This document shows positions 1-64,000 of a stretch of 64,000 nt of DNA, piece after piece. The number at the start of each line of letters is the position of its first letter. Positions within the stretch are counted from its first letter, which is position 1. Source of the stretch: Octopus vulgaris (Eukaryota). The position numbers and the translations under genes were made by a program. A model generated the notes under the pieces. That model saw only the letters and a program-made list of their open reading frames with translations, was not told the DNA's origin and did no database searches. The stretch is taken from contig OX597818.1 of NCBI GenBank assembly GCA_951406725.2, positions 116,870,001 through 116,934,000 on the forward strand, given 5' to 3'.

Positions 1-247
1 ATTCCTATACTAGCATATCCACACCCGCTCCTTCCTCTTATATTAACTGTTCACATGGAACAGTTCTGCCACCTGGTTTCTATTGATTCACCCATTTTCT
101 TTCACTATTTGTCTTTTTCATACTTTTATACTTCTCTCTTTCTTGTGATAAAGGACTAACTTCCGAAACGTTACTTACTCCTGTCTTCCCAATAAAGTGT
201 TCAGCTGATACATTATTTGCTAAACGTTATTGCTTTGTTGCCTTTAA

Positions 248-630
248 GAGGTGATATCAAAAAGTTCTGCGACTAGTTCTGTAACGTACCAACAGATGAC
301 AGCACACGGTTGCATGCGCAGTGACCTTCATGAGGCAGTGTGCCGAGTAACATCACTGAGTTGTGAAATTTGTGTTTGTGTTTTTACATGTATTTTGTAG
401 TTTGCGATTTTTGTCATGAACAGGAATCTGGAACAAAGAGCCAATGTTAAACTTTTTCGCTAAACTTGGGAAGTCTGCTACAGAAACATTGAGCATATTT
501 CAGCAAGCATACGGTGACGAGCAATGAGTCCTAGACTATGTTTCAAGTGACACGAGCTCATCAAAAGCGGAAGAGCGTCCTTGGAAGACGACGGGTGATC
601 TGAAGACCTGCCACGAACATTATTCCTGGC
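248..630 (+). mobile_element. Mariner transposon 5' fragment with a degenerate N-terminal transposase
   Basis: Reading across frameshifts from 416 gives MNRNLEQRANVK..KLGKSATETLSIFQQAYGDE..MS..CFK*H..KSGRASLEDD, the mariner HTH region. Homologous to the minus-strand copy at 42080-42430. Confidence 0.8.
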
Positions 631-939
631 CTGGAAATGATAAGAAAATTCACCAGCATGCGGTTCTTCCACGCTGCAATTGTTTTTGTTTCATCACACG
701 TTCTCAGATCAGTTCACTTGCTATGCAAGTACATATCCGTAATTCCTAAGGTAAAATATAGGCATACAGAAATTAGAAATATAGCTAATACGCACTTATT
801 TATTCTCAGAAACCGCACTTTCTCATAGGTTAACATTATTTCATTACAAATCAATAAGAAGTAAGAAAACCAAAGAACAAATTCCCTCCCGATCCGTGGA
901 CTCATACGTCTCGCTTTCCGTATTGAGTGAGGTACAAAT

Positions 940-1120
940 TCTCTGACCTGTACGGAACGCTGGTCCGTAGAAGGATAACTCGTTTTTGCCTGCTGAGTAG
1001 ACTGCAGCAAGGTAAAGTGAGGTGCTTTGCTCAAGAAAACAATACATCGCCCGGTTCAGTAATCGAACCCACAATCTTAGAATCATGCGTTGAAGACCCT
1101 ACCCACGTAGCCATGCGCAT
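940..1120 (-). mobile_element. tRNA-derived SINE fragment (family C/D)
   Basis: The minus strand has a tRNA-like head (gcatggctacgtgggtagg...ggttcgattac). The body matches 10082-10385 and 43797-44110. Confidence 0.6.
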
Positions 1121-1448
1121 GAACTCATTTCTTTACAGTCTCAAACATAATCGTGATTCGTGTTTCCATTGGGCGAAATACCAGGCTGGCACCAAACCAA
1201 GTGCAATGCCTTGCCTGAGAGTGAAATACACGTAAGACCTATGAGTTAATGTATGAAAACGCACACAGACACACACACACAGATACACACACAGACACTA
1301 ACACACACGATGCACACACACAAACACATATTCATGCATGCTTAATTAGACATCGGTTTAAAAAATAACTGGGAAAAAGAAATTTCAAGATAAATTACTT
1401 AAAACGTATAGAGATATTTATATTGTTGCAACACTAGACCTAGTAATT

Positions 1449-1705
<257 letters not shown>

Positions 1706-2072
1706 CTAGCAGTATCACCCGGCGTTGCTTTAGAATTGAAATTTTTGAAAAGTAAAAATTTTGCATTATGTAGCTTGTTATTCTCTTTAAGTGAACAATT
1801 TTCTGGTTGAAATACACCGAAAAATGGCGACAGTCAAAAAATCGTAAAAAAAATAGGGATTTTCATAGAAAAAAAGCACCTTTTTGATGTAAATAACTTT
1901 TGGTGTTAACATGGTCCGATTTGAATTTTTTTCTTTTACGGAATGAAGAGCAAGCCTTCTATCATACTCTCAATTTTGGTTAACTTGCGCCGCAGGGTCT
2001 CGGAGGAGATAGTGTTAGTTGAAGGCTACCAAACCTGCCATACACAGACAACTTCAGCTTTATATATATAGA
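1706..2072 (-). mobile_element. Non-autonomous Helitron-like element
   Basis: The minus strand starts TC (a|TCtatatatataaagc) and ends gcaacgccgggtgatactgCTAG|t. This gives TC...CTAG termini between A and T with no target-site duplication (TSD). Confidence 0.6.
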
Positions 2073-3499
2073 TAATTGGTATGTGTTCACAAAGTCCAAA
2101 CGATTAATACGAAAAAACACTCCAGGCTACATCCCGAAAATTCATTTCTTTGCCGAATTTCTACAATGTTTACGGCGATTCGTTTTTATATCTTGATTTT
2201 TTTTTTATTTTTCATGCAATTTACATATGCTTGCACGCGTGCTGAACACAGTTCACGTCAAACAGCTGACTGAGTAAATTCACTATTCAACGCATGGGAT
2301 AAGGCCTAAACAAACACATTATCGATTTTTGCACTTGCGAGATAAATTTCGGAACAGAAATAGCGCAGTTCAATTTTCATTCGCCTAAACTTTAAGTGAC
2401 CATTTTAGGTGGTTCTACCATTTGTTGGCTAGGAGGATATGTGCCGGGAAGTTAAACATACAGACACACAAACAGATACACACACAGACACAAAAGTTGA
2501 GTTTTATATATAAAGATATATCTTCTATCTATCTACATACACGTATCTACGCGCGCGCGCGTGTGTGTTTGTATTTGTGAGACCGTTTGCAAAGGAATTT
2601 CACCTCAGCTGAGCGAAAATTATGAGATTATAACAAGCAGGTTGGTAGAATAATAGAAAGACTAGAAACAGTTATACTCATATAGAATAACGTAGTAGAT
2701 AATACGTGGTTTTGTTCTGAGTAATAAAAGTTGTTTTTTTTTTACTTTGTAAGTCCGCATAATAGCTAGATTGCTAACAATGCTAGGTAAACTACAGATT
2801 GTGCGTTAGTCATTGCGGATATTTGGAGTTAATAGAACATAATGGCTACGGATCTTTTATGATCAAAACAAAGCTAAAAGTATCACTTATAGCCTAAAAT
2901 TTTGTGAGCGTTTTGTTTAATGTGCCGTCTGATCCAATTATATCAGACGAATATCCTTATGAGTTTAAAAGATGCACTCAATACCGCTTGTTTAAACCTA
3001 AAATTGTGGATGGTAATATGTTGCGTGTTTCAAACTCTTCAACAGATAGTATTCATTTCTATGTTTTTCAATGTTTAACTTCGAAGGTGGATCTATTCAA
3101 TCTAAAACATATCCACTGTGTAGTGGCATTGCGTATATATAATAATTTAAGCCACAAAATGTCAAACCATAGCATAGATTCACGGGGAGACAAGACATAT
3201 ATACACTCAAAATATTTTATTGCAAGTATATAATGTCTCACTAAATCTGGTTTTAGCTCTGTCAAAACACGAGTGGACATATACATTACTCTATGTATAC
3301 ATTATTAAACTGAGTAAAACGACGGATTTACTACCAAGAAACTTCTTTAAACGATTCTACCTCTGACGTATTCAACAAATGGAATGTAAGATAATATCTG
3401 CACAAAATCTTACCTTCGAACTACAGGAGTGAGAAGCGTCGAAACAATTGTAGTGATTTTATATAATGAATATCGTTAATTCCATTTTCTGACTTTTAC

Positions 3500-3544
<45 letters not shown>

Positions 3545-3553
3545 GATTTATCG

Positions 3554-3607
<54 letters not shown>

Positions 3608-3859
3608 ACATCCATCCATACATAAATATATACATGCAGGTAATTATTGGGCCACTAGAATATGTAACACACTGCCTAAATACCAATCATGAGCAATTAG
3701 CCTTCTCAAAAGCAGAAAGGAGAAAGCTGATTCGAAGGCTACAGATACAAGCCATCACAGGAACTGTAAAAATCTGTAAAACTTTCTAAAAATGTATCAT
3801 TTAAATATACATATATATATATATGAGCATGTCTAGACATGCAACTAAATGCTTGAGAA

Positions 3860-4130
3860 TACATACAAGTCTATCATTTGTTTGACCACAAGGTGAGTTC
3901 CATTGCATAGTGTGGGTGCATTTAGATTGCGTAGGATGATGACGAGGCAGCCGACTTTTAAGTGAAGTTCGTGGGGATGAAGTCCTGGAGGATGCTGGAA
4001 GTTGAGAAATTCTGTTGGAAACTGTGTAACATAATCGAGGTCGGCAACGGTGCCAACTGATCTGTAGCAACGTTCTTGAGAAGGTAGTGTACTGAGTAAA
4101 TGGTAATTAAGAGTGAAGACAGCTGCATTC
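3860..4130 (-). mobile_element. Helitron Rep/Hel PIF1-type helicase fragment
   Basis: FPTEFLN..PPGLHPHELHLKVGCLVIILRNLNAPTLCNGTHLVVK matches the conserved Helitron PIF1 helicase block (EFLN...P.H.L.LKVG....LRNL...LCNGT.L.V). Confidence 0.88.
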
Positions 4131-7050
4131 ATTGATGCAAAAACAGCCCTCTGCTATCGTGTAAATATCGGCAGTTTGAAGTGGTCGGGCATTCGAAAAA
4201 CTATATAACTGTCACAACTTTCTATGAGTAAAAGTAGAGAATATATATTATATAGAATAATTTCTGGGGGTATTTAATAGATAATCAAAAGTGAATTTAA
4301 ATTGCATGGCTATCTCAAGGAAGTGCTAGTGTGCAAATACCGGCTGCTTGCAGTGAATGGGCATTGTAAAAAACTGTGGTAGAAGACGAAGTGCAAGTAG
4401 AGAGTAATGTCCCTTGAGGCAACGATTGTTGGTATTTCTTATTTATCTATGAAACGGTGTTTTCGTCCCCTATGGTCGGCATTATTCATTCTGAGGAAAC
4501 TTTGAAGATTATATGAACAATCTCTGGAACATATGTAATGTATGTTCCCACCGTGAACGAACTCGGATGAAAAATATTGATTTTAAGGGGGATCAAGAAA
4601 AACGCCTATACACACATACACACATACACACATACACACATGTATATATTGATATACATAGACACACACATATATATACATACATATATATGTATACACA
4701 CACACACACACACACATATATATATGTATATATATATATGTATATATATATGTATATATATTGATACTATCAAAGATACACACACACTCCTATATATAAG
4801 CATATATGCATTTATGTATGTAAATGCTATTATGCTGTATGTATGTTTGATATTTATATTTCTTTCCTTGTCTCCTGCGTTATTACATCGGTATATAAAC
4901 ACCCGTCGATTCGCCGTTTAAAAATGCTGTAAATTATACCATTAAGCATCAATAACACAAACAAAACGAAGAATCATTAAAGTGATTAAATGAAAGAGTT
5001 GTTAATTAGAAAATGAAGGTTTAAGGTCTTTTTTTCTTTTAAATTTCTACATCATGTTGGCGTTATTCCGCTTTGTATTTTTCGTGTGATTAATTTTTGC
5101 TTTTGCAGTTTTATTTTAATTGTATTTTTTTAATGTTAATTCATTCTTTGTTATCGAATTAGTTCATTTCAGCAAACACAATGTGGACAGGTTTAAGATA
5201 TTATAGATGTCATTGTGGGTGACTTATTGCTTTCAAAAGTCCCACTAGATATTAACTAATCAGATTTGTTACTCCACGCAGTGTGCCGAGTCAGCATGGA
5301 ATAATATTACAAGTATTCTCTGCTCTGAATCACCGCTGATGCCAAGATTGATTGTAGATGCATCTATAAAGAACTTGATAGGATCTTAATAATTAAACGA
5401 TAACTGCAACAGACATCAATCTAAAATAACACTAGTGAAATTATCGCGTATTGTTTCACTTCCATACATATGATTTTTCGCCATTTTGTTTTCATTAATC
5501 AGATCTCCTTTTTTATGTTTTTGCAATTCTGGAATTTGTTTTCGAACAGTCAGTAGGTGGGACACATCTGTTGTAGTTTCAGGCTGCAATTAGAAGATTC
5601 AGAAAATTAATGTTTGCCTTGCACACTGGTAGGTAAATAAATCTGCTTAAATGCAAATTTTTCTATGATTTATTTGGCTGGACTAAATATTGCATGTATA
5701 TGAAGTTTTATTATTTTACAATGTTTTGTATGAGAATCATGGCGCGAAAAAACGTGGTATGATGAAATTTCATCTTCTCAAAACAAATTAACAGACGATC
5801 AATATACTGCGTGTAGTCGTCATTGTAAAACATCGAGAATGCATTTTGTTTTCTTCTAGATACCCTTTTTATGCTTGTTCAACCAACATTCTTTCAAAAA
5901 TCTAATCTCAAAAAACAAAACACAACTGATGACAAATAAACCAGACGAAATAGAATTCTTTATTCAGTAACGACAGTAAAATATCTATAATTATAAGATA
6001 CAGAAATAATTTACTCCCAAACGCATGATAATGCTAATACAATAGCAAGAACAGAATAAACTATCCATGCATTGCAGAAAAGTTCGCTACCGACCAGCCA
6101 TATGACTCGAACTCACATCCCTGCAATTACGTGCCAATTGCTTTAACTTTAAGCTAAGCTGCCCAGTAACGAATTGCGCTGCAATTTCAAGATTTATACA
6201 TCTAGCTTTATAAGACGATTTTTTCTGCAATATATGGATAGTTTATCCTGTTCATGCTTTTGTATTAGCATTATCATGCGTTTGAGAATAAGTTTATTCT
6301 GTATCTTTCAAGACATCTCACTGCTTCTAAAGCAAGCTTTGTTTATTTTCATCGTAAGTTGAATTCATCTATAATTATATATTACTAGGAAAGAAATACC
6401 TGTTATTTTTGTTGGTTTTTGTTTTTTTAAGCAAAAAGTTCCTGATTGAAAGGTGCTGTTATCAAATTCATTTCAGCCACTCTCAACCTATTCCACATTT
6501 ATAGTGTCGGAAACTGTGACCGTGTTTTATTTTCCGTTTTAAATATGATTAAATATGTTCAAGGTTAATTGACTGGTATTGGTAACAGGTCAAAATATAG
6601 AAATTAAAGCTTTATTTGGGGTAATGTAACTCAACGTGTTTCACCAGAATTAAACTGATGCGCTTTCTTTAATCGCATGCTTAGGTTAGACCATATCCAT
6701 CCTCTCCTATATACGTAGAGTTGATATATTTTGTTTGCTTGCTTTGTCTGTTATAACAGTGCAAGAGAATTCGTCTTGTATTGTTATATGGACATCTGTT
6801 AATTCTGAGGTGGCCGTTAGCTAATCTTTATTATATTCGTAGGATTTCCATTTTTACAGCTACTTTTGTTGATGAATAACATTGATAGGCAAGAATGGGT
6901 GGTAAGCTGTTTGTTTCCCAACGAAATTATTCCAGATTCAGTCGCACTGCGTAGCACCTTAAGCAAGTGGTTTCTACCTTGGTTAGCCTGCCTCGGGCTG
7001 ACCAAAGCTTCTAAGAGGATTTGGTAGAATGAAACTGAAAGAGGCCCACC

Positions 7051-7155
<105 letters not shown>

Positions 7156-7394
7156 GAGAGTATAAATCCAAACTTACAGGGAAAAATTTAGTATCAAATC
7201 AAATTTCACCAAATAAATATATAAAATATAAATTAGAGATAAAACCACTATTATGAATAAACATAGACATAAACCAAAACATAAATAACAAATAATATAT
7301 ATATATTATTTATTATTTATGTATCGGTTTATGTCTATCACTGTTTGTGTTGCATAATAGTGGTTTTATCTCTAATTTATATTATATTATATTA

Positions 7395-7812
7395 TATGCT
7401 TAGCGGTGTTTCGTCTGTCTTTACGTACTGAGTTCAAATTCCGTCGAGGTCGATTTTACTTTTCATCCTTTCGGGGTCGATAAATTAAATACCAGTTAGG
7501 CACTGATGTCAATGCAATCGACTTAATCCCTTTGTCTGTCCTTGTTTGTCCCTTCTAAGTGTAGCCCCTTGTGGGCAATAAAGAAATAAGAAACGTTAGC
7601 ACGCTGGGCTAACTTAATTTATCGACCTCGAAATTATGAAAAGCAAATTCAACCTCAGCGGAATTTCAACTCAGAACGAAAAACAGACGAAACACCTGCT
7701 TAGAGGTGCTTCGAGGTCGATAAATTAAGTACCAGTTGCATACTGGGGTCGACCTAATCAACTGGTCCCCTTCCCAAATGTTTCGGGCCTTGTGCCTAGA
7801 GTAGAAAAGAAT
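7395..7812 (+). mobile_element. Composite of SINE family A copies with an inverted segment at about 7610-7700
   Basis: Contains the family A core gagttcaaattccg.cgaggtcga..tt.ctttcatcctttcggggtcgataaa. Confidence 0.85.
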
Positions 7813-8874
7813 ATATTTCTCTTTTACAGTGTTTAACGTATACGAACTGGACGCATACGGATATTTTATTACACGTCAAAACAATAAAATGCATTTACGT
7901 GATGGCAAAATAATATCCGAGAATATTTATCATCCAAAAATTATAAGAATTAATAATGGTTAGTTCTTCGTTAGAATTCAAAATAACTTCGATCCCCAAA
8001 TGATTAAATAAAAAATATGCCTCATGATGAACTGAATTTTGTAAAAAAAAGTATAGAAAAGAAACACATAATTATATACAGTAGCATGAGGAGAAAAGAA
8101 ATTGAATGATGAATGAACATGATTTCTATGAACTGCGAAAGTAAGAATAATGACAGAAATGCACATGGCAAACAACTAACTTAAGTGATTTGGGGTGAAG
8201 GTATGCACAATTTTATCGCAGAGATCTTTCAATCTTTGAAATAATTCATAATGCGTATGCTTCTTTCTTACACAAATAACAACTTAACAATGATTTTTGT
8301 ATCCGTGTCATAGGAAGGTTACCTCGCTGAAACTAAATTACGTCGAGGCTGAACAGGGAAACTGTTCATGGGCATAATATATATGATGCATTAACTCAGT
8401 AACGTCTATTTCGAAAGTAATCGAATGAGCACCACGTATATCATGCTGTATTTATGAGATATATCTTCGATAAAAACATGTTAGCGAATATATGTCAGCT
8501 AAATGTAGAATATATAAAAAAGAATGGTATCTTTCATAATGCTATACTTTCTGTGAAGCACATAACATATAATTCTCATTGTTAGACCTTGTTATAGATG
8601 GAAGAGTAGTAATGATGGAAGACTGGAGGCTTTCCAGGAGTGGAGTGAACAAAAGGAAGAGAGAAATATGGTTAGGAGATAACAGAATTACGAAGTATTT
8701 TATCGAGTTATTCCCAGTCTGGAGATAATTTCGTAGAACTTATGAACGGGAAAATTGAGTGGATTTGTATAAGATCGGGCTAAACATCTTGTAGTATATA
8801 TTCTGGTTGCTTACGACCTAAATTGAAATTCTCTTCAGAGTAACTTTGGATTATATTATGCTGGGTCGATAGAT

Positions 8875-9385
8875 TATCTTTTCTTCTCTTGGCACAAGGA
8901 CCAAAAGTTTTGGAAAGAGGGAGTCAGTCGATTAGATCGACCCTAGTACGCAACTGGTACTTAATTTATCGACTCTGAAAGGATGAAAGGCAAATAATCT
9001 TTTCTACTGTAGACACAAGGCCCATAATGTTTGGAAAGATGGAGTCAGCCGATTCGATCGACCCCAGTACGCACCTGGTATTTAATTTATCGACTCTGAA
9101 AGGATGAAACTCGGCGGAATTTGAACTCAGAACGTAAAGACAGACAAAATACCTATTTCTTTACTACCCACAAGGGGCTAAACACAGAAGAGACAAGCAA
9201 GGACAGACAAACGGATTAAGTCGATTATATCGACCCCAGTGCGTAACTGGTACTTATTTAATCGACCCTGAAAGGATGAAAAGCAAAGTCGACCTCGGCG
9301 GAATTTGAACGCAGAACGTAACGGCAGACGAAATGCCGCTAAGCATTTCGCCCGGCATGTTAACGATTCTGCCAGCTCGCCGCCT
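8875..9385 (-). mobile_element. tRNA-derived SINE family A, tandem multimer
   Basis: Head ggcggcgagctggcagaatcgtt and B-box-like gttcaaattcc on the minus strand. The core is repeated three times. Confidence 0.9.
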
Positions 9386-10081
9386 TTCAATGTGTTTATG
9401 ATTGTAACAACACTATGCAGTTATAAATCCTGTAACCTTTTCATAATAATTCAAACGTGGTGGGCATCTACACAAACACAATAATATCATTTAACGTGTA
9501 ACAGTATGCAATATAATCTCTTTTGTCAAATTATTTACTTTTCAGCTGAATTCAATAAAGTGAAGCATTAGTTTTGTGCAGAAGTCGATGTACGCGAGCA
9601 TAGTCTTCCCCCACAAATCTGTGATATTGTTTAATGGTATAAATCAATAAGTTTCTCAACTTGGAAATATTGGAAAATAAAATAAGTGAATATTCATAAA
9701 AGCAAATTCATATAACATATGACACATGCCTCAATTATATTATCGTATATTAAGAATAAATAACAATCTTTAGTTCAAGATTGTTCATGTCGAGTTTTTG
9801 AAATTTAATATGCATAACATTAGATGTAATCATGTTGAAATAAACATGTTTGCGACTTGTGAAAGAAAGGAAGTACAATTGTCTCTTTAAGTACGCCAAC
9901 CTTCAATAATATTCAACGATCCTGAAGGGGTTCATATCATAATTTCACTTGCCGTTGATAGCTGTTCGCGTATACTTTATTATATAATTTAATAACATAT
10001 TTTAATAAATATTGATTGCAAGTAAAATATGTTTCTTTTATTAATCTCGCCACGTATTTTTTGAAGCAGTTCACAGATCTT

Positions 10082-10385
10082 AGCACTCCGTCGGTTACAA
10101 CGTTGAGCGTTCCAGTTAATTAGATCAACGGAATTCTGCCCTTGATATTGATGTGCAAGTGGCCGAGCCCTCTATAGACACGAGTGCTCTTAACGTAATT
10201 CTCAGGGAGAAACTCTATGAGACAGAATCTGATAAAGCAGGCTTTTTAAAATATAGCTACAACTCACTTTGCTTACTGAGTGGACTGCAGCAACGTGAAA
10301 TAAAATGTGTTGATCAAACATCCAACGAGTCAGCGGGAATCGAACTCATGATCGTGAACACAGTAACCTAACCACTAAGCTACAC
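10082..10385 (-). mobile_element. tRNA-derived SINE (family C/D)
   Basis: Minus-strand head tagcttagtggttagg...gagttcgattccc. The tail is shared with 13930-14095 and 43797-43960. Confidence 0.7.
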
Positions 10386-10879
10386 ATGTGTGTGTGTGTG
10401 TGTATGTGTATAGGTATAAGTTAGAGGTGTTAGGCCCTATAAGGGATAGAAGTATCCAGAGGCGCTCCTGGTAATTACCTCACTAAGTGTGGTCGTTGGT
10501 ATAAGGTATAAGGCAGCAGGTAATTTAAAAAGGTAAACCATAGCTTAATATATATATAGACGATGTGGAGGAAAAATAACAAATAGAAGTTTGTTTGTTG
10601 TGCTAAAAAGCCATTACTTAATTAATTAATCAAGGTGAATGTAAGGGATGGTTTACAGCTGTCTCTGTGTACCAAAGTTGAAGTAAATAACCAGCTGTAA
10701 ACCCACTATTACACTCACCTTGCTTAATTAATTCAAAATTTAACCCAGTTTTAAATTTTAACTACTATGACGGAGGTGTAATTCTTGTCTATGACAAGAC
10801 CCCGAGATCCTAGGATCCCCTGACGTACTTTCTCCTACAGTAAATCAGTAAATTTCTTATTTGATTACCTGACACGAAA

Positions 10880-11685
10880 TTTATCAGGAGACAAACGCAT
10901 TTGCTGACACTGACAACTACTGCGCTTGAAACTTGAAATATCTAAGGGTATCCCATATTTGTTCTTGTTCAAACTCACATCGCTTCTTCTGCGGGTTCTT
11001 CTGAAAAATGTTGCATTTGTCAACAGGTCGGCAGGGGTAACATCGATGGCAATCTCGCACGAGTCAAGCTGACAATCTACCAACAATCTGTCAACACCAC
11101 TACTCCGAATGCTGTTGATACCACCTTGGCGCGAAACCGTAACGACACAACGTAAGAGGCCATAGCCACAGCAGAGTGCAGGCACAATGACCCAATGGTT
11201 AGAGCAGCGGACTCGCGGTCATAAGAACGTGGTTTCGATTCCCAGACCGGGCATTGTGAGTGTTTATTGAACAAAAAACACCTAAGCTCCACGAGGCTCC
11301 GGCAGGAAGGGGTGGTGAACCCCGCTGTTCTCTTCCACCACAACTTTCTCGCATTCTTTCTTCCTACTTCTGCCAAAAAGCAGAGGAACCATAATGCAAC
11401 CCACTATGGTGTGGTAAACTTTCAGACCCTAGTCTAGATTGCGAATCCTCTCTACCCCAGGATGGTTCAGCTCTCTACCTGTTAAAAGCCACTGTTTACG
11501 AAATGAGGATAACAACGTAGATTTCGCGTCCGTGCAACCACCAGTCTATCGCATGTGGTGGGTGGATCTTCAAGTTGCCGCACGCATTCTTAGTAGCTTA
11601 GAGTAGGCTCGAATTAGAGATTATTCTTTGTGGCTAATGGCGTTAGTCCTGAGAAGAAGAAGAAGAAGAAGAAGAAGAAGAAGAC
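10880..11685 (+). mobile_element. Old RTE-type LINE 3' fragment interrupted by a SINE
   Basis: Residual motif LLRMLLIPPWRETVT resembles RTE LRRIL.I.W.D.VTN. A (GAA)n tail lies at about 11653-11683, and a SINE is inserted at 11181-11365. Confidence 0.4.
11181..11365 (+). mobile_element. tRNA-derived SINE family C, 3'-truncated
   Basis: Head ggcacaatgacccaatggttagagcagcggactcgcggtc...ggtttcgattccc, nearly the same as 13726-13900. Confidence 0.85.
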
Positions 11686-12886
11686 AGCAGATTCGTACCA
11701 GCCGTAGAGCAACGCATGACCGAAAACGAAAATTAATTTATAATATTCTCTAATTGATAGATTATTTAATAGTGGTGACAGATAAATATCGTAAATAGTA
11801 AATGATTGTTTCAAGAGATTCGAACTGTTACTTCACTCTATCCACTTCGAGGGAAGATAACCAATATGGATCTCCAAGAGATACAAGTGTGGCAAAAACG
11901 AAACGATGAACAGGTATTTTGCACTTAGGCATTCGGCTGACAATATAGGACTGATGGATAATTGCTGGCGAGAAAATACACGCAGCTAAAACGAAACAAA
12001 AAGGCTTAAACTTTTGTTAAATACTTTTATTAAAAGTCTTTAAATGCATAATGGAATTTCGTTTGTCACTGCATAATACATTATGGTAACAATTTCTCTC
12101 ATATCTTTTCCTTTACACACACACATGCTCGCGCACTCGAATGTGTGTGTGTGTGTGTGTAAACATATATTTCATATGTAAATATATATGTGTGTGTGTG
12201 TATATGTATACACACAAAGCTTTTCCCTTCTGTAATACAGCGACAACGTGTAAACTGATAGTTACATTCCCTGCATTTGCAAAACAAACAAATATTTGTG
12301 ATCAGGAGTTAATGAGTGTAATCGAAACGTCTAATAAACAATAACTTTAATTATCCACAGGAATATTGAAGTATTAAATTAGGGACATAAATAGTGTTAA
12401 TTAAGTTCTTGGAGAAGTAATTAAACCTCAAATATTTAACAAGTGTTGCTGAGAATTATAATTGTCTCTAACATGAAAACGTGCGCTTATGGGTTCGGAA
12501 ATGAATATTATGACAACGATCTATTTCTCATCTCCATTAGTTTCATAAATGAATTTGTTCCGCTGGACCCCATCTTGATATTGCACTCAACTATCTTATT
12601 AATTATTATTCGTCAGGTCGTGGGTTATTGACTAAATCATGGCAATAGTACTGAACAAAATATTTTGGTATAGATTTTAAGTTTTGAGTTCAGATCCAGT
12701 TGGGATTAATCCAACTGTCCATTGTTCTAGGACAAATAACAGCATTATAATTCGATTAATTGCGTTGATATAATCAGCTGTAGTTTAAGGCTTTCAGTCG
12801 CAACCTCGTCTAAACTCGGCGATTCTTGATAATTTTAAACTGAGCAGAACCCTTAGCTTTGCAGGTCTGGTGTACTCGACTTGATG

Positions 12887-13230
12887 GAGAGAGAGAGAGA
12901 GAGAGAGAGGGAGGGAGATAGAGAGAGTGAGTGGAAGAGAGAAAAAGAGAAGGAGAGAGAGTGAGTGAATGAGAGAGAATAGAAGAGAGAGAGAGTGAGT
13001 GAATGAGAGGGAATAGAAGAGAGAGAGAGAGAGAGAGAGAGAGTGAGTGAATGAGAGAGAATAGAAGAGAGAGAGAGAGAGAGTGAGTGAATGAGAGAGA
13101 ATAGAAGAGAGAGAGAGAGAGTGAGTGAATGAGAGAGAATAGAAGAGAGAGAGGGAGATTAAGTGAGAAAGAGAGAGAGAGAGAGAGGGAGAGAGGAGAG
13201 AGGGAGAGAGAGGAGAGAGGGAGAGAGAGG
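12887..13230. repeat. GA-rich minisatellite, unit (GA)n-gtgagtgaatgagagagaatagaa
   Basis: The unit is repeated about five times within (GA)n. Confidence 0.9.
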
Positions 13231-13264
13231 CGGTGAGCGGAGATAGGAGAAAGTGATTTCTTAT

Positions 13265-13462
13265 AACGTTAACACGCCGGGCAAAATACTTAGTGGTATT
13301 TCATGTCCTTAAGTTCTGAGTTCAAATTCCGCTGAGGTCGACTTTACCTTTCATCCTTTCGGGGTCGATAAATTAAGTACCAGTTGCGTATTAGGGTCGA
13401 TCTAATCGACTAGCTTCCTTCCTACAAAATTTCGGACCTTGTGCCTAGACTAGAAAAGAATA
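13265..13462 (+). mobile_element. SINE family A
   Basis: Family A core plus the tail variant ccttgtgcctag..tagaaaagaat. Confidence 0.85.
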
Positions 13463-13725
13463 TTTTCATATTATCGCTCATAGCAACACCTGTGCTTAAC
13501 TAGTATTGTGTTTGTAGATCGCAGGAAAAAATATGAAAATCTGCGCTTAGATTGAAACAAAAAACGATGAGTGGCAATCCACTGTTACAAGATATACAGA
13601 TACAGTGGGCAATAGGCGTCCGTCATATATGGAGACCTATCAACTGCATAGGTTATGTCTTGATTAGGAAATGCTTATTTATTGCAGTGCAATATACTTC
13701 TGCAATATACTCAATGGTGTATGAA

Positions 13726-14095
13726 GGTACAATGACCCACTGGTTAGGGCAGCGGACTCGCGGTCATAGGATCGCGGTTTCTATTCCCAGACCGGGCGTT
13801 GTGAGTGTTTATTGAGCGAAAACACCTAAAGCTCCACGAGGCTGTGGCAAGGGGTGGTGGCGAACCCTGATGTACTCTTTCACTACAACTTTCTCACACT
13901 CTTTTTTCCTGTCTCTGTGTGTACCTGCATTTCAAAGGGTCAGCCTTGTCACACTCTCTGTCACGCTGACTTTTCCCTAGAACTACCTTAAGGGTACACG
14001 TATCTGTGGAGTGCTCAGTCACTTGCCCGTTAATTTCACGTGCAGGTTGTTCTGTTAATTGATTTGATCAACTGGAACACTCGTCATCGTAACTC
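13726..14095 (+). mobile_element. tRNA-derived SINE family C, near full length
   Basis: tRNA-like head with A-box- and B-box-like motifs. The body is shared with 11181 and the tail with 10082 and 43797. Confidence 0.85.
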
Positions 14096-14457
14096 AATGG
14101 TGTGAAACCATGACAACTGAACTTCCGTAAGAATGCTGAGAATTGAAAGAATGAGAAAGGATATCAAGAAGTCACAATAAAATCGTACTTGTCATTTGTC
14201 CAATGTCATCATATCAAACAAAAAACTTGCCTTGTACCACATGTTGTTGTCCTGGTACAAGGTCAGCATTAGGTATATGCTTAGGCCATTGATCTGCTGG
14301 CACTAACCCCGAAATTGGAGAGATGTATATTATTTATTCCTTCCATTCCACCTGCAAGTGAGACGCGAACAAGCCCTTAACATTTAACACATACTGTCAC
14401 ACATATATCTATGGGCGTATATATGTGTAAAATACTGGATGGCCTTCGATATCCACT

Positions 14458-14488
<31 letters not shown>

Positions 14489-16144
14489 TCGCACACGTAT
14501 ATATATTTCTATATCAGTCAAAGTCTATTTTACAAGGCAATATTAAGTTTCCAATTCCCCATTTGTAATTACTTTCATCGGGCAAGTTATTCTTGTTTTG
14601 TTTTCATAAATGCAACGAGCTTTCAATGAAATCCAAATATAGACATTTCAATTTGTGACACATGGAACCGACTGCAATCAATACAATAAAGATGAAGCGA
14701 GGATGTCATCTATAACTAAGATCAACTGCAATAATAATACCGAATTTTATTCGTATAGATTCATATATTGCATATATATTATTCGTGTCATATATTGCAT
14801 AAATGAGATTTATGCCATAATCTAAATCAAATAACAAATCGAGGTGCAGAATTAATGTCATAACACCTTCCAAATATTGCTATTACCATTTTATAGAATT
14901 CCAATTTTATCCTAGGATAATAATTCCAATGAAAATTTATCTCGTTCATTCTCTGCTCATTTAGGCGTATTTTAATGAATATAGTTATCTTGTCATATCT
15001 TACCATTAGCCGTTACTTTGCTCCAATTACTAAAAAATATAGTTTGCTGTTATAAATAGTTAATAACTTTTAGCTACGACGTATGGTATGAGTTACAGTA
15101 TATTGCTATTCTCTCTAAATCGAATCGCAAATGCTCTTCCTCCATTATTCAGCTGTTCGCATGTTATTGTGGGTAGTGTATGGCTACAAATAATAAAATT
15201 TTGCTCTCAATACCAAATAAACAAATAAGATATTCAGATGGTTATCAAAGGAATACTTCCAGTATACATGCACCTCAGTGGTTCTGCGTTTGTCGATAAG
15301 TATTTATAAATTAAATGCTGTTTTTGTGTTATATAGTCAGAAAGTATTTTGTTCGTATTAGGAAAACCTTTGTGATGGACTTAATGCATTTTATGAACAA
15401 AAAATAAAAAAATAAAGAGAGAATTACAATACATATATTTCTGAGAAGACATTAAAATTATAATATTATAATGAATTTTCAAATCATTGCCAAGTGACAC
15501 GTAATTTAATCTCTCATAAAATTCCGAATGAAAGATAAATTGGGGAAGGTATGCATAATGCGAATACAATATGTACAAAGTCTCATTGATAAGTAAACTA
15601 GACGTTTTAATAACGTGTATATTTGAAAAAGCAATGGAGAGATAGATCATTAATATCAGGTAAGTGAACACCTGCACAAATAAATATTTATACAAATAAA
15701 CTTGAAGAAAGGTTATACTATAAACAAATCTGTCACGCAGCTCATACTTCATACAATAGGATATTTACTAATTTCCCACTGCGATATGTCTCCTCACCTT
15801 ACAACTACTGATATCAATATTCAAACGACCGACCACAGATGTTTCCTAAACAAAAACAGTCTCTCCGGTCTCCATCTTCACACTCTCTCTTTACGATATA
15901 TAACTGCTCAACACACACACACACACATGTCTGTGTATATGTAGACACATGCCTGTGTATATGTAGATACATGTATATGAATATACGCAGATAGACATCG
16001 AGGGGTACCCCAAATTAACACACTCACCGGTAAAATTTCCACTTATTTCTTTCTTATTTTTTCTAAAATTTTCGTCTTGCAACCTTTTCAATAGTTTTGT
16101 CTCTCTTTTATGTCTAAATAAAGTAATATGACAACATCTGGGAA

Positions 16145-16194
16145 TTCTTGTACACATCTGTTTCGGTTATTTGTTGTTCTCTCATCAGATAGAA
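16145..16194 (-). ncRNA. Degenerate type I hammerhead ribozyme motif
   Basis: Minus strand: ttctat-CTGATGA-gagaacaacaaataacc-GAAA-cagatgtg-TA-caagaa. The core is intact and stem III is near-palindromic, but stems I and II are eroded. Confidence 0.45.
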
Positions 16195-16708
16195 GGACAA
16201 CAATATTCTTTACCTATCATCGAACTAAAAACTATGATTACTGTATAGTCTATAGTATCCGTGGGCATCGGGTACATCATCTTCATGGAATCATTTCTTC
16301 AGGCGATATAACATTAATGGATGTTTACTAGAGAGTTGTTTATCCTTTTTGACCAGTGAGAATGTTGGTTGAGTTATGACATAGCGCTAACAGCTTTCAC
16401 ACTGGTGAAAACTGATAAGAACAGCTTCTTCCTATCTCGAATAAGTCACCACAAGCCCATTCTTCTCAGGTTCACTCTAACAATAAGTGTATATATTTTC
16501 TGTCCGCACACCTATCTCCCTTTTTATTTACCTCAGTTACTTCAAACTTTGATGACAGTATCTAAGTTGACATTTGATCTGCTAAAAATAATAACCATAT
16601 AATAACCAAATTTCCTTTAGATCATAAAGCACTGCATTCAAAGCTGATGAAATGTAAGTTTATATTTGAAAATATATTAGAGTTGAATAATGGTATGATG
16701 GTTAAAAA

Positions 16709-17123
16709 GGCGGCGAGCTGACAGAAATGTTAGCATGCCGGGCAAAATGCTTAGCGCTATTTCGTCTGCCGTTACTTTCTGAGTTCAAATTCCGCCGAGG
16801 TCGACTTTGCCTTTCATCCTTTCGGGGTCAATTAAATAAATACCAGTTACGCACTGGGGTCGATATAATCGACTTAATCCGTTTGTCTGTCCTTGTTTGT
16901 CCTCTTTATATTTAGCCCCTTGTGGGGTATAAAGAAACAGGTATTTCGTCTGCCGTTACATTCTGAGTTCAAATTCCGCCGAGGTCGACTTTGCCTTTCA
17001 TCCATTCGGAGTCGATTAATTAAGTACCACTTACACACTGGGGTCGATGTAATCGACTTAATACCTTTGTCTGTCCATATTTGTCCCCTCTATGTTTAGC
17101 CCCTTGTGGGTAATAAAGAAATA
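16709..17123 (+). mobile_element. SINE family A dimer with a 16-bp TSD
   Basis: Full head followed by two core units. TSD ggtatgatggttaaaa at 16692-16707 and 17124-17139. Confidence 0.93.
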
Positions 17124-17973
17124 GGTATGATGGTTAAAACTGGAACAATTTTGATCATAGCTCCATTTGCTTACAGTCGAAATGGAGATTAAAGAACACT
17201 AATCATTCAAGCAACCAACGCAATCTTCCAATACATTACAGCATCCAACTGAAATACACTTCCCTGTCTCTATATTTAACCACACTTATTCGCCTACACA
17301 CGAACCATAAGGCAACAGAATGTGCCATTATACATTACATCAAAAATAGCGTAACTAATAGTATATTGCTGTTTATTTTTTGCTTCATATTTAAACATCG
17401 CTTCAAAGTTCTATTTAAAGAAATATATACGTAAAAATCACTTTAAACCCAAATGAAATAACTTCAGTTTACATTAATAGACATAAAGTTTAATTTTCTT
17501 CTTTATTTTTATTTTTTGTCTGTGTATTTAGCATATAGGGAAAACTTAGTCTATGATCAGCACGATTTTCATGATTTGAAAAATGATTAAAGATAAAAAA
17601 AAAAATATATATAATGAGTAGGATTTGCGGAAATTATTTTTTTGTATACAAAAAATTGTTAGTCTATAATAAACACGCGTGATGTGCATGTACATATACG
17701 GTATAATTTATACAGATAATAAATTGCTCACGTATATAAATTCGTAAACACACAAGCTCACATACAAACGCACATACGAACACATTTATATATGTATATG
17801 TACATATTAATTAGTCTTGCATATACCACGTTTTCTTGCATGAAATTCACAGTTTTCTATTAATTTAATATTATCAGCCGTAAAAATAGATATTTAAAAA
17901 ATAGGTTCAGTAAAACAATACAAAAATAATCAATGATAATTTCTTTCTCTTATATTATAAGCTAGAAACCGGT

Positions 17974-18564
17974 GAACTAGAGGATGTAGCCGAGTTTACG
18001 TATTTAGGTAGTAAGTTAACGTTTTCAGGCGGCACCGACGAAGATATTAAGACGAGAATAAGTAAGGTAAGGACCGCTTTTCACCTGCTAAAGAAAGTAT
18101 GGAGCGCAAGTGTAATTTCAATAAAGAACAAAATAAGAATTTTTAACACTAACGTAAAAGCTGAGACATGGCGAACAACAGTTAAGTCAAATAAGCAAAT
18201 ACAATCATTCATCAACAGATGCTTGCGTAGTATACTTAAAATTAGATGGCCCGAACACATAAGCAATATAGAGCTATGGCAAAGAACACATCAAGTTTCG
18301 ATTAGGGAGCAAATATTTCAGAAAAAGTGGAAGTGGATTGGTAGCACAATTAGAAAAGAATCACCAAGTGTAGCGAAAAGTGCTTTACAGTGGAAACCGG
18401 ATGGATATAAAAGGAGAGGTAGGCCTAAGAAATCGTGGCGTAGATCAACACAAAAAGAACTAGAGAAAGGGGGACATTCATGGCAGAGTATAAGTACAGA
18501 AGCCAAAAATTATGCTACATGGAATTCAACTATAAGTGGCCTATACTCCGCACTGGAAGGTTAA
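17974..18564 (+). mobile_element. RTE-clade LINE 3' fragment (RT thumb and C-terminus)
   Basis: Open frame ELEDVAEFTYLGS...DIKTRISK...KIRIFNTNVKAETW...FINRCLRSILKIRWPEHISN.ELW...WKWIG...ALQWKPDG.KRRGRPKKSWRR. The usual SVLLYG before ETW is deleted. Confidence 0.93.
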
Positions 18565-20464
18565 AGGCATACAGAAAAAATATATATAAAGACGTGCCAA
18601 ATTTTTCTTCCGAATTTTGAAATTTCTCCCTGTGTAAAGTTCGTAAATTCTAGGCAAAGTGGCTGCAGATCGCATCAGTAAAGATGTGCAGAGTTGAGAG
18701 TATCTACTGCCTGGTATGGTACAATTGAATGCTTCGTGTACACATGCTTACTACGCCTTAATGCAGTTCATATATTTATTAATACAAAGGTGACTTAACG
18801 TAATGTTGATTCATATAAGAAGCATTGATGCTCTTATTTCTCTTTCAGACTTATGCACTGCGCCAACATGGTAGATGCCAACTTGACAAAGGAAATGAAA
18901 AGGTACTCCGTGCACATGTATCTCGCTGACAAAACAGCATCTCAGGAACTGTCAGCTACTTGAACGTGGCAATGTCCTTTCGTCCAAAATTGGAAATATA
19001 ATATGGTGGCAAAATGATAAGCAAAATATACCACCTGGTGAAGAATATCATCAAGAGACCCAACATATTGACGAATTATGTTACAGAGGAATTCAAATGG
19101 GCAGAGTCCGTTCAGGGATTTGAGGTTCACAAAGACCTTACGCGCAACTCTTACAAATGTGGAAAATAGGGAATTGTATGTCCGATAAAACACCAGAGAA
19201 TGTATGAACCTTTCACTGTTCTTGCAGAGTAAGACCTAACACCGCGAGAAACATGTTATGCTTCTTTTTCTTTATAAGCGAGGGGTTTGAAAGATCAGAA
19301 GGAAACAAGGGAAATGGTAATTAACCCTCCAGGAAACCCATGATGAATACACCCAGTTGCCGACGGTTTCTTAAAGATGAGAACCATGTTAGCCACTTCC
19401 TTTCATCTCCTTGTTTAGTCTTTTGAGACAAATCATCACATACATTGAGCTTCTGGATGGCCAAGATCTGGATGGTGGTGTGACAGAGCCATATGCTTCC
19501 AGCAGGATTCCGTTCAACCCTATATAGCCTTCGATTCCTAGAAGAGACGGGTGAAAAATGTTGCCGATCATCAACCAGTTTATGACCGAGTTTTGATTTT
19601 TAACATTGGGTAGCAACATAGATGGCCGTCGAGGATGAGACAAAAGTGACCACCACAAAAGAAAGGAATTACAAAATAATTTTGCTATAAGCCATATGCA
19701 TATGTGTGTAAGTAGCATGTAAAATGTATCTATATATGCATATATATATATATATATATATACGCGCGCGCACATGTGTATCGAGAAGTGTCCGTCGCAT
19801 TTCCACCGATCATATTACCATTACACTTTGCCCCCCACCCAAAAGATAAGAAATAGAAAAGAAAAAAAAAGATTCAAATTTTGATTTTATTTAGTTCGGG
19901 GATCATTTTCAGATTTTCGTCCACTCCATCTTCAACTCTAGCATATCATATCCAGGAGTACATAACTGAAATATACTCTTCGATTTATAAGACGTGAGGT
20001 AAAATTTGACGAATATTTGATTGCTAATATTAACAAAGTTTAAAGAGGAGAGCTGACAGAATAGTTAACACGCTGGACTTTTTGTTCGTCTTCACATTCC
20101 GATTTCAAATTTCGCCGATATCCAATTTGTCTTTCATAATTGCAGGCTCAATAAGATAAGTACCAGTTGAAAACTGGGGTCGATGTAATCGACTTACCGC
20201 CCCCACGCCAAAATTGCTGGCCTTGTTCCAGAATTCGAAATCATTATTAAGAAAATTTCGTATTTTCATCCGTTTGTTTTCATTGTTTTACGTAGAAGGA
20301 AGGACGCTACCTCTTTCATCTATATGTCATGGAAGGTAAAAGACAATCCAATACTCATACCATAGCTTTTGATTTTAATACTTAATGTGAACAAAATTCG
20401 AATTCGCTAGAAGAATACCCGTCACCGAAAACACATACCACTTGTCAACGCATATAGTCCCTTT

Positions 20465-20877
20465 GGGCGGGGTGGCAGAGTCGTTAGCACGCCGGGCGAA
20501 ATGCTTAGCGTTATTTCGTCTGCCGCTACGTTTTGAGTTCAAATTCGGCCGAGGTCGACTTTGCCTTTCATCCTTTCGGGGTCGATAAATAAAGTACCAG
20601 TTTCGCACTAGGGTCGATATAATCGACTTAATCCGTTTGTCTGTCCTTGTTTGTCTTCTGTGTTTAGCCCCTTGTGGGTAGTAAAAAAATAGGTATTTCG
20701 TCTGCCGCTACATTCTGAGTTCAAATTCCGCCGAGGTCGACTTTGCCTGTCATCATTTCGGGGTCGAGTAAATAAGTACCAGTTACGCACTGGGTCGATA
20801 TAATCGACTTAATCCGTTTGTCTGTCCTTGTTCGTCCTCTATGTGTTTAGCCCCTTGTGGGCAGTAAAGAAATAGGC
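20465..20877 (+). mobile_element. SINE family A dimer
   Basis: Head ggcggggtggcagagtcgttagc followed by two core units. Confidence 0.92.
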
Positions 20878-21536
20878 TTCCAACACAAGTAGCAACTATC
20901 TCGTTTATAGGCCCGGATCTATGATTGATAATACTTTCTCATGATTCCGAAGAGTAGAATCGAACTTAAAATAAAGAGACTGTGAAAAATGTTTATTTCT
21001 TCCCATGCTTTAATTCAAATGTCTTCTTCCAGCAGACATTGCTCAATTAACAAATCCTTGCTTCCTAACTACATGGTCTCAAGTTAAATCGATCGTTAAC
21101 GATTCTTAATATGTCGTCCTCCCGTATAATGTTGCAAGAGGTTACGTCATTGCATTGCAGATTGTGCTTGATAGATAACAAACTTCTCTTTATCTGTTTT
21201 ATATTATGTAACGTCCAATACCAATCAGGATAAAATCTAATGTGTTTAGTCTCATTTCTTCATCTCATTTCCTTATTTGTTACTAATATATGAAAACTCT
21301 ATATAACTGTATTATTGTACATGGTTAATTTGTTTAGATATCGCTAACTTCAAACGAAAATGGAAACATTTCAGAACGAGTTTGTAAATTGATCAATAGG
21401 TTCTATACTAAAATTGCCCACTTTTATAAAATATTGTTTATGAATATTTCTCTCTCTCCCTCTCACTCCTATCTATTTATATATCTGCTTGTTTATCTGT
21501 GTGTCAGTGTATGTGTGTGTGTGTGTGTGTATGATG

Positions 21537-21904
<368 letters not shown>

Positions 21905-21935
21905 GACACAGATAGATAGGTAGATAGATAGATGC

Positions 21936-21968
<33 letters not shown>

Positions 21969-22623
21969 GATAAATAGAGAGAGAGTGTATGTGTGTGTGT
22001 TAAAGACAGAAATAGAAGGAAATGGAAAAGACTGAGGCATACGGACATGATATTTAAGGTGGATAAAAAAAGAAAGAATGATTTTCACTGGGGTACAGAA
22101 GCAAACAATTTGGTGGCAATAAGATGGATTAGTTCTTCCTATGATACACTTCGTTCAGTTTCAAAGAAGAGGGTGAAATTCCTCGATTAATAAAAACCAA
22201 ATACTCATTGCATGATAGAGATTATACGAGAGTTGATAATTCTATAGCGAACTGTACACTGAAAGTAATCTAATGTAAACTAACGAGTGTCTAGTATTGG
22301 TCTGACATTTTTTGTACATGACCAGCATTTCGGGGAGTAAGTCGATTACATTGACCCCAGTACTAAACTGGTACAAATTTTATCGACTCCGAAATAATGA
22401 AAGACAAAGTCCACCTCCACGGGATTTCAACTCAGAAAGAAAGAGGAGCGAAATGTCGTTAATTAAGAAAATGGAGAAATTGACATATCTATTTATTTAA
22501 ATAGATATGTTAAATAACGATATGTATCAAGGCAAAACTAATATATTTAGTTTTCACTGAACACTGGTATAGACTGAAGATATAGGATGCTAGCATCCTT
22601 TAAATGATTATAGGTCCTTGATA

Positions 22624-22670
<47 letters not shown>

Positions 22671-22999
22671 TATGTAAATACCTATATTACCTTCTCTCCT
22701 ATATATCAGCATATTTATCTAGTAGAAGTAGAGTAATGCTCTCCATCTTCACTATTTGTAGTGAAAGCACTTCAACAAGCACTGCATTTGTAACATAATA
22801 TTTAATCTATCATTATCGCATGAATGAAGCTGTACATGCAGAAATGCTAATCCCTCCCACTCTGTTTCCCATGTAATAACAGTCTGAAGATATTTATATA
22901 GTAATACAAGTTTGTTCGAATAAATGTAACGGTAAAGTGTAAAAGTTGCGTAACAAGTTTAATGCAGAAATTCGAAAATAATATTTAATTCTTACAAAT

Positions 23000-23135
23000 T
23001 ACAATTTTCTCAAGAAAGCCAAGAGAAAAGAAATGTTTTATTTTGACACATTCTACCAGTATACGAAGTTTAAAAAAGTGTTTAGTTAACTAGAAATTGT
23101 GTTGAAAACTGCCGTTCAAAAAGAAAAGATCTCAA
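23000..23135 (+). repeat. Dispersed repeat with a second copy at about 48985-49112
   Basis: Both loci share gccaagag.aaaga..tgtttta..tgacacattc.ac.agtatacgaagttt.aaagtgtttagtta. Confidence 0.7.
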
Positions 23136-24840
23136 AATTGTTTTGTAGATATACTATGAAGGGAAAAATGTATTAAATGTAACTGCTAGAGTACGGGGCT
23201 CGACTAGTCATTGCATCTCCACATCTGTATGTCATCATCTCATCAATTTATTCGTTTTATTTTCTTTCCCCGCTGCATGTTTAGTCTGTCCTTGTACTGT
23301 CTCCCTCTGTATCGGGCTCCTAGTGGCAAAATAAAGAAATAAAGAAATCTAGCGTATTGGTAGTCTTGCGAAGTACGTCGTGTGAACACATTGATTAAAC
23401 CTCCGCTACATAATTTATCTATACCAACATCTGTCAGGATATAAAATGCTGAAGTTTTTAAAGCACTAAGATCAGATCACACAAACAGATGATAAAGCAG
23501 TAGACTTACTCAAGGTGTTAATGGATTGTGACCCAGTATTATAGAATGGCAATACACGAAATAAAATTGTGCAATATCTTTTAATTACTTAATTATCATG
23601 TAATCCAGCTTAGATTATTTCTTAATTTGATTATGACATTAATAGTACACTATTAGTAATTTTTGCCCTAAGGCGTCTTTTTGGTTATCTTCGAAAATTT
23701 ACCCGTTAACTAGCTGGAATTTTATATTATAACTATTAAAATAATGATACCCTACAGCTTGAGTACAAATATGTAGAGGAAAATATACTACGTTTAAAAA
23801 TAGTTACACTAGGCGGATCATGTACAGCACATATGTCGGATGCTAGCTGTATCTTGCATGACCAGATATAGCTAACATCCGACATATGAAAAGTTGAAAT
23901 TTTCATGTATTATACTTTACATCATTACATTTCTGATACACGATACCTATTGATGGTTTTTTTCTCTATTTTTACGATCCCTTTTGATCGAAAACCTGCC
24001 CCCTTTTTATTTTTTATTTTATTTTCCTTTGTTTTTTTTTCTTCCCCCAAAGAAAAGCTCTACTTTGTAATTTGTCCCCTCTGTGTTCAGCCCTGTGTGG
24101 CTAATAAAGAAACATATATATATATATATATATTTAGGATAATAAGGTAGTCAGAATGTCGGATGATTATATATATATTTTTAATTATTTACATTTTACT
24201 TTTCATTTTTAGTGCTTTCTTCTTCCCTTATTGGATTTATCAAAAAATTGTTCAATTTTAGATTTCTTGGCCTTTTTCTAAAGAATTTTCTGGGGTTTGC
24301 TAAGTACGGGAGAAGAAAGAAGAAATTTTCGGGGGGAAGAAGGGGAAGGTAAAGATATGTGGCTTTTGTATGGTAAGACTTGTTTTGTTCTTTATGTCCT
24401 TTTAGGGTAGGGGAGGAAAAAGAAGAGAAAGGAAAAAGGAGTTTTGTATTTGAATTGGTCAAGGTTTTAATTAAAAAACCCAGATGTTTTTGACTTTTCT
24501 CAGTACAAATTATAATTGTATTTCCAGGACTTGCTCTTTTGTATCCATTAAAGAATACTAGGATGGATGTGGTCAATTTTTTTATTGGAATTCTAGAAGA
24601 GTACTGAAGTAAGTCAAAAACCTTGACCAATTCAAATACAATGTTTTTTTCCTTTTTCTTCTTCACCCCCGTCCCACATTAAACGGCCACTAAGTACTAA
24701 TAATTCTGACCATACAAAATCCACGCCCCTTTACCTCCATTTCCTTCTCAAAAAAAGTTATTTCTTCTTTCTTCTCTCTTGCGTGGCAAACCCCAGAAAA
24801 TTCTTTATAAAAAGGCCAAGAAATATATATATATATATAA

Positions 24841-27627
24841 TGAAATTATTGTATACAGTGCTCAGGTGCACCACAACTTGTCAGAAAGTGCGTATAAAAT
24901 ACATGCAGTAATGTAAAAATGTCTGGAAAGCGAACAATGTATAAGTCAGATACATGCTTGTGTGTGTATGGAGGGGAGAAAATCAGGTGTAGTGTTGGCG
25001 AATCTCAGAAAGCATGGAACTTTTGAAGGACGCAGTGCTCCGTCAACTAACAACTGATGCCGGCAGTTTGTTCCATGCTTCAGCAACACTCAGCGTGAAA
25101 AAATGTTTCCTGAAGTCATGGGATCTGTGCTGTTTTCTTTTTTTGTAAATATGTCCACGGGTGTTAGATGGGTGGAGTTTGAAAAGGTGCTCAGAGTTAT
25201 TGTTTGTACGATGGTTGATAATTTTATGGGTGTCTGCCAAGTCAGCTGCCAGACGTCGGAGTTTCAGTGTGTCCATGCCCAGGGAAGTAAGGCGTTTAGG
25301 ATATGGCAAATGCCTGATGGAGGGTATTCTTTTGGTTGCACGTCGCTGAACGGCTTCCAGGTGAGGTCTTACCATAGCACTATAAAGCCGCAGATAGATA
25401 GCCGGAGAGCGGCTCACAAAGGATTTGGTGAGTGATGCCAAGACACCCTCAGCCTTCTTGACAATTTTAGCAATGTGTTTTGTCCAACGCAAATCACTGT
25501 CGACAATAACACCCAGGTCACGTTCACATGAAGACTTTTTGAGACTAGTGTTGTGGAGGGAGTAGGTGGACGCTGGGTTTCTCCTCCCAAAATGCATGGT
25601 GGTACATTTGTCCACAGCCAGCTTGAGTTGCCAGTCCATGATCCACTGCTGCATTGTGTCCAGGTCTGCTTGCAATAGAGATCTATAGTGTACAGGATTT
25701 GACCTCTTTATTTCAAGGTACAGCTTGATGTCATCTGCATATTTCAGCACTGTGGCATTCTTTAAGTTGGCATCTATGTCATTAACATATGCAACAAATA
25801 ACAGGGGGGCCAAGAACAGATCCCTGTGGTACACCAGATGTCATCTCATAGGGCGAAGAGTGCTGTCCTAGAACTGTGACAACCTTTTTCGGCCGAAAAT
25901 AAAGGACTTCAACCAGTTATAGAGTTCGTCACTTACACCCAACGCAGAAAGCTTCACCATAAGTCTTTTGTGTGGCACAGAGTTAAAAGCCTTAGCAAAG
26001 TCCAGGTAAACAACATCCACCCAGGGTCCGCGATCAGTGATTTGGGTAACGTCCTCAAGAAACTCGATTAGTTGATTACAGCAGCTGGAGTTAGGAATAA
26101 ATCCGAATTGTGACGGCTGGATGAGGCTGTGAGACTTCCAGAAGTTCCAGAGGGTTTCTCTGATACAGGATTCCATCAGTTTGGCGATGCAGCTAGTAAG
26201 ACTGACGGGGCAATAGTTGACAAGCGATGTGCGGTCGCCTTTTTTGAACAGAGGGATGGCACTGGCAGTTTTCCACTGTTCTGGAGTAACACCATTGTCA
26301 AGACAGAATTGGAAGAATAGAGAAAGTTGGCTTAGAAGAAAGTACCCACCGCGTTTGAGAAGTAGGTATGTAACACCATCGAAACCAGGAGAGGCATAAT
26401 TGCGTTTATTCTTAAGGTAGCGTTGCAGCATTGCTGGTGTAAATTGCATAGTAGATATGGAGTCCGATGTCAGTGGTGATGAAGATGGAACATTTTGGTC
26501 TTCGACAGTAAAGATGCCGGCATAGCATCCAGCAATGATTTCTGCACATTCTTCGGGATTGCCAGTAATCTGTCCTGTGTGGGGATTGCGAAGGGGACCA
26601 ACTGGAGAGTGGGGTCTCTGCTTTGAGTGCACATACTTCCAGAACACTTTGCTGTCAGGGTTAACTGCAATGCGTTGTTCAAATTCAAGCACTGCCTTTT
26701 TTGTCACCTGCTTGAGGTGGTTGGCTGACCTATTGCGCTTTTTCCTGTTGCTCTCTGATTTGTGCAATTTGTATTCCAGTTCAGCATTACGGCGCTCTTT
26801 CCTGGCAAGCCGGACTGCTGCAGTCTCCCAAATTGCACTATTGGGTGTTTTTTTGTGCTTGCGTGGTACTGATGCTGCACATGCTGCCCATATTGAATTC
26901 AGAATGTTCTGGAGTATAGTGTCCACATCTCCAGAGGCATAAAATTCGCGCCAGTTTGGGCGTTGCAGCTCAGTACAATAAGAGCTCCAGTTTGCTTTAT
27001 TCCAGTCAAAGCGGGCAGTCTGAAGATGGTTGTGGTTTTTGTTACAACCAATCAGAGACAAGTCCATGATCATGGAATGATCAGAGTCACCTAAAGGTTC
27101 TTCGGTAGTGACACTAATGATTGTTTCAGGAGAAGCGGTAAGTAGCAGATCCAAAGTGTTGTTACCCCTTGTGGGGGAGGTAACAACTTGGGACCAATTT
27201 GAATTCAGCACCAGTTCAAGGAAATCGTCTGCACTTTGCGGCCAACGGAAGGCCTCCCAGTCAATCTCAGGGAAATTGAAGTCGCCCGCAATATACACAT
27301 ATGTGGCTGTTTTCATGGCAGCAGCTCTGAGGATATCAAAAAGCTGTGCGTCTTGGCGATAATTTGGGGGGCGGTAAACGACTCCGAGCAGAAGTGTTGA
27401 CATGGTCATGTTATTTCTTTATTGTTGACATGGTCATGTGTATATTGCAGAAAAATACTTCCTGCTGAGATTGGTTCAAATCATCACCGGGGATTGCCGA
27501 TAGACTTGATCGAACATAAATCATCACACACCCTCCACGGCGATTAATGCGGTCTTTGCGGAACAGGTTGTAGCCGGCTATGCTGAAAACTCCATCACAG
27601 AGTGCAGAGTGTGCCCATGTTTCCGTG
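24841..27627 (-). mobile_element. 5'-truncated CR1/L2-group LINE: ORF2 (APE endonuclease and RT) with frameshifts, plus 3' UTR ending at (TA)n
   Basis: APE motifs TETW..GYNLFRKDR..RGG, VYRPP, GDFNFPEIDW, LDLLL and SDH. RT motifs QFGF, YLDFAKAFNSVPH, PLLF and YADDIK. C-terminal VQRRATK.IP and FF..VAEAWNKLP. Split over ORFs 25868-27409 and 25043-25834. Confidence 0.95.
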
Positions 27628-28781
27628 TCTTTGATGAAATCTGGGTTGATACTTTTGACGTAGGAGTCAAAAAGATATTTGAACCATTTTTTAATAAATC
27701 CGATAACGGAAGAAAGACATGAATGTAAATAAGATGTAAATAAATAAAAATATATATATCATCATCCAACATGCTGATTACCTTATTATTCTAAATATAC
27801 AATATCTGAAGTTTGATATAATTAAAAAAATAAACGCTGTTAAATGTAAACGAATATACATGAAGTATAAATTGAATTTAGTAATGTTGCTGTTTCAAAC
27901 TATATGAAATGAGTCCAATAATGTTACTTATAATATATTCTCACCTAATTAAATATGTATAGATGTAACACTGCATGCTTATTCAACCAGCACATTAATT
28001 ATTGTTGTTTAGCGATCTATTTTGGATAATATTAAATATAAAAATAAACGTAGCGTATTAGCTTATATATATGCTAATTCAAATTATGAATTTCTTATTA
28101 AAATTAGGCTTTCAGTAATTGTGTTTCTACTGCGCCATTGTTTTACCTTGATTGTGCGCCTGAGATTATTGTTCATGTTGAATAAAATGTGCACGCTATT
28201 TAGCTCAGTATTAAAATTAGGATGATTAATTTTCAGTTACATTTAAAATTCGTCTTTTATAATTTATTTAACATACCCACCCACGCTTTTAGACAGGGGT
28301 CAATAATCTTATCTACTCTCTAATTTCACTTTAAGATTTATATTTTATTCTCTCTGGATCATCAAGAAAAAAATTATCAATATGAACTTCAACTGGAATA
28401 TTCAGTAATTTCATTTTAAAGATATTAGAATATTTAAGTTAACCATAATTGATGATAAAATATACTATTCTTAATTTACCAACATTCTCACAAAATATAT
28501 CTAGAAAATTCAACAACAATTCTATTAAAAATTATATAGCTTGTGCCTCCTCCGCTCTGCTCATAGATTGTTAAAACCTTAGCAATGTTAATAGTGATAG
28601 AATATCTAACAAGTGATAAAATAAGTAGCCCTTTGTTAACGTGGTCCGTAAGATAGTAACGAATTAAAAATAATGCGTATGAAAGGATAAGATTTCTTAC
28701 AGCGGTGCGCTGTCTTGCGCAAACAAGCGTAGCTTTAATATCAAGAGGTCAGCACGATTTTTTATGCACTATCACACAAAA

Positions 28782-29181
28782 TTCTTTTCTACTCTAGGCA
28801 CAAGGCCAGAAGTTTTGGGAGGGAGGGGAACAGTCGATTAGATCGATCCCAGTACACAACTGATACTTAATTTATCGACCCCGAAAGGATGAAAAGCAAA
28901 GTCGATCTCCGCGGAATTTGAACTCAGAACGTAAAGACAGACGGAATACCTATTTCTTTATTACCCACAAGGGGCTAAACATAGAGGGGACAAACAAGGA
29001 CAGACATAGGTATTAAGTCGATTATATCGACCCCAGAGCGTAACTGGTACTTAATTTATCGACCCCGAAAGGATGAAAGGCAAAGTTGACCTCGGCGGAA
29101 TTTGAACTCACAACGTAACGACAGACGGAATACCGCTTAGCATTTAGCCCGGCGTGCTAACGTTTCTGCCAGCTCGCCGCT
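28782..29181 (-). mobile_element. SINE family A dimer
   Basis: Head at 29181 followed by two core units. Confidence 0.92.
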
Positions 29182-30350
29182 TAAAGAAAAATAATAATGC
29201 GTATGAAATGATAAGATTTCTCACAGTAACACGTTGTCTTGCTATCGCAAACAAGTGCAGATTTAATATCAAGAGGTTAGCATGATTTTTTTAGCATTAT
29301 CACACAATATTACAAAGAAAATCCTGAATTTCTCTATAAGCCAAATGATAGACAAAAAAATAATACAATTAGAACAATCACAAACTAATTTGTAAATGCA
29401 AATAACATTATAAAGAATACAGTAACTTATATATATTCAAAATTAACTACGTTACCTGTAGATAAAAAATAGACTCGTACCTAATTGTCAACAAACGCCT
29501 CAGTAAACATATACAAACCGAAAATCACTTTCTCCAAACCTGTTCATGACACAATGTTAAAATATTCTGAATGTAAGATGGAGGTTAATTTTAAAGAAAT
29601 ATATATGAGTCATACACCTTCTTTCAGTTATATGGAAAATAAGAATTTAGAGAATATATTTAGTTACAACTCGCTTAGAAAGAACGTGCTATTGATTTCA
29701 ACATCAAAGAGTATCTGCTTGGAGGAGATTAGATAAATACGGAAATCGAAAACGTGGTTGGTTTCTGTATCACTATGAAAAGACATTTTGAAAAATCAAA
29801 TAAATTTCCCGACTGACAAAAGCAACATCTAATTTTTGAAAAGATACCGACACCGTATGTATCAGCTGGAAACCGAATTTAGTATCACTCCAAACAAGTG
29901 GTAAGTAAATAGACTATAATTCAAAAGCAAGTTATAACATAAATGAGTGCATATGTCCTATTCTGTTTCGACAACGCAAAGCACATTATACGCTTATGGC
30001 TAAATATTATGGTGATATTGCAATTGTGTACAAATGTACGTGTGTGTCTATAATACAAATGAAATTATCGCTGTATATGCTAGTTAACAATACTAAACAT
30101 ATTCAAACATTATGGGAATATTTCTGCATTTATTTCATCCTTGTGTCAATTAAAATAATTTTGTTTTATTTTCATTTGTTTCCAATTAAAATGATTTTAT
30201 TTTCACGTGTTTCTTTTCAACGGTTGCATTTAAATGTCTCCATTTCCCCCATTCTCCAGATTTGGTTCCTTTGTCACTCTTGCTTTCCATCATTAGTGGC
30301 TCTTCATGGGGAAAGGAACGAGAGAATTACATACATACATACATTCATAC

Positions 30351-30399
<49 letters not shown>

Positions 30400-31799
30400 T
30401 ACACGCACATTACACACACACATATATATATATGTCAACTCCGAGACATCAGACTCAGCAATGACATCCCAGTTTTGCGTCATTTCAACTTTTAAAAATA
30501 GTACATTTTTGCCCTATTTTTAGATTTAATTTTTTTTATATTTGCATTATTTGGTTGACATGTGTAAAATGGCATTGTGTTAAAGGCCAAAATTTTAGCT
30601 TTCATTTGCATCATGAACCGTCAAAATATATCAGGAAAAAGTATCAAATTTCACAAAATTTTAAGTAATTTTGGATTATTTTTGTGATTTTACGTGCACG
30701 CGTAAGTGAAAGCGGGGGAGAGTTCGAGAAAAAGGAAGAGTAAGAGAGTGGGAAAGTGAGAGAGAAACAAAGAGGGAGACTGTGGCGATAAGAAACAGAA
30801 AGGAAGCAACAGAAAGTAACAACCACACTCTCACCCACGCGTAGAGCGGTTCACCTTAAGCTAGTTGCTTATAATGGAAAGTAGACAAATGAAAAACTGG
30901 AATGTATACAATATATTGAAGAAAGATTAATGAGAGACATCTGCATTGAAAGTGACAGGAAATATAAACGAAAGTTAGACAGGTGAAGAGAACTTCAAAT
31001 AAAAAAGAATAGAGGAAGTAGATATAAGAAGTATTTGGCATTTATATGGATATGGATACTTTGAAATGTGCACTCACATATAAACTGATACTGTTATCGG
31101 AGAAAAAATCATGAGACAGCTAAATAAAGAATAAACTTATATACATCTAAAAATATCGCTCCAAGAAATTAAGAGGAGTCAGTAGAGAAGTGAAGGTAGA
31201 GGCAAGTAAATATTTTATCTCTGGACGTAGATTAAAAAGAGAGGTATTTTTAAGACACTGATGAAGAAGACGGAGGGGAAATAAAAGGTTGAAAGAGCAA
31301 ATGTATAATCAAATAAAAAGAAGAAATGAGAAACTGGTTGATATGTATATTTGATGACGATATAGCGAATAACTCAGATTTGTACTTAACGAAATGAAAT
31401 AAAGTGACCCAGAAAAGTGAATAGGGAAACCAGATTCAAGTTTTCTTTCGAATTGTGAGACGAAAAACTAGCTTAACAAAAATCTGAAATCTGTTTATGA
31501 TATGCCTTTCAGCAACACTTAACAAATAAAGAGCTGTTAATATTATGGTGTGGCTTATTCTGCCGAGGTCCACTTTGCCTTTTATCATTTCGGGATCGAT
31601 GAAATAAGTTCCAGTTGAGCACTAATCAACTAGCTCCCATCATCGAAATTGCTGGCCCTGTGCCAATACTTGAAACTGATATTATGTGACTTAGGAAGAA
31701 AAACATTATTAAAACTGATTATTATCATTATCATCATCATCATCATCAGTATTATTATTATTATTATTATTATTATAATTATTATTATTATTATTATTC

Positions 31800-32320
31800 A
31801 GTGGCGAGTTGGCAGAATCGTTAGCACGCCGGGTAAAAAGCTCGGCAACATTTTGCCCGTCTTTACGATCTGAGTTCAAATACCACTGGGGTAGACTTTG
31901 TCTTCTATCGTTTTAGGGTCATGAAATAAGTATCAGTTGAGTACTGGGGTTATCTAATCGACTATTCCCTTCCCCAAATTTCGGGCCTTGTGCCTATAGT
32001 AGAAAAGATTATTATTATTATTGTTATTATTATTGTTATTATTATTATTATTGTTGTTGTTGTTGTTGCTGTTACTGTTGTTGTTGCTGTTGTTGTTGCT
32101 GTTGTTGTCGTTGTCTTTGTTGTTCTTAAGGCGGACAAATTGCTTAGCTGCATTTCTTCCGATTTTACATTCTATGCTCAAATGCTACCGAGGTCGAATT
32201 CGCCTTCCATCCTTTCGGGATCGGTCAAATAAGTACATATTGAACACTAGGGTCAATGAAATCGACTTACCCCGCCCCACGCCTCCTATGAAATTTCTGG
32301 CCTTGTGTCATAATTTCAAA
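31800..32320 (+). mobile_element. Two diverged SINE family A copies separated by (ATT)n/(GTT)n
   Basis: Head gtggcgagttggcagaatcgttagc and degenerate cores. Confidence 0.75.
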
Positions 32321-33289
32321 GCATTATTATTCTTAAATGATCTGCTATGTGCATATGATGACCATCGGGCCTCTGTCTGCCGAATAAAAGCAAGAAACGC
32401 GATACACAATTTTTTGGTTCAAGCATTAGTTGATCAAATCAGCATCTTAGTTTCTGCAATAACAAATCCCAACCTTCACCATTTTGAATTAAATTGGTGT
32501 TGTTTCGGTGCTACCGGTCCTCTATCTGTAATTTCGATCTCCAAGTTTACATAAATTACTAAATTTCAATTCTATTTTTAGCATTTGTTCCCCTGTCAAG
32601 TTAACCCCAACAGATCCATATTATCATGATTGGATGTGTATTGGTAACGACAGTATACTTGAAGAATCGCTAGAGCAATGGTCAAAATTATTTATTTCAT
32701 TTAATTCCTGCATATTACTCTAATTTCAAATGTTTAGTAAGTTAACTTTGAATTTCAGACCTTGGAATTTCATTTAGTACTAATCAGAGATCGATATCAT
32801 AAACGAATTATTCCCCACCAATAATACAAACAATAAAATCAACTTGATTGTTTGCTGAAATCATAAAAATTATTCTGCATTCATTGGAGGAAATTTTCAC
32901 TTAGCTTTCATTAAATATCTGCTGATATTTTGCATCTTATTTTTATGCCCCCTAATGTGTACTAAATAAAGAAAGATTCCCAAGTGAATATGCTAGCATC
33001 AGCCAAAAGCAATCAAAAGTCATGTTTTTTCCAAATCGTTTACTATTTCAAAACGCTAATTATTCAAACAAATGAGAAAATAATAGGATACGTTATCTTA
33101 TGGACAAGAATAATCCATCTTAGAATGGCGGACATATTTTTTCCATAATGTAAAAGAAATTAAATATCAATATATTCGTCTTTATAAAGACAAATGCATG
33201 TCCAGATACCATGTCCTACTTCCGCGACAGGATAATCATCCAACAGAATGGCGATCGATAACCTGCATAATTTGGATTTTCAGTTTTGG

Positions 33290-33880
33290 CACACGACCAG
33301 CAAGTTCAGGTGAGGGGTAGTCGATTGCATTGACCCCGGTTTTCAGTTGGTATGTTTTATCGACTTCTAAACTTTAGAGGTCGAAAACATAAATACCAGT
33401 TGAGCACTGGGGCCGATGTAATCGACTTAACCCGTCCATTGAAATCGCTGGCCTTATGCCAAAATTTGAAGCCAGTTTCATTTAGCTTTTAAGGCGGTAA
33501 GCTGGCAGAAACGTTAACACGTCCGGTGAAATGCTTAGCGGTATTTCGTCTGCCGTTACGTTCTGAGTTCAAATTCCGCCGAGGTCGACTTTACCTTTCA
33601 TCCTTTCGGGGTCGATTAAATAAGTACCAGTTACGTACTGGGTCGATATAATCGGCTTAATCCATTTGTCTGTCCTTGTTTATCCTCTCTGTGGGTAGTA
33701 AAGAAATAAGAATCTTTAACACGCCGGATAAAAATTTCTTAGTATTTCGTCCGTCTTTACGTTCTGAGTTCGACCTTGCCTTTCATCATTTCGGGAGCGC
33801 CGGGGTCGATAAAATATGTACCAATTGTACAATCAACTACCCGTCCCCGATCTTGCAGGCCGTGGGCCAAAATTGGAAAT
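33290..33880 (+). mobile_element. Cluster of SINE family A copies; best copy at 33493-33710
   Basis: Family A head and core. Confidence 0.85.
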
Positions 33881-35068
33881 CAAATTATATGGTTCTGTCA
33901 ATGTCATATATAATACCAAATGACAAGATTTTGTTGCATTTTGTCATCATCGCTGCTTGTGTCCATCGTCTATCAGATTTACCTTGTAACGGTCAGATTT
34001 ATTTAGCTCTGTGTAGTTACAGGAATGGCATAAATCCATCATTCTAAGTAAAAACAAACTGAAATAGAAGAATGATATATTGACTTGTTGTACCGGATAG
34101 GAAATCAGAGAAGATAAACCCCCAGAGAATTGGAGTTTATGTAATTGGCAGGAACTTTCCTTGATAATCTGGGATTACAAGAAATTGATATTTTTGATTA
34201 TCTAAAATCCCTGCGTCATTAAATCGGAATTCTGTAACAAGTTGTATCGTTTAAAATAATATGATACGTGAGAAGAATGTTGAAAATATATCTGTCTTTC
34301 AAATCGTTTTATCTACAAAACATAGGTCTACTGGATATGGCACGTATTGTCATAATCCTCGTAGGCTGTAATTTTCATTTGTAAACATTAGTTCCTCTGA
34401 GATTTTGATGCCTTTGCGAAACCTACCAATGCCAGACATTCTCATTATCACTTTCGTATATTTCCCAAGGAAGACATGATTTAATACAAATTATGTGAAG
34501 ACTGTAGAAAAGGAATTCAATATGAACTAGATCAAAGATGTGTAAACTACATGATTAGCGTTGTGTGTGTGTGTGTTTCGTGAAGTAAATTGATTCGTCT
34601 CTGTATACATCGATATCTTTATACACGCTTATATGTGTGGTCTGATCAATAAGTTTGCGGACTGTTGTTAAAGTAACGAAACTAAAGCACGCAGAGTAAA
34701 GACGCTTGGCACAGATTGACCTTGAACACAGCTGTGCATGCGCACTAAGTTTTAGTGTTCTAGCTCGCTTTCACTCTTTACAGCACTAGCGACAAATATT
34801 ACTCAGTGTCTACTCTTCTCCAACATTAACAAGAGAGATTTGCACAGTCTAAATAGTATTCTTGCCAAATAAAATTATATTCAACATCTAAACTTAGATG
34901 AAAATAAACTTATGCTGCTTTCCAACCCCCAGTATAAAATATTTCAGATCAGTCTCTTATTTTGTGGACAGTATTTTTACGTCGGTGCGTCGCTTCTATG
35001 AAATTTATCGTTTGTGACTACTATAATTACAGTATAATTATATTTAATTTTGATAAAAATTCGGTCAT

Positions 35069-35140
<72 letters not shown>

Positions 35141-35974
35141 AACAGGTCATTTGTTTAATAGTAAAATAATACGTCTGTGTTTTACAGTTTCGTAAACTAG
35201 ACGCGTATCATATCACAAGGATAATACAATTAACATTTTTTAAATTTTTTTTTTTTCAAAATATAATAAATTCACTTTTTATTCTTCCAAAATGTATTCA
35301 TTATCAATTTATGAAATTCATATCCACATTTTTAATGCTATTAAATTAATAGCGGTGTAATTAGATTTTATATTTTATAAGTTAGATCTTACTGTGCAAG
35401 AGAGAATTTCATTGTATGAAACGAACGTCGGTGTTAAACTTTCATATTTAGAAATTCTGTCGGCATATTGATTTGAACTATTATCCCCAAATGATACTTC
35501 AGTTATATGAGGTGTAAATCTCAGAAAGCAAGTATTTCGTGTGGTATTCTAAAGCTACATTCCAGATCTCTTGATCTCAGCTTGCTTGTCAACCACAAGT
35601 TTCCGGGCTCAGTCCCACTGCAGGGCCCCTTGGGCAAGTGTCTTCTGCTATAGCCTCCAAATATAGATACCAAATGAAAATTGTCAAAGTGTAGCACAAC
35701 GGTTTAGCATTCTTAAAAGTGTAGTAAGTCCCACATACGACAGTTTTGCAAAAGTATTTCTGACTGAAAATATCATACATGCATGGAGTTACGATCTTAT
35801 GAACCGAACAAAGTATTATCGTTGAGTTGAAACTGTGCTAATTTATAAAGAAATGGAATGGTGAAACTATTGTTTCGTTTCCTGAAAAAGCAACGTTTTG
35901 GACTTACGATAATTTTGCATAATAGCAACGATACATACTTACATACGTATATGCACACATACATATACACACAA

Positions 35975-36007
<33 letters not shown>

Positions 36008-36014
36008 CGTGTAG

Positions 36015-36428
36015 GTATGTGGTAAGAAGCTTGCTTCCCAACCACATGGTTCCGGGTTCACTCCCACTGCGTGGCATATTAGGCAAGTGTCTTCTTCTAT
36101 AGCCTTGCGCCGACCAAAGCTTTGTGAGTGGATTTGGCACAGGGAAACTGATAGAAGGCCGTCGTATATGTGTATATATATTTATATATATGTGTGTTTG
36201 CGCGTGTATGTATGTGTGTGTGTGTGTGGTTGTGTGTCCGCGTTTATCCCTCCACCATTGCTTAACAACCGATGCTGGTGTGTTTACGTACCCGCAATGT
36301 AGCGGTTTGACATACGTGACCGATAGAATAAGTACAAGGCCTACAAAAGAATAAGTCCCGATTTGTTCGACTAAAGGCGGTGCTCCAGTCTGGCCGCAAC
36401 TGACAGACTGAAATAAGTAAAAGAATAC
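36015..36428 (+). mobile_element. tRNA-derived SINE family B with an internal (TA)/(TG) microsatellite
   Basis: gtggtaagaagcttgcttcccaaccacatggttccgggttca...ggcaagtgtc...aaaccgatgctggtgtgtttacg...aagtaaaagaat. Confidence 0.9.
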
Positions 36429-36513
36429 ACACACACATACACAGAAACACACACACACATATATATATACACGTGCGTATATATATTCTTTCACTTGTTT
36501 CAGTATTATATGC

Positions 36514-36575
<62 letters not shown>

Positions 36576-37349
36576 GGTGTGTGTGTATGTGTGCATGTTG
36601 GAATGTTGTGGATGAATAGCACCTGTGAGACTGAAAGCTATACCAACCTCCACGAATTGGACACCACTGAATAGTACCGAAACATCTTAGGTTTCAAAGT
36701 CCCACAAATTTTCTATAAAGCCAAATTTCTGCAGAGATCCACGAAGTGTAGTTATAGTTGTTTTGAGAAACATAATTGAGAAGATTGTTTATCGGAGATG
36801 TTAGCTGAACTCACATCATGGCGAGAAATGCAAATACGACTGCCACCGTTGTGAAAGTCACATATTCAACACAAGCAATTAATCGACGAGTTTAGAAGTG
36901 AAATTAAATAAAGTAGCAATCACACGACAAACATATTTGTTTAATTGGAGGAACACTTAATATTATAACAAAAGAGATGTGTACGATATTTTTAGGGTTA
37001 GATGTAGATGAATAGCTTCTTGATGTTCGCATGTACACAGAGTATATTGTTGGGCATGCTTTCTGTTTTCAAATGATAAAAATATATGGAGTAGTTCAGA
37101 TAAAAATATTTGTCAAATAAATATAAATGAGTGAAAACGCAAAACTATCAGAAAAATCTCTTGCAAGCTGTAATATATGAAAAAGATTACGGTAAAATAC
37201 AGTTTAACAATATTTGTCGAGAGAAAATGTGAACTCGTGACAATGAACAAAATCAGCTTTTTATGAGTATCAGAAAGCACGAAAGATATATCGATGCCGT
37301 ATGTTACTCAGCAAAAAAAAAAAATAAATAAATAAATAAATAAAATATA

Positions 37350-37715
37350 AAAAAAATACAATCCATTCACAACGAAATGACTTCGGGAAGAAGATGTCAT
37401 TTTAGTGAAATCCACCGAATTTATTGATATGCTTATCTGGATATAATGAACATTTCTGAAGATTCCTTGAAAATGCAGCATCATTCAGAGAACGGAATAT
37501 CTAATACTACAGGACCTTATAGAAACTGTCTCATATGCTATGATTGATGAATAATAAAACAATATGCTATGATTGATGATTTTCTTTTTTTTTTTTTTTT
37601 TTTTTTTGGTAAGAGATAAAATATCTAAAATAAAATTTCTGTAATGCTGGACGAAACCATTGTAATTTCAAATTCATTTCAGTTGGCATATGTGCTTTGC
37701 TATTTACTAGATAAT
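37350..37715 (+). mobile_element. Degenerate hAT (ZMYM1/Charlie-like) transposase remnant, probably extending upstream
   Basis: From 37638 it reads SVMLDETIVISNSFQLAYVLCY, close to the hAT motif FSI.LDETTD.S...QL....RY. The upstream GISNT..DLIETVS resembles S..IQN.LI..I. Confidence 0.55.
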
Positions 37716-37782
37716 GTCTATTAATACAGTTCTATAGTTAAGAGATGAAGAATTACGTTCACTATTTACATTATTTACCTCG

Positions 37783-37834
<52 letters not shown>

Positions 37835-37954
37835 AATCAAGGAACGGCCATAATAGGCCATTCACCCACTAGAAATAACAGCCAAAGCTTCAACCGCAAA
37901 ACAACATTAATTCCGCAAACCAGGAGAAAATTTAAAAAACATTTACCCTGTAAT

Positions 37955-38057
37955 TTCTTATACGATGCACCGTTTCATCTATTGTTTAATTGTAAACTAA
38001 CCTGATTAAATTAAATCAAGCTAATCTTCCATAGGCCGATAGATTCGTCAGTAAGAA
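37955..38057 (-). ncRNA. Type I hammerhead ribozyme, unit 1
   Basis: Minus strand: TTCTTA-CTGACGA-ATCTAT...ATAGAT-GAAA-CGGTGCATCG-TA-TAAGAA. Stems I and II are 6 bp each, and the cleavage triplet is GUA. Confidence 0.88.
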
Positions 38058-38439
38058 CAGCCAGATCGGAGCAGATAATTTTCACGAGGCACTTCTATCC
38101 CTTGCCTCGGCAATATCTGACCTAAAATTTTCAAATCATCGCACTCGCGCCAAATTTATCGGCAGCAAATATAAGCTGCCGATTCCATTACGGAATTAAC
38201 CAGAAAATTCATAATTAATCAATATAGGGTGGCAAAAAATTTCGTAGAATTTTTTTGCCACCAGCGGCCTAGTGGGAAAAAATTAAATAGTCATAGACCA
38301 TTTATAAGTTCAACATCACAATCAAGGAACGGCCATAATAGGCCATTCACCCACTACAAATAACAGCCAAAGCTTCAACCGCAAAACAACATTAATTCCG
38401 CAAACCAGGAGAAAATTTAAAAAACATTTACCCTGTAAT

Positions 38440-38542
38440 TTCTTATACGATGCACCGTTTCATCTATTGTTTAATTGTAAACTAACCTGATTAAATTAAA
38501 TCAAGCCAATCTTCCATAGGCCGATAGATTCGTCAGTAAGAA
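38440..38542 (-). ncRNA. Type I hammerhead ribozyme, unit 2
   Basis: Same fold as 37955-38057. Confidence 0.88.
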
Positions 38543-38925
38543 CAGCCAGATCGGAGCAGATAATTTTCACGAGGCACTTCTATCCCTTGCCTCGGCAATA
38601 TCTGACCTAAAATTTTCAAATCATCGCACTCGCGCCAAATTTATCGGCAGCAAATATAAGCTGCCGATTCCATTACGGAATTAACCAGAAAATTCATAAT
38701 TAATCAATATAGGGTGGCAAAAAATTTCGTAGAATTTTTTTGCCACCAGCGGCCTAGTGGGAAAAAAATTAAATAGTCATAGACCATTTATAAGTTCAAC
38801 ATCACAATCAAGGAACGGCCATAATAGGCCATTCACCCACTACAAATAACAGCCAAAGCTTCAACCGCAAAACAACATTAATTCCGCAAACCAGGAGAAA
38901 ATTAAAAAAACATTTACCCTGTAAT

Positions 38926-39028
38926 TTCTTATACGATGCACCGTTTCATCTATTGTTTAATGGTAAACTAACCTGATTAAATTAAATCAAGCCAATCTTC
39001 CATAGGCCGATAGATTCGTCAGTAAGAA
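38926..39028 (-). ncRNA. Type I hammerhead ribozyme, unit 3
   Basis: Same fold as 37955-38057. Confidence 0.88.
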
Positions 39029-40122
39029 CAGCCAGATCGGAGCAGATAATTTTCACGAGGCACTTCTATCCCTGCCTCGGCAATATCTGACCTAAAATTT
39101 TCAAATCATCGCACTCGCGCCAAATTTATCGGCAGCAAATATAAGCTGCCGATTCCATTACGGAATTAACCAGAAAATTCATAATTAATCAATATAGGGT
39201 GGCAAAAAATTTCGTAGAATTTTTTGCCACCAGCGGCCTAGTGGGAAAAAATTAAATAGTCAAAGACCATTTATAAGTTCAACATCACAATCAAGGAACG
39301 GCCATAATAGGCCATTCACCCACTACAAATAACAGCCAAAGCTTCAACCGCAAAACAACATTAATTCCGCAAACCAGGAGAAAATTAAAATTTTTGAACC
39401 CAAAAATATGAACCCAAAAGCAAAATAGTTGCTCAGGCCTTTGATTTTGTTGTTATCATGACTGGCCAATTAACTGGCCAGTGGTCAAGAGGCGAGGGGA
39501 AATATCCAAATAATTTTTTCATTCACAGTTTAGGAAGCAGAGGAAATTTAGTCGTACCGCTAGCTATAGTAAGTGTAAAAAAACGCAAAGTATTCTTTAT
39601 GAATATTTGTTTCTTGTCTATAAAGCTATAAAAATACCGCATATTTGAAATTAAGCAACGAAGAAATATATCAGTCACTCATTGGAATTATCCCTCAAGA
39701 CTTGCCGAAATTTCATTTGACTGTAAATAGTCACTTCTCGCTATGTTTATAAAATGAGACGTCCTATATCTGATACACCGTATAAGTCATCTATCTATAC
39801 AGGTGGCTTGTTATTTTTTATTATCCATCAAAAATTTTAATTTTAATTTTCTCTTAAATCACTTTTGTAACATTTCCGTATTGTCAGATACACTATGCAA
39901 TGTATGAGAGATAAACATTTATGATTTATCTATTGTGTCAAAAAAAGTAAGATACAGCTGGCTTTGGAAGAGAAGAGACAGGAGCAAAACAACATTTTTG
40001 AAACAATGGAACATAGTTAAATGAAACTATTTAAAATAAATGAAAGTGAGTCTGTGTTTAAATGACACGTAAGAAATGATGAAACGAAGACTTCATTCTC
40101 GCAGTTATATGTAAAAGTATAT

Positions 40123-40540
40123 GGGCGCAGTAATGGCTGTGTGGTAAGTAGCCTGCTTACCAACCACATAGTTCCGGGTTCATTACCTCTGCGTGGTGGG
40201 CAAGTGTCTTTTACTTTAGCCTAGGGCCGACCAAAGCCTTGCGAGTGGATTTGGTAGACGGAAACTGAAAGAAGCCCGTCATATATATGTATATATATAT
40301 ATATGTGTATGTGTGTGTATATGTTTGTGTGTCAGTGTTTGTCCCCCCCCCCCAGCATCGCTTGACAACCGATGCTGGTGTGTTTACGTCACCGTCAATT
40401 AGCGGTTCGGCAAAAGAGAGCAATAGATTAAGTACTAGGCTGACAAAGAATAAGTCCCGAGATCGATCTACTCGACCAAAGGCGGTGCTCCAGCACCGAC
40501 GCAGTCAAATGAGTGAAAGACGTAAAAGAGTAAAAGAGTA
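40123..40540 (+). mobile_element. SINE family B, full length
   Basis: Head ggcgcagtaatggctgtgtggtaag, internal microsatellite and (gtaaaaga)n tail. Confidence 0.92.
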
Positions 40541-41130
40541 ACGTAATCATTGAACAGCTTAATGTCAAAATTTGGAACCATCGAAATTCTTTGAAGTTGT
40601 ACGATGTCCATCACTATGTGAGTTTTGAAAACGATTTCTAGAGCTTGATGTGTAAGTATAAGAATTTATTTGATTTTGATACGCTTAGATAAGTTTAAAA
40701 ATTATACATAATAGCATTTTCGAGTTTTACATGGGGAAAATTGTTCGAGAAAGTGTAAAGCATGTAAAATCATTCTTTTCTAGTGGTTCACGAAGTTATT
40801 TGACTTTCAACTGAATTAATATTATCAAGATCAAGAAAGAATGCAACATTCTGCTCCTCAATAAACTGAAATGAGGATTATTACACAATCTTCGAAGACA
40901 GCGACACGCATGACATCAAAGTTGCTGATAGTTATGCACTTAAGCAACAACAATTCCATTAAACTACAATTCAAATTGCACGTTAAGATAACAATTTTAT
41001 TGTAATACGTCCTGTTTGATGTGTCCAATGAAATTGCTTTGTGCACTTCTTTTCCCCCCATTTCAAGACGCTATTAATGTGTATGTTAATGAATGTATGT
41101 ATGTGTGAATCCATACAAATGTGCATGAAG

Positions 41131-41188
<58 letters not shown>

Positions 41189-42079
41189 CATGCATCCGTC
41201 CGTCCGTCCGTCCGTCCGTCTGTCTGTCTGTCTAACTGTCTAACTGTCTATCTATCTAACTGTCTATCTATCTAACTGTCTATCTATCTAACTGTCTATC
41301 TATCTAACTGTCTATCTAAGATCTGGGGTCGATTTCCTCGACTAAAGGCGGTGCTCTAGCATGACCGCAGTCAAATGACTGAAACAAGTAAAAAGAATAC
41401 ATACCACAGGAGTAAATCTCTTTATATAATAATACTTTGAATGTAACTCCCGAGAAAGAGCAAAGGTAATTACCCGATCAACGACGGATATTACTACAAA
41501 TATCTTCATAAAATAGCGACACGGTAAAGAAGACCATTAAGATAACAATGATTGTGAATATAACCGCCGAGGATGCTTTGAGCCATGAAAATGTACAAGA
41601 CAATGCCTGAATATTGTCAGCAGTCCATAAACACACAATGCAATCATAAAGCATGTAGAAGATGCATTAGTTACACAAAGATAAGCTTTGTTATGAAATC
41701 TTCTGCAGGTATTTCGGGACGACAATAGCTTCGTTGCTCAGCTTGTAGGCGTGAACGTTGTAATGAGGAGTGAATCAGCCTGCTCCAAGTATAGTATCTT
41801 CTTAAGTCCAATGTCATCATGATCCTCTTTCTAACTCCGGCTGTCTCCTAACTGGTTATCTCCATTGTGGGTTCTTTAATTTGCTTGAGTTCCAAACCAG
41901 ACATCGGCCAAACGTAGAGAAATGAGCTTGCTGGAAAACTGTGGCAGGGACTTTTACTGGAAAATGTGCTTTCATGTAATCCTTTGACAAGACCCTGTTG
42001 CTTATTGGCCCAAACTCACTGCATTTGGAAACTCTGCAATTTTCTTAGGAACATTATTAGGCTTTGAATTTTACTGATC

Positions 42080-42430
42080 TCATCTCAGTGTTCATCGTCT
42101 TCCAGGGACGTTCTTCCACTTTCAAAGCGTTAATGCCATTCGATACATTGCATACGACTCATTGTCTCGTCGCTGTATGCTTGGCGAAGCTGGCTCAATG
42201 TCTTTGTAGCAGACTTCCAAAGTTTAAAAGCAAAATTTCACGTGGTTCTTTGAACCAACTTTCTGTCATTGATAAAATCGCAGACTGCAGCATATACGTG
42301 ATCAGAAAAACACAAATTTGGCAACAAGCGAAGTTTACACACGCACCGTCATATGAAGGTCACTGTCAGCTTTCACTGCGCACACAACCATGTGCTGCGA
42401 TCTGTCGGTCTGCTATAGAACTGGTCACTA
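42080..42430 (-). mobile_element. Mariner 5' fragment, same family as 248-630
   Basis: The minus strand reads KSATKTLSQLRQAYSDETMSRMQCIEWH*RFESGRTSLEDDE. The leader aligns with 270-360. Confidence 0.8.
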
Positions 42431-42441
42431 TATATATATAT

Positions 42442-42844
42442 AAATTATAAATTAGGGTATCTACGAGATACCATGGCGGGCATTTTGTACTGGCCATGAT
42501 GCATACGTGCATATATATCTATGTATACGTTCGTATATATAAGTATTCGTATGTTGTATTTATGTTTCTCTTCTGTGTGTATTCTAAGGACGAGGCAAAG
42601 CATTCATAAATGCAAAGTCAGAAATCCGGGATCTAGAATTATCCAGTAATTTTTTACTAGTTTCATCTTCTCTCTTTGTTTTCTCTCCGTGTTGTGATAT
42701 GGACAATTACGGTGGTTTTCAGCATGGTGGTATCTCGTAGATACCCTAATTTATAATTTTAATAATTACTACCTTTGAAGGTTATTTTTTCCATGCTGGC
42801 CACTTGATAAAATCGTTATTTTATTTTAAATTAACGATCTTATC

Positions 42845-42848
<4 letters not shown>
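42442..42848 (+). mobile_element. (TA)n-flanked element related to the 497-bp HHR family, with a 32-bp inverted repeat and a variant HHR fold
   Basis: Inverted repeat at 42442-42473 and 42728-42759. HHR-like fold at 42581-42639. The 3' part is homologous to the reverse complement of 53764-53905. Confidence 0.7.
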
Positions 42849-42899
<51 letters not shown>

Positions 42900-42963
42900 C
42901 GCCATGATAGATCGCTAGCCACTACACATTCTATATTTTCTTTCCTGCTTTCTCTCTGTGTTC

Positions 42964-42999
42964 CTTCCTGTAGAAGAGCGTAGGCTCGAAACGTTAAAG
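42964..42999 (+). ncRNA. Minimal HHR-like motif, A6U variant
   Basis: cttc-CTGTAGA-a-GAGC-gtag-GCTC-GAAA-cg-TT-aaag, the same layout as 21665-21699. It lies in a short element that follows (TA)n. Confidence 0.55.
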
Positions 43000-43796
43000 A
43001 GCCTTTTAGACGATCCCCCAGCACTCCCGCAGTCTAACGACTGAAATAAGTGACATGTATATCTAGCATTCATAACTTGGCTCTACCTTATATAATATAT
43101 AACAGCATGTATCCAGATTAAATCATCATAATTTTTACTACCAAACTTGTAATTCTACAGTGAATAATTTTCAATTATATATTTCCATTCTATATTTCTG
43201 TTATTGCCTTGTGATTTACAATTACAGAAAATAAATAATAGGAATTTTTGTTTTAATTAAATTAATTATCGAAAAATGCTACCATTGAGTGCAACGCTAT
43301 TTGTTATAGATATTATCATGGAAGGAATACATCGAAATATTTATACAGTGATTCAATATAAACGTTCAGAGAAAATGCTGGAAGACATTTTTCGATTTCC
43401 ATAAAGAAATATTTATCTTTCCATTACAATTATCGTAAGATATTTTGAAGAATCTTCGTGGCATTAATTGTATAAGTTGTTCGGTACATAATTCGATTAA
43501 TTTTAAAAGTAATAGTTTCTACAGTAATTATTACTTATACTTAATAACAGTCAGTACTAACTTCATATACCTAAAAGAACATTTGCCTTCATATTTTTCA
43601 AACATAATGTTATGTTCCGTCTAATGATTTCAGAACTACTGCAATTTGTTGTATATGGTGGCTTACTTTGTCAAAGTCGACTTCAGGCTCGTTTAAGCGG
43701 TTACCTATAAGGTTTCCTCAGACCCACACAAACTTGGCACCTGCTTTACAATGTAGTGCAACAGTTGTCTCCCGTTCATAAGTAAATTTCACATAA

Positions 43797-44110
43797 CGGG
43801 CACTCCGTCAGTTACGACGACGAGTGTTCAAACTGATACGGTCAACGGAACAACCTAATCGTGAAATTAACGTGCGAATGATTGGTCACTCACTCTACAA
43901 ACACGGGTACTCTTAACGCAGTTACTTGAAAGGTTCTGCGTGACACAAAGTTTGGCTCTTTGAATTACACGTACTACTAAATATTTCCAGCGGAGTGGAC
44001 TAAAGCAGCGTGAAATAAACTCACTTGCTGAAGGATACAATGCGCCGCCAAGAATGGAACACACGACGGTACGGTCGTGAGGCGAATACAGTACCCACTA
44101 AGCCACGCCT
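43797..44110 (-). mobile_element. SINE family C/D
   Basis: Minus-strand head ggcgtggcttagtggg...gtgttccattc. The tail is shared with 10082 and 13930. Confidence 0.7.
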
Positions 44111-44157
44111 ATTTACACCGACTGTTCACATAGAGCAATATTACTAACGTTATTGAA

Positions 44158-44695
44158 GGCGGCGAGGTTGACTTTAACTTTCATCCTTTCGGGATCGATA
44201 AAATAAGTACCAGTTATGCACTGGGGTCTATGTAATCAACTTATTCCGTTTGTCTATCCTTGTTTGTCTCCTCTGTGTGTAGCCCCTTGTGGGGAGTAAA
44301 GAAATAAGAAAAGTTGGCACGCCGGACGAAATGCTTAGCCGTATTTCGCCTGTCGTTACGTTCTGAGTTCAAATTCCGCCGAGGTCGACTTTGCCTTTCA
44401 TCCTTTCGGTGTCGATTATATAAGTACCAGTTACGCACTGGGGTCGATGTAATTGACTTAATCCGTTTGTCTGTCGTTGTTTGTCCTCTCTGTGTTTAGC
44501 TCCTTGTGGGTAGTAATGAAATAGGCATTTCGTCTGTCCTTACCTTCTGAGTCCAAATTCCGCCGAGGTAGATTTTGCGTTTCATTCCTTCGGGTGAAGG
44601 GCCGATAAATTAAGCACCAGTTGCGTACTGAGGTCAATCTAATCGACTGGCCCCTTCCCCCAAAATTTCAGGTCTTGTGCCTAGAGTAGAAAAGA
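44158..44695 (+). mobile_element. SINE family A trimer with a probable TSD
   Basis: Three core units, flanked by attactaac(g/t)ttatt at about 44140 and 44696. Confidence 0.88.
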
Positions 44696-45726
44696 TTACT
44701 AACTTTATTTTCAGCAAATTTCTTGACATCCCCGGAATGTACGACGAAAAATCTGGCTTATTGTTTAATACCCTTTTGACAAATACTTAAGAACATAATA
44801 TTCTCTTTAACCTACATTTTAATAATAGTGTGTTATTTAGAGTGCACGGAAATCAGACGAACTTCTTTTGTTTGTTAACTCGGCTTTCTTTCTGTTGATT
44901 AATCCGTCACCATATTTTCAGTCAAATGGGATGTGGAAAAATACCTTACCGAAGAGAACCATGCTTACCTCACCTAAAATAACATACACATGATTCAAAA
45001 CGCAATTCCAGCATCGATCTGTGCACTTTATTGTTCTAAAATTAAATAAAGGAAACCTAAACCTGTGAATGCATGCATCCGTCCCTCTGTCCATCCGTCC
45101 ACCCGTCCATCCATCCATCCATCCATCCATCCATCCATCCATCCGTCCGTCCGTCCGTCCGTCCGTCTGTCCGTCGAACATTGATAAGAAGTTTGCAAAT
45201 CTAATAGTCAAGGTACACTTTCAGATTCATAACCATTATTATTCGAGGAAGAGGATACATAGCAATCCGTCTGGAACAAAGTATGGCTAAACTTGGTTTC
45301 TTGGGGAGAAACTGCAAACCCTTAATTCATAAGCTACAAAGTATCACGATATCTGGGACTACGAAAATCTGCATGATCTGAAGATTTAAAGGATAACGCG
45401 TAACTTATGATATTTTCCTTCACAACCTTGCAACAAACTCGGTGGCTGGTCAAAATTTACTCTAAATTATAAACAGAAAAGAAGCTATGCAAACAGGCAT
45501 GGAAACACATTCTTCTAAATACGGCTTTATTCTAAGTGCAGCCTTATTCGAATGGCACAATGCGCCGCCAAGAATAGAACTCACAACCGTATGATTGTTA
45601 GTCGGATACCGTTTGTTTATCTGTCGGGAAGATGTAGATGGCTGTAAACTCCTGCGGTACCGAAAATTACACAACCACCTATTTACAAAATACTACCCCA
45701 TATTTTGAATATCATAAATTCATAGT

Positions 45727-45855
45727 TTACATTATTTACATTTGACGGATATTTGTCCTCATCTTGTTTGTTGTTATCAACATTTCATCTGATATATCCC
45801 CCAGCCTTCATTAGGTACCTTGGGGAAATTTCGAACCTGGGTTTCCATTCCTAAG

Positions 45856-45900
<45 letters not shown>

Positions 45901-45968
45901 TCATTGCCTGCAATCGATCTCGGAATCTTGGGCTTAGTAGCCCGGACTCTTAACCACTACGCCATATA
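45727..45968 (-). mobile_element. tRNA-headed SINE-like element with an (AAT)n spacer and a degenerate HHR tail
   Basis: Minus strand: A box tggcgtagtgg, B-box-like gagatcgattgc, (aat)n, then ggtac-CTAATGA-aggctg...cagat-GAAA-tgtt. Homologous to 63111-63680. Confidence 0.75.
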
Positions 45969-46847
45969 CCCGTAGGCATATAGAACTGTATCATTAATTC
46001 ACTTGTGTATGGCAAGGCTCCATAGCGCAGGTAAAGAAAATAAATACAATTCTTTTTAATTGGTATGTAGTATGAAATGAAACACTGCCGAAATGATATT
46101 TTAATGGCGGTAAACATATATGCAAAGTATTGGTAAGTATTGGTGGTAGAAATGAAAGTAATATGCGATATTGGAAGTAGGGCGAGCTGGCAGAGTGGTT
46201 AGCACGCCGAGAGAAATTCTTAGCAATGTTAATAAAGTAAAATTACATTATTGACATTGTTGTACAAATCACGCACTGGTGAGGAATGGAGTGTATAATT
46301 GGGAATAGAAAAATGGAACTTAACGCTACCTTGAACTTCATTATTACAAATAGGAGAGAATGGGTTATGTTCCTAAACAAGTTTTACTGCTGAGAGTGTT
46401 TGCTATTTTAAAGGTAAATATACGTTCAGTTTTAAAGCGCGGGTCACCGAGTGAACTTCAAGCAAATTCCAATATCTGAACACAAAAAAATACTAGAAAT
46501 AGGTAACTTAATGAAATATTTGAGATAATTAAATATGTAATAACAATTCCTGCAGATTAACTCCAATATCTCAACATCCTTTCTACTAGGCCTAAAATTT
46601 GTGGGAGGGGTAAGTCATTTATATCGACCCCAGTACTCAATTGGTACTGAATTTATAGATCCCGAATGGAGGAAAGGCAAAGTCGACCTCGGTGGAATTT
46701 GAACTCAGAACGTAGCGTCAGACGAAATACCAATTTCTTTATTGCCCACCATCTAATGAACTGGGTGAAGCTGGAAACGGAAGATCCTTACTGACATCCG
46801 CTAACTCCCCTAGTTGGTCGACACAGTAGTGTTTCCTTGCAGATACT

Positions 46848-47002
46848 CGGCGCAGGCGTGGCTATGGGATAAGACGTCTGCTTCCCAGCCACGAGGTTTT
46901 CGGGTTCAGTCCCGCTGCGTGGCAACTTGGGCAAGACTCTTTGACTATATCCCTGGGCCGACCAAAGCTCTGAGAGTGTATTTGGTAGACGGGAACCGAA
47001 AG

Positions 47003-47075
<73 letters not shown>

Positions 47076-47290
47076 TGTGGGTGTGTGTGTGTGTGTAATT
47101 TGCCTCTGCGTTTTATCCACACCACTGATTGGTTCTGTTTACGCTCCCATAACTTAGCGGTTCGATAAAAACAAAACGAACGAATAAGTAAAAGGTTTAT
47201 TATATAAATACTGGTGTCCTTTCATTCAACTAAACCCATTCTTCAAAGCAGTGCACCAGCATGGCCGCAGTCTAATAACAAAAATGTAAA
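46848..47290 (+). mobile_element. SINE family B, diverged
   Basis: Head ggcgcaggcgtggctatggg, internal (TG)n and family B tail. Confidence 0.85.
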
Positions 47291-47755
47291 AGGCTTAAAG
47301 TCTAAAAGTACCTGCATGTTCGGTGGTAAGTGTAACAGGACCAATACTTTCAAGAGAAATTCCTCTCAGGAATTATTTTCGACCATTTCCTTAGTACTTC
47401 ATAGTAGTTGTGAAAGTCTTTTATAGCCTCAAGTTTCACTGTTTCAAAATTTCACATAACACTTTAGATGAGAGCTGGAAGCGAGTTTTAATATCTCTAG
47501 TTTAATTTCCAGGTTGGAAATTATACCTGTAGGAGCTGTAATTAAGTCCTTTATTTCACCATTTAAGGGTGGCGGGAGAACGCTTATTGATAAATTGAGC
47601 TAGTGAGATTCTGGCAGTATTTTGTTAACGGAAAATTAAGCTTCCAACTGCAAGAGTCCAACTACATTATATCTAGTCCGAGGAGGTGATGTGTCGGAAA
47701 TGATACGACACGGAACTCGTGAGGTGAAAATGTATACCAAAATGCACACACACAA

Positions 47756-47817
<62 letters not shown>

Positions 47818-48100
47818 ACACACACGTCTTTAATCGTCATGTGTATCAGTCATTAGACTGCGGCCATACGTGGACGTAAACATAGGAACATTGGTTGTTG
47901 AGCTCTGGTAGGGGACAAATCTACTCACAAAAAAAACACACACACAGATACATATATATATATATATGTAGGTGAGAAAGTTGGTGTGTGAAAGCACGTG
48001 GTTGGATGTATATAAAATAGAAAAGAGTGTAAAAACTACCGAAGGCTTATTTTATAAGGTTAAAGAATATGTTTACGTCGTTATATATATATATATATAT

Positions 48101-48394
48101 TTCAACAATTGAGGGTAAAAATTAATTAATTAATCAATTTCACCAAGTGTTCAGTATGCAAAGGGACCATTTAAGGCGAATTCAAATTATTACATTATAT
48201 AAAAGGGCTTAGTAAAATAAATTACTTTGCCGCATACTGAACTCATTAGAAATAGCAGCTAAAAAAACTTTTTTAAAACTATTTCCAATACTTAAAGATT
48301 TTCTTTAAGTATTGGAAATAGTTTTAAAAAAGTTTTTTTAGCTGCTATTTCTAATGAGTTCAGTATGCGGCAAAGTAATTTATTTTACTAAGCC

Positions 48395-48404
<10 letters not shown>
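48101..48404. repeat. (TA)n-flanked element ending in a perfect palindrome with 103-bp arms
   Basis: 48196-48298 is the exact reverse complement of 48302-48404, with a 3-nt spacer. Confidence 0.93.
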
Positions 48405-48475
<71 letters not shown>

Positions 48476-49498
48476 GCCTAACGTAGGATAACATTTTTTC
48501 CGAAAAAAAAAAATTTATCAATGGCCAGCATATAAAAAATTACCTTTAAAGGTTAAATTTATAAATAAATATATAAATATTTATTTATATATGTATATGT
48601 ATATTCAACGGGCCCCTTTCAGCCTCCTACAATATTCCGTCACAAGGTTTTGGTCGGCCCCTGACTGCAGTAGAAGATACTTGCCTGTGATTCCACATAG
48701 TGGTACCAAACACAGGACCTTGAAGTTGGGGAGCAAACATTTTACCACAGGGTCACACCTACGCTCGTAAGGCCACACCTGCGATTCTCAATATATCAGA
48801 AATGAAACGACAGATTGACGCTTGTAGCTAATATGCCAATAACACCGTGGCTCTCAACTGGCGTCTATATTTGAAGTTGTTGTTGACAAACAACAGCAAC
48901 AATTTTATTCCGCTGAATACACGTCATTGATTAGTTGAAATTACCGAAATACGACAACTTTAACAAAAAATAACTTCCAAAAACAGAATTTTCTCAACAA
49001 CGCCAAGAGTAAAAGATGTTTTATGTGACACATTCGACTAGTATACGAAGTTTGAAAGTGTTTAGTTACAAAAAATTATTTCTAAAATCTGTCGGTTAAA
49101 CGATAAAGATTCCATACTAAAATTAAAATTTTATTCATTTTTAGCTCTCAGAATATTTGCATATATTTATTTGTACAACAGCTTTTTGAATGCAACATCT
49201 TGGAAGAGAGAATCGGTATGGTTGTTACAATCTTTATTTCATGAAATATAGTATTTATTTGCATGAAAAATGTTCTTAGTTTAAACACCTCATGATAGAA
49301 TTGATCATGATGCGTTTACGACGTTTTGTATTGGGCGAGAATAATTCTCTATTCCTATTTGCAGTGACTAGCGCTTAAATATTTATGAAGAATAATTCAA
49401 CATGTAAGTAATTTTTTCATTAGAATCAATCAAGGATTATTGTTTCTAATCTATCCGTCCGCGCATCCATCCATCTGCCCATACAACCATCTATCTAT

Positions 49499-49575
<77 letters not shown>

Positions 49576-49614
49576 AATATATATATCTATCTGTCTAATT
49601 ATCTATCTATCTAT

Positions 49615-49656
<42 letters not shown>

Positions 49657-50362
49657 GTGTGTATGTGTGTGCGCCTCCAGTGTTTAAAGTAAGAACGAGA
49701 TGGATGGATGGATACACTAAGTAGATAGATGCATAAATATATACATACACATATGTGTGTGTGTATATATCTGTGTATATATGCACACACACACACACAC
49801 ACACGCGCGCAACTGTTTCTAGCTGCATCTTGTGCGTGCATTTGTATACATGTGTCCACAGGTGCGTGTATTTGTTTTTACGCTTGTATTCTATTGTTAT
49901 TTCCAGCCTGTGGGTTCTGGTTTTGCTTATATATATTTTCTTTTCTCTCTTATCTTTGTATTGACGTCATGTCTCTATTCACAAACTAGTTATTTAGAAA
50001 GGTGTTTGCAAATACACAATCTCCATTATATTTTTCGCTTATTTAACGTTGATGTTTGCGCGAATTGTTTCGTCTTCGAAAACAGTTTTTCTGTAGACAG
50101 GAATTGTCACGTACTGGAGTTCTGTCTGTCTTTCATAACCAACTCATTTTTTTATAACAAGTAAACATCAAATCCACTTTTATTATTTATTAATTTTTTT
50201 CTATGACATACAAGTTGAACTAAAGGGGCATGTCAATTAAGAAGAGAATCGGAATGTGGAGTGAACCAGCTGACCTCGAACAAGGCCTCTATAATGAAAA
50301 ACAGAATTAAAAAGAATGAAAATTACTCATGTTTACGAGAGTCTCAACGAGGTATCGAGGAG

Positions 50363-50446
<84 letters not shown>

Positions 50447-50677
50447 CACACACATATATGTATACATACATGAGTATGTGAGTATGTGTGTGCGTGTCTA
50501 TGTGTGTGTGTATCTATACATATGTATATATAGATGTATCTATATATATATGCATATATGAATATATATATGTATATACATGTATGTATATATAAGTATA
50601 CATATATATAAGTATATACCTATATATGTATATATATGCTTATATATATGCATATATATATACATATTAAGCATATG

Positions 50678-50724
<47 letters not shown>

Positions 50725-51417
50725 TTATTTAAAATGAAGACTGACTGACTGCATAATAGTATGTAACATGACTGTTTGAGGCGTGTCTAAGAATTGTTAC
50801 CAGAGTAAATTTTATTATTCTCCAATGCACAATCAGTAATACCCAATCAGTCAGTCTGTCGATCCGTGTAAATGTTATGCACACACACACACGCACACAC
50901 AGAGGCGTGCACACATACGCACACAGACGCGCGCACACACACACACACTCACACACATATACACACGTAGGCAAAGTGCGTCAAATTGGTAGAATCCACA
51001 CAACGACCAATGAAATGCTTTGTGTTCTTTGTACGGTTCGCTGTACTTTTACGTGAAATTTTGCCTCGGCTATTTCACTCCCTTCTTGTTTTTCCTAAGC
51101 TGAAGAATAAATAACGTGTATAGTTTCGTGACTTGGGTGAGAATTAAAACTCTAACAAAATATAAGTATGCCATAAGGAAAAAAACCTTACAATAATAGC
51201 CATCACTAATATACTTTTAAATTCTTTCAATAACTACGGGGAATAACAAAGAACAGATTTCTGTCTTGTCATAACCTCATCAGAAAAGATTTCATTGTAC
51301 GTAGAAAATTAGTAAAGCCAACATCACTTATATATTGGAATTAATTATACGATGTGGAAATAAACTCTTTTATTTGGCTCACATTTTGTGTGCGAAGAGT
51401 AAATAAAATTTTGTATA

Positions 51418-51579
51418 GGCACAGGAGTGGCTGTGTGGTAAGTAGCTTGCTTCCCAACCACATGGTTCCGGGTTCAGTTCCACTGCGTGGTATCTTGGGC
51501 AAGTGTCTTCTACTATAGCCTCGAGCCGACCAAAGGCTTGTGAGTGGATTTGATTGACGGAAACTGAAAGACGCCCGTC

Positions 51580-51673
<94 letters not shown>

Positions 51674-51790
51674 GCATGTATGTATGTATGTATGTATGTG
51701 TGTGCGTGCGTGTGTATGTATGTGTTTCTGTCTGTGTTTGTCCCTCCCCCCCCCACCAAGGCTTGACAACCGATGCTGGTGTGTTTACAC
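51418..51790 (+). mobile_element. SINE family B, 3'-truncated
   Basis: Family B head and internal microsatellite. Confidence 0.9.
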
Positions 51791-52740
51791 AAATCATTTA
51801 ACTCAGAAATCATTTAAACTTCATAAACGTCATCCTGTCTTGAAATGATATTCAAGTTTTTTCCTGCTAAAAATAAAAGAGAACTTTGGCCTGTATACAG
51901 TTTCACAACTAACTAAAAAGTTTTATTCTTTTTGTCATATACGATGAAATATTGTGCATCGAATTTCACAAACTGTGTTTTAGTTGACATTTTTTTTCTC
52001 CTATAACAAACTAAATTATATTTTCTGCCATTTACTATTTTGTAAAAAAAACTCCTTCTATTTCTTGTATATTCTGTCGAGATGAACGTCGGGCCAGATA
52101 TAATCGATAGCAAGAGCAGCTAAAACAACAGCAATAATAAAAATATTTTTTTTTAATATAGACACAAGGCCAGTAATTTTGAGAGTGTGGAGGTGGAGAA
52201 CTCGATTATATCAACCTCAATACGTGACTGTTATCGATTATATCAACCTCGGTTTAATAGACACAAGGCCAACAATTTTGAGAGTAATGGGTGGAGAAAT
52301 TGATTATATCAACCACAATACTTGACTCTTACTAATTTTATCCCTCCAAAAGGATAAACTAACTTCGGCGGAAATTGAACTCAGAACATAAAGGACTAGC
52401 GGAAATGCCGCGAAACATTCTGTTCGTCACGCGAACGATTCTGCCAGTTCCCCGACTTAGCCTATTAACTTCCAAATTTTCTTATTCATAATTTTTGGTG
52501 TTTGCCAGGTGTCTTAGGAGCTATTTTGTGCATTATTTTGTAAATTATGATAAATTTTTCGAAAATTCCCGAAAATGGATATCGCTGAAAAACAGCATAT
52601 TTAACTTTTTTCCATTCAATTGCAATAATAAACATATTAAGTTTGTTAAAACTATAGTATCAAATGACAATGTGCATGAAATATCAATGCATGATATAGA
52701 TGGGAAATGCAGAAAAAAAAAACAAACAAAAAAAAACATT

Positions 52741-53162
52741 GGAGTGGCTGTGTGGTAAGTAGCTTGCTAACCAACCACATGGTTCCGGGTTCAGTCCCAC
52801 TGCGTGGCATCTTGGCCAAATGTCTTCTACTATAGCCTCGGGCCGACCAAAGCCTTGTAAGTGGATTTGGTTGACGGAAACTGAAAGAAGCCCGTCGTAT
52901 ATATGTATATACATATATATATATGTATGTATGTGTGTGTGTGTGTTTGTGTGTCTGTGTTTGTCCCTCTAGCATTGCTTAACAACCGATGCTGGTGTGT
53001 TTACGTCCCCGTCACCTAGCGGTTCGGCAAAAGAGACCGATAGAATAAGTACTGGGCTTACAAAAGAATAAGTCCCGGGTCGATTTGCCTGACTAAAGGC
53101 GGTGCTCCAGCATGGCCGCAGTCAAATGACTGAAACAAGTAAAAGAGTAAAAGAGTAAAAAG
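52741..53162 (+). mobile_element. SINE family B, near-consensus
   Basis: Head, internal (TA)/(TG) tract and (gtaaaaga)n tail. Confidence 0.93.
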
Positions 53163-53993
53163 TATTTTCATAACAGTCGTTATTTTTGTGGTTCAAAAAT
53201 TACGGTCTATGACTTCAACCAGTGTTCAGCTGGTACTTAATTTATCGACGAACTATATACCTGTCTGGCTGTTGAACTGTCTGTACCTATCTATTTACCT
53301 GTGTCTATGTTAATGGGTCCACCTACTTATTTATAAGAATGCCTGTCGAATGCTATAATTCTTTCTGTCCATGTTTTATATCTATCGACTTATCTAACCA
53401 TAATCTTGTATTCTTTTACTTGTTACAATCATTTGTAAGCCTCGTACTTATTTTATCGGTCTCTTTCGCCGACCATGCTAGCTTACAGGAACAAACACAC
53501 TAGCATCGGTTGTCAAACGATAGCGTCGGAGATAAACACGCACAAACACATACATACAACAAACTCAAGAAATATAAGAGAAAAACATAACATTACAAGC
53601 TCGATAGCGAACCGTAGAATTCGTCGTAGCATGTACGAATGTTTATCTTTACATATCTATGAAAATGGCGAGCTTATTCGCAATACATTTCGGTAACAAA
53701 TTGTCTAGTCGGAATAAAAATTCAGTATTGAACTATTCCGGTGAAAAATATAAATTAACAATTGAGGATAAAATCTTTAAAAGAAATTATCAGTAGTCAG
53801 CGTGAAAAACCTCGTAAGAGAAAAATCCGTAAATTCTTCCTCTTTGAAAATATTCATTTATATTATATTGAGGGTACTACTATTCGTAGATACCAACACG
53901 CTAAGAGGGACCAATGCGGTCAAAACTACTAAAAATAAACAAAATTTTACCGAATGCAAAACTTCAAAACACATCATTTTAAAAAAGAATTCA

Positions 53994-54057
53994 GTTACAT
54001 ATCACATGTGATTTCGCATTTAATGCAGAATATGCATTTCATGTTCATCAGTGCAAC
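53994..54057 (-). ncRNA. Type I hammerhead ribozyme
   Basis: Minus strand: GTTGCA-CTGATGA-aCAT-ga-AATGCA-tattc-TGCATT-aa-ATGc-GAAA-TCACATGTGA-TA-TGTAAC. Confidence 0.82.
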
Positions 54058-54437
54058 AAACTCAAGAAATATAAGAGAAAAACATAACATTACAAGCTCG
54101 ATAGCCAACCGTAGAATTCGTCGTAGCATGTACGAATGTTTATCTTTACATATCTATGAAAATGGCGGGCTTATTCGCAATGCATTTCGGTAACAAATTG
54201 TCTAGTCGGAATAAAAATTCAGTATTGAACTATTCCGGTGAAAAATATATATTAACAATTGAGGATAAAATCTTTAAAAGAAATTATCAGTAGTCAATTT
54301 GTTACCGAAATGCATTGCAAATAAGCCCGCCATTTTCATAGATATGTAAAGATAAACATTCGTACATGCTACGACGAATTCTACGGTTGGCTATCGAGCT
54401 TGTAATGTTATGTTTTTCTCTTATATTTCTTGAGTTT

Positions 54438-54501
54438 GTTGTACTGATGAACATGAAATGCATATTCTGCATTAAATGCGAAATCACATGTGATATGTAA
54501 C
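54438..54501 (+). ncRNA. Type I hammerhead ribozyme in the inverted copy
   Basis: GTTGTA-CTGATGA (54444-54450)-stem II-GAAA (54480-54483)-TCACATGTGA-TA-TGTAAC. Confidence 0.8.
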
Positions 54502-54737
54502 TGAATTCTTTTTTAAAATGATGTGTTTTGAAGTTTTGCATTCGGTAAAATTTTGTTTATTTTTCGTAGTTTTGACCGCATTGGTCCCTCTTAGCGTGTT
54601 GGTATCTACGAATAGTAGTACCCTCAATATAATATAAATGAATATTTTCAAAGAGGAAGAAGTTACGGATTTTTTCTCTTACGAGGTTTTTCACGCTGAC
54701 TACTGATAATTTCTTTTAAAGATTTTATCCTTAATTG

Positions 54738-54793
<56 letters not shown>

Positions 54794-55324
54794 GACGAGT
54801 TTCTTCCAGTTTCCGTCTACCACATCCACTCACAAGGTATTGGTTGGCCTGAGGCTATAGTAGAAAATACTTGCACTAGGTGTCACATATTGGGACTGAA
54901 CCCAGAATCATGTCGTTGAGAAGTAAGCTTCTTACCTCACAGCCACGCCTACACCTATATGAATTTTTTATGAATTTGCACTTCATTCTGCGACTCTGTA
55001 TCAATATCTTTCTATTGATGCCTGTGTATGCCCGTGGCGTCCCTTGTTAGCGTTAGCTTTTTCTTATATACGAGGTGGTATATATGTATGAGTGTATGTA
55101 GTCAGTGAATATGTGTATGTATGTATGAAAGCATTATATGTATGTATACATGTATGCATATACACACATTTATATCAACCTCCTACACACGGATATGTCT
55201 CCAACAATAATGACACTTTGTTACATTGGGCTAAGGTGCCACATATATGAGTAAAAGACTTCACTAGGTGGTGCTATTGAGTTAGACATGGTCTGAGCCT
55301 ATACTGGCCGAAACCTATCAAAGC

Positions 55325-55413
<89 letters not shown>

Positions 55414-55549
55414 TATTATTATTGAGGGAATAACATCCAAACTTACAAGGAAAAAGAATTCAATTTAGAAATACTAAGTCAAATTCCACACAATATAATA
55501 TATATAAAATATTAGAAAAAACCCGCACCATTTACCAAAATATTTATAC

Positions 55550-55585
<36 letters not shown>

Positions 55586-55649
55586 GGAAACAAAGATAGA
55601 TAGCTATATGCATATATGTCTGCATATATATGTATGTATGTATGTATGT

Positions 55650-55705
<56 letters not shown>

Positions 55706-55889
55706 GTAGAAAGACAGAGAGAGAGAGAGATTTAAAGAGGGAGAGAGAATGAGAGAGTCATGAAGATGACGCAAACCAAAATGTATGCGTTCTGATTGCT
55801 CAAAGCCTTATGTCGACCAAAGCCTTATGTATGACAATTTTTTACAACTGAATTGCTTATAAGAAATGATCAGTAAATTAATAAAAATT

Positions 55890-56468
55890 CCTTTCTAGTA
55901 TAGACACAAGGCCTGGGGTTTAGGGAAGGGGGATAATCGATTACATCAACCCCAGTGCGTAACTGATATTTAATTTATCGACCCTGAAAGAATGAAATGC
56001 AAAGTCGACCTCGGCGGAATTTGAACTCAGAACGTAGCAGCAGACGAAATACCTATTTCTTTACTACCCACAAGGGGATAAACACACAGAGGACAAAAAA
56101 GGACAAACAAACGGATTAAGTCGATTATATCGAACCCAGTGCGTAACTGGTACTTATTTAATTGATCCCGAAAGGATGAAAGGCAAAGTCGACCTCGGCG
56201 GAATTTGAACTCAGAACGTAGCGGCAGACGAAATACCTATTTCTTTACTACCCACAAGGGGATAAACACACAGAGGACAAACAAGGACAGACAAACGGAT
56301 TAAGTCGATTATATCGACCCCAGTGCGTAACTGGTACTTATTTAATTGATCCCGAAAGGATGAAAGGCAAAGTCGACCTCGGCGGAATTTGAACTCAGAA
56401 CGTAACGGCAGACGAGATACTGATAAGCATTTCAAACGGCGTGCTAACGATTCTGCCAGCTCGCCGCC
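55890..56468 (-). mobile_element. SINE family A trimer, period about 182 bp
   Basis: Head at 56468 followed by three tandem cores. Confidence 0.93.
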
Positions 56469-56630
56469 TCACAGTTTCCGTCTACCAAATCCACTCGCAA
56501 GGGTTTGGTCGGCCCAACGCTACAGTAGAAGACATTTGCGCAAGACGCCACGCAGTGGGACTGAACCCGTAATCTTGTGGTTGAGAAGCATGCGTCTTAC
56601 CACACAGACACATTTACACCTCTGCACACA

Positions 56631-56671
<41 letters not shown>

Positions 56672-57055
56672 ACATACACATAAACACACACACACTCATA
56701 CACACACACACACACATATATTTCAGTCCCTTTTTGCGCATATAATCTACTTTCGTGATCTCAAATTGAAGCTAATATCTACTCCCTGTAAATCCGTTGT
56801 ATTATGATAGGTGCCTACAAGCCATTAAATTAAGACATAATAGATAAATAGAAAAATATTGGAGAACTAGACGAATATACGTTCGTAAAATTTAGCTCCT
56901 ATTTAATTGAACATATAAAAAATTTCATCAGATTTTATCACACTTGACAGTATGTATAAATATCATTTTACAAAATAAAGAGTAAACTTCCTAACAAAAT
57001 ATAAAGGCGTATGCGAGTTTTGTGTGAGTGGCGCCTTGGAAGAATATAGAAATAC

Positions 57056-57104
<49 letters not shown>

Positions 57105-57334
57105 TACATATATATGATAGTGCTTGTAAATGAAATAGTAATATTGTAATCGATACGTAATATAGATTATCAGCCTATGTTGACTTATATTAGAGATGGA
57201 GCCGCCATTCGTTATCCAGTCTTTGCTAATCGCAAGCAGAATGAATAAACGTACAGCGTGAAACTGGAGTAGCTTGCAAATATATGTATGGGCACACAGA
57301 TATACGACAGATACAGATAGACACATACTCGCAC

Positions 57335-57800
57335 TTACATACATACATACATACATACAAACATGCATGCATACAAACATACATACATACGTATATACAT
57401 ATATACATGCATACGTACGTACGTACGTACGTACGTACATACATACATACATACATACATACATACATACATACGTACAAACATGCATACATACGTACAT
57501 ACATGCATACATGCATACATACGTACGTACGTACATACGTATGTACATACATACATACATACATACATACATACATACGTACATGCATACATACGTACGT
57601 ACATGCATACATACGTACGAACATACATACATACATACATACGTATGTACATACATACATACATATATGTGTGTGTGTGTTTGTGTGTATACGCATCTCT
57701 CTCTATATATATATGTATGCATGTGTTTATGTATGTATGTATGTATGTATGTATGTATGTATGTATGTATGTATGTATGTATGTATGTATGTATGTATGT
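57335..57800. repeat. Compound (TACA)n/(TACG)n/(TATG)n microsatellite
   Basis: Directly visible. It is the source of the long low-complexity ORFs at 57-58 kb. Confidence 0.97.
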
Positions 57801-57859
57801 ATCCTGTTTGTACATCATCGGACGGTGGTTATGCTAAGTCACCGTTTTGAAAGGTTTAA

Positions 57860-58205
57860 TCAAATAGATCAATCCCAGTTCTAATTTTTTTTAGTATTTC
57901 TTGAAGGACGTACCCCATCGGGCTCGCTTTGTCGATCCAGCACCTGTTGTAATGTGCGGGTGAGGCACACACACGCACACACACACACACACACACACTC
58001 ACACACACACACACACACACAAACACACACATATATATATATATACGACGAACTTCTACTTTCCGTCTACCAAATCCACGCACAAGGCTTTGGTTGGCCC
58101 GGGGCTATAGTAGAAGACACTTGTCCAAGGTGCCACGCAGTGGGACTGAACCCGGAACCATATCCTTGGTAAGCACGCTAATTACTACACGGCCACTCCT
58201 ACGCT
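57860..58205 (-). mobile_element. SINE family B, diverged
   Basis: Reverse complement of the family B head and body. Confidence 0.8.
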
Positions 58206-59035
58206 TAATTATGTCTGCCCCAGGTGATATAGATAGATATAGATTTATATGAAGCACAATTTATTCGTGATCAGAAGCGTTCGTAAACCGAGGTAGTACT
58301 GTATTAAATGATTACGAGAAAAACAGGAGATAAAGTATGAAAACTGAGGTTCTACTGTATTGATTTCAATTCATTTGATAAATTCATATTTATTTTGAGA
58401 CAAAGGGACAATTCATTCTCAGAAAACAGGAACTTTGTATTGAATATTCTTTGAATTGTTTACTTGCTTTATATCATATTTTTCATATTCTACCAAGGTG
58501 GACTTTGCCTTCCTCCCTTTCGGAATCGATACAATAAGTACCAGTTGAATACTCCCCGAAATTCTGAGCCTTGTGTCAAAGTTTGAAATGAAGGGGAGTT
58601 TTAGATGTCATTTAAATTGTCTATTCTACGATTCGCGAGACGAACAAAGATTGCGTCACATAAGACTTGAGAGTTATTTATGAGCGTGTGCGAGTATATA
58701 AGTGTGTGTTTGTATGCATGAAAGTGTGTGTGTTTGTGTACTCTGTTTATTTCCACCTTACCTATAATCGTATTGTCGTCTGACTGGTCAAACTAAGCTA
58801 TCTGTCTCTATAAATGAATTATTACTCCTTGTAAAGGTTTTGCAACCATCATATTTGTTTAATTTCCTGTCCAATATTCTTTGTGTCCTGATAAACTATT
58901 ATTCATTTCAAATTTACTGCTATTATTGGTATTTCCCACACCCTCATTACATTTTCTTTGATCTTATATTCCGACACATCTCTAAACGGTTACCGCCGAA
59001 TTGGAAGTGTTTCTTCAATATGTTTCTTACCTTAA

Positions 59036-59465
59036 GGCGGCGAAATGCTTAACGGTATTTCGTCTGCGTTACGGCGAGCTGGCAGAAACCTTAGCACGCC
59101 GGGCGAAATGCTTAGCGGTATTTCATCTGCGTTACGTTGTGAGTTCAAATTCCGCCGAGGTCGACATTGCCTTTCATCCTTTCGGGGTCGATAAATTAAG
59201 TAGCAGTTACGAACTGGGGTCGATGTAATCGACTTAATACCTATGTCTGTCCTTGTTTGTTCCCTCTATGTTTAGCCCCTTGTGGGTAATAAAGAAATAG
59301 GTATTTCTTCTGTCTTTATGTTCTGAGTTCAAATTCCTCCGTGGTCGACTTTGCCTTTCATCTATTCGGGGTCGATAACTTAAGGACCAGTTGCGCACTG
59401 GAGTCGAAGTTATCGACTGGGCCCCTCACCTAAAATTTAGGTCCTTGTGCCTAGAGCAGAAATGA
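59036..59465 (+). mobile_element. SINE family A dimer
   Basis: Head at 59073 preceded by a short duplicated piece, then two cores. Confidence 0.9.
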
Positions 59466-59640
59466 ATATATTACTTACCCTTCCTTCTCTTCTTGTCCTC
59501 TTTCAATTATAGGAGCCTTATATTATTATTGCTTGCATTGTACCAACTCTACTCTTATCAAGTATAAGATCGCTAATAAAATATATATTGAGTTTACACA
59601 CATAATTCATAGGGTACGTATTTTAGTGTATGTATGTATG

Positions 59641-59685
<45 letters not shown>

Positions 59686-59753
59686 GCAAATTTGTATGTT
59701 TTATGAATGTATTCTCATGCATAGAGTTACATATCTAGGTATGCTCATATATA

Positions 59754-60113
59754 CAGGGTGATTCAAAAGTCGCCATACATAAGAACAATTTATATTTTTT
59801 ATAAGAAACAGTTGATAAGAACAGTTTTTGTTTTATTTAACAGTCTCTATTTATGGTTACCATTGTATTGAATACACATTGCAATACGTTTACCCAACTC
59901 ATTGTGAACTTGTAATAGCAAATCTGGTGATACGTAAGCAAATGAGTTGGTGATTCGTTCCTTCAAATGATTTATGTCTTTTATCTTTCCGCGATACACC
60001 ATGCCTTTCAAGTGCCCCCAAAGATAGAAATCAAGAGGGGTCAGATCAGGGAATCTAGGGGATCTTATAACTGTTTCTTATAAAGATATAAATTTTACCT
60101 CTGTATGGAGACT
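59754..60113 (-). mobile_element. Internally deleted Tc1/mariner-superfamily element retaining the transposase C-terminus
   Basis: Terminus TA|cagggtgattcaaaag, with a partial inverted counterpart at 60069-60113. The minus strand reads PRFPDLTPLDFYLWGHLKGMVY...HLKERI...RIAMCIQYNGNH. Confidence 0.85.
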
Positions 60114-60285
60114 ATCCTTTCTGGTTTTAAGAAGCCTAATTTCTCAAGATTGGTATTTAGGCAGTGTGTTACATATCCCAGCGCCCCAATATTTGCAGGT
60201 ATAAATCTGAACTTGTTATCTGGATAGAGTAACTGCAAATTTCTATCTATCTATACGTCTATCTGTCTGTCTCTCTGTCTGTCTG

Positions 60286-60338
<53 letters not shown>

Positions 60339-60385
60339 GTCTATCTGTCTATCTATCCATCTATCTATCAATCAATGAATTAATA

Positions 60386-60458
<73 letters not shown>

Positions 60459-60507
60459 GTGTATCTCTCTGTCTATCTATCTATTTATCTATCTGTTTGT
60501 CTGTCTG

Positions 60508-60590
<83 letters not shown>

Positions 60591-61864
60591 GTGTGTGTGT
60601 CTGTCTGTCTATTTATCTATCTATCTCGTTCTCTCTCTCTCTTTCCCTATATGTGTGTGTGTGTAAAATTTTTATAAACATATACATATATAAAACCCAT
60701 ATATAGTGTGTATATTTGTATGTCTTTGAAATGATACTGTATATATATATAACTCTTTACTTATTTCAATTACCAGTATCTCTTCATTTGTGAATATCCT
60801 AACACGAACTCAGCAAATGTTAAATGGCTTTCTTTTCTTTTTCTTGTTAATCTTTGACATATAATCACAATATAAGGAAATCACGATTTCATTACAATGA
60901 TATTATGAAGTAATTAATATATCTCGTCCACGTGTTTCATGCCAAATAAAACTATACATTTTCCCATATCTGAAGAGATACATTACATGTAACTAGCAAA
61001 CGAGGCTTGTCACCGCCTTCTTGTTGTGACTTCCGTGTGACGTTATCTGGTTATATATCTTGACATTGTAAATAATACCCGAGACTAGAAGACTGCATAG
61101 ACGTGGCATTGAGGACTTCATGATAAACATAATTAAGTTAAAGAATGTGTGAGCCAACCTGTGACATTGTTATTTGGAGCTGTTTTAAATTGTTGCAAAA
61201 TAGCTCTCAGATAACACATTATCATCCCTTTTATCGATATATTAGAAAGTACGTTCTTGACAGAAAATATTAAGATCCCTCCCCCACAAAAAAATATGAA
61301 GGGGCAAGCCGAACGGTTGTGATGGAACGAAACGCATGTCTCCGTAGCTCTGCTCTTTACCTGTGACGCAACACACTATCTTTACCAATGCAACCACCAC
61401 CTCCACCGCCACCACCACCACTGCCACAACCGCCAACACCACTACCGCCGCCGCCGCCGCCGCCACCACCACCACCCCTGCGGTCGGCGCCGCCGCCACT
61501 GTCAATAGAATGATAGGCGAAACGGTGATTTGGTTTTCAATGCACGACTATATGTATGGCCATAGTTGATCGAATTACAGAATTTTATTTACGCATGTTA
61601 AATAAAATACGAGACCAACCTACATCATGTAAACGAAAACTACAAAACAACAAAAAAATCCTGCTTTGATTTTTGTACGAGCAATGGTGACATAAAATAT
61701 TACAGTGCCATTACTCTCCTTTAATTTGAATTGAAATATAATTGATAAGAAATAGAACTTTTTACAACAAAGCCTTATTCATTCTTATCATTCGTATGAG
61801 CATCGGACAAAAATTTAATAATGGTATGTACCACTGTGGTGGTGGTGTTGGTAGGAATTTTTAA

Positions 61865-62173
61865 CCCCTTACCCGGCAGAAACGAATATATGCGTTTTGA
61901 CCGAAATCGTTTTTTTTCTATCTCTGGCGAGGTAACTCGTCAAAAGATAGACTCGCCAAAATCGACAGCAAACGAGTCCCTTCGTCTAAAAACGGGTTAA
62001 CTCGTTTCTGCCCAAAGCGGTAATTAAAAATCAATATTATTGAATTAAAATTCATAATAAATAAGGTTTGAAATATACCTCGAAATCACCATTAAAAACA
62101 TAGTAAAATAAAACAATTAAAAAATATGTCTGAAAAAATACATTTATTTTCAAAATAATTGTTGGGTAAGGGG
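61865..62173. mobile_element. piggyBac-like MITE
   Basis: TTAA|ccccttaccc ... gggtaagggg|ttttaa terminal inverted repeats with a non-coding interior. Confidence 0.55.
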
Positions 62174-63110
62174 TTTTAATGTTGTAATGTGGGTGAATTT
62201 CGGTTATCTACCGTTATATTTATCTATGCAAAAAATGGATTTATACTGCTTCATGCTAGCATATAACATAGTGTAAGAACATAATCAAAATTGGTGAAAC
62301 AGTGTTCGTATGTTGAGATTTGCTTTGAATGAATGTAAATGCAGCTTCGAAATCACTTCTGAGGTGTAGCTTATCTTGGGCAAGTATCTTTTTGCTTACA
62401 CTTTGAGTTGACTGATATCGTGTGTGAGAATAGGCGGGTGAAATCTCTGTGGTAGTTTGTTAATGGGATCACTTATGGTTGTGAGCGGCCGCGTTACTTT
62501 CTGTGTGTGTGTGTCTGTCTATTTGCGTGTTTGTGTGTGTTTATTTGCGTGCTTGTGTGTGTGTATATATATATGTGTGTGTGTATGTATGTGTGTAAGG
62601 TTTATTATGTCATTCGATTTAGCACCACAATCTGGCACTTGGGGCCTTATACCTAGCATTGAGGTCAGATCTCTGATCGAAGGATAACTGCCATCCTTTA
62701 TGTTTTCAACCTTTGGCGACCATTAAAAATATTTTGGATCTCAATCCTTAATCTAACCCTAATCCACAAAAAGAAATAAAATACAAATCTATGAATGACT
62801 CTAAATTATTAGGTGGTCTTGTGTTCCATACTTCCACTATAAATGGTGTGTAAAGATGTATAAACTCTGCAATACTTCATTTCTTTGATGATGTTACCAA
62901 GAACTCGGTTTGATCCACCAGGAATTAAAGAATTCTTCAATTACTTCCCGAAATTGGTATGCTATTGCTGCATTAATTATCGATATTGTGGTTGTTGATG
63001 CTGTTGTTGTATAACATCCAAATCGTTTTGGATTAACCATACATAAAATTATATTACAGTTCTATACTTAAGAGATGAGGAATTATGTATATTATCTACA
63101 TTGTTTGCAT

Positions 63111-63153
63111 CCCCAAGATTCAGAGTTCGATTCCAGGCAGTGAACTGAAAAAT

Positions 63154-63221
<68 letters not shown>

Positions 63222-63241
63222 TAATAATAACAATAATAATG

Positions 63242-63275
<34 letters not shown>

Positions 63276-63295
63276 TAATAATAATAATAATAATG

Positions 63296-63364
<69 letters not shown>

Positions 63365-63565
63365 GCAGCAGCAGCAGAAAAAAGAAGAGAGCCATTGTTA
63401 TCAGTTGAACGATATTTCGGCATCTAGGGTGTCTTCCACAGGTTCAAAAAATAAACTTGTCAATCTACTTTATTTTTGGTAATATTTTATAGGATTGAGG
63501 TAATTAGATACCGAAATATCGTTCTCTTGATAACAATGGCACTCTTCTTAACAATAATAATAATA

Positions 63566-63597
<32 letters not shown>

Positions 63598-63680
63598 AAT
63601 AACAACTACAACATCCAAGACACCTGATGAAGGCTGGATGTGTATATGAGCCGAAACGTTGTGTTAACAACAAACAGGAA
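63111..63680 (+). mobile_element. tRNA-headed HHR element, interrupted and with expanded (AAT)n
   Basis: B box gagttcgattcc at 63123-63134, (AAT)n, then an HHR tail homologous to 45727-45968. Confidence 0.65.
63619..63665 (+). ncRNA. Minimal type I hammerhead ribozyme
   Basis: GACAC-CTGATGA-a-GGCT-13 nt loop-AGCC-GAAA-cg-TT-GTGTT. Stem I is 5 bp, stem II is 4 bp, stem III is palindromic (ACGT) and the triplet is GUU. Confidence 0.85.
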
Positions 63681-64000
63681 TGTATAAAATCATATGTATT
63701 TCAACGATGAACCCTCCACATTTTCTTTCATACATTGTGTACACCTGACTATATACTACGTTACTTTTTGTTAGTTTTTAACGGGATGGAGTAGCTTCGC
63801 GGTGATTTCCTTGCTATTTTGTGTGCCTACAGAGAAACACATTATATGGCAGACAATAAACACTTGCATATACCCTGTATGCTATTGATTCATTTGGTTT
63901 TAAAAATCAATTGTCGATAATATTTCTCCTTTAACTTCATGTCTCTGATACTCTTAGAAGTAGTAAAAATACACGATATACATGAATGTTTGGCAGGTAA

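Follow-up and report, generated by a model that had tools for sequence, protein, structure and literature searches.

Hammerhead-bearing octopus retrozymes with two fixed (TA)n junctions, probably copied in trans by a Penelope-like enzyme

The five inserts described here, found in a 64-kb stretch of octopus DNA (the window), are members of five genome-wide families, A to E, of non-coding monomers of 470-560 nt. They are likely to be retrozymes that are copied in trans by a Penelope-like reverse transcriptase (RT)-endonuclease, with two-site (twin) priming and a predicted shared 3' fold. The group falls within the described retrozymes as a variant and does not form a separate class. What is new is the presence of two fixed sites, X and Y, the rule that X pairs with Y in the two arms of an insertion, and a 3' domain whose predicted stems are kept by compensatory changes; a literature search outside subscription journals, Repbase, Dfam and preprint supplements found no account of these families, of the domain or of the pairing rule. 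The preliminary description had proposed a diversified group of hammerhead-bearing non-coding retroelements with the insertion signature of Penelope-like elements (PLEs), and our results support this.

The family E array (37830-39390, minus strand) holds 3.2 copies of a 485-bp unit and is a direct insertion that ends at site Y, next to a (TA)23 target run (37786-37831), and is 5'-truncated at 39390. Its type I hammerhead motif, with a long stem II insert, lies at 37961-38051 and is repeated at 38446-38536 and 38932-39022, and its 3' domain, which contains the stems P1 and P4, lies at 38704-38846, with repeats at 38219-38360 and 39189-39329, all on the minus strand. Family A is present as a fold-back insertion (42442-42849, plus strand), TA-rich at either end, with a short inverted Y arm (approximately 42442-42473) and an X arm that ends at a (TA)25 run (42848-42897). 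Its P1/P4 domain occupies 42716-42853 on the plus strand, with the P1 strands at 42720 and 42791, and its hammerhead motif (42582-42638, plus strand) has a broken core in this copy and an intact core in others. The family D fold-back insertion (48094-48404, minus strand) has its X arm on the left, its inverted Y arm on the right and its domain at 48105-48243. A (TA)n run (48399-48475) lies between its Y end and the X end of a 5'-truncated family B fragment of 100 nt (48478-48577, minus strand), which retains P4 but, of P1, just the 3' strand. These D and B copies are too short to hold a hammerhead, which both families have. The family C fold-back insertion (53557-54749, plus strand; 499-bp monomer) has domains at 53758-53907 (minus strand) and 54588-54738 (plus strand) and a hammerhead motif with a palindromic stem III at 54438-54501 (plus strand), mirrored at 53994-54057 (minus strand); its right arm ends at X, at a (TA)22 run (54745-54789), and its left arm at neither X nor Y. 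As the preliminary description had claimed, the hammerhead-sense 3' end meets (TA)n in all five inserts and the other end is often an inverted copy (A, C and D, three of the five). Neither of the PLE proteins searched with matches anything in the window, the PLE protein matches in the family loci all fall outside the monomers, and the monomers are shorter than 620 nt. Copies are abundant: genome-wide, each family has 800-2,700 first-look candidates. The E unit is also covered by contigs of four sequencing runs whose RNA origin is a guess, and these are not counted as evidence.

Tandem copies and type I hammerhead motifs were found in all seven families examined, which include two further ones, F and D5; the monomers measure 476 (A), 471 (B), 499 (C), 558 (D), 485 (E), 472 (F) and 616 nt (D5). 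All three E units of the window match the strict type I motif. Family C has one hammerhead per arm, with the first stem II position unpaired, and stem II starts in a non-standard way in both A and C. These calls rest on our own descriptors and not on Rfam, which, scanned over the window with a cut-off of E <= 1, gave no hammerhead family and only microsatellite-driven miRNA-like noise. All hammerheads examined lie antisense to the motifs named in the preliminary description, as was claimed there. Isolated hammerheads mostly do not adopt the minimum-energy form in predicted folds, which is expected for dimer-type hammerheads according to the available text of PMC4209133. Many fold-back arms cross the cleavage site; in metazoan circles, some unknown mechanism probably keeps the hammerhead from acting in vivo (PMC7229834, available text).

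All seven families have two fixed (TA)n junctions, X and Y, which lie 77-114 nt apart. Of the X ends sampled over the genome, 103 of 124 are TA-flanked, as are 62 of 69 Y ends (165 of 193 together), compared to 3.1% of random window positions, so the expected enrichment of junctions at (TA)n is clearly present. The sample comprised 168 fetched loci, taken as the best-scoring 40 candidates of the searches and therefore biased toward young, long, X-containing copies; after removal of 17 duplicates and 11 loci cut by the locus edge, 140 distinct insertions remained, 78 inverted (fold-back) and 62 direct. Among the inverted ones, 56 combine X with Y, 15 X with another end, 5 Y with another end and 2 two other ends (22 of the 78 thus have at least one end outside X and Y, which counts against two-site priming), and there is not a single X+X or Y+Y copy. 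Y alone is the end of eight direct insertions. The preliminary description had noted neither the fixed end Y nor the X+Y rule. The same rule holds in 11 of 11 inverted loci of an intact autonomous Hydra-type PLE (15 loci read) and, for a Neptune-like PLE, in all 4 simple inverted loci that were read; the X-Y interval corresponds to the PLE 'tail' in a long version. Inverted ends and AT-rich flanks could also be produced by DNA-level elements, either MITE-like or palindromes arising from microsatellite instability, in which the hammerheads would be incidental. Such elements are very improbable here: the asymmetric fixed ends and the variable 5' truncation largely refute them, the monomers are in tandem, hammerhead motifs occur in 7/7 families, and RT-coding PLEs show the same signature.

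From the monomers, the hammerhead motifs, the two junctions, the X+Y pairing and the compensatory changes, all of which were observed, we infer the following course of events. The arrays would be transcribed into multimeric or circular RNA, in which the P1/P4 domain, together with the motif that precedes P1, would bind the PLE protein (probably dimeric) and offer X and Y as start sites. The RT-endonuclease would nick both (TA)n strands and each nick would prime one site of a single RNA template, uncleaved or circular, giving two cDNAs on opposite strands, one started at X and one at Y. These cDNAs would read through uncleaved hammerheads, in some cases beyond a full unit, and joining of their far ends would produce an inverted insert that has the tail at just one of its ends. 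A single priming event would give a direct, 5'-truncated insert. Work in vitro has shown that both strands are cut and extended by a PLE protein, which initiates at the two internal positions between which the tail lies and accepts uncleaved RNA (Frangieh 2024, PMC11167929).

Alternatively, a single cDNA may prime itself by folding back (PMC3846280), with the endonuclease trimming the intermediate at Y ('EN-mediated resolution', PMC8557442), which would make the inverted arm a duplicate of the first. This would account for the minor variants common to both arms, which also count in favour of twin priming on a single RNA; they were found in 55 of 205 cases within an insertion versus 45 of 2222 between insertions (family A was excluded from this pooled count, as locus L071 is a mirrored duplication), but gene conversion between the arms is another possible source of these variants. 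The idea, taken from L071, that two unrelated RNAs provide the two arms is unsupported, as the arms share minor variants. Some fold-backs (e.g., L083, L098, L171 and L228) have both arms ending at one position, which is expected from a single fold-back and counts against twin priming, and several insertions are near-perfect palindromes, including the D copy of the window (unit positions 218 and 224). Against self-priming, arm lengths are often hundreds of bases apart, the Y arm can exceed the X arm by more than one unit (L005, L006 and L030), Y is the sole end of the eight direct insertions mentioned above, and in vitro the RT starts at both tail boundaries (PMC11167929). Among the 11 X+Y copies of family E, 10 have an X arm that extends past Y, and the lengths of the two arms show no relation. 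We therefore consider self-priming unlikely and prefer two-site priming.

The non-ribozyme 3' domain is about 150 nt long and lies approximately 100-150 nt from the hammerhead. It is predicted to form stem P1 around Y and hairpin P4 before X, and in all families folded Y is inside the P1 loop and X just 3' of P4. Independent folds recovered P1 in seven and P4 in eight of nine cases, and two of the nine (A2 and B) are no more stable than shuffles. With P1 registered by hand, 81 of 84 cells are paired compared to a permuted mean of 69, a count made on related sequences and in a register that we chose. In a structure-blind alignment both sides change in 10 of 12 pairs, which 0 of 500 shuffles reach; MAFFT puts P1 out of register in A, A2, E and F, and this count was made on that alignment unmended. 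The predicted P1 and P4 stems are thus kept by compensatory changes, in agreement with the earlier claim of a conserved non-hammerhead stem, and cagcatgg/ccatgctg (42720/42791) and agcgtg/cacgct (53799/53897) were confirmed at their positions. Families B and C are without the motif that precedes P1. A profile trained on A to E found the unseen family F, and F and D5 each have their own hammerhead, X and Y; covariance models of this domain, proposed earlier as a check, did find further families when applied to the fetched loci.

Likeness in sequence is more restricted than had been thought. When all 10 pairs of families A to E were compared with 300 dinucleotide shuffles, four were clearly above them, namely A-B (z 9.4, 0/300), A-C (z 6.4, 0/300), C-D (z 5.8, 0/300) and A-D; B-C (z 2.2, 8/300) and C-E were marginal, and A-E, B-D, B-E and D-E (z 0.1, 134/300) were at chance, so the claim that the families align above shuffled controls stands for the first four pairs only. 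A-C also scored in a control region elsewhere in the monomers (z 4.3). The ordered motifs reported for A, B and C exist (A on the minus strand, B and C on the plus strand), as does the end motif shared by C and D. For D and E, the reported words exist and independent folds confirm the equivalent stem, but the D-E alignment is no better than that of shuffles. Compensatory changes across families that can no longer be aligned suggest continuing selection. It is possible, if doubtful, that this selection serves the PLE-moved RNA itself (circle stability, ligation or hammerhead control) and that short U/A-rich start sites are all that the RT reads. The domain is found in no sampled PLE, and the probable block of the hammerhead in metazoan circles described in the available text of PMC7229834 would fit such a role. 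However, the domain exactly brackets both start sites in all families folded, and its distance from the hammerhead also argues against this role.

Many PLE families of this genome end at (TA)n and have intact ORFs, among them Neptune-like ones with RT plus GIY-YIG ORFs of 781 aa and Hydra-type ones with ORFs of 899, 727, 842 and about 980 aa, which makes them candidates for active autonomous PLEs. We looked for the partner with a GIY-YIG scan (150 of 6136 candidates scored), Hydra-type protein searches and a DNA search. None of the sampled PLE families has the P1/P4 domain at its own 3' end, so the earlier expectation that a PLE shares the motifs fails within this sample, and the proposal of a single enzyme is unsupported. 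SINE-like parasites often have their 3' end in common with their partner, and the lack of a sampled PLE with the domain therefore weakens the recognition step proposed above. The post-hammerhead regions of 8 PLE lineages and 7 retrozyme families gave no convincing alignment (highest z 3.1 in 56 tests, over a 58-nt segment), and the likeness of the motif before P1 was marginal in three Hydra lineages (2-6 of 200 shuffles) and two Neptune-like ones (8-11 of 200). Tails measure 77-114 nt in the retrozymes, about 70-155 nt in Hydra and about 30-40 nt in Neptune-like PLEs, and two single-copy TA-free chimeras, L208 and L398, both have Hydra bodies. Long tails and chimeras point weakly to Hydra-type PLEs, and we would give a partner of this type, the most likely one, about an even chance. 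The particular Hydra family of L208 was rejected: the F domain is absent from that position in 29 of 30 loci, and L208 is a chimera. A less probable arrangement is that these RNAs are moved by more than one PLE clade, both Neptune-like and Hydra-like, or by a clade now extinct, and that the shared domain is merely ancestral. Ends at (TA)n occur in many lineages of either clade, several of them with intact ORFs, switches between unrelated PLE RNAs occur (L296), and the pre-P1 likeness is marginal in both clades. On the other hand, the selection suggested by the compensatory changes, the retrozyme tails in the Hydra range rather than the Neptune-like one, and the Hydra bodies of both chimeras argue against it.

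How PLE tails and inverted ends form and how retrozymes recruit an RT are described as open questions in PMC8557442, PMC11167929 and the available text of the 2026 preprint. The octopus genome offers a counted rule, that each arm uses a different start site, and a candidate cis-element of about 150 nt with natural compensatory variants, as well as several young intact PLE ORFs, and therefore both questions become testable with the published in vitro assay. If PLE enzymes recognize it, the P1/P4 fold is a possible handle on how they start copying. More tentatively, a protein-free superfamily may have evolved a compact multi-stem scaffold, absent from PLEs, that loads a Hydra-type RT dimer with one start site per active site. 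If so, rolling twin priming on one circle would explain PLE tails and inverted ends generally, and the scaffold would be a portable two-strand insertion signal.

The octopus elements resemble the metazoan non-LTR retrozymes, which consist of non-coding, AT-rich units in tandem, each with a single type I hammerhead (available text of PMC7229834 and of bioRxiv 10.64898/2026.07.22.740005) and for which movement by PLEs via multimeric or circular RNA has been proposed (Cervera and de la Pena 2020, PMC7229834, available text). Their monomers of 470-620 nt compare with 170-400 nt (PMC7229834) and 51-972 nt (Li, Clavereau and Pollet 2026), and a target site, fixed ends, a fold-back rule and a conserved non-ribozyme domain are not described for metazoan retrozymes in the available text of either source. 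There, about 40% of Xenopus families are homologous to a pLTR (Li 2026), whereas no such homology to the sampled PLE families was found for the octopus retrozymes. Plant-type LTR retrozymes, with type III hammerheads in their LTRs, a PBS/PPT and a 4-bp TSD, are not matched, since octopus hammerheads are type I and the ends asymmetric. Several features of non-autonomous PLEs are present: partial tandems, 5' truncation, an inverted 5' copy, a microsatellite target and an optional tail between two fixed 3' ends, here 77-114 nt. In PLEs, two RT start sites bound a tail that is often at one end only, with an inverted 5'-truncated copy and the hammerhead upstream (PMC11167929, PMC8557442, PMC3846280), and a (TA)n bias is known for Naiad, Hydra and Neptune (PMC11167929; Craig 2021, PMC8557442; Arkhipova 2013, PMC3846280). 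Hydra-clade PLEs combine (TA)n insertion with a canonical hammerhead (Craig 2021), as do the octopus retrozymes. The latter differ from the PLEs with a tail of 30-40 nt in that the tail is longer, predicted to be structured and carried by non-coding elements, and the X/Y pairing of tail-bearing inserts (56 X+Y, 0 X+X, 0 Y+Y) has been counted here. Young intact octopus Hydra-type PLEs have, by eye, the RT motifs of the published octopus Hydra protein, together with long tails and X+Y pairing, and their own tails fail to match the P1/P4 model. In L1 twin priming, a second nick primes within the RNA and a 5' inversion results; in the octopus retrozymes the position of the second site does not vary, and the first cDNA mostly extends beyond it.

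Within the window (35.5% GC), the flagged region breaks down into five distinct inserts: A (42442-42849), B (48478-48577), C (53557-54749), D (48094-48404), and E (37830-39390). SINE sequences, one homolog named from Argonauta, and the resemblance of a PLE to a published octopus Hydra protein suggest an octopus genome. Genome searches (2.8 Gb in 227 contigs; the window is C5:116,870,001-116,934,000) indicated that each is a member of a genome-wide retrozyme family, with monomers of 476, 471, 499, 558 and 485 nt for A to E and 2742, 802, 1854, 801 and 1391 first-look candidates, which are not copy numbers. Fresh searches of the genome gave 2427 candidates for a further family, F, and 1283 for another, D5, each with its own hammerhead ribozyme (HHR) motif. 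A type I hammerhead motif is found in each of families A to E (read by eye in A), its stem III short and close to palindromic, and in all five it lies antisense to the motifs of the preliminary description, as had been claimed. HHRs with such a stem III act as dimers, according to PMC4209133. An Rfam scan of the window reported no hammerhead family, and protein searches of the 64 kb gave no match to a Penelope-like element (PLE). Window 42898-43000, directly after the (TA)25 of A, begins a piece of another common repeat, whose relatives elsewhere contain an HHR-like core, and the minus strand of 45760-45860 holds a repeat with a degenerate HHR-like core adjoining a (TAT)n run. An abundant repeat family with a 184-bp period (16758-17128, 55937-56420 and 44307-44594) is probably SINE related.

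In every family, including F and D5, the HHR-sense strand borders (TA)n at two sites, an outer one, X, and another, Y, 77 to 114 nt upstream, the tail being the stretch between them. From 168 loci of the seven families, 17 duplicates and 11 edge-cut loci were removed, leaving 140 insertions; scoring covered only the top 40 candidates of each search, so young and long copies are over-represented. TA runs adjoin 103/124 X ends and 62/69 Y ends, compared to 3.1% of random window positions under the same TA-flank test, which bears out the proposed enrichment of (TA)n at the junctions; they also adjoin 23/62 truncated 5' ends and 8/25 other ends. Among the 78 inverted insertions, 56 combine X with Y, 15 X with another end, 5 Y with another end, and 2 have two other ends, and none is X+X or Y+Y. 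Most queries included X, a bias that would favor recovery of X+X rather than mask it. X+Y accounts for 4 of 9 inverted copies in F and 6 of 10 in D5. At L285 (5183-5700), the Y end of a Hydra-type PLE directly adjoins a D-like fold-back without (TA)n, and in the left flank of L087 a D arm is fused to the fold-back of an unrelated HHR element.

Minor variants were common to both arms in 55/205 cases within an insertion versus 45/2222 between insertions (B, C, D, D5, and E); family A (57/97) was excluded on account of one locus, a mirrored duplication. There (L068/L071, G000:C1:148638447-148642296), a 2.9-kb near-perfect palindrome duplicates an A insertion plus flank, and the arms of the A copy are about 13% different. 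Gene conversion could contribute to the sharing of variants. In E, where the query was the full unit and long copies are favored in the arm-length data, the X arm extends beyond Y in 10/11 X+Y copies, 21/22 arms cross the HHR cleavage position (around unit position 241), and the two arm lengths of X+Y copies are uncorrelated. These features are consistent with strand displacement from two starts on a multimer or circle that was not cleaved. For some copies, which are exact palindromes, a fold-back origin fits equally well. Overall, PLE-driven two-site priming on retrozyme RNA is the most likely account. A PLE protein, with putative dimer use, would bind the 3' domain of multimeric or possibly circular retrozyme RNA and nick both (TA)n strands, priming one cDNA at X and the other at Y. 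The two cDNAs would then be joined into a fold-back insert, and single priming would yield a direct, truncated insert. In this account, the sequences themselves show the junctions, the X+Y pairing, and the covariation, and the protein binding, dimer use, circularity, cleavage, and identity of the partner are inferred. The enzyme side is supported by Frangieh 2024 (PMC11167929), where a PLE protein cuts and extends both target strands, two internal starts bound the tail, a dimer is predicted, and uncleaved RNA is the main substrate.

The 3' domain has a conserved predicted structure. When nine family representatives were folded individually, 7/9 showed a long stem (P1) that encloses a multiloop with Y inside it, and 8/9 showed a terminal hairpin (P4) directly before X; 7/9 folds beat shuffles (z of -2.6 to -6.1) and 2/9 did not. 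The words ggataa...ttatc that had been noticed earlier are the two strands of P4. In a hand-registered P1 of 12 sequences, 81/84 cells pair versus a permuted-strand mean of 69.3 (0/100,000), and in six family representatives 42/42 pair (permuted fraction, 0.0015). In a MAFFT alignment that was not fitted to structure and in which four rows are partly out of register, pairing holds in 89.7% of cells (slid controls, 32 to 49%) and both sides have changed in 10/12 pairs, which 0/500 shuffles equaled; all of these controls (permuted strands, shuffles, and slides) leave the relatedness among the sequences in. The proposed conserved non-HHR stem is supported. A profile trained on A to E found F, which was not in the training set, and a covariance model of the domain found more lineages in DNA flanking the fetched loci: L017, L164, L166, and L177 have a direct end at (TA)n, L035 and L118 end at mixed or short repeats, and L028 has no direct (TA)n at its end. 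Directly upstream of P1, an 11- to 12-nt motif is shared by A, D, D5, and E; it has a variant form in F and is absent from B and C. Many more type I HHR elements among the fetched loci end at (TA)n without P1/P4, some of them being 3' ends of Hydra-type PLEs (L189 and L291).

Likeness in primary sequence is less general. The motifs and both stems of the preliminary description lie where it places them. One natural monomer was taken from each family, and local alignments of the final 175 nt were compared with 300 dinucleotide shuffles. The z scores were 9.4 for A-B, 6.4 for A-C, 5.8 for C-D, and 4.4 for A-D and weaker for B-C (2.2) and C-E (2.1), with A-E, B-D, B-E, and D-E at chance level. The motif sets shared by A, B, and C and by C and D therefore stand as sequence, and the set shared by D and E does not. 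A-C also scored (z of 4.3) in a control taken from another part of the monomers; all reverse-complement controls were below 1.9.

PLE lineages terminating at (TA)n are numerous in this genome. One family, of Neptune/Nematis type by its CxxC linker as judged against PMC8557442, has intact 781-aa RT plus GIY-YIG open reading frames (ORFs) and a tail of about 35 to 40 nt; in four simple inverted loci read from the Neptune-like family, the tail is on one arm only. Several Hydra-type families (L271-L290, L331-L360, and L391-L410), which were not among the scored matches of the Pfam GIY-YIG scan, include many intact ORFs, which are 899, 727, 842, or about 980 aa long. The 899-aa family, whose tail measures about 155 nt, shows X+Y in 11/11 inverted loci (15 loci read); the other Hydra-type tails are about 70 to 110 nt by eye. 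An autonomous PLE sharing the motifs had been predicted, but no sampled family, some of whose loci stop short of the 3' end, carries P1/P4 at its own end; when eight post-HHR PLE regions were aligned directly to seven retrozymes, nothing convincing emerged. In two single loci, L398 and L208, a Hydra-type body runs straight into a retrozyme domain of like orientation, without intervening (TA)n. L398 (G000:C13:27726000-27733500) contains a full-length element (2083-6581) with an intact 842-aa frame, and a C-like domain stands in place of its own HHR end. Among 121 Hydra-type loci that include an ORF end, a scan that missed L208 found one TA-free join; the GIY-YIG set gave 0/67, with five neighbors separated by (TA)n. 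Template switching, or a deletion between neighboring insertions, could account for both joins, which are therefore weak evidence on the partner.

The young Neptune-like PLE (L136, G000:C16:20834000-20843000, 1406-5090; L139; L147) has a second, upstream frame of up to 479 aa that overlaps the RT-EN frame and has no Pfam match; this is unusual compared to single-ORF PLEs, although it could reflect a 5' intron arrangement. L296/L196 (G000:C24:41769000-41773000) is a cross-clade chimera, a Neptune-like PLE with a Hydra-type ORF piece inside its 3' UTR. The PLE-1 group (L113, L115, L130, and related loci) has an HHR with a U3-A8 core variant, a natural covariation according to PMC4209133.

In the literature outside closed journals and repeat databases, we found nothing on these retrozyme families, no conserved non-ribozyme domain in retrozymes, and neither tails this long nor a counted X+Y rule. 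The feature is real; the element class itself is already known. Retrozymes and their PLE link have been published (PMC7229834; bioRxiv 10.64898/2026.07.22.740005), as have PLE tails, inverted copies, and the (TA)n bias (PMC11167929, PMC8557442, and PMC3846280). The conserved start-site domain and the strict two-site rule make a still-open mechanism concretely testable. The Hydra-type tails of this genome, at about 70 to 155 nt, are far longer than the published 30 to 40 nt.

Follow-up and report, generated by a model that had tools for sequence, protein, structure and literature searches.

A type I hammerhead motif with a long, structured stem II in a tandem retrozyme-like repeat of Octopus vulgaris

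Within a 64,000-nt stretch of Octopus vulgaris DNA (the window), the minus strand of positions 37977..38044 forms a 68-nt arm inside a hammerhead-like motif. What is this arm, and what keeps it folded? A preliminary description of the DNA had regarded it as an unusually long insertion into stem II. We consider it quite likely that the stretch forms the long stem II in the type I hammerhead of an ORF-less, 485-bp non-LTR retrozyme, for which self-cleavage in dimers and copying into (TA)n by the reverse transcriptase (RT)-endonuclease of a Penelope-like element (PLE), probably of the Hydra clade, are predicted. The genomic copies themselves display the catalytic core, stems that covary, a long arm that is conserved and the pattern of insertion.

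The hammerhead motif and its repeat unit

In the first unit, the type I hammerhead motif read from the sequence lies on the minus strand at 37955..38062, with a score of 149 bits under model R1, which was built from relatives that include unit 3. The predicted cut falls between 37961 and 37960, after GUA. Corresponding minus-strand motifs were found in unit 2 (38440..38547; cut 38446/38445) and unit 3 (38926..39033; cut 38932/38931). Stem I of unit 1 pairs UUCUUA (38057-38052) with UAAGAA (37960-37955) and is followed by the catalytic core CUGACGA (C3-A9; 38045..38051), the long stem II, GAAA (37976-37973) and stem III, a 12-nt self-complementary palindrome (37962..37973) that is predicted to pair between two ribozymes. 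On reading the sequence, the order of CUGANGA, GAAA and NUH is correct for a type I hammerhead. Three helices surround the core and stem I is open; stems I-III are 85-99% paired, and both stem I and stem II contain doubly changed pairs. Of 235 records, with overlapping loci counted, 229 have GUA or GUC as the cleavage triplet; its extraction demanded the core and A, C or T at the last position, not GU.

Stem II of unit 1 consists of a 6-bp base (38044-38039 with 37982-37977), a 6x6 internal loop and a distal hairpin (37989..38032). Thus, 56 nt lie within the base, as first counted. The distal hairpin has 18 bp in the family, with one mismatch, and 98.1% of its cells are paired over 18 lineage representatives. 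Its A/U apex (38005..38016) is near-invariant, with the loop UAAUUU at 38013-38008. The internal-loop strand CGGCC (38034..38038) and the 5′ flank of stem I, GGCUG (38058..38062), are predicted pseudoknot partners. The hairpin had been described as 13 bp (38026-37995) with four G-U pairs, pairing fully in the minus-strand RNA only. Its length is really 14 bp, and the strand preference holds: stem II of unit 1 folds with -17.0 kcal/mol (z -3.5) on the minus strand versus -7.3 kcal/mol (z -0.3) on the plus strand. The family helix extends this hairpin by four pairs (AUGG/CCAU). In units 1 and 2, one of these pairs is lost through a C-to-A change (37991 and 38476), which is present in only one of 32 subfamily-A insertions.

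The G-U pairs had been taken to identify the functional strand. The strand is in fact set by the catalytic core, which is not present on the plus strand. The G-U content helps, since the sense strand folds better in 41 of 42 representatives; the antisense stem II also folds well in some lineages (C1, z -4.6; D8, z -6.1). The observation that the first pair of stem II is A-U instead of G10.1-C11.1 is true in the window and represents one state among several in the family: the 10.1-11.1 pair is G-C in lineage D and A.A, G-U, A.C or U.U elsewhere. Thus, the window lacks the G10.1-C11.1 pair, which is usual in hammerheads and not obligatory. An active hammerhead with a U.U variant at the base of stem II has been reported (PMC3088659).

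Rfam gave no gathering-level match in the window and no hammerhead match at E up to 10 in 37700-39500, a failure that we attribute to the long stem II. The prediction that descriptors with short stem II limits would miss the motif was therefore borne out for Rfam, and the same is implied for a core-only descriptor with a 7-17-nt spacer (PMC8557442).

The motifs are carried by a minus-strand tandem array of 3.2 copies of an ORF-less, retrozyme-like unit (37830..39390; TRF period 485, 99% matches) with boundaries at 37830-38314, 38315-38800 and 38801-39283 and a partial copy at 39284-39390. Every unit in the window carries one type I hammerhead motif, in keeping with the tandem-repeat definition of a non-LTR retrozyme, and the motif of unit 3 has the commonest subfamily-A sequence. 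The GC content of the unit is 0.37 in the window and 0.34-0.37 across monomers. There was no ORF of at least 120 aa in the unit-bearing loci L001, L002 and L006. The array follows a (TA)n microsatellite target (37786..37831), which lies at the RNA-3′ end of the insertion. Of the two preferred 3′ ends, the first is position 37830, which lies 131 nt past the cut. The second preferred 3′ end of the family, which delimits a PLE-type tail, corresponds to minus-strand positions 38205..38215, about 236 nt past a cut, and is internal in the window array.

Several other features of the window were recorded. At 38160-38280 and 37842-37863, recurring in each unit, there are strong hairpins and short blocks that are kept across lineages of 61-65% identity; lying near the two start sites, these are candidates for a promoter or for signals recognised by the RT. 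A G-rich tail past stem I (37940-37949, minus strand) is kept in all lineages and can pair with the pyrimidine-rich 5′ flank to give a distal stem I. A reading of this tail as a 5′ splice site was dropped because GT is missing in lineage E. At 25043-27418 (minus strand), frames of 516 and 265 aa, which we take from their motifs to be endonuclease-like and RT-like, mark a LINE remnant. Tandem repeats of 121 and 184 bp, presumably SINE-derived by their general look, lie amid dense microsatellites at 8876-9109, 16758-17128 and 55937-56420.

In runs X5 and X8, which are labelled as other organisms, the unique flank from 39402 onward is covered at about 97% identity and contigs diverge from the window at the array edge; this sequence pattern hints at an empty site. 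In both runs, the depth of the family is thousands of times that of the flank. No RNA data set was listed among the public runs that contain the family. The contigs of four runs guessed to be RNA do include it, with unit-to-unit joints, and in the two that were compared with the flank the unique flank had almost no depth. Traces of DNA from a family thousands-fold deeper than unique DNA could give the same picture as expression.

A dispersed family and the maintenance of the long arm

The genome (2.8 Gb, 227 contigs) was searched with several patterns. A pattern of core, apex and GAAA gave 2,549 matches, against 8 for its reversed control, and the core with a 50-80-nt spacer gave 2,136 sites, against 88 for the control. 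When the stem III palindrome was fixed, a spacer of 45-75 nt gave 2,358 matches and a spacer of 6-36 nt gave 12, of which 4 were lone, single-copy internal deletions of the family. The copies are dispersed over many chromosomes. What was examined is a sample of the more than 2,000 matches, namely the loci listed first or scoring best: about 70 insertions from lineages A, B, C and G and about 45 loci from D, E and H. In a scan of metagenomes, the long-arm pattern had 0 matches.

Monomers taken from six arrays measure 474-499 bp and are homologous over their whole length, with 61-93% pairwise identity. The A/U apex is identical in all six; it was partly selected by two of the search patterns and not by two others. 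A model made from lineages A, B, C and G detects D, E and H at 63-82 bits, and some lineages of the family are just 61-65% identical. Stem II is 54-68 nt long in all homologous lineages. The arm is therefore a trait that was fixed long ago rather than inserted recently, and the word insertion in the preliminary description is misleading.

That description had also concluded that selection acts on RNA structure, from the pairing itself and from a T/C difference between units. The difference is real (38022 versus 38507 and 38993). Its direction was misread: rather than a substitution in units 2 and 3, it is a private G-to-A change in unit 1, given that 18 of 19 insertions that share a linked stem-I tail have only G, the window array being the sole mixed one. 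The pair is retained, as claimed, yet the same array holds the helix-breaking change described above. Moreover, a single transition leaves a Watson-Crick pair as G-U about half of the time by chance. The conclusion stands on family-wide evidence rather than on the observations first offered.

The family-wide evidence is as follows. Among 18 representatives of lineages A, B, C and G (alignment A1), 96.0% of cells are paired, with 7 doubly changed pairs; slid controls gave 25-47%. Among 18 representatives of D, E and H, 92.7% are paired, with 11 doubly changed pairs; slid controls over both sets gave 23-47%. In comparison with shuffles, the number of doubly changed pairs is exceptional in D/E/H (6 of 500) and not in A1 (166 of 500); these fractions are not probabilities because the sequences are related. 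The distal hairpin of A1 contains only 1 doubly changed pair. Neutral change would yield G-U and A.C columns at about 1:1. In the distal hairpin read on the sense strand, G-U to A.C columns numbered 12:2 in A1 (more safely 11:2, because of one MAFFT misregister) and 10:1 in D/E/H.

Random disruption of the helix in other copies, which had been named as an argument against selection, is seen in one class of variants and not in the other. In subfamilies A and B (32 and 22 insertions), 5 of 6 variants shared by several insertions keep pairing, while only 4 of 15 private variants do so (Fisher p 0.046). From these sequences, lineages that amplify appear to be under selection, whereas copies, once inserted, decay at random. 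The window itself contains private changes: the A (from G) of unit 1 and the helix-breaking change of units 1 and 2. The comparisons suggest that the distal hairpin is retained by selection on the RNA of amplifying lineages, most likely as a structural or protein-binding arm.

Cephalopods perform heavy ADAR editing. The G-U-rich hairpin might have arisen from A-to-I editing of double-stranded RNA that was fixed by retrotransposition and then passively inherited, with no selection on the arm. Many one-sided states are indeed A/G alternations, and among shared variants A>G changes on the sense strand outnumber T>C changes (16 versus 9, p 0.04). Over all variants the two are balanced (31 versus 32), G-C/G-U and doubly changed pairs occur that editing cannot produce, and deletions of the arm exist yet did not amplify. 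We consider passive inheritance of edited copies quite improbable and retain selection on the arm as the explanation.

Insertion pattern, predicted folding and a candidate partner

The outer ends of the insertions follow a regular pattern. Among 113 outer 3′ ends, 55 lie at 126-136 nt and 48 at 225-245 nt past the cut, so that 103 of 113 fall at two sites; 103 of 113 also adjoin (TA)n. Because the insertions sit in (TA)n, target-site duplications are unreadable. Inversions were found in 43 of 70 insertions (lineages A, B, C and G), and the occurrence of tandem together with inverted, 5′-truncated copies is a PLE-type feature. Two internal RT start sites that bound a tail have been described as unique to PLEs (PMC11167929). 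The insertions thus look Penelope-like in their (TA)n targets, in the two positions at which their 3′ ends are fixed and in their inversions.

Could the array be a satellite, propagated at the DNA level by unequal crossover, with the hairpin as a cruciform? Near-identical units arranged head to tail are what such a satellite would give. The copies, however, are spread over many chromosomes, their 3′ ends are fixed on (TA)n and many are inverted; furthermore, the core is strand-specific and the G-U pairs are strand-asymmetric. This origin is largely refuted, and we give it hardly any probability.

The cDNA crosses the cut site at 152 junctions, where another unit lies upstream of the unit. Units diverge by 0.7% within insertions and by 3.6% between them, which fits a circular or multimeric template. 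Of 116 5′ ends, 13 are at the cut, above an even spread; because of this excess, some templates may be linear cleaved RNA.

The folding of the RNA was then considered. Across representatives, stem II begins with a base of 4-6 bp, which is followed by an internal loop and a hairpin of 15-19 bp. Modelling makes it reasonably likely that the 5′ strand of the internal loop pairs with the 5′ flank of stem I as a pseudoknot. At least 4 bp are possible in 27 of 29 representatives, where the 7-nt windows were picked after the sequences had been seen. For the loop of lineage C, the score is 11.8 when paired with its own flank and 6.0-7.4 with other flanks, both strands being changed at up to three positions. 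When the pseudoknot was predicted before the D/E flanks were read, GG and a pairing base were found at 8 of 9 new loci and the exact 5-mer at only 2 of 9; the prediction failed for lineage E4. The GG/CC centre hardly varies, and A/B/G flanks pair with D/E loops as well as with their own. Every type of hammerhead has known examples of such base-paired contacts (PMC3088659). We rejected the 3′ tail as a partner for the internal loop in place of the 5′ flank: it scored lower in 27 of 29 representatives, equally in one and higher in one. Kissing through the palindromic apex was judged unlikely on geometric reasoning.

For stem III of the window, the calculated energy is -17.5 kcal/mol as a self-duplex versus -0.2 kcal/mol as a hairpin; the six commonest variants give -14 to -19 and 0 to -1.7 kcal/mol, respectively. 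One lineage has a central GC-to-AU double change in stem III that is pairable only between molecules. The best fold of the monomer sequesters the core by 7.4 kcal/mol. In the models, this sequestration fits control by dimers but fits inactivity too. Stem III and the monomer fold match the dimer model for metazoan hammerheads (PMC4209133). Among 9 predicted Xenopus retrozymes, 8 showed no cleavage in vitro (2026 preprint, 10.64898/2026.07.22.740005).

Is a protein available that could copy the unit? The genome contains a young PLE, the best 150 hits of which are 98-100% identical over 232 aa; many lie in an open frame of 727 aa. The element, with this frame intact, has many near-identical copies (L082/L083 19-2199, plus strand; L111-L114). 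Its target is (TA)n, its two 3′ ends are separated by about 72 nt, and its pseudo-LTR (pLTR) carries a minimal hammerhead. The motifs RWK, DKT, CxCX5C, CxxC and CxH fit the Hydra clade (PMC8557442), and a Neptune label for this autonomous element was wrong. Pfam and PDB sequence searches with the 727-aa ORF gave no match; the Atlas groups it with HTH_animal/GIY-YIG clusters. At L076/L114, the young PLE and a retrozyme array lie tail to tail on one (TA)n tract. The PLE and the unit have no detectable common sequence and their 3′ ends differ. The young Hydra-clade PLE is thus a candidate partner, distinct from the element itself.

Alternatively, the unit might be the pLTR of an autonomous PLE yet to be seen, with the arrays as its truncated copies. 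The full set of PLE insertion hallmarks would be expected of such copies, and other long-stem-II hammerheads do sit downstream of PLE ORFs. One example is a Hydra-type family with a pLTR-like region (L250, about 2991-3090, plus strand; L273-L292), in which the hammerhead has a 55-nt stem II and a canonical G-C pair; a PLE ORF lies upstream in 3 of 20 loci of this type, and a first look gave 293 candidate sites. At L238 (about 2132) and L235 (about 2163), both in the ORF sense, branched stems II of 59 and 63 nt lie about 500 nt past GIY-YIG-like fragments, L235 having an unusual A at core position 7. In the old lineage F (L070-L072, L255-L263, L268), stem II is about 60-80 nt, the A/U apex is similar and the 3′ ends are on (TA)n; remnants of PLE ORFs lie upstream in at least 3 of 25 loci (L071, L257, L259). 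In the supplement to PMC8557442, two cephalopod Naiads are marked HHR_half_core, and Hydra-1_Obim is listed for an octopus. However, neither lineage F nor the PLE-linked long arms have detectable homology to the 485-bp unit by nhmmer (over 264 kb from PLE and F loci, the monomer nucleotide profile had no match below E 3.9), and the unit has no homology to any of the pLTRs tested, a sample of PLE families. In 166 overlapping loci (524 kb), there is no contiguous RT and GIY-YIG ORF and no PLE ORF continues into a unit of the family, and the few hits by tblastn belong to separate elements; at the 152 junctions, what precedes a unit is another unit. A pLTR origin is, in our judgement, improbable, and we continue with the ORF-less retrozyme.

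The following cycle is proposed for the retrozyme. The minus strand would be transcribed as a multimer. Neighbouring hammerheads would be joined by the 12-nt palindrome of stem III and would then cut at GUA or GUC, while a lone monomer would fold into an inactive form. The internal loop of stem II would pair with the 5′ flank of stem I in substitution for a loop-loop contact; because this contact would take over the loop-loop role, we propose that the core tolerates a distal hairpin of such length. The monomers might circularise, or multimers might remain uncut. Finally, a PLE protein would nick (TA)n, and RT would begin 131 or 236 nt past the cut and run through the cut, to give tandem and inverted arrays.

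The hammerhead may instead be a weak or dead scaffold, the fold being kept solely as a binding platform for a PLE protein that uses uncut multimers as templates. The variable 10.1-11.1 pair, the inactive monomer fold and the reading of cDNA past the cut would all suit a dead scaffold, and ribozyme mutants of an anole PLE were still inserted in vitro (PMC11167929). Such a scaffold would not explain why the triplet is GUA or GUC in nearly all records (229 of 235), nor why stems I and III covary. We regard a weak or dead scaffold as unlikely, although less so than a pLTR origin or passive inheritance of edits, and prefer cleavage in the multimer.

A wider interpretation is tentative. Long-armed hammerheads might be an overlooked structural class of PLE and retrozyme ribozymes, in which the A/U apex docks the Hydra-clade RT-endonuclease or a host factor for ORF-less circular RNA, and the pseudoknot and palindromic stem III confine cleavage to multimers. 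If so, some PLEs reported as having no hammerhead or a half core (for example, the cephalopod Naiads of PMC8557442) would hide long-armed ribozymes, and this genome would supply a matched young pair, autonomous and non-autonomous, for the reconstitution of retrozyme mobilisation.

Comparison with known systems

By its sequence-level features, the element is a long-stem-II variant of a non-LTR retrozyme. Like metazoan non-LTR retrozymes (PMC7229834; bioRxiv 10.64898/2026.07.22.740005), it is tandem, low in GC, ORF-less and dispersed, has one type I hammerhead per unit and coexists with PLEs. The unit of 474-499 bp is longer than the 150-450 bp given in PMC7229834 and within the 51-972 bp of the preprint. 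In contrast to the 4-bp helix of the canonical metazoan retrozyme motifs in these sources, stem II is 54-68 nt here, and the tertiary contact, unlike that of metazoan retrozymes, is a probable pseudoknot. The idea that animal retrozymes derive from PLEs and are non-autonomous has already been put forward in the preprint, the main text of which mentions no mollusc; there the link is made by co-occurrence and pLTR homology, mainly in vertebrates, whereas here it is made through insertion signatures.

Hammerheads of PLE pLTRs (PMC4209133; PMC11167929) are likewise of type I, with a palindromic stem III suited to dimers and an enlarged helix II, and the elements share the tail between two RT starts and the inverted truncated copies. 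However, their helix II is 6-8 bp with a conserved G10.1-C11.1, as compared with a two-part arm of about 24 bp and a variable 10.1-11.1 pair here; moreover, the present element differs from pLTR elements in its tail of about 105 nt and in having no ORF. Hydra-clade PLEs (PMC8557442) have the (TA)n target in common with the unit and no sequence homology to it. Pseudoknotted hammerheads (PMC3088659) have a base-paired stem I/II contact in place of the loop-loop contact, as is predicted for the motif, and likewise tolerate U.U at the base of stem II. Their stem II is commonly very short, whereas the predicted partner in the present motif is an internal loop with an 18-bp hairpin on top of it.

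In the titles and abstract openings of the open literature, we found no account of the family or of a conserved stem II so long; supplementary alignments might contain motifs of this kind. Lunse and colleagues reportedly described in 2017 small PLE hammerhead variants that cleave as dimers. The discontinuous Clec2 hammerhead of rodents, which belongs to an mRNA, is likewise broken by a long insert. That insert spans hundreds of nucleotides and is not a conserved folded arm in a mobile repeat. The rodent Clec2 hammerhead has a very large loop (PMC3088659).

The new features are the probable pseudoknot between the internal loop and the 5′ flank, the invariant A/U apex and the 12-nt palindromic stem III, which in folding models favours cleavage in dimers. 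The long arms widen the natural architecture of hammerheads to a structured stem II of 54-80 nt. Because Rfam misses the motif at more than 2,000 sites in one genome, censuses of ribozymes and retrozymes are probably undercounts. The two RT starts, the targeting of (TA)n, the inversions and the read-through of the cut are footprints for the proposed mobilisation of animal retrozymes by PLEs, and the young, intact Hydra-clade ORF in the same genome makes this question testable in vitro.

Follow-up and report, generated by a model that had tools for sequence, protein, structure and literature searches.

What kind of element leaves a short insert with a complete hammerhead (HHR) on each of its strands, and how does such an insert come to lie in an octopus SINE? 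We considered these questions for a locus of Octopus vulgaris in a 64,000-nucleotide window, the whole stretch of DNA analysed here, which holds direct and inverted copies of a 497-bp unit. The window is AT-rich, microsatellite-rich animal DNA that contains SINEs, a LINE and a Pif1 fragment. The LINE (25046-27418, minus strand) carries AP-endonuclease and RT domains over two frames (Pfam Exo_endo_phos_2 and RVT_1), the Pif1 2B helicase fragment at 3848-4153 (minus strand; Pfam) is Helitron-like, and a further Pfam match, to DUF6451, lies at 17914-18561 on the plus strand.

The insert divides a host SINE

Three features flank the insert:

53429-53554, minus strand: 3' half of the host SINE, 76% identical to 52938-53067; it carries on the TGTATG/GT tract after (TA)n
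54745-54789: (TA)n target tract, an internal microsatellite of the host SINE
54790-54955, minus strand: 5' half of the host SINE, a tRNA-like head with A and B boxes, 81-83% identical to 51405-51628 and 52741-52932

Read along the minus strand, the order is SINE head, (TA)n, insert and TGTATG tract; in intact copies, this last tract comes after (TA)n. One older SINE supplies both flanks, head and tail, in correct order and orientation. Because they are two halves of a single SINE, the insertion must have gone into its internal TA tract, where any TSD is unreadable. SINEs of this kind, with a tRNA head and internal (TA)n/(TG)n, are present in many copies, including 51405-51786, 52741-53160, 56468-56622 and 58031-58207, and we take them to be the type known from octopus genomes. 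A second SINE-like family consists of 184-bp tandem repeats at 55937-56488 and 16758-17128, with an inverted relative at 59130-59434.

Direct and inverted copies of a 497-bp unit

The insert itself is composed of two arms that meet at a short microhomology:

53555-54296, minus strand (HHR sense, 3' end leftward): left arm, in which 1.49 units of the 497-bp element are arranged head to tail
53557-53799, minus strand: 243-bp direct overlap, copy 1
54054-54296, minus strand: 243-bp direct overlap, copy 2
54291-54296: inversion junction, where unit positions 53794-53799 and 54199-54204 share a microhomology of 5/6 nt (2 nt exact)
54297-54745, plus strand (HHR sense): right arm, an inverted, 5'-truncated copy running from unit position 54198 to about 53752

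Repeat comparison and alignment confirmed the outline given in an earlier note on this DNA, namely a 497-bp unit repeated directly about 1.5 times and followed by an inverted arm of about 450 bp that ends in (TA)n. The period of 497 is seen in the overlap copies, 53557-53799 and 54054-54296, which are 98% identical over 243 nt; four substitutions fall within the overlap and another lies at 53556/54053. On the inverted side, 53821-54204 is mirrored at 54291-54674 (384 nt, 99%), and in the full alignment 54297-54745 corresponds to 53752-54198 read as its reverse complement, with five substitutions and one inserted base, the final T ahead of the TA run being assignable to either side of the right-arm boundary. 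The flip had been placed at a 2-nt CA microhomology; 2 nt do match exactly, but they belong to a wider match of 5/6 nt at 54291-54296. Similarly, the left end, said to start exactly at the 5' strand of stem I, does fall on that strand, but within its last 4 nt, 52-55 nt upstream of the predicted cleavage site, and its position is blurred by 2-4 nt that are common to the unit and the SINE's TGTATG tract. In the HHR sense, the insert has a 3' end on either side; these two ends lie about 300 nt apart within the unit, and the cleavage site is at neither.

Two complete hammerheads with a palindromic stem III

Each arm contributes a complete motif:

53994-54057, minus strand: complete type I HHR, with C3 at 54051, A10.1 at 54044, C11.1 at 54016 and the predicted cut between 54000 and 53999
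54001-54012: perfect 12-nt palindrome that constitutes stem III, with no stable hairpin and -15.8 kcal/mol as an intermolecular duplex
54438-54501, plus strand: second complete type I HHR, with A10.1 at 54451, C11.1 at 54479 and the predicted cut after 54495

A descriptor search and folding bore out the type I HHR that had been reported here. Both copies have the full core (C3-A9 at 54051-54045 on the minus strand and at 54444-54450 on the plus strand), GAAA, the perfect 12-nt palindrome, an AUA triplet, a 6-bp stem I and A10.1 opposite C11.1; G12-A14, A15.1-U16.1, a cleavable H17 and three stems are all in place. The type I descriptor found five sites in the 64-kb window, two of them in this family and three in a 485-bp family described below, compared with a mean of 0.03 and a maximum of 1 in 60 block-shuffled windows, which puts the HHRs far above chance. 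Rfam returned no hammerhead family at E up to 1 for the window or up to 10 for 701 nt, and its miRNA matches, which fell only on the inverted repeat and on microsatellites, were rejected. When we scanned for the core together with the palindrome, viral contigs gave 0 matches and metagenome contigs gave one (L001), which we took as a chance match: it has G at 17, its stem II is not clean and its surroundings are GC-rich.

The folding predictions point to a ribozyme that acts in pairs. By itself the palindrome is predicted to form a hairpin of 0.0 kcal/mol, with a pair probability of 0.03-0.07 within one strand, and in the predicted MFE structure of the monomer the core pairs with the palindrome, an inactive fold. 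Two copies, in contrast, are predicted to cofold as a strand-swapped double hammerhead at -35.8 kcal/mol versus -12.4 kcal/mol per monomer (binding -10.8), with the core of one strand facing the triplet of the other. An allele with G at 10.1, considered below, is also predicted to form the double hammerhead, at -43.2 kcal/mol. Dimeric cleavage is known for HHRs with a palindromic stem III, and these models support the proposal that the HHR is of the dimer type. They predict that the 12-nt palindrome would work only as a double hammerhead, the monomer HHR being inactive, and that tandem transcripts would be cut to unit length.

Each strand of this locus carries a single complete HHR, and nowhere do two complete ones follow each other on the same strand. 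The locus therefore cannot release a unit-length circle, and the insert is a spent copy. A read-through RNA is predicted to form a duplex of about 450 bp, with an MFE of -797 kcal/mol, in which the HHR is buried. The earlier suggestion that a read-through transcript would yield about 450 bp of dsRNA thus agrees with the predicted fold; transcription of the locus found no support. Pol III read-through from the host SINE is an unlikely source of such dsRNA, with T4 runs at 54867, 54550 and 54518 preceding the second arm.

A second hammerhead family in the window

The 485-bp HHR family lies at 37830-39390, where 3.2 units hold three complete type I HHRs, consecutive and on the minus strand. It has A10.1-U11.1, a 68-nt stem II region and a 12-nt near-palindrome, its 3' end adjoins (TA)n, and its units differ at 4-9 of 487 columns. 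The two families share a type I HHR, A10.1, a 12-nt self-complementary stem III, A17, a 3' (TA)n and units that are 1-2% apart. They differ in that A10.1 pairs with U in the 485-bp family, where stem II spans 68 nt and the HHRs are consecutive. The best local alignment between them scores 44, against 33.1 +/- 4.9 (maximum 50) for shuffles. This is no significant similarity, and it supports the claim that the 497-bp element represents a second retrozyme lineage. Nor are the palindromes predicted to cross-pair (-2.8 kcal/mol, versus -15.8 and -17.5 kcal/mol). We rejected a 3'-end motif common to both families, as 35% of random 40-nt window pairs score equally.

By eye, a solo PLE-type minimal hammerhead can also be seen at 63619-63665 (plus strand), downstream of an (AAT)n/(ATG)n run. 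It has an extra A after A9, G10.1-C11.1, a short palindromic stem III and a 5-bp stem I; the type I descriptor missed it, and its predicted MFE structure is not the active fold.

The 497-bp family is abundant and closes on itself

Public sequencing runs place this copy within a larger family. Among 24 runs listed, 20 contain part of the stretch (12 studies, 7 organism labels); X21-X24 contain next to nothing of it and speak neither for nor against the family. The contigs of four runs, X1, X3, X6 and X20, were aligned to one unit (53700-54204) at 85% likeness. X1 and X3 are of DNA type, X20 is on record as RNA (oligo-dT), and X6 is RNA by guess only. The unit is matched by 729 contigs in X1 and 1152 in X3, with depth in 30 of 30 bins, although depth is not copy number. 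There are 38 such contigs in X6, the run guessed to be RNA, and a single one in X20, a 250-nt contig at depth 2.2 that crosses the predicted cut site uncut and has A at 10.1. The 497-bp family is plainly abundant.

The same contigs show how the unit is arranged. A joint that goes back by 497 nt was found at a depth of 6027 in X1, 150 in X3 and 30 in X6, contigs of X3, X6 and X20 bridge the predicted cut site, and the share of contigs that continue into unlike sequence is 0 in X1 and in X3. Taken together, these observations show that the unit closes on itself. Junction reads of a 497-nt circle had been put forward as a test for circular RNA; they cannot prove circularity, because the go-back joint occurs in DNA runs too.

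The runs also reveal where copies of the family end. Among the loose ends listed, those of 12 contigs of X1 and 2 of X6 are rich in (TA)n and lie before 53748, a point some 250 nt downstream of the predicted cut, and the 3' end of the right arm coincides with this preferred end. Several different flanks meet the unit at 53748, as in a multi-copy, dispersed family. Also among the loose ends listed, (TA)n ends occur at 53856 and 53859, in one contig each, and at 53828-53834 some contigs pass from the unit to other sequence. These contigs possibly reflect a related family that shares the 3' segment, together with a second start site.

We rejected a coding role for the unit, whose longest stop-free sense frame is 52 aa, and Pfam gave no match for the four frames that overlap the insert. 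It is a small, non-coding, head-to-tail unit with one HHR, a GC content of 31% and a predicted circular fold at z = -3.7 against 40 shuffles. No terminal repeats were found beyond the unit and no tRNA gene in the window; PBS and PPT were judged by eye only. Neither a PLE ORF (RT plus GIY-YIG) nor a host gene was found among the 56 of the window's 268 frames that were scanned.

Two subfamilies differ at position 10.1

One position of the HHR distinguishes two forms of the family:

54044, minus strand: position 10.1, A in the window; the G allele accounts for 13% (X1), 51% (X3) and 48% (X6) of summed contig depth

The A-C mismatch that the earlier note had pointed out at 10.1-11.1 is present in both HHR copies of the window, so that this pair is not formed here; the sister subfamily, found in three of the four runs, has G-C. 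As for the question of whether the family consensus has G at 10.1, the answer is not simply G. Both bases occur at high depth, with G10.1 making up 7258 of a summed depth of 53982 in X1, 9007 of 17700 in X3, 43 of 89.7 in X6 and 0 of 2.2 in X20. Two subfamilies exist, of which A10.1-C11.1 is a common one, and we rejected private decay of 10.1 on the ground that A and the canonical G are both common.

Other variation around the motif is limited. No variant of at least 5% is listed in the HHR core, stem I or stem III in the four runs. One contig has eight differences over 53993-54067, with no more than three of them listed, and near contig ends stem I may therefore be variable. An X6 contig of 213 nt is identical to the window, A10.1 included. 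The segment 53700-54204 (505 bp) has no private change relative to the runs, where no variant comes near 100%; the insert outside this segment has about nine substitutions, and these are small numbers.

The G10.1-C11.1 pair is highly conserved (PMC4209133), and an axolotl HHR with a U-U mismatch at the 10.1-11.1 position still cleaves weakly (PMC7229834). Our literature searches found no cleavage measurement for A10.1-C11.1. Since A and G are each common alleles, a subfamily that may be crippled has multiplied. This widespread mismatch next to the catalytic core is the one oddity of the family.

Might the mismatch instead be a switch, in which ADAR edits A10.1 to inosine, an I-C pair is restored and the ribozyme is turned on? 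ADAR favours A-C mismatches, and RNA editing is heavy in coleoid cephalopods. G at 10.1 was moreover read in X6, which is guessed to be RNA. The G allele is equally present in the DNA runs, however, and is linked to a second change at 54040, the two co-occurring in X6 at a depth of 43 each (2 contigs). The sole contig from the run recorded as RNA has A, and 10.1 lies at the end of a short, interrupted helix. We consider an editing switch highly improbable. Its occurrence in DNA runs and the co-travelling change at 54040 mark G10.1 as a genomic subfamily, and we rejected editing as its source.

Origin of the insert

The reading that we favor, and hold to be likely, is that an abundant 497-bp HHR family without coding capacity has left a young copy here, and that this family is most probably a non-LTR retrozyme, copied and pasted by the RT-endonuclease of an autonomous PLE. 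On AT-rich DNA, a purified PLE protein cuts both strands and extends each of them; it initiates within its RNA, and HHR cleavage is dispensable (Frangieh et al. 2024, PMC11167929). A PLE copy is typically a partial tandem whose 5' end carries an inverted, 5'-truncated copy, and PLEs favor (TA)n targets, with no discernible TSD (Craig et al. 2021, PMC8557442). The insert bears these marks, a partial tandem with an adjacent inverted 5'-truncated copy, a (TA)n target and a fixed internal 3' end. The statement that partial-tandem or inverted ends typify PLE insertions was thus borne out, and the direct-plus-inverted layout is ordinary for PLE-made insertions and already described. Against our reading count the A10.1-C11.1 mismatch in an otherwise highly conserved pair, the missing Rfam match, the spacing of about 300 nt between the two 3' ends, the single contig from the run recorded as RNA, and the absence of a PLE ORF among the 56 of 268 frames scanned.

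On this reading, the PLE enzyme would have cut both strands in the TA tract of the SINE. One end would have primed reverse transcription at the preferred internal start, 53748-53752, to give the 450-bp right arm. Priming at the other end would have used the 2-4-nt microhomology immediately ahead of the HHR core and given a left-arm cDNA of 742 nt that would cross the unit junction of a multimeric or circular RNA, and the two cDNAs would have been joined head to head at the 5/6-nt microhomology. The differences between the arms, which are few and fit later mutation, do not separate a circular from a multimeric template.

The main rival to two-ended priming is the snap-back of one cDNA at the 5/6-nt microhomology; the inverted arm could otherwise stem from later rearrangement, or the palindrome could be an assembly error, and in each case the family is unchanged. 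A snap-back would suit a right arm that is a near-perfect mirror of the left, with a loop of 86-98 nt. The earlier note had looked to independent reads for confirmation of the inversion; the four contig runs gave none, a strand-switch joint being absent among the joints listed (2), so the inversion rests on the assembly. The left end of the insert is likewise absent among the loose ends listed (126 further ones stand beside these) in the four runs. Contigs drop rare variants, and the runs possibly come from other individuals. The right arm, moreover, ends at the family's preferred start, which a snap-back would have no reason to choose except AT microhomology, and the arms differ at six places, one being an insertion at 53820 for which the family is polymorphic. 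An assembly chimera is further opposed by flanks that rebuild one SINE. We judge these explanations of the inverted arm unlikely.

A different objection concerns the identity of the unit, which could be the pseudo-LTR (pLTR) of an autonomous PLE, the locus then being a heavily 5'-truncated partial tandem of that PLE. Such pLTRs carry type I HHRs and give a similar tandem and inverted layout, and retrozymes and pLTRs are related (10.64898/2026.07.22.740005); the few contigs that exit the unit at 53828-53834, among the loose ends listed, would also fit. Yet contigs close the 497-bp circle at every point, with an unlike share of 0 for X1 and X3, the HHR is followed by no ORF, and it is without the extra base between 9 and 10.1 that is typical of PLE minimal HHRs. 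We find this identity quite unlikely, and prefer a retrozyme mobilized by a PLE.

Relation to known retrozymes and PLEs

The 497-bp family has most of the testable features of the metazoan non-LTR retrozymes described by Cervera and de la Pena 2020 (PMC7229834), including a small, non-coding, GC-poor tandem unit, one type I HHR and a well-paired predicted circle. Like the HHRs of mussel retrozymes, its HHR is without the usual loop 1-loop 2 bases, and it resembles axolotl HHR_Amex2, whose helix II has a U-U mismatch at its base and which shows better cleavage in dimeric form (PMC7229834). Those retrozymes measure 150-450 nt, in contrast to 497 nt here, and the locus also departs from them in the A-C at 10.1-11.1 and the inverted arm; for the present family, circle and cleavage are only predictions. 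Whereas the usual stem III has 1-2 bp and a 2-4-nt loop (PMC4209133), the 497-bp family has the longer 12-nt palindrome.

Retrozymes have been presented as non-autonomous PLE derivatives linked to pLTRs (Li, Clavereau and Pollet 2026, 10.64898/2026.07.22.740005). The families of that study, of 51-972 bp and ranging from monomers to multimers, resemble ours, as does the pLTR link. Its 35 species include no mollusc class among those named, and its available text contains no analysis of insertion ends. The 497-bp locus falls outside its rule for 'active' copies, which calls for two consecutive complete HHRs. Eight of the nine retrozyme dimers tested there showed no cleavage, so inactive-looking families are common.

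The EN+ PLEs (Neptune, Naiad, Poseidon) resemble the insert in their partial tandem with an adjacent inverted 5'-truncated copy and in (TA)n targets without a discernible TSD (PMC8557442), as well as in an internal RT start downstream of the HHR cut and in the cutting and extension of both strands (PMC11167929). Unlike them, the insert is without an RT or GIY-YIG ORF, and its ends lie about 300 nt apart, against the 30-40-nt tail of PLEs; Naiads, for their part, are described as without HHRs (PMC8557442). Tandem plus inverted copies, (TA)n targeting and dimeric HHRs have all been published for PLEs or non-LTR retrozymes, so the type is a known one, and the 497-bp family is likely a new family of this PLE-parasite type.

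Our searches for literature on octopus and hammerheads returned only PMC8557442, whose octopus passage concerns Naiads; a cephalopod case may be contained in the supplement of PMC7229834 or in Lunse et al. 2017. Ribozymes are unmentioned in the available text of a 2026 octopus repeat annotation (PMC13282606). The 497-bp element adds a retrozyme family from an animal group for which these searches found none described. It also displays PLE insertion marks, a fixed internal 3' end, a TA target and an inverted copy, on a retrozyme, and the model in which PLEs are the partners of retrozymes is thereby backed by end structure and not by co-occurrence alone.

The two subfamilies bear on what the hammerhead is for. 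Tentatively, and with more doubt than confidence, we suggest that the A10.1 subfamily may have spread no less successfully than its intact sister. Either PLE copying would proceed without cleavage, or G10.1 copies would cut A10.1 in trans, the palindrome serving as a family-specific address. Trans cutting is conceivable because each core would cut the other strand in the predicted double hammerhead. If this suggestion is true, the A10.1 subfamily would cheat a parasite that itself exploits a parasite, and the family would amount to a natural experiment on the purpose of PLE and retrozyme hammerheads. The G10.1 and A10.1 sisters are a ready pair for the question, raised in PMC8557442 and PMC11167929, of whether hammerhead cleavage is needed for spread.
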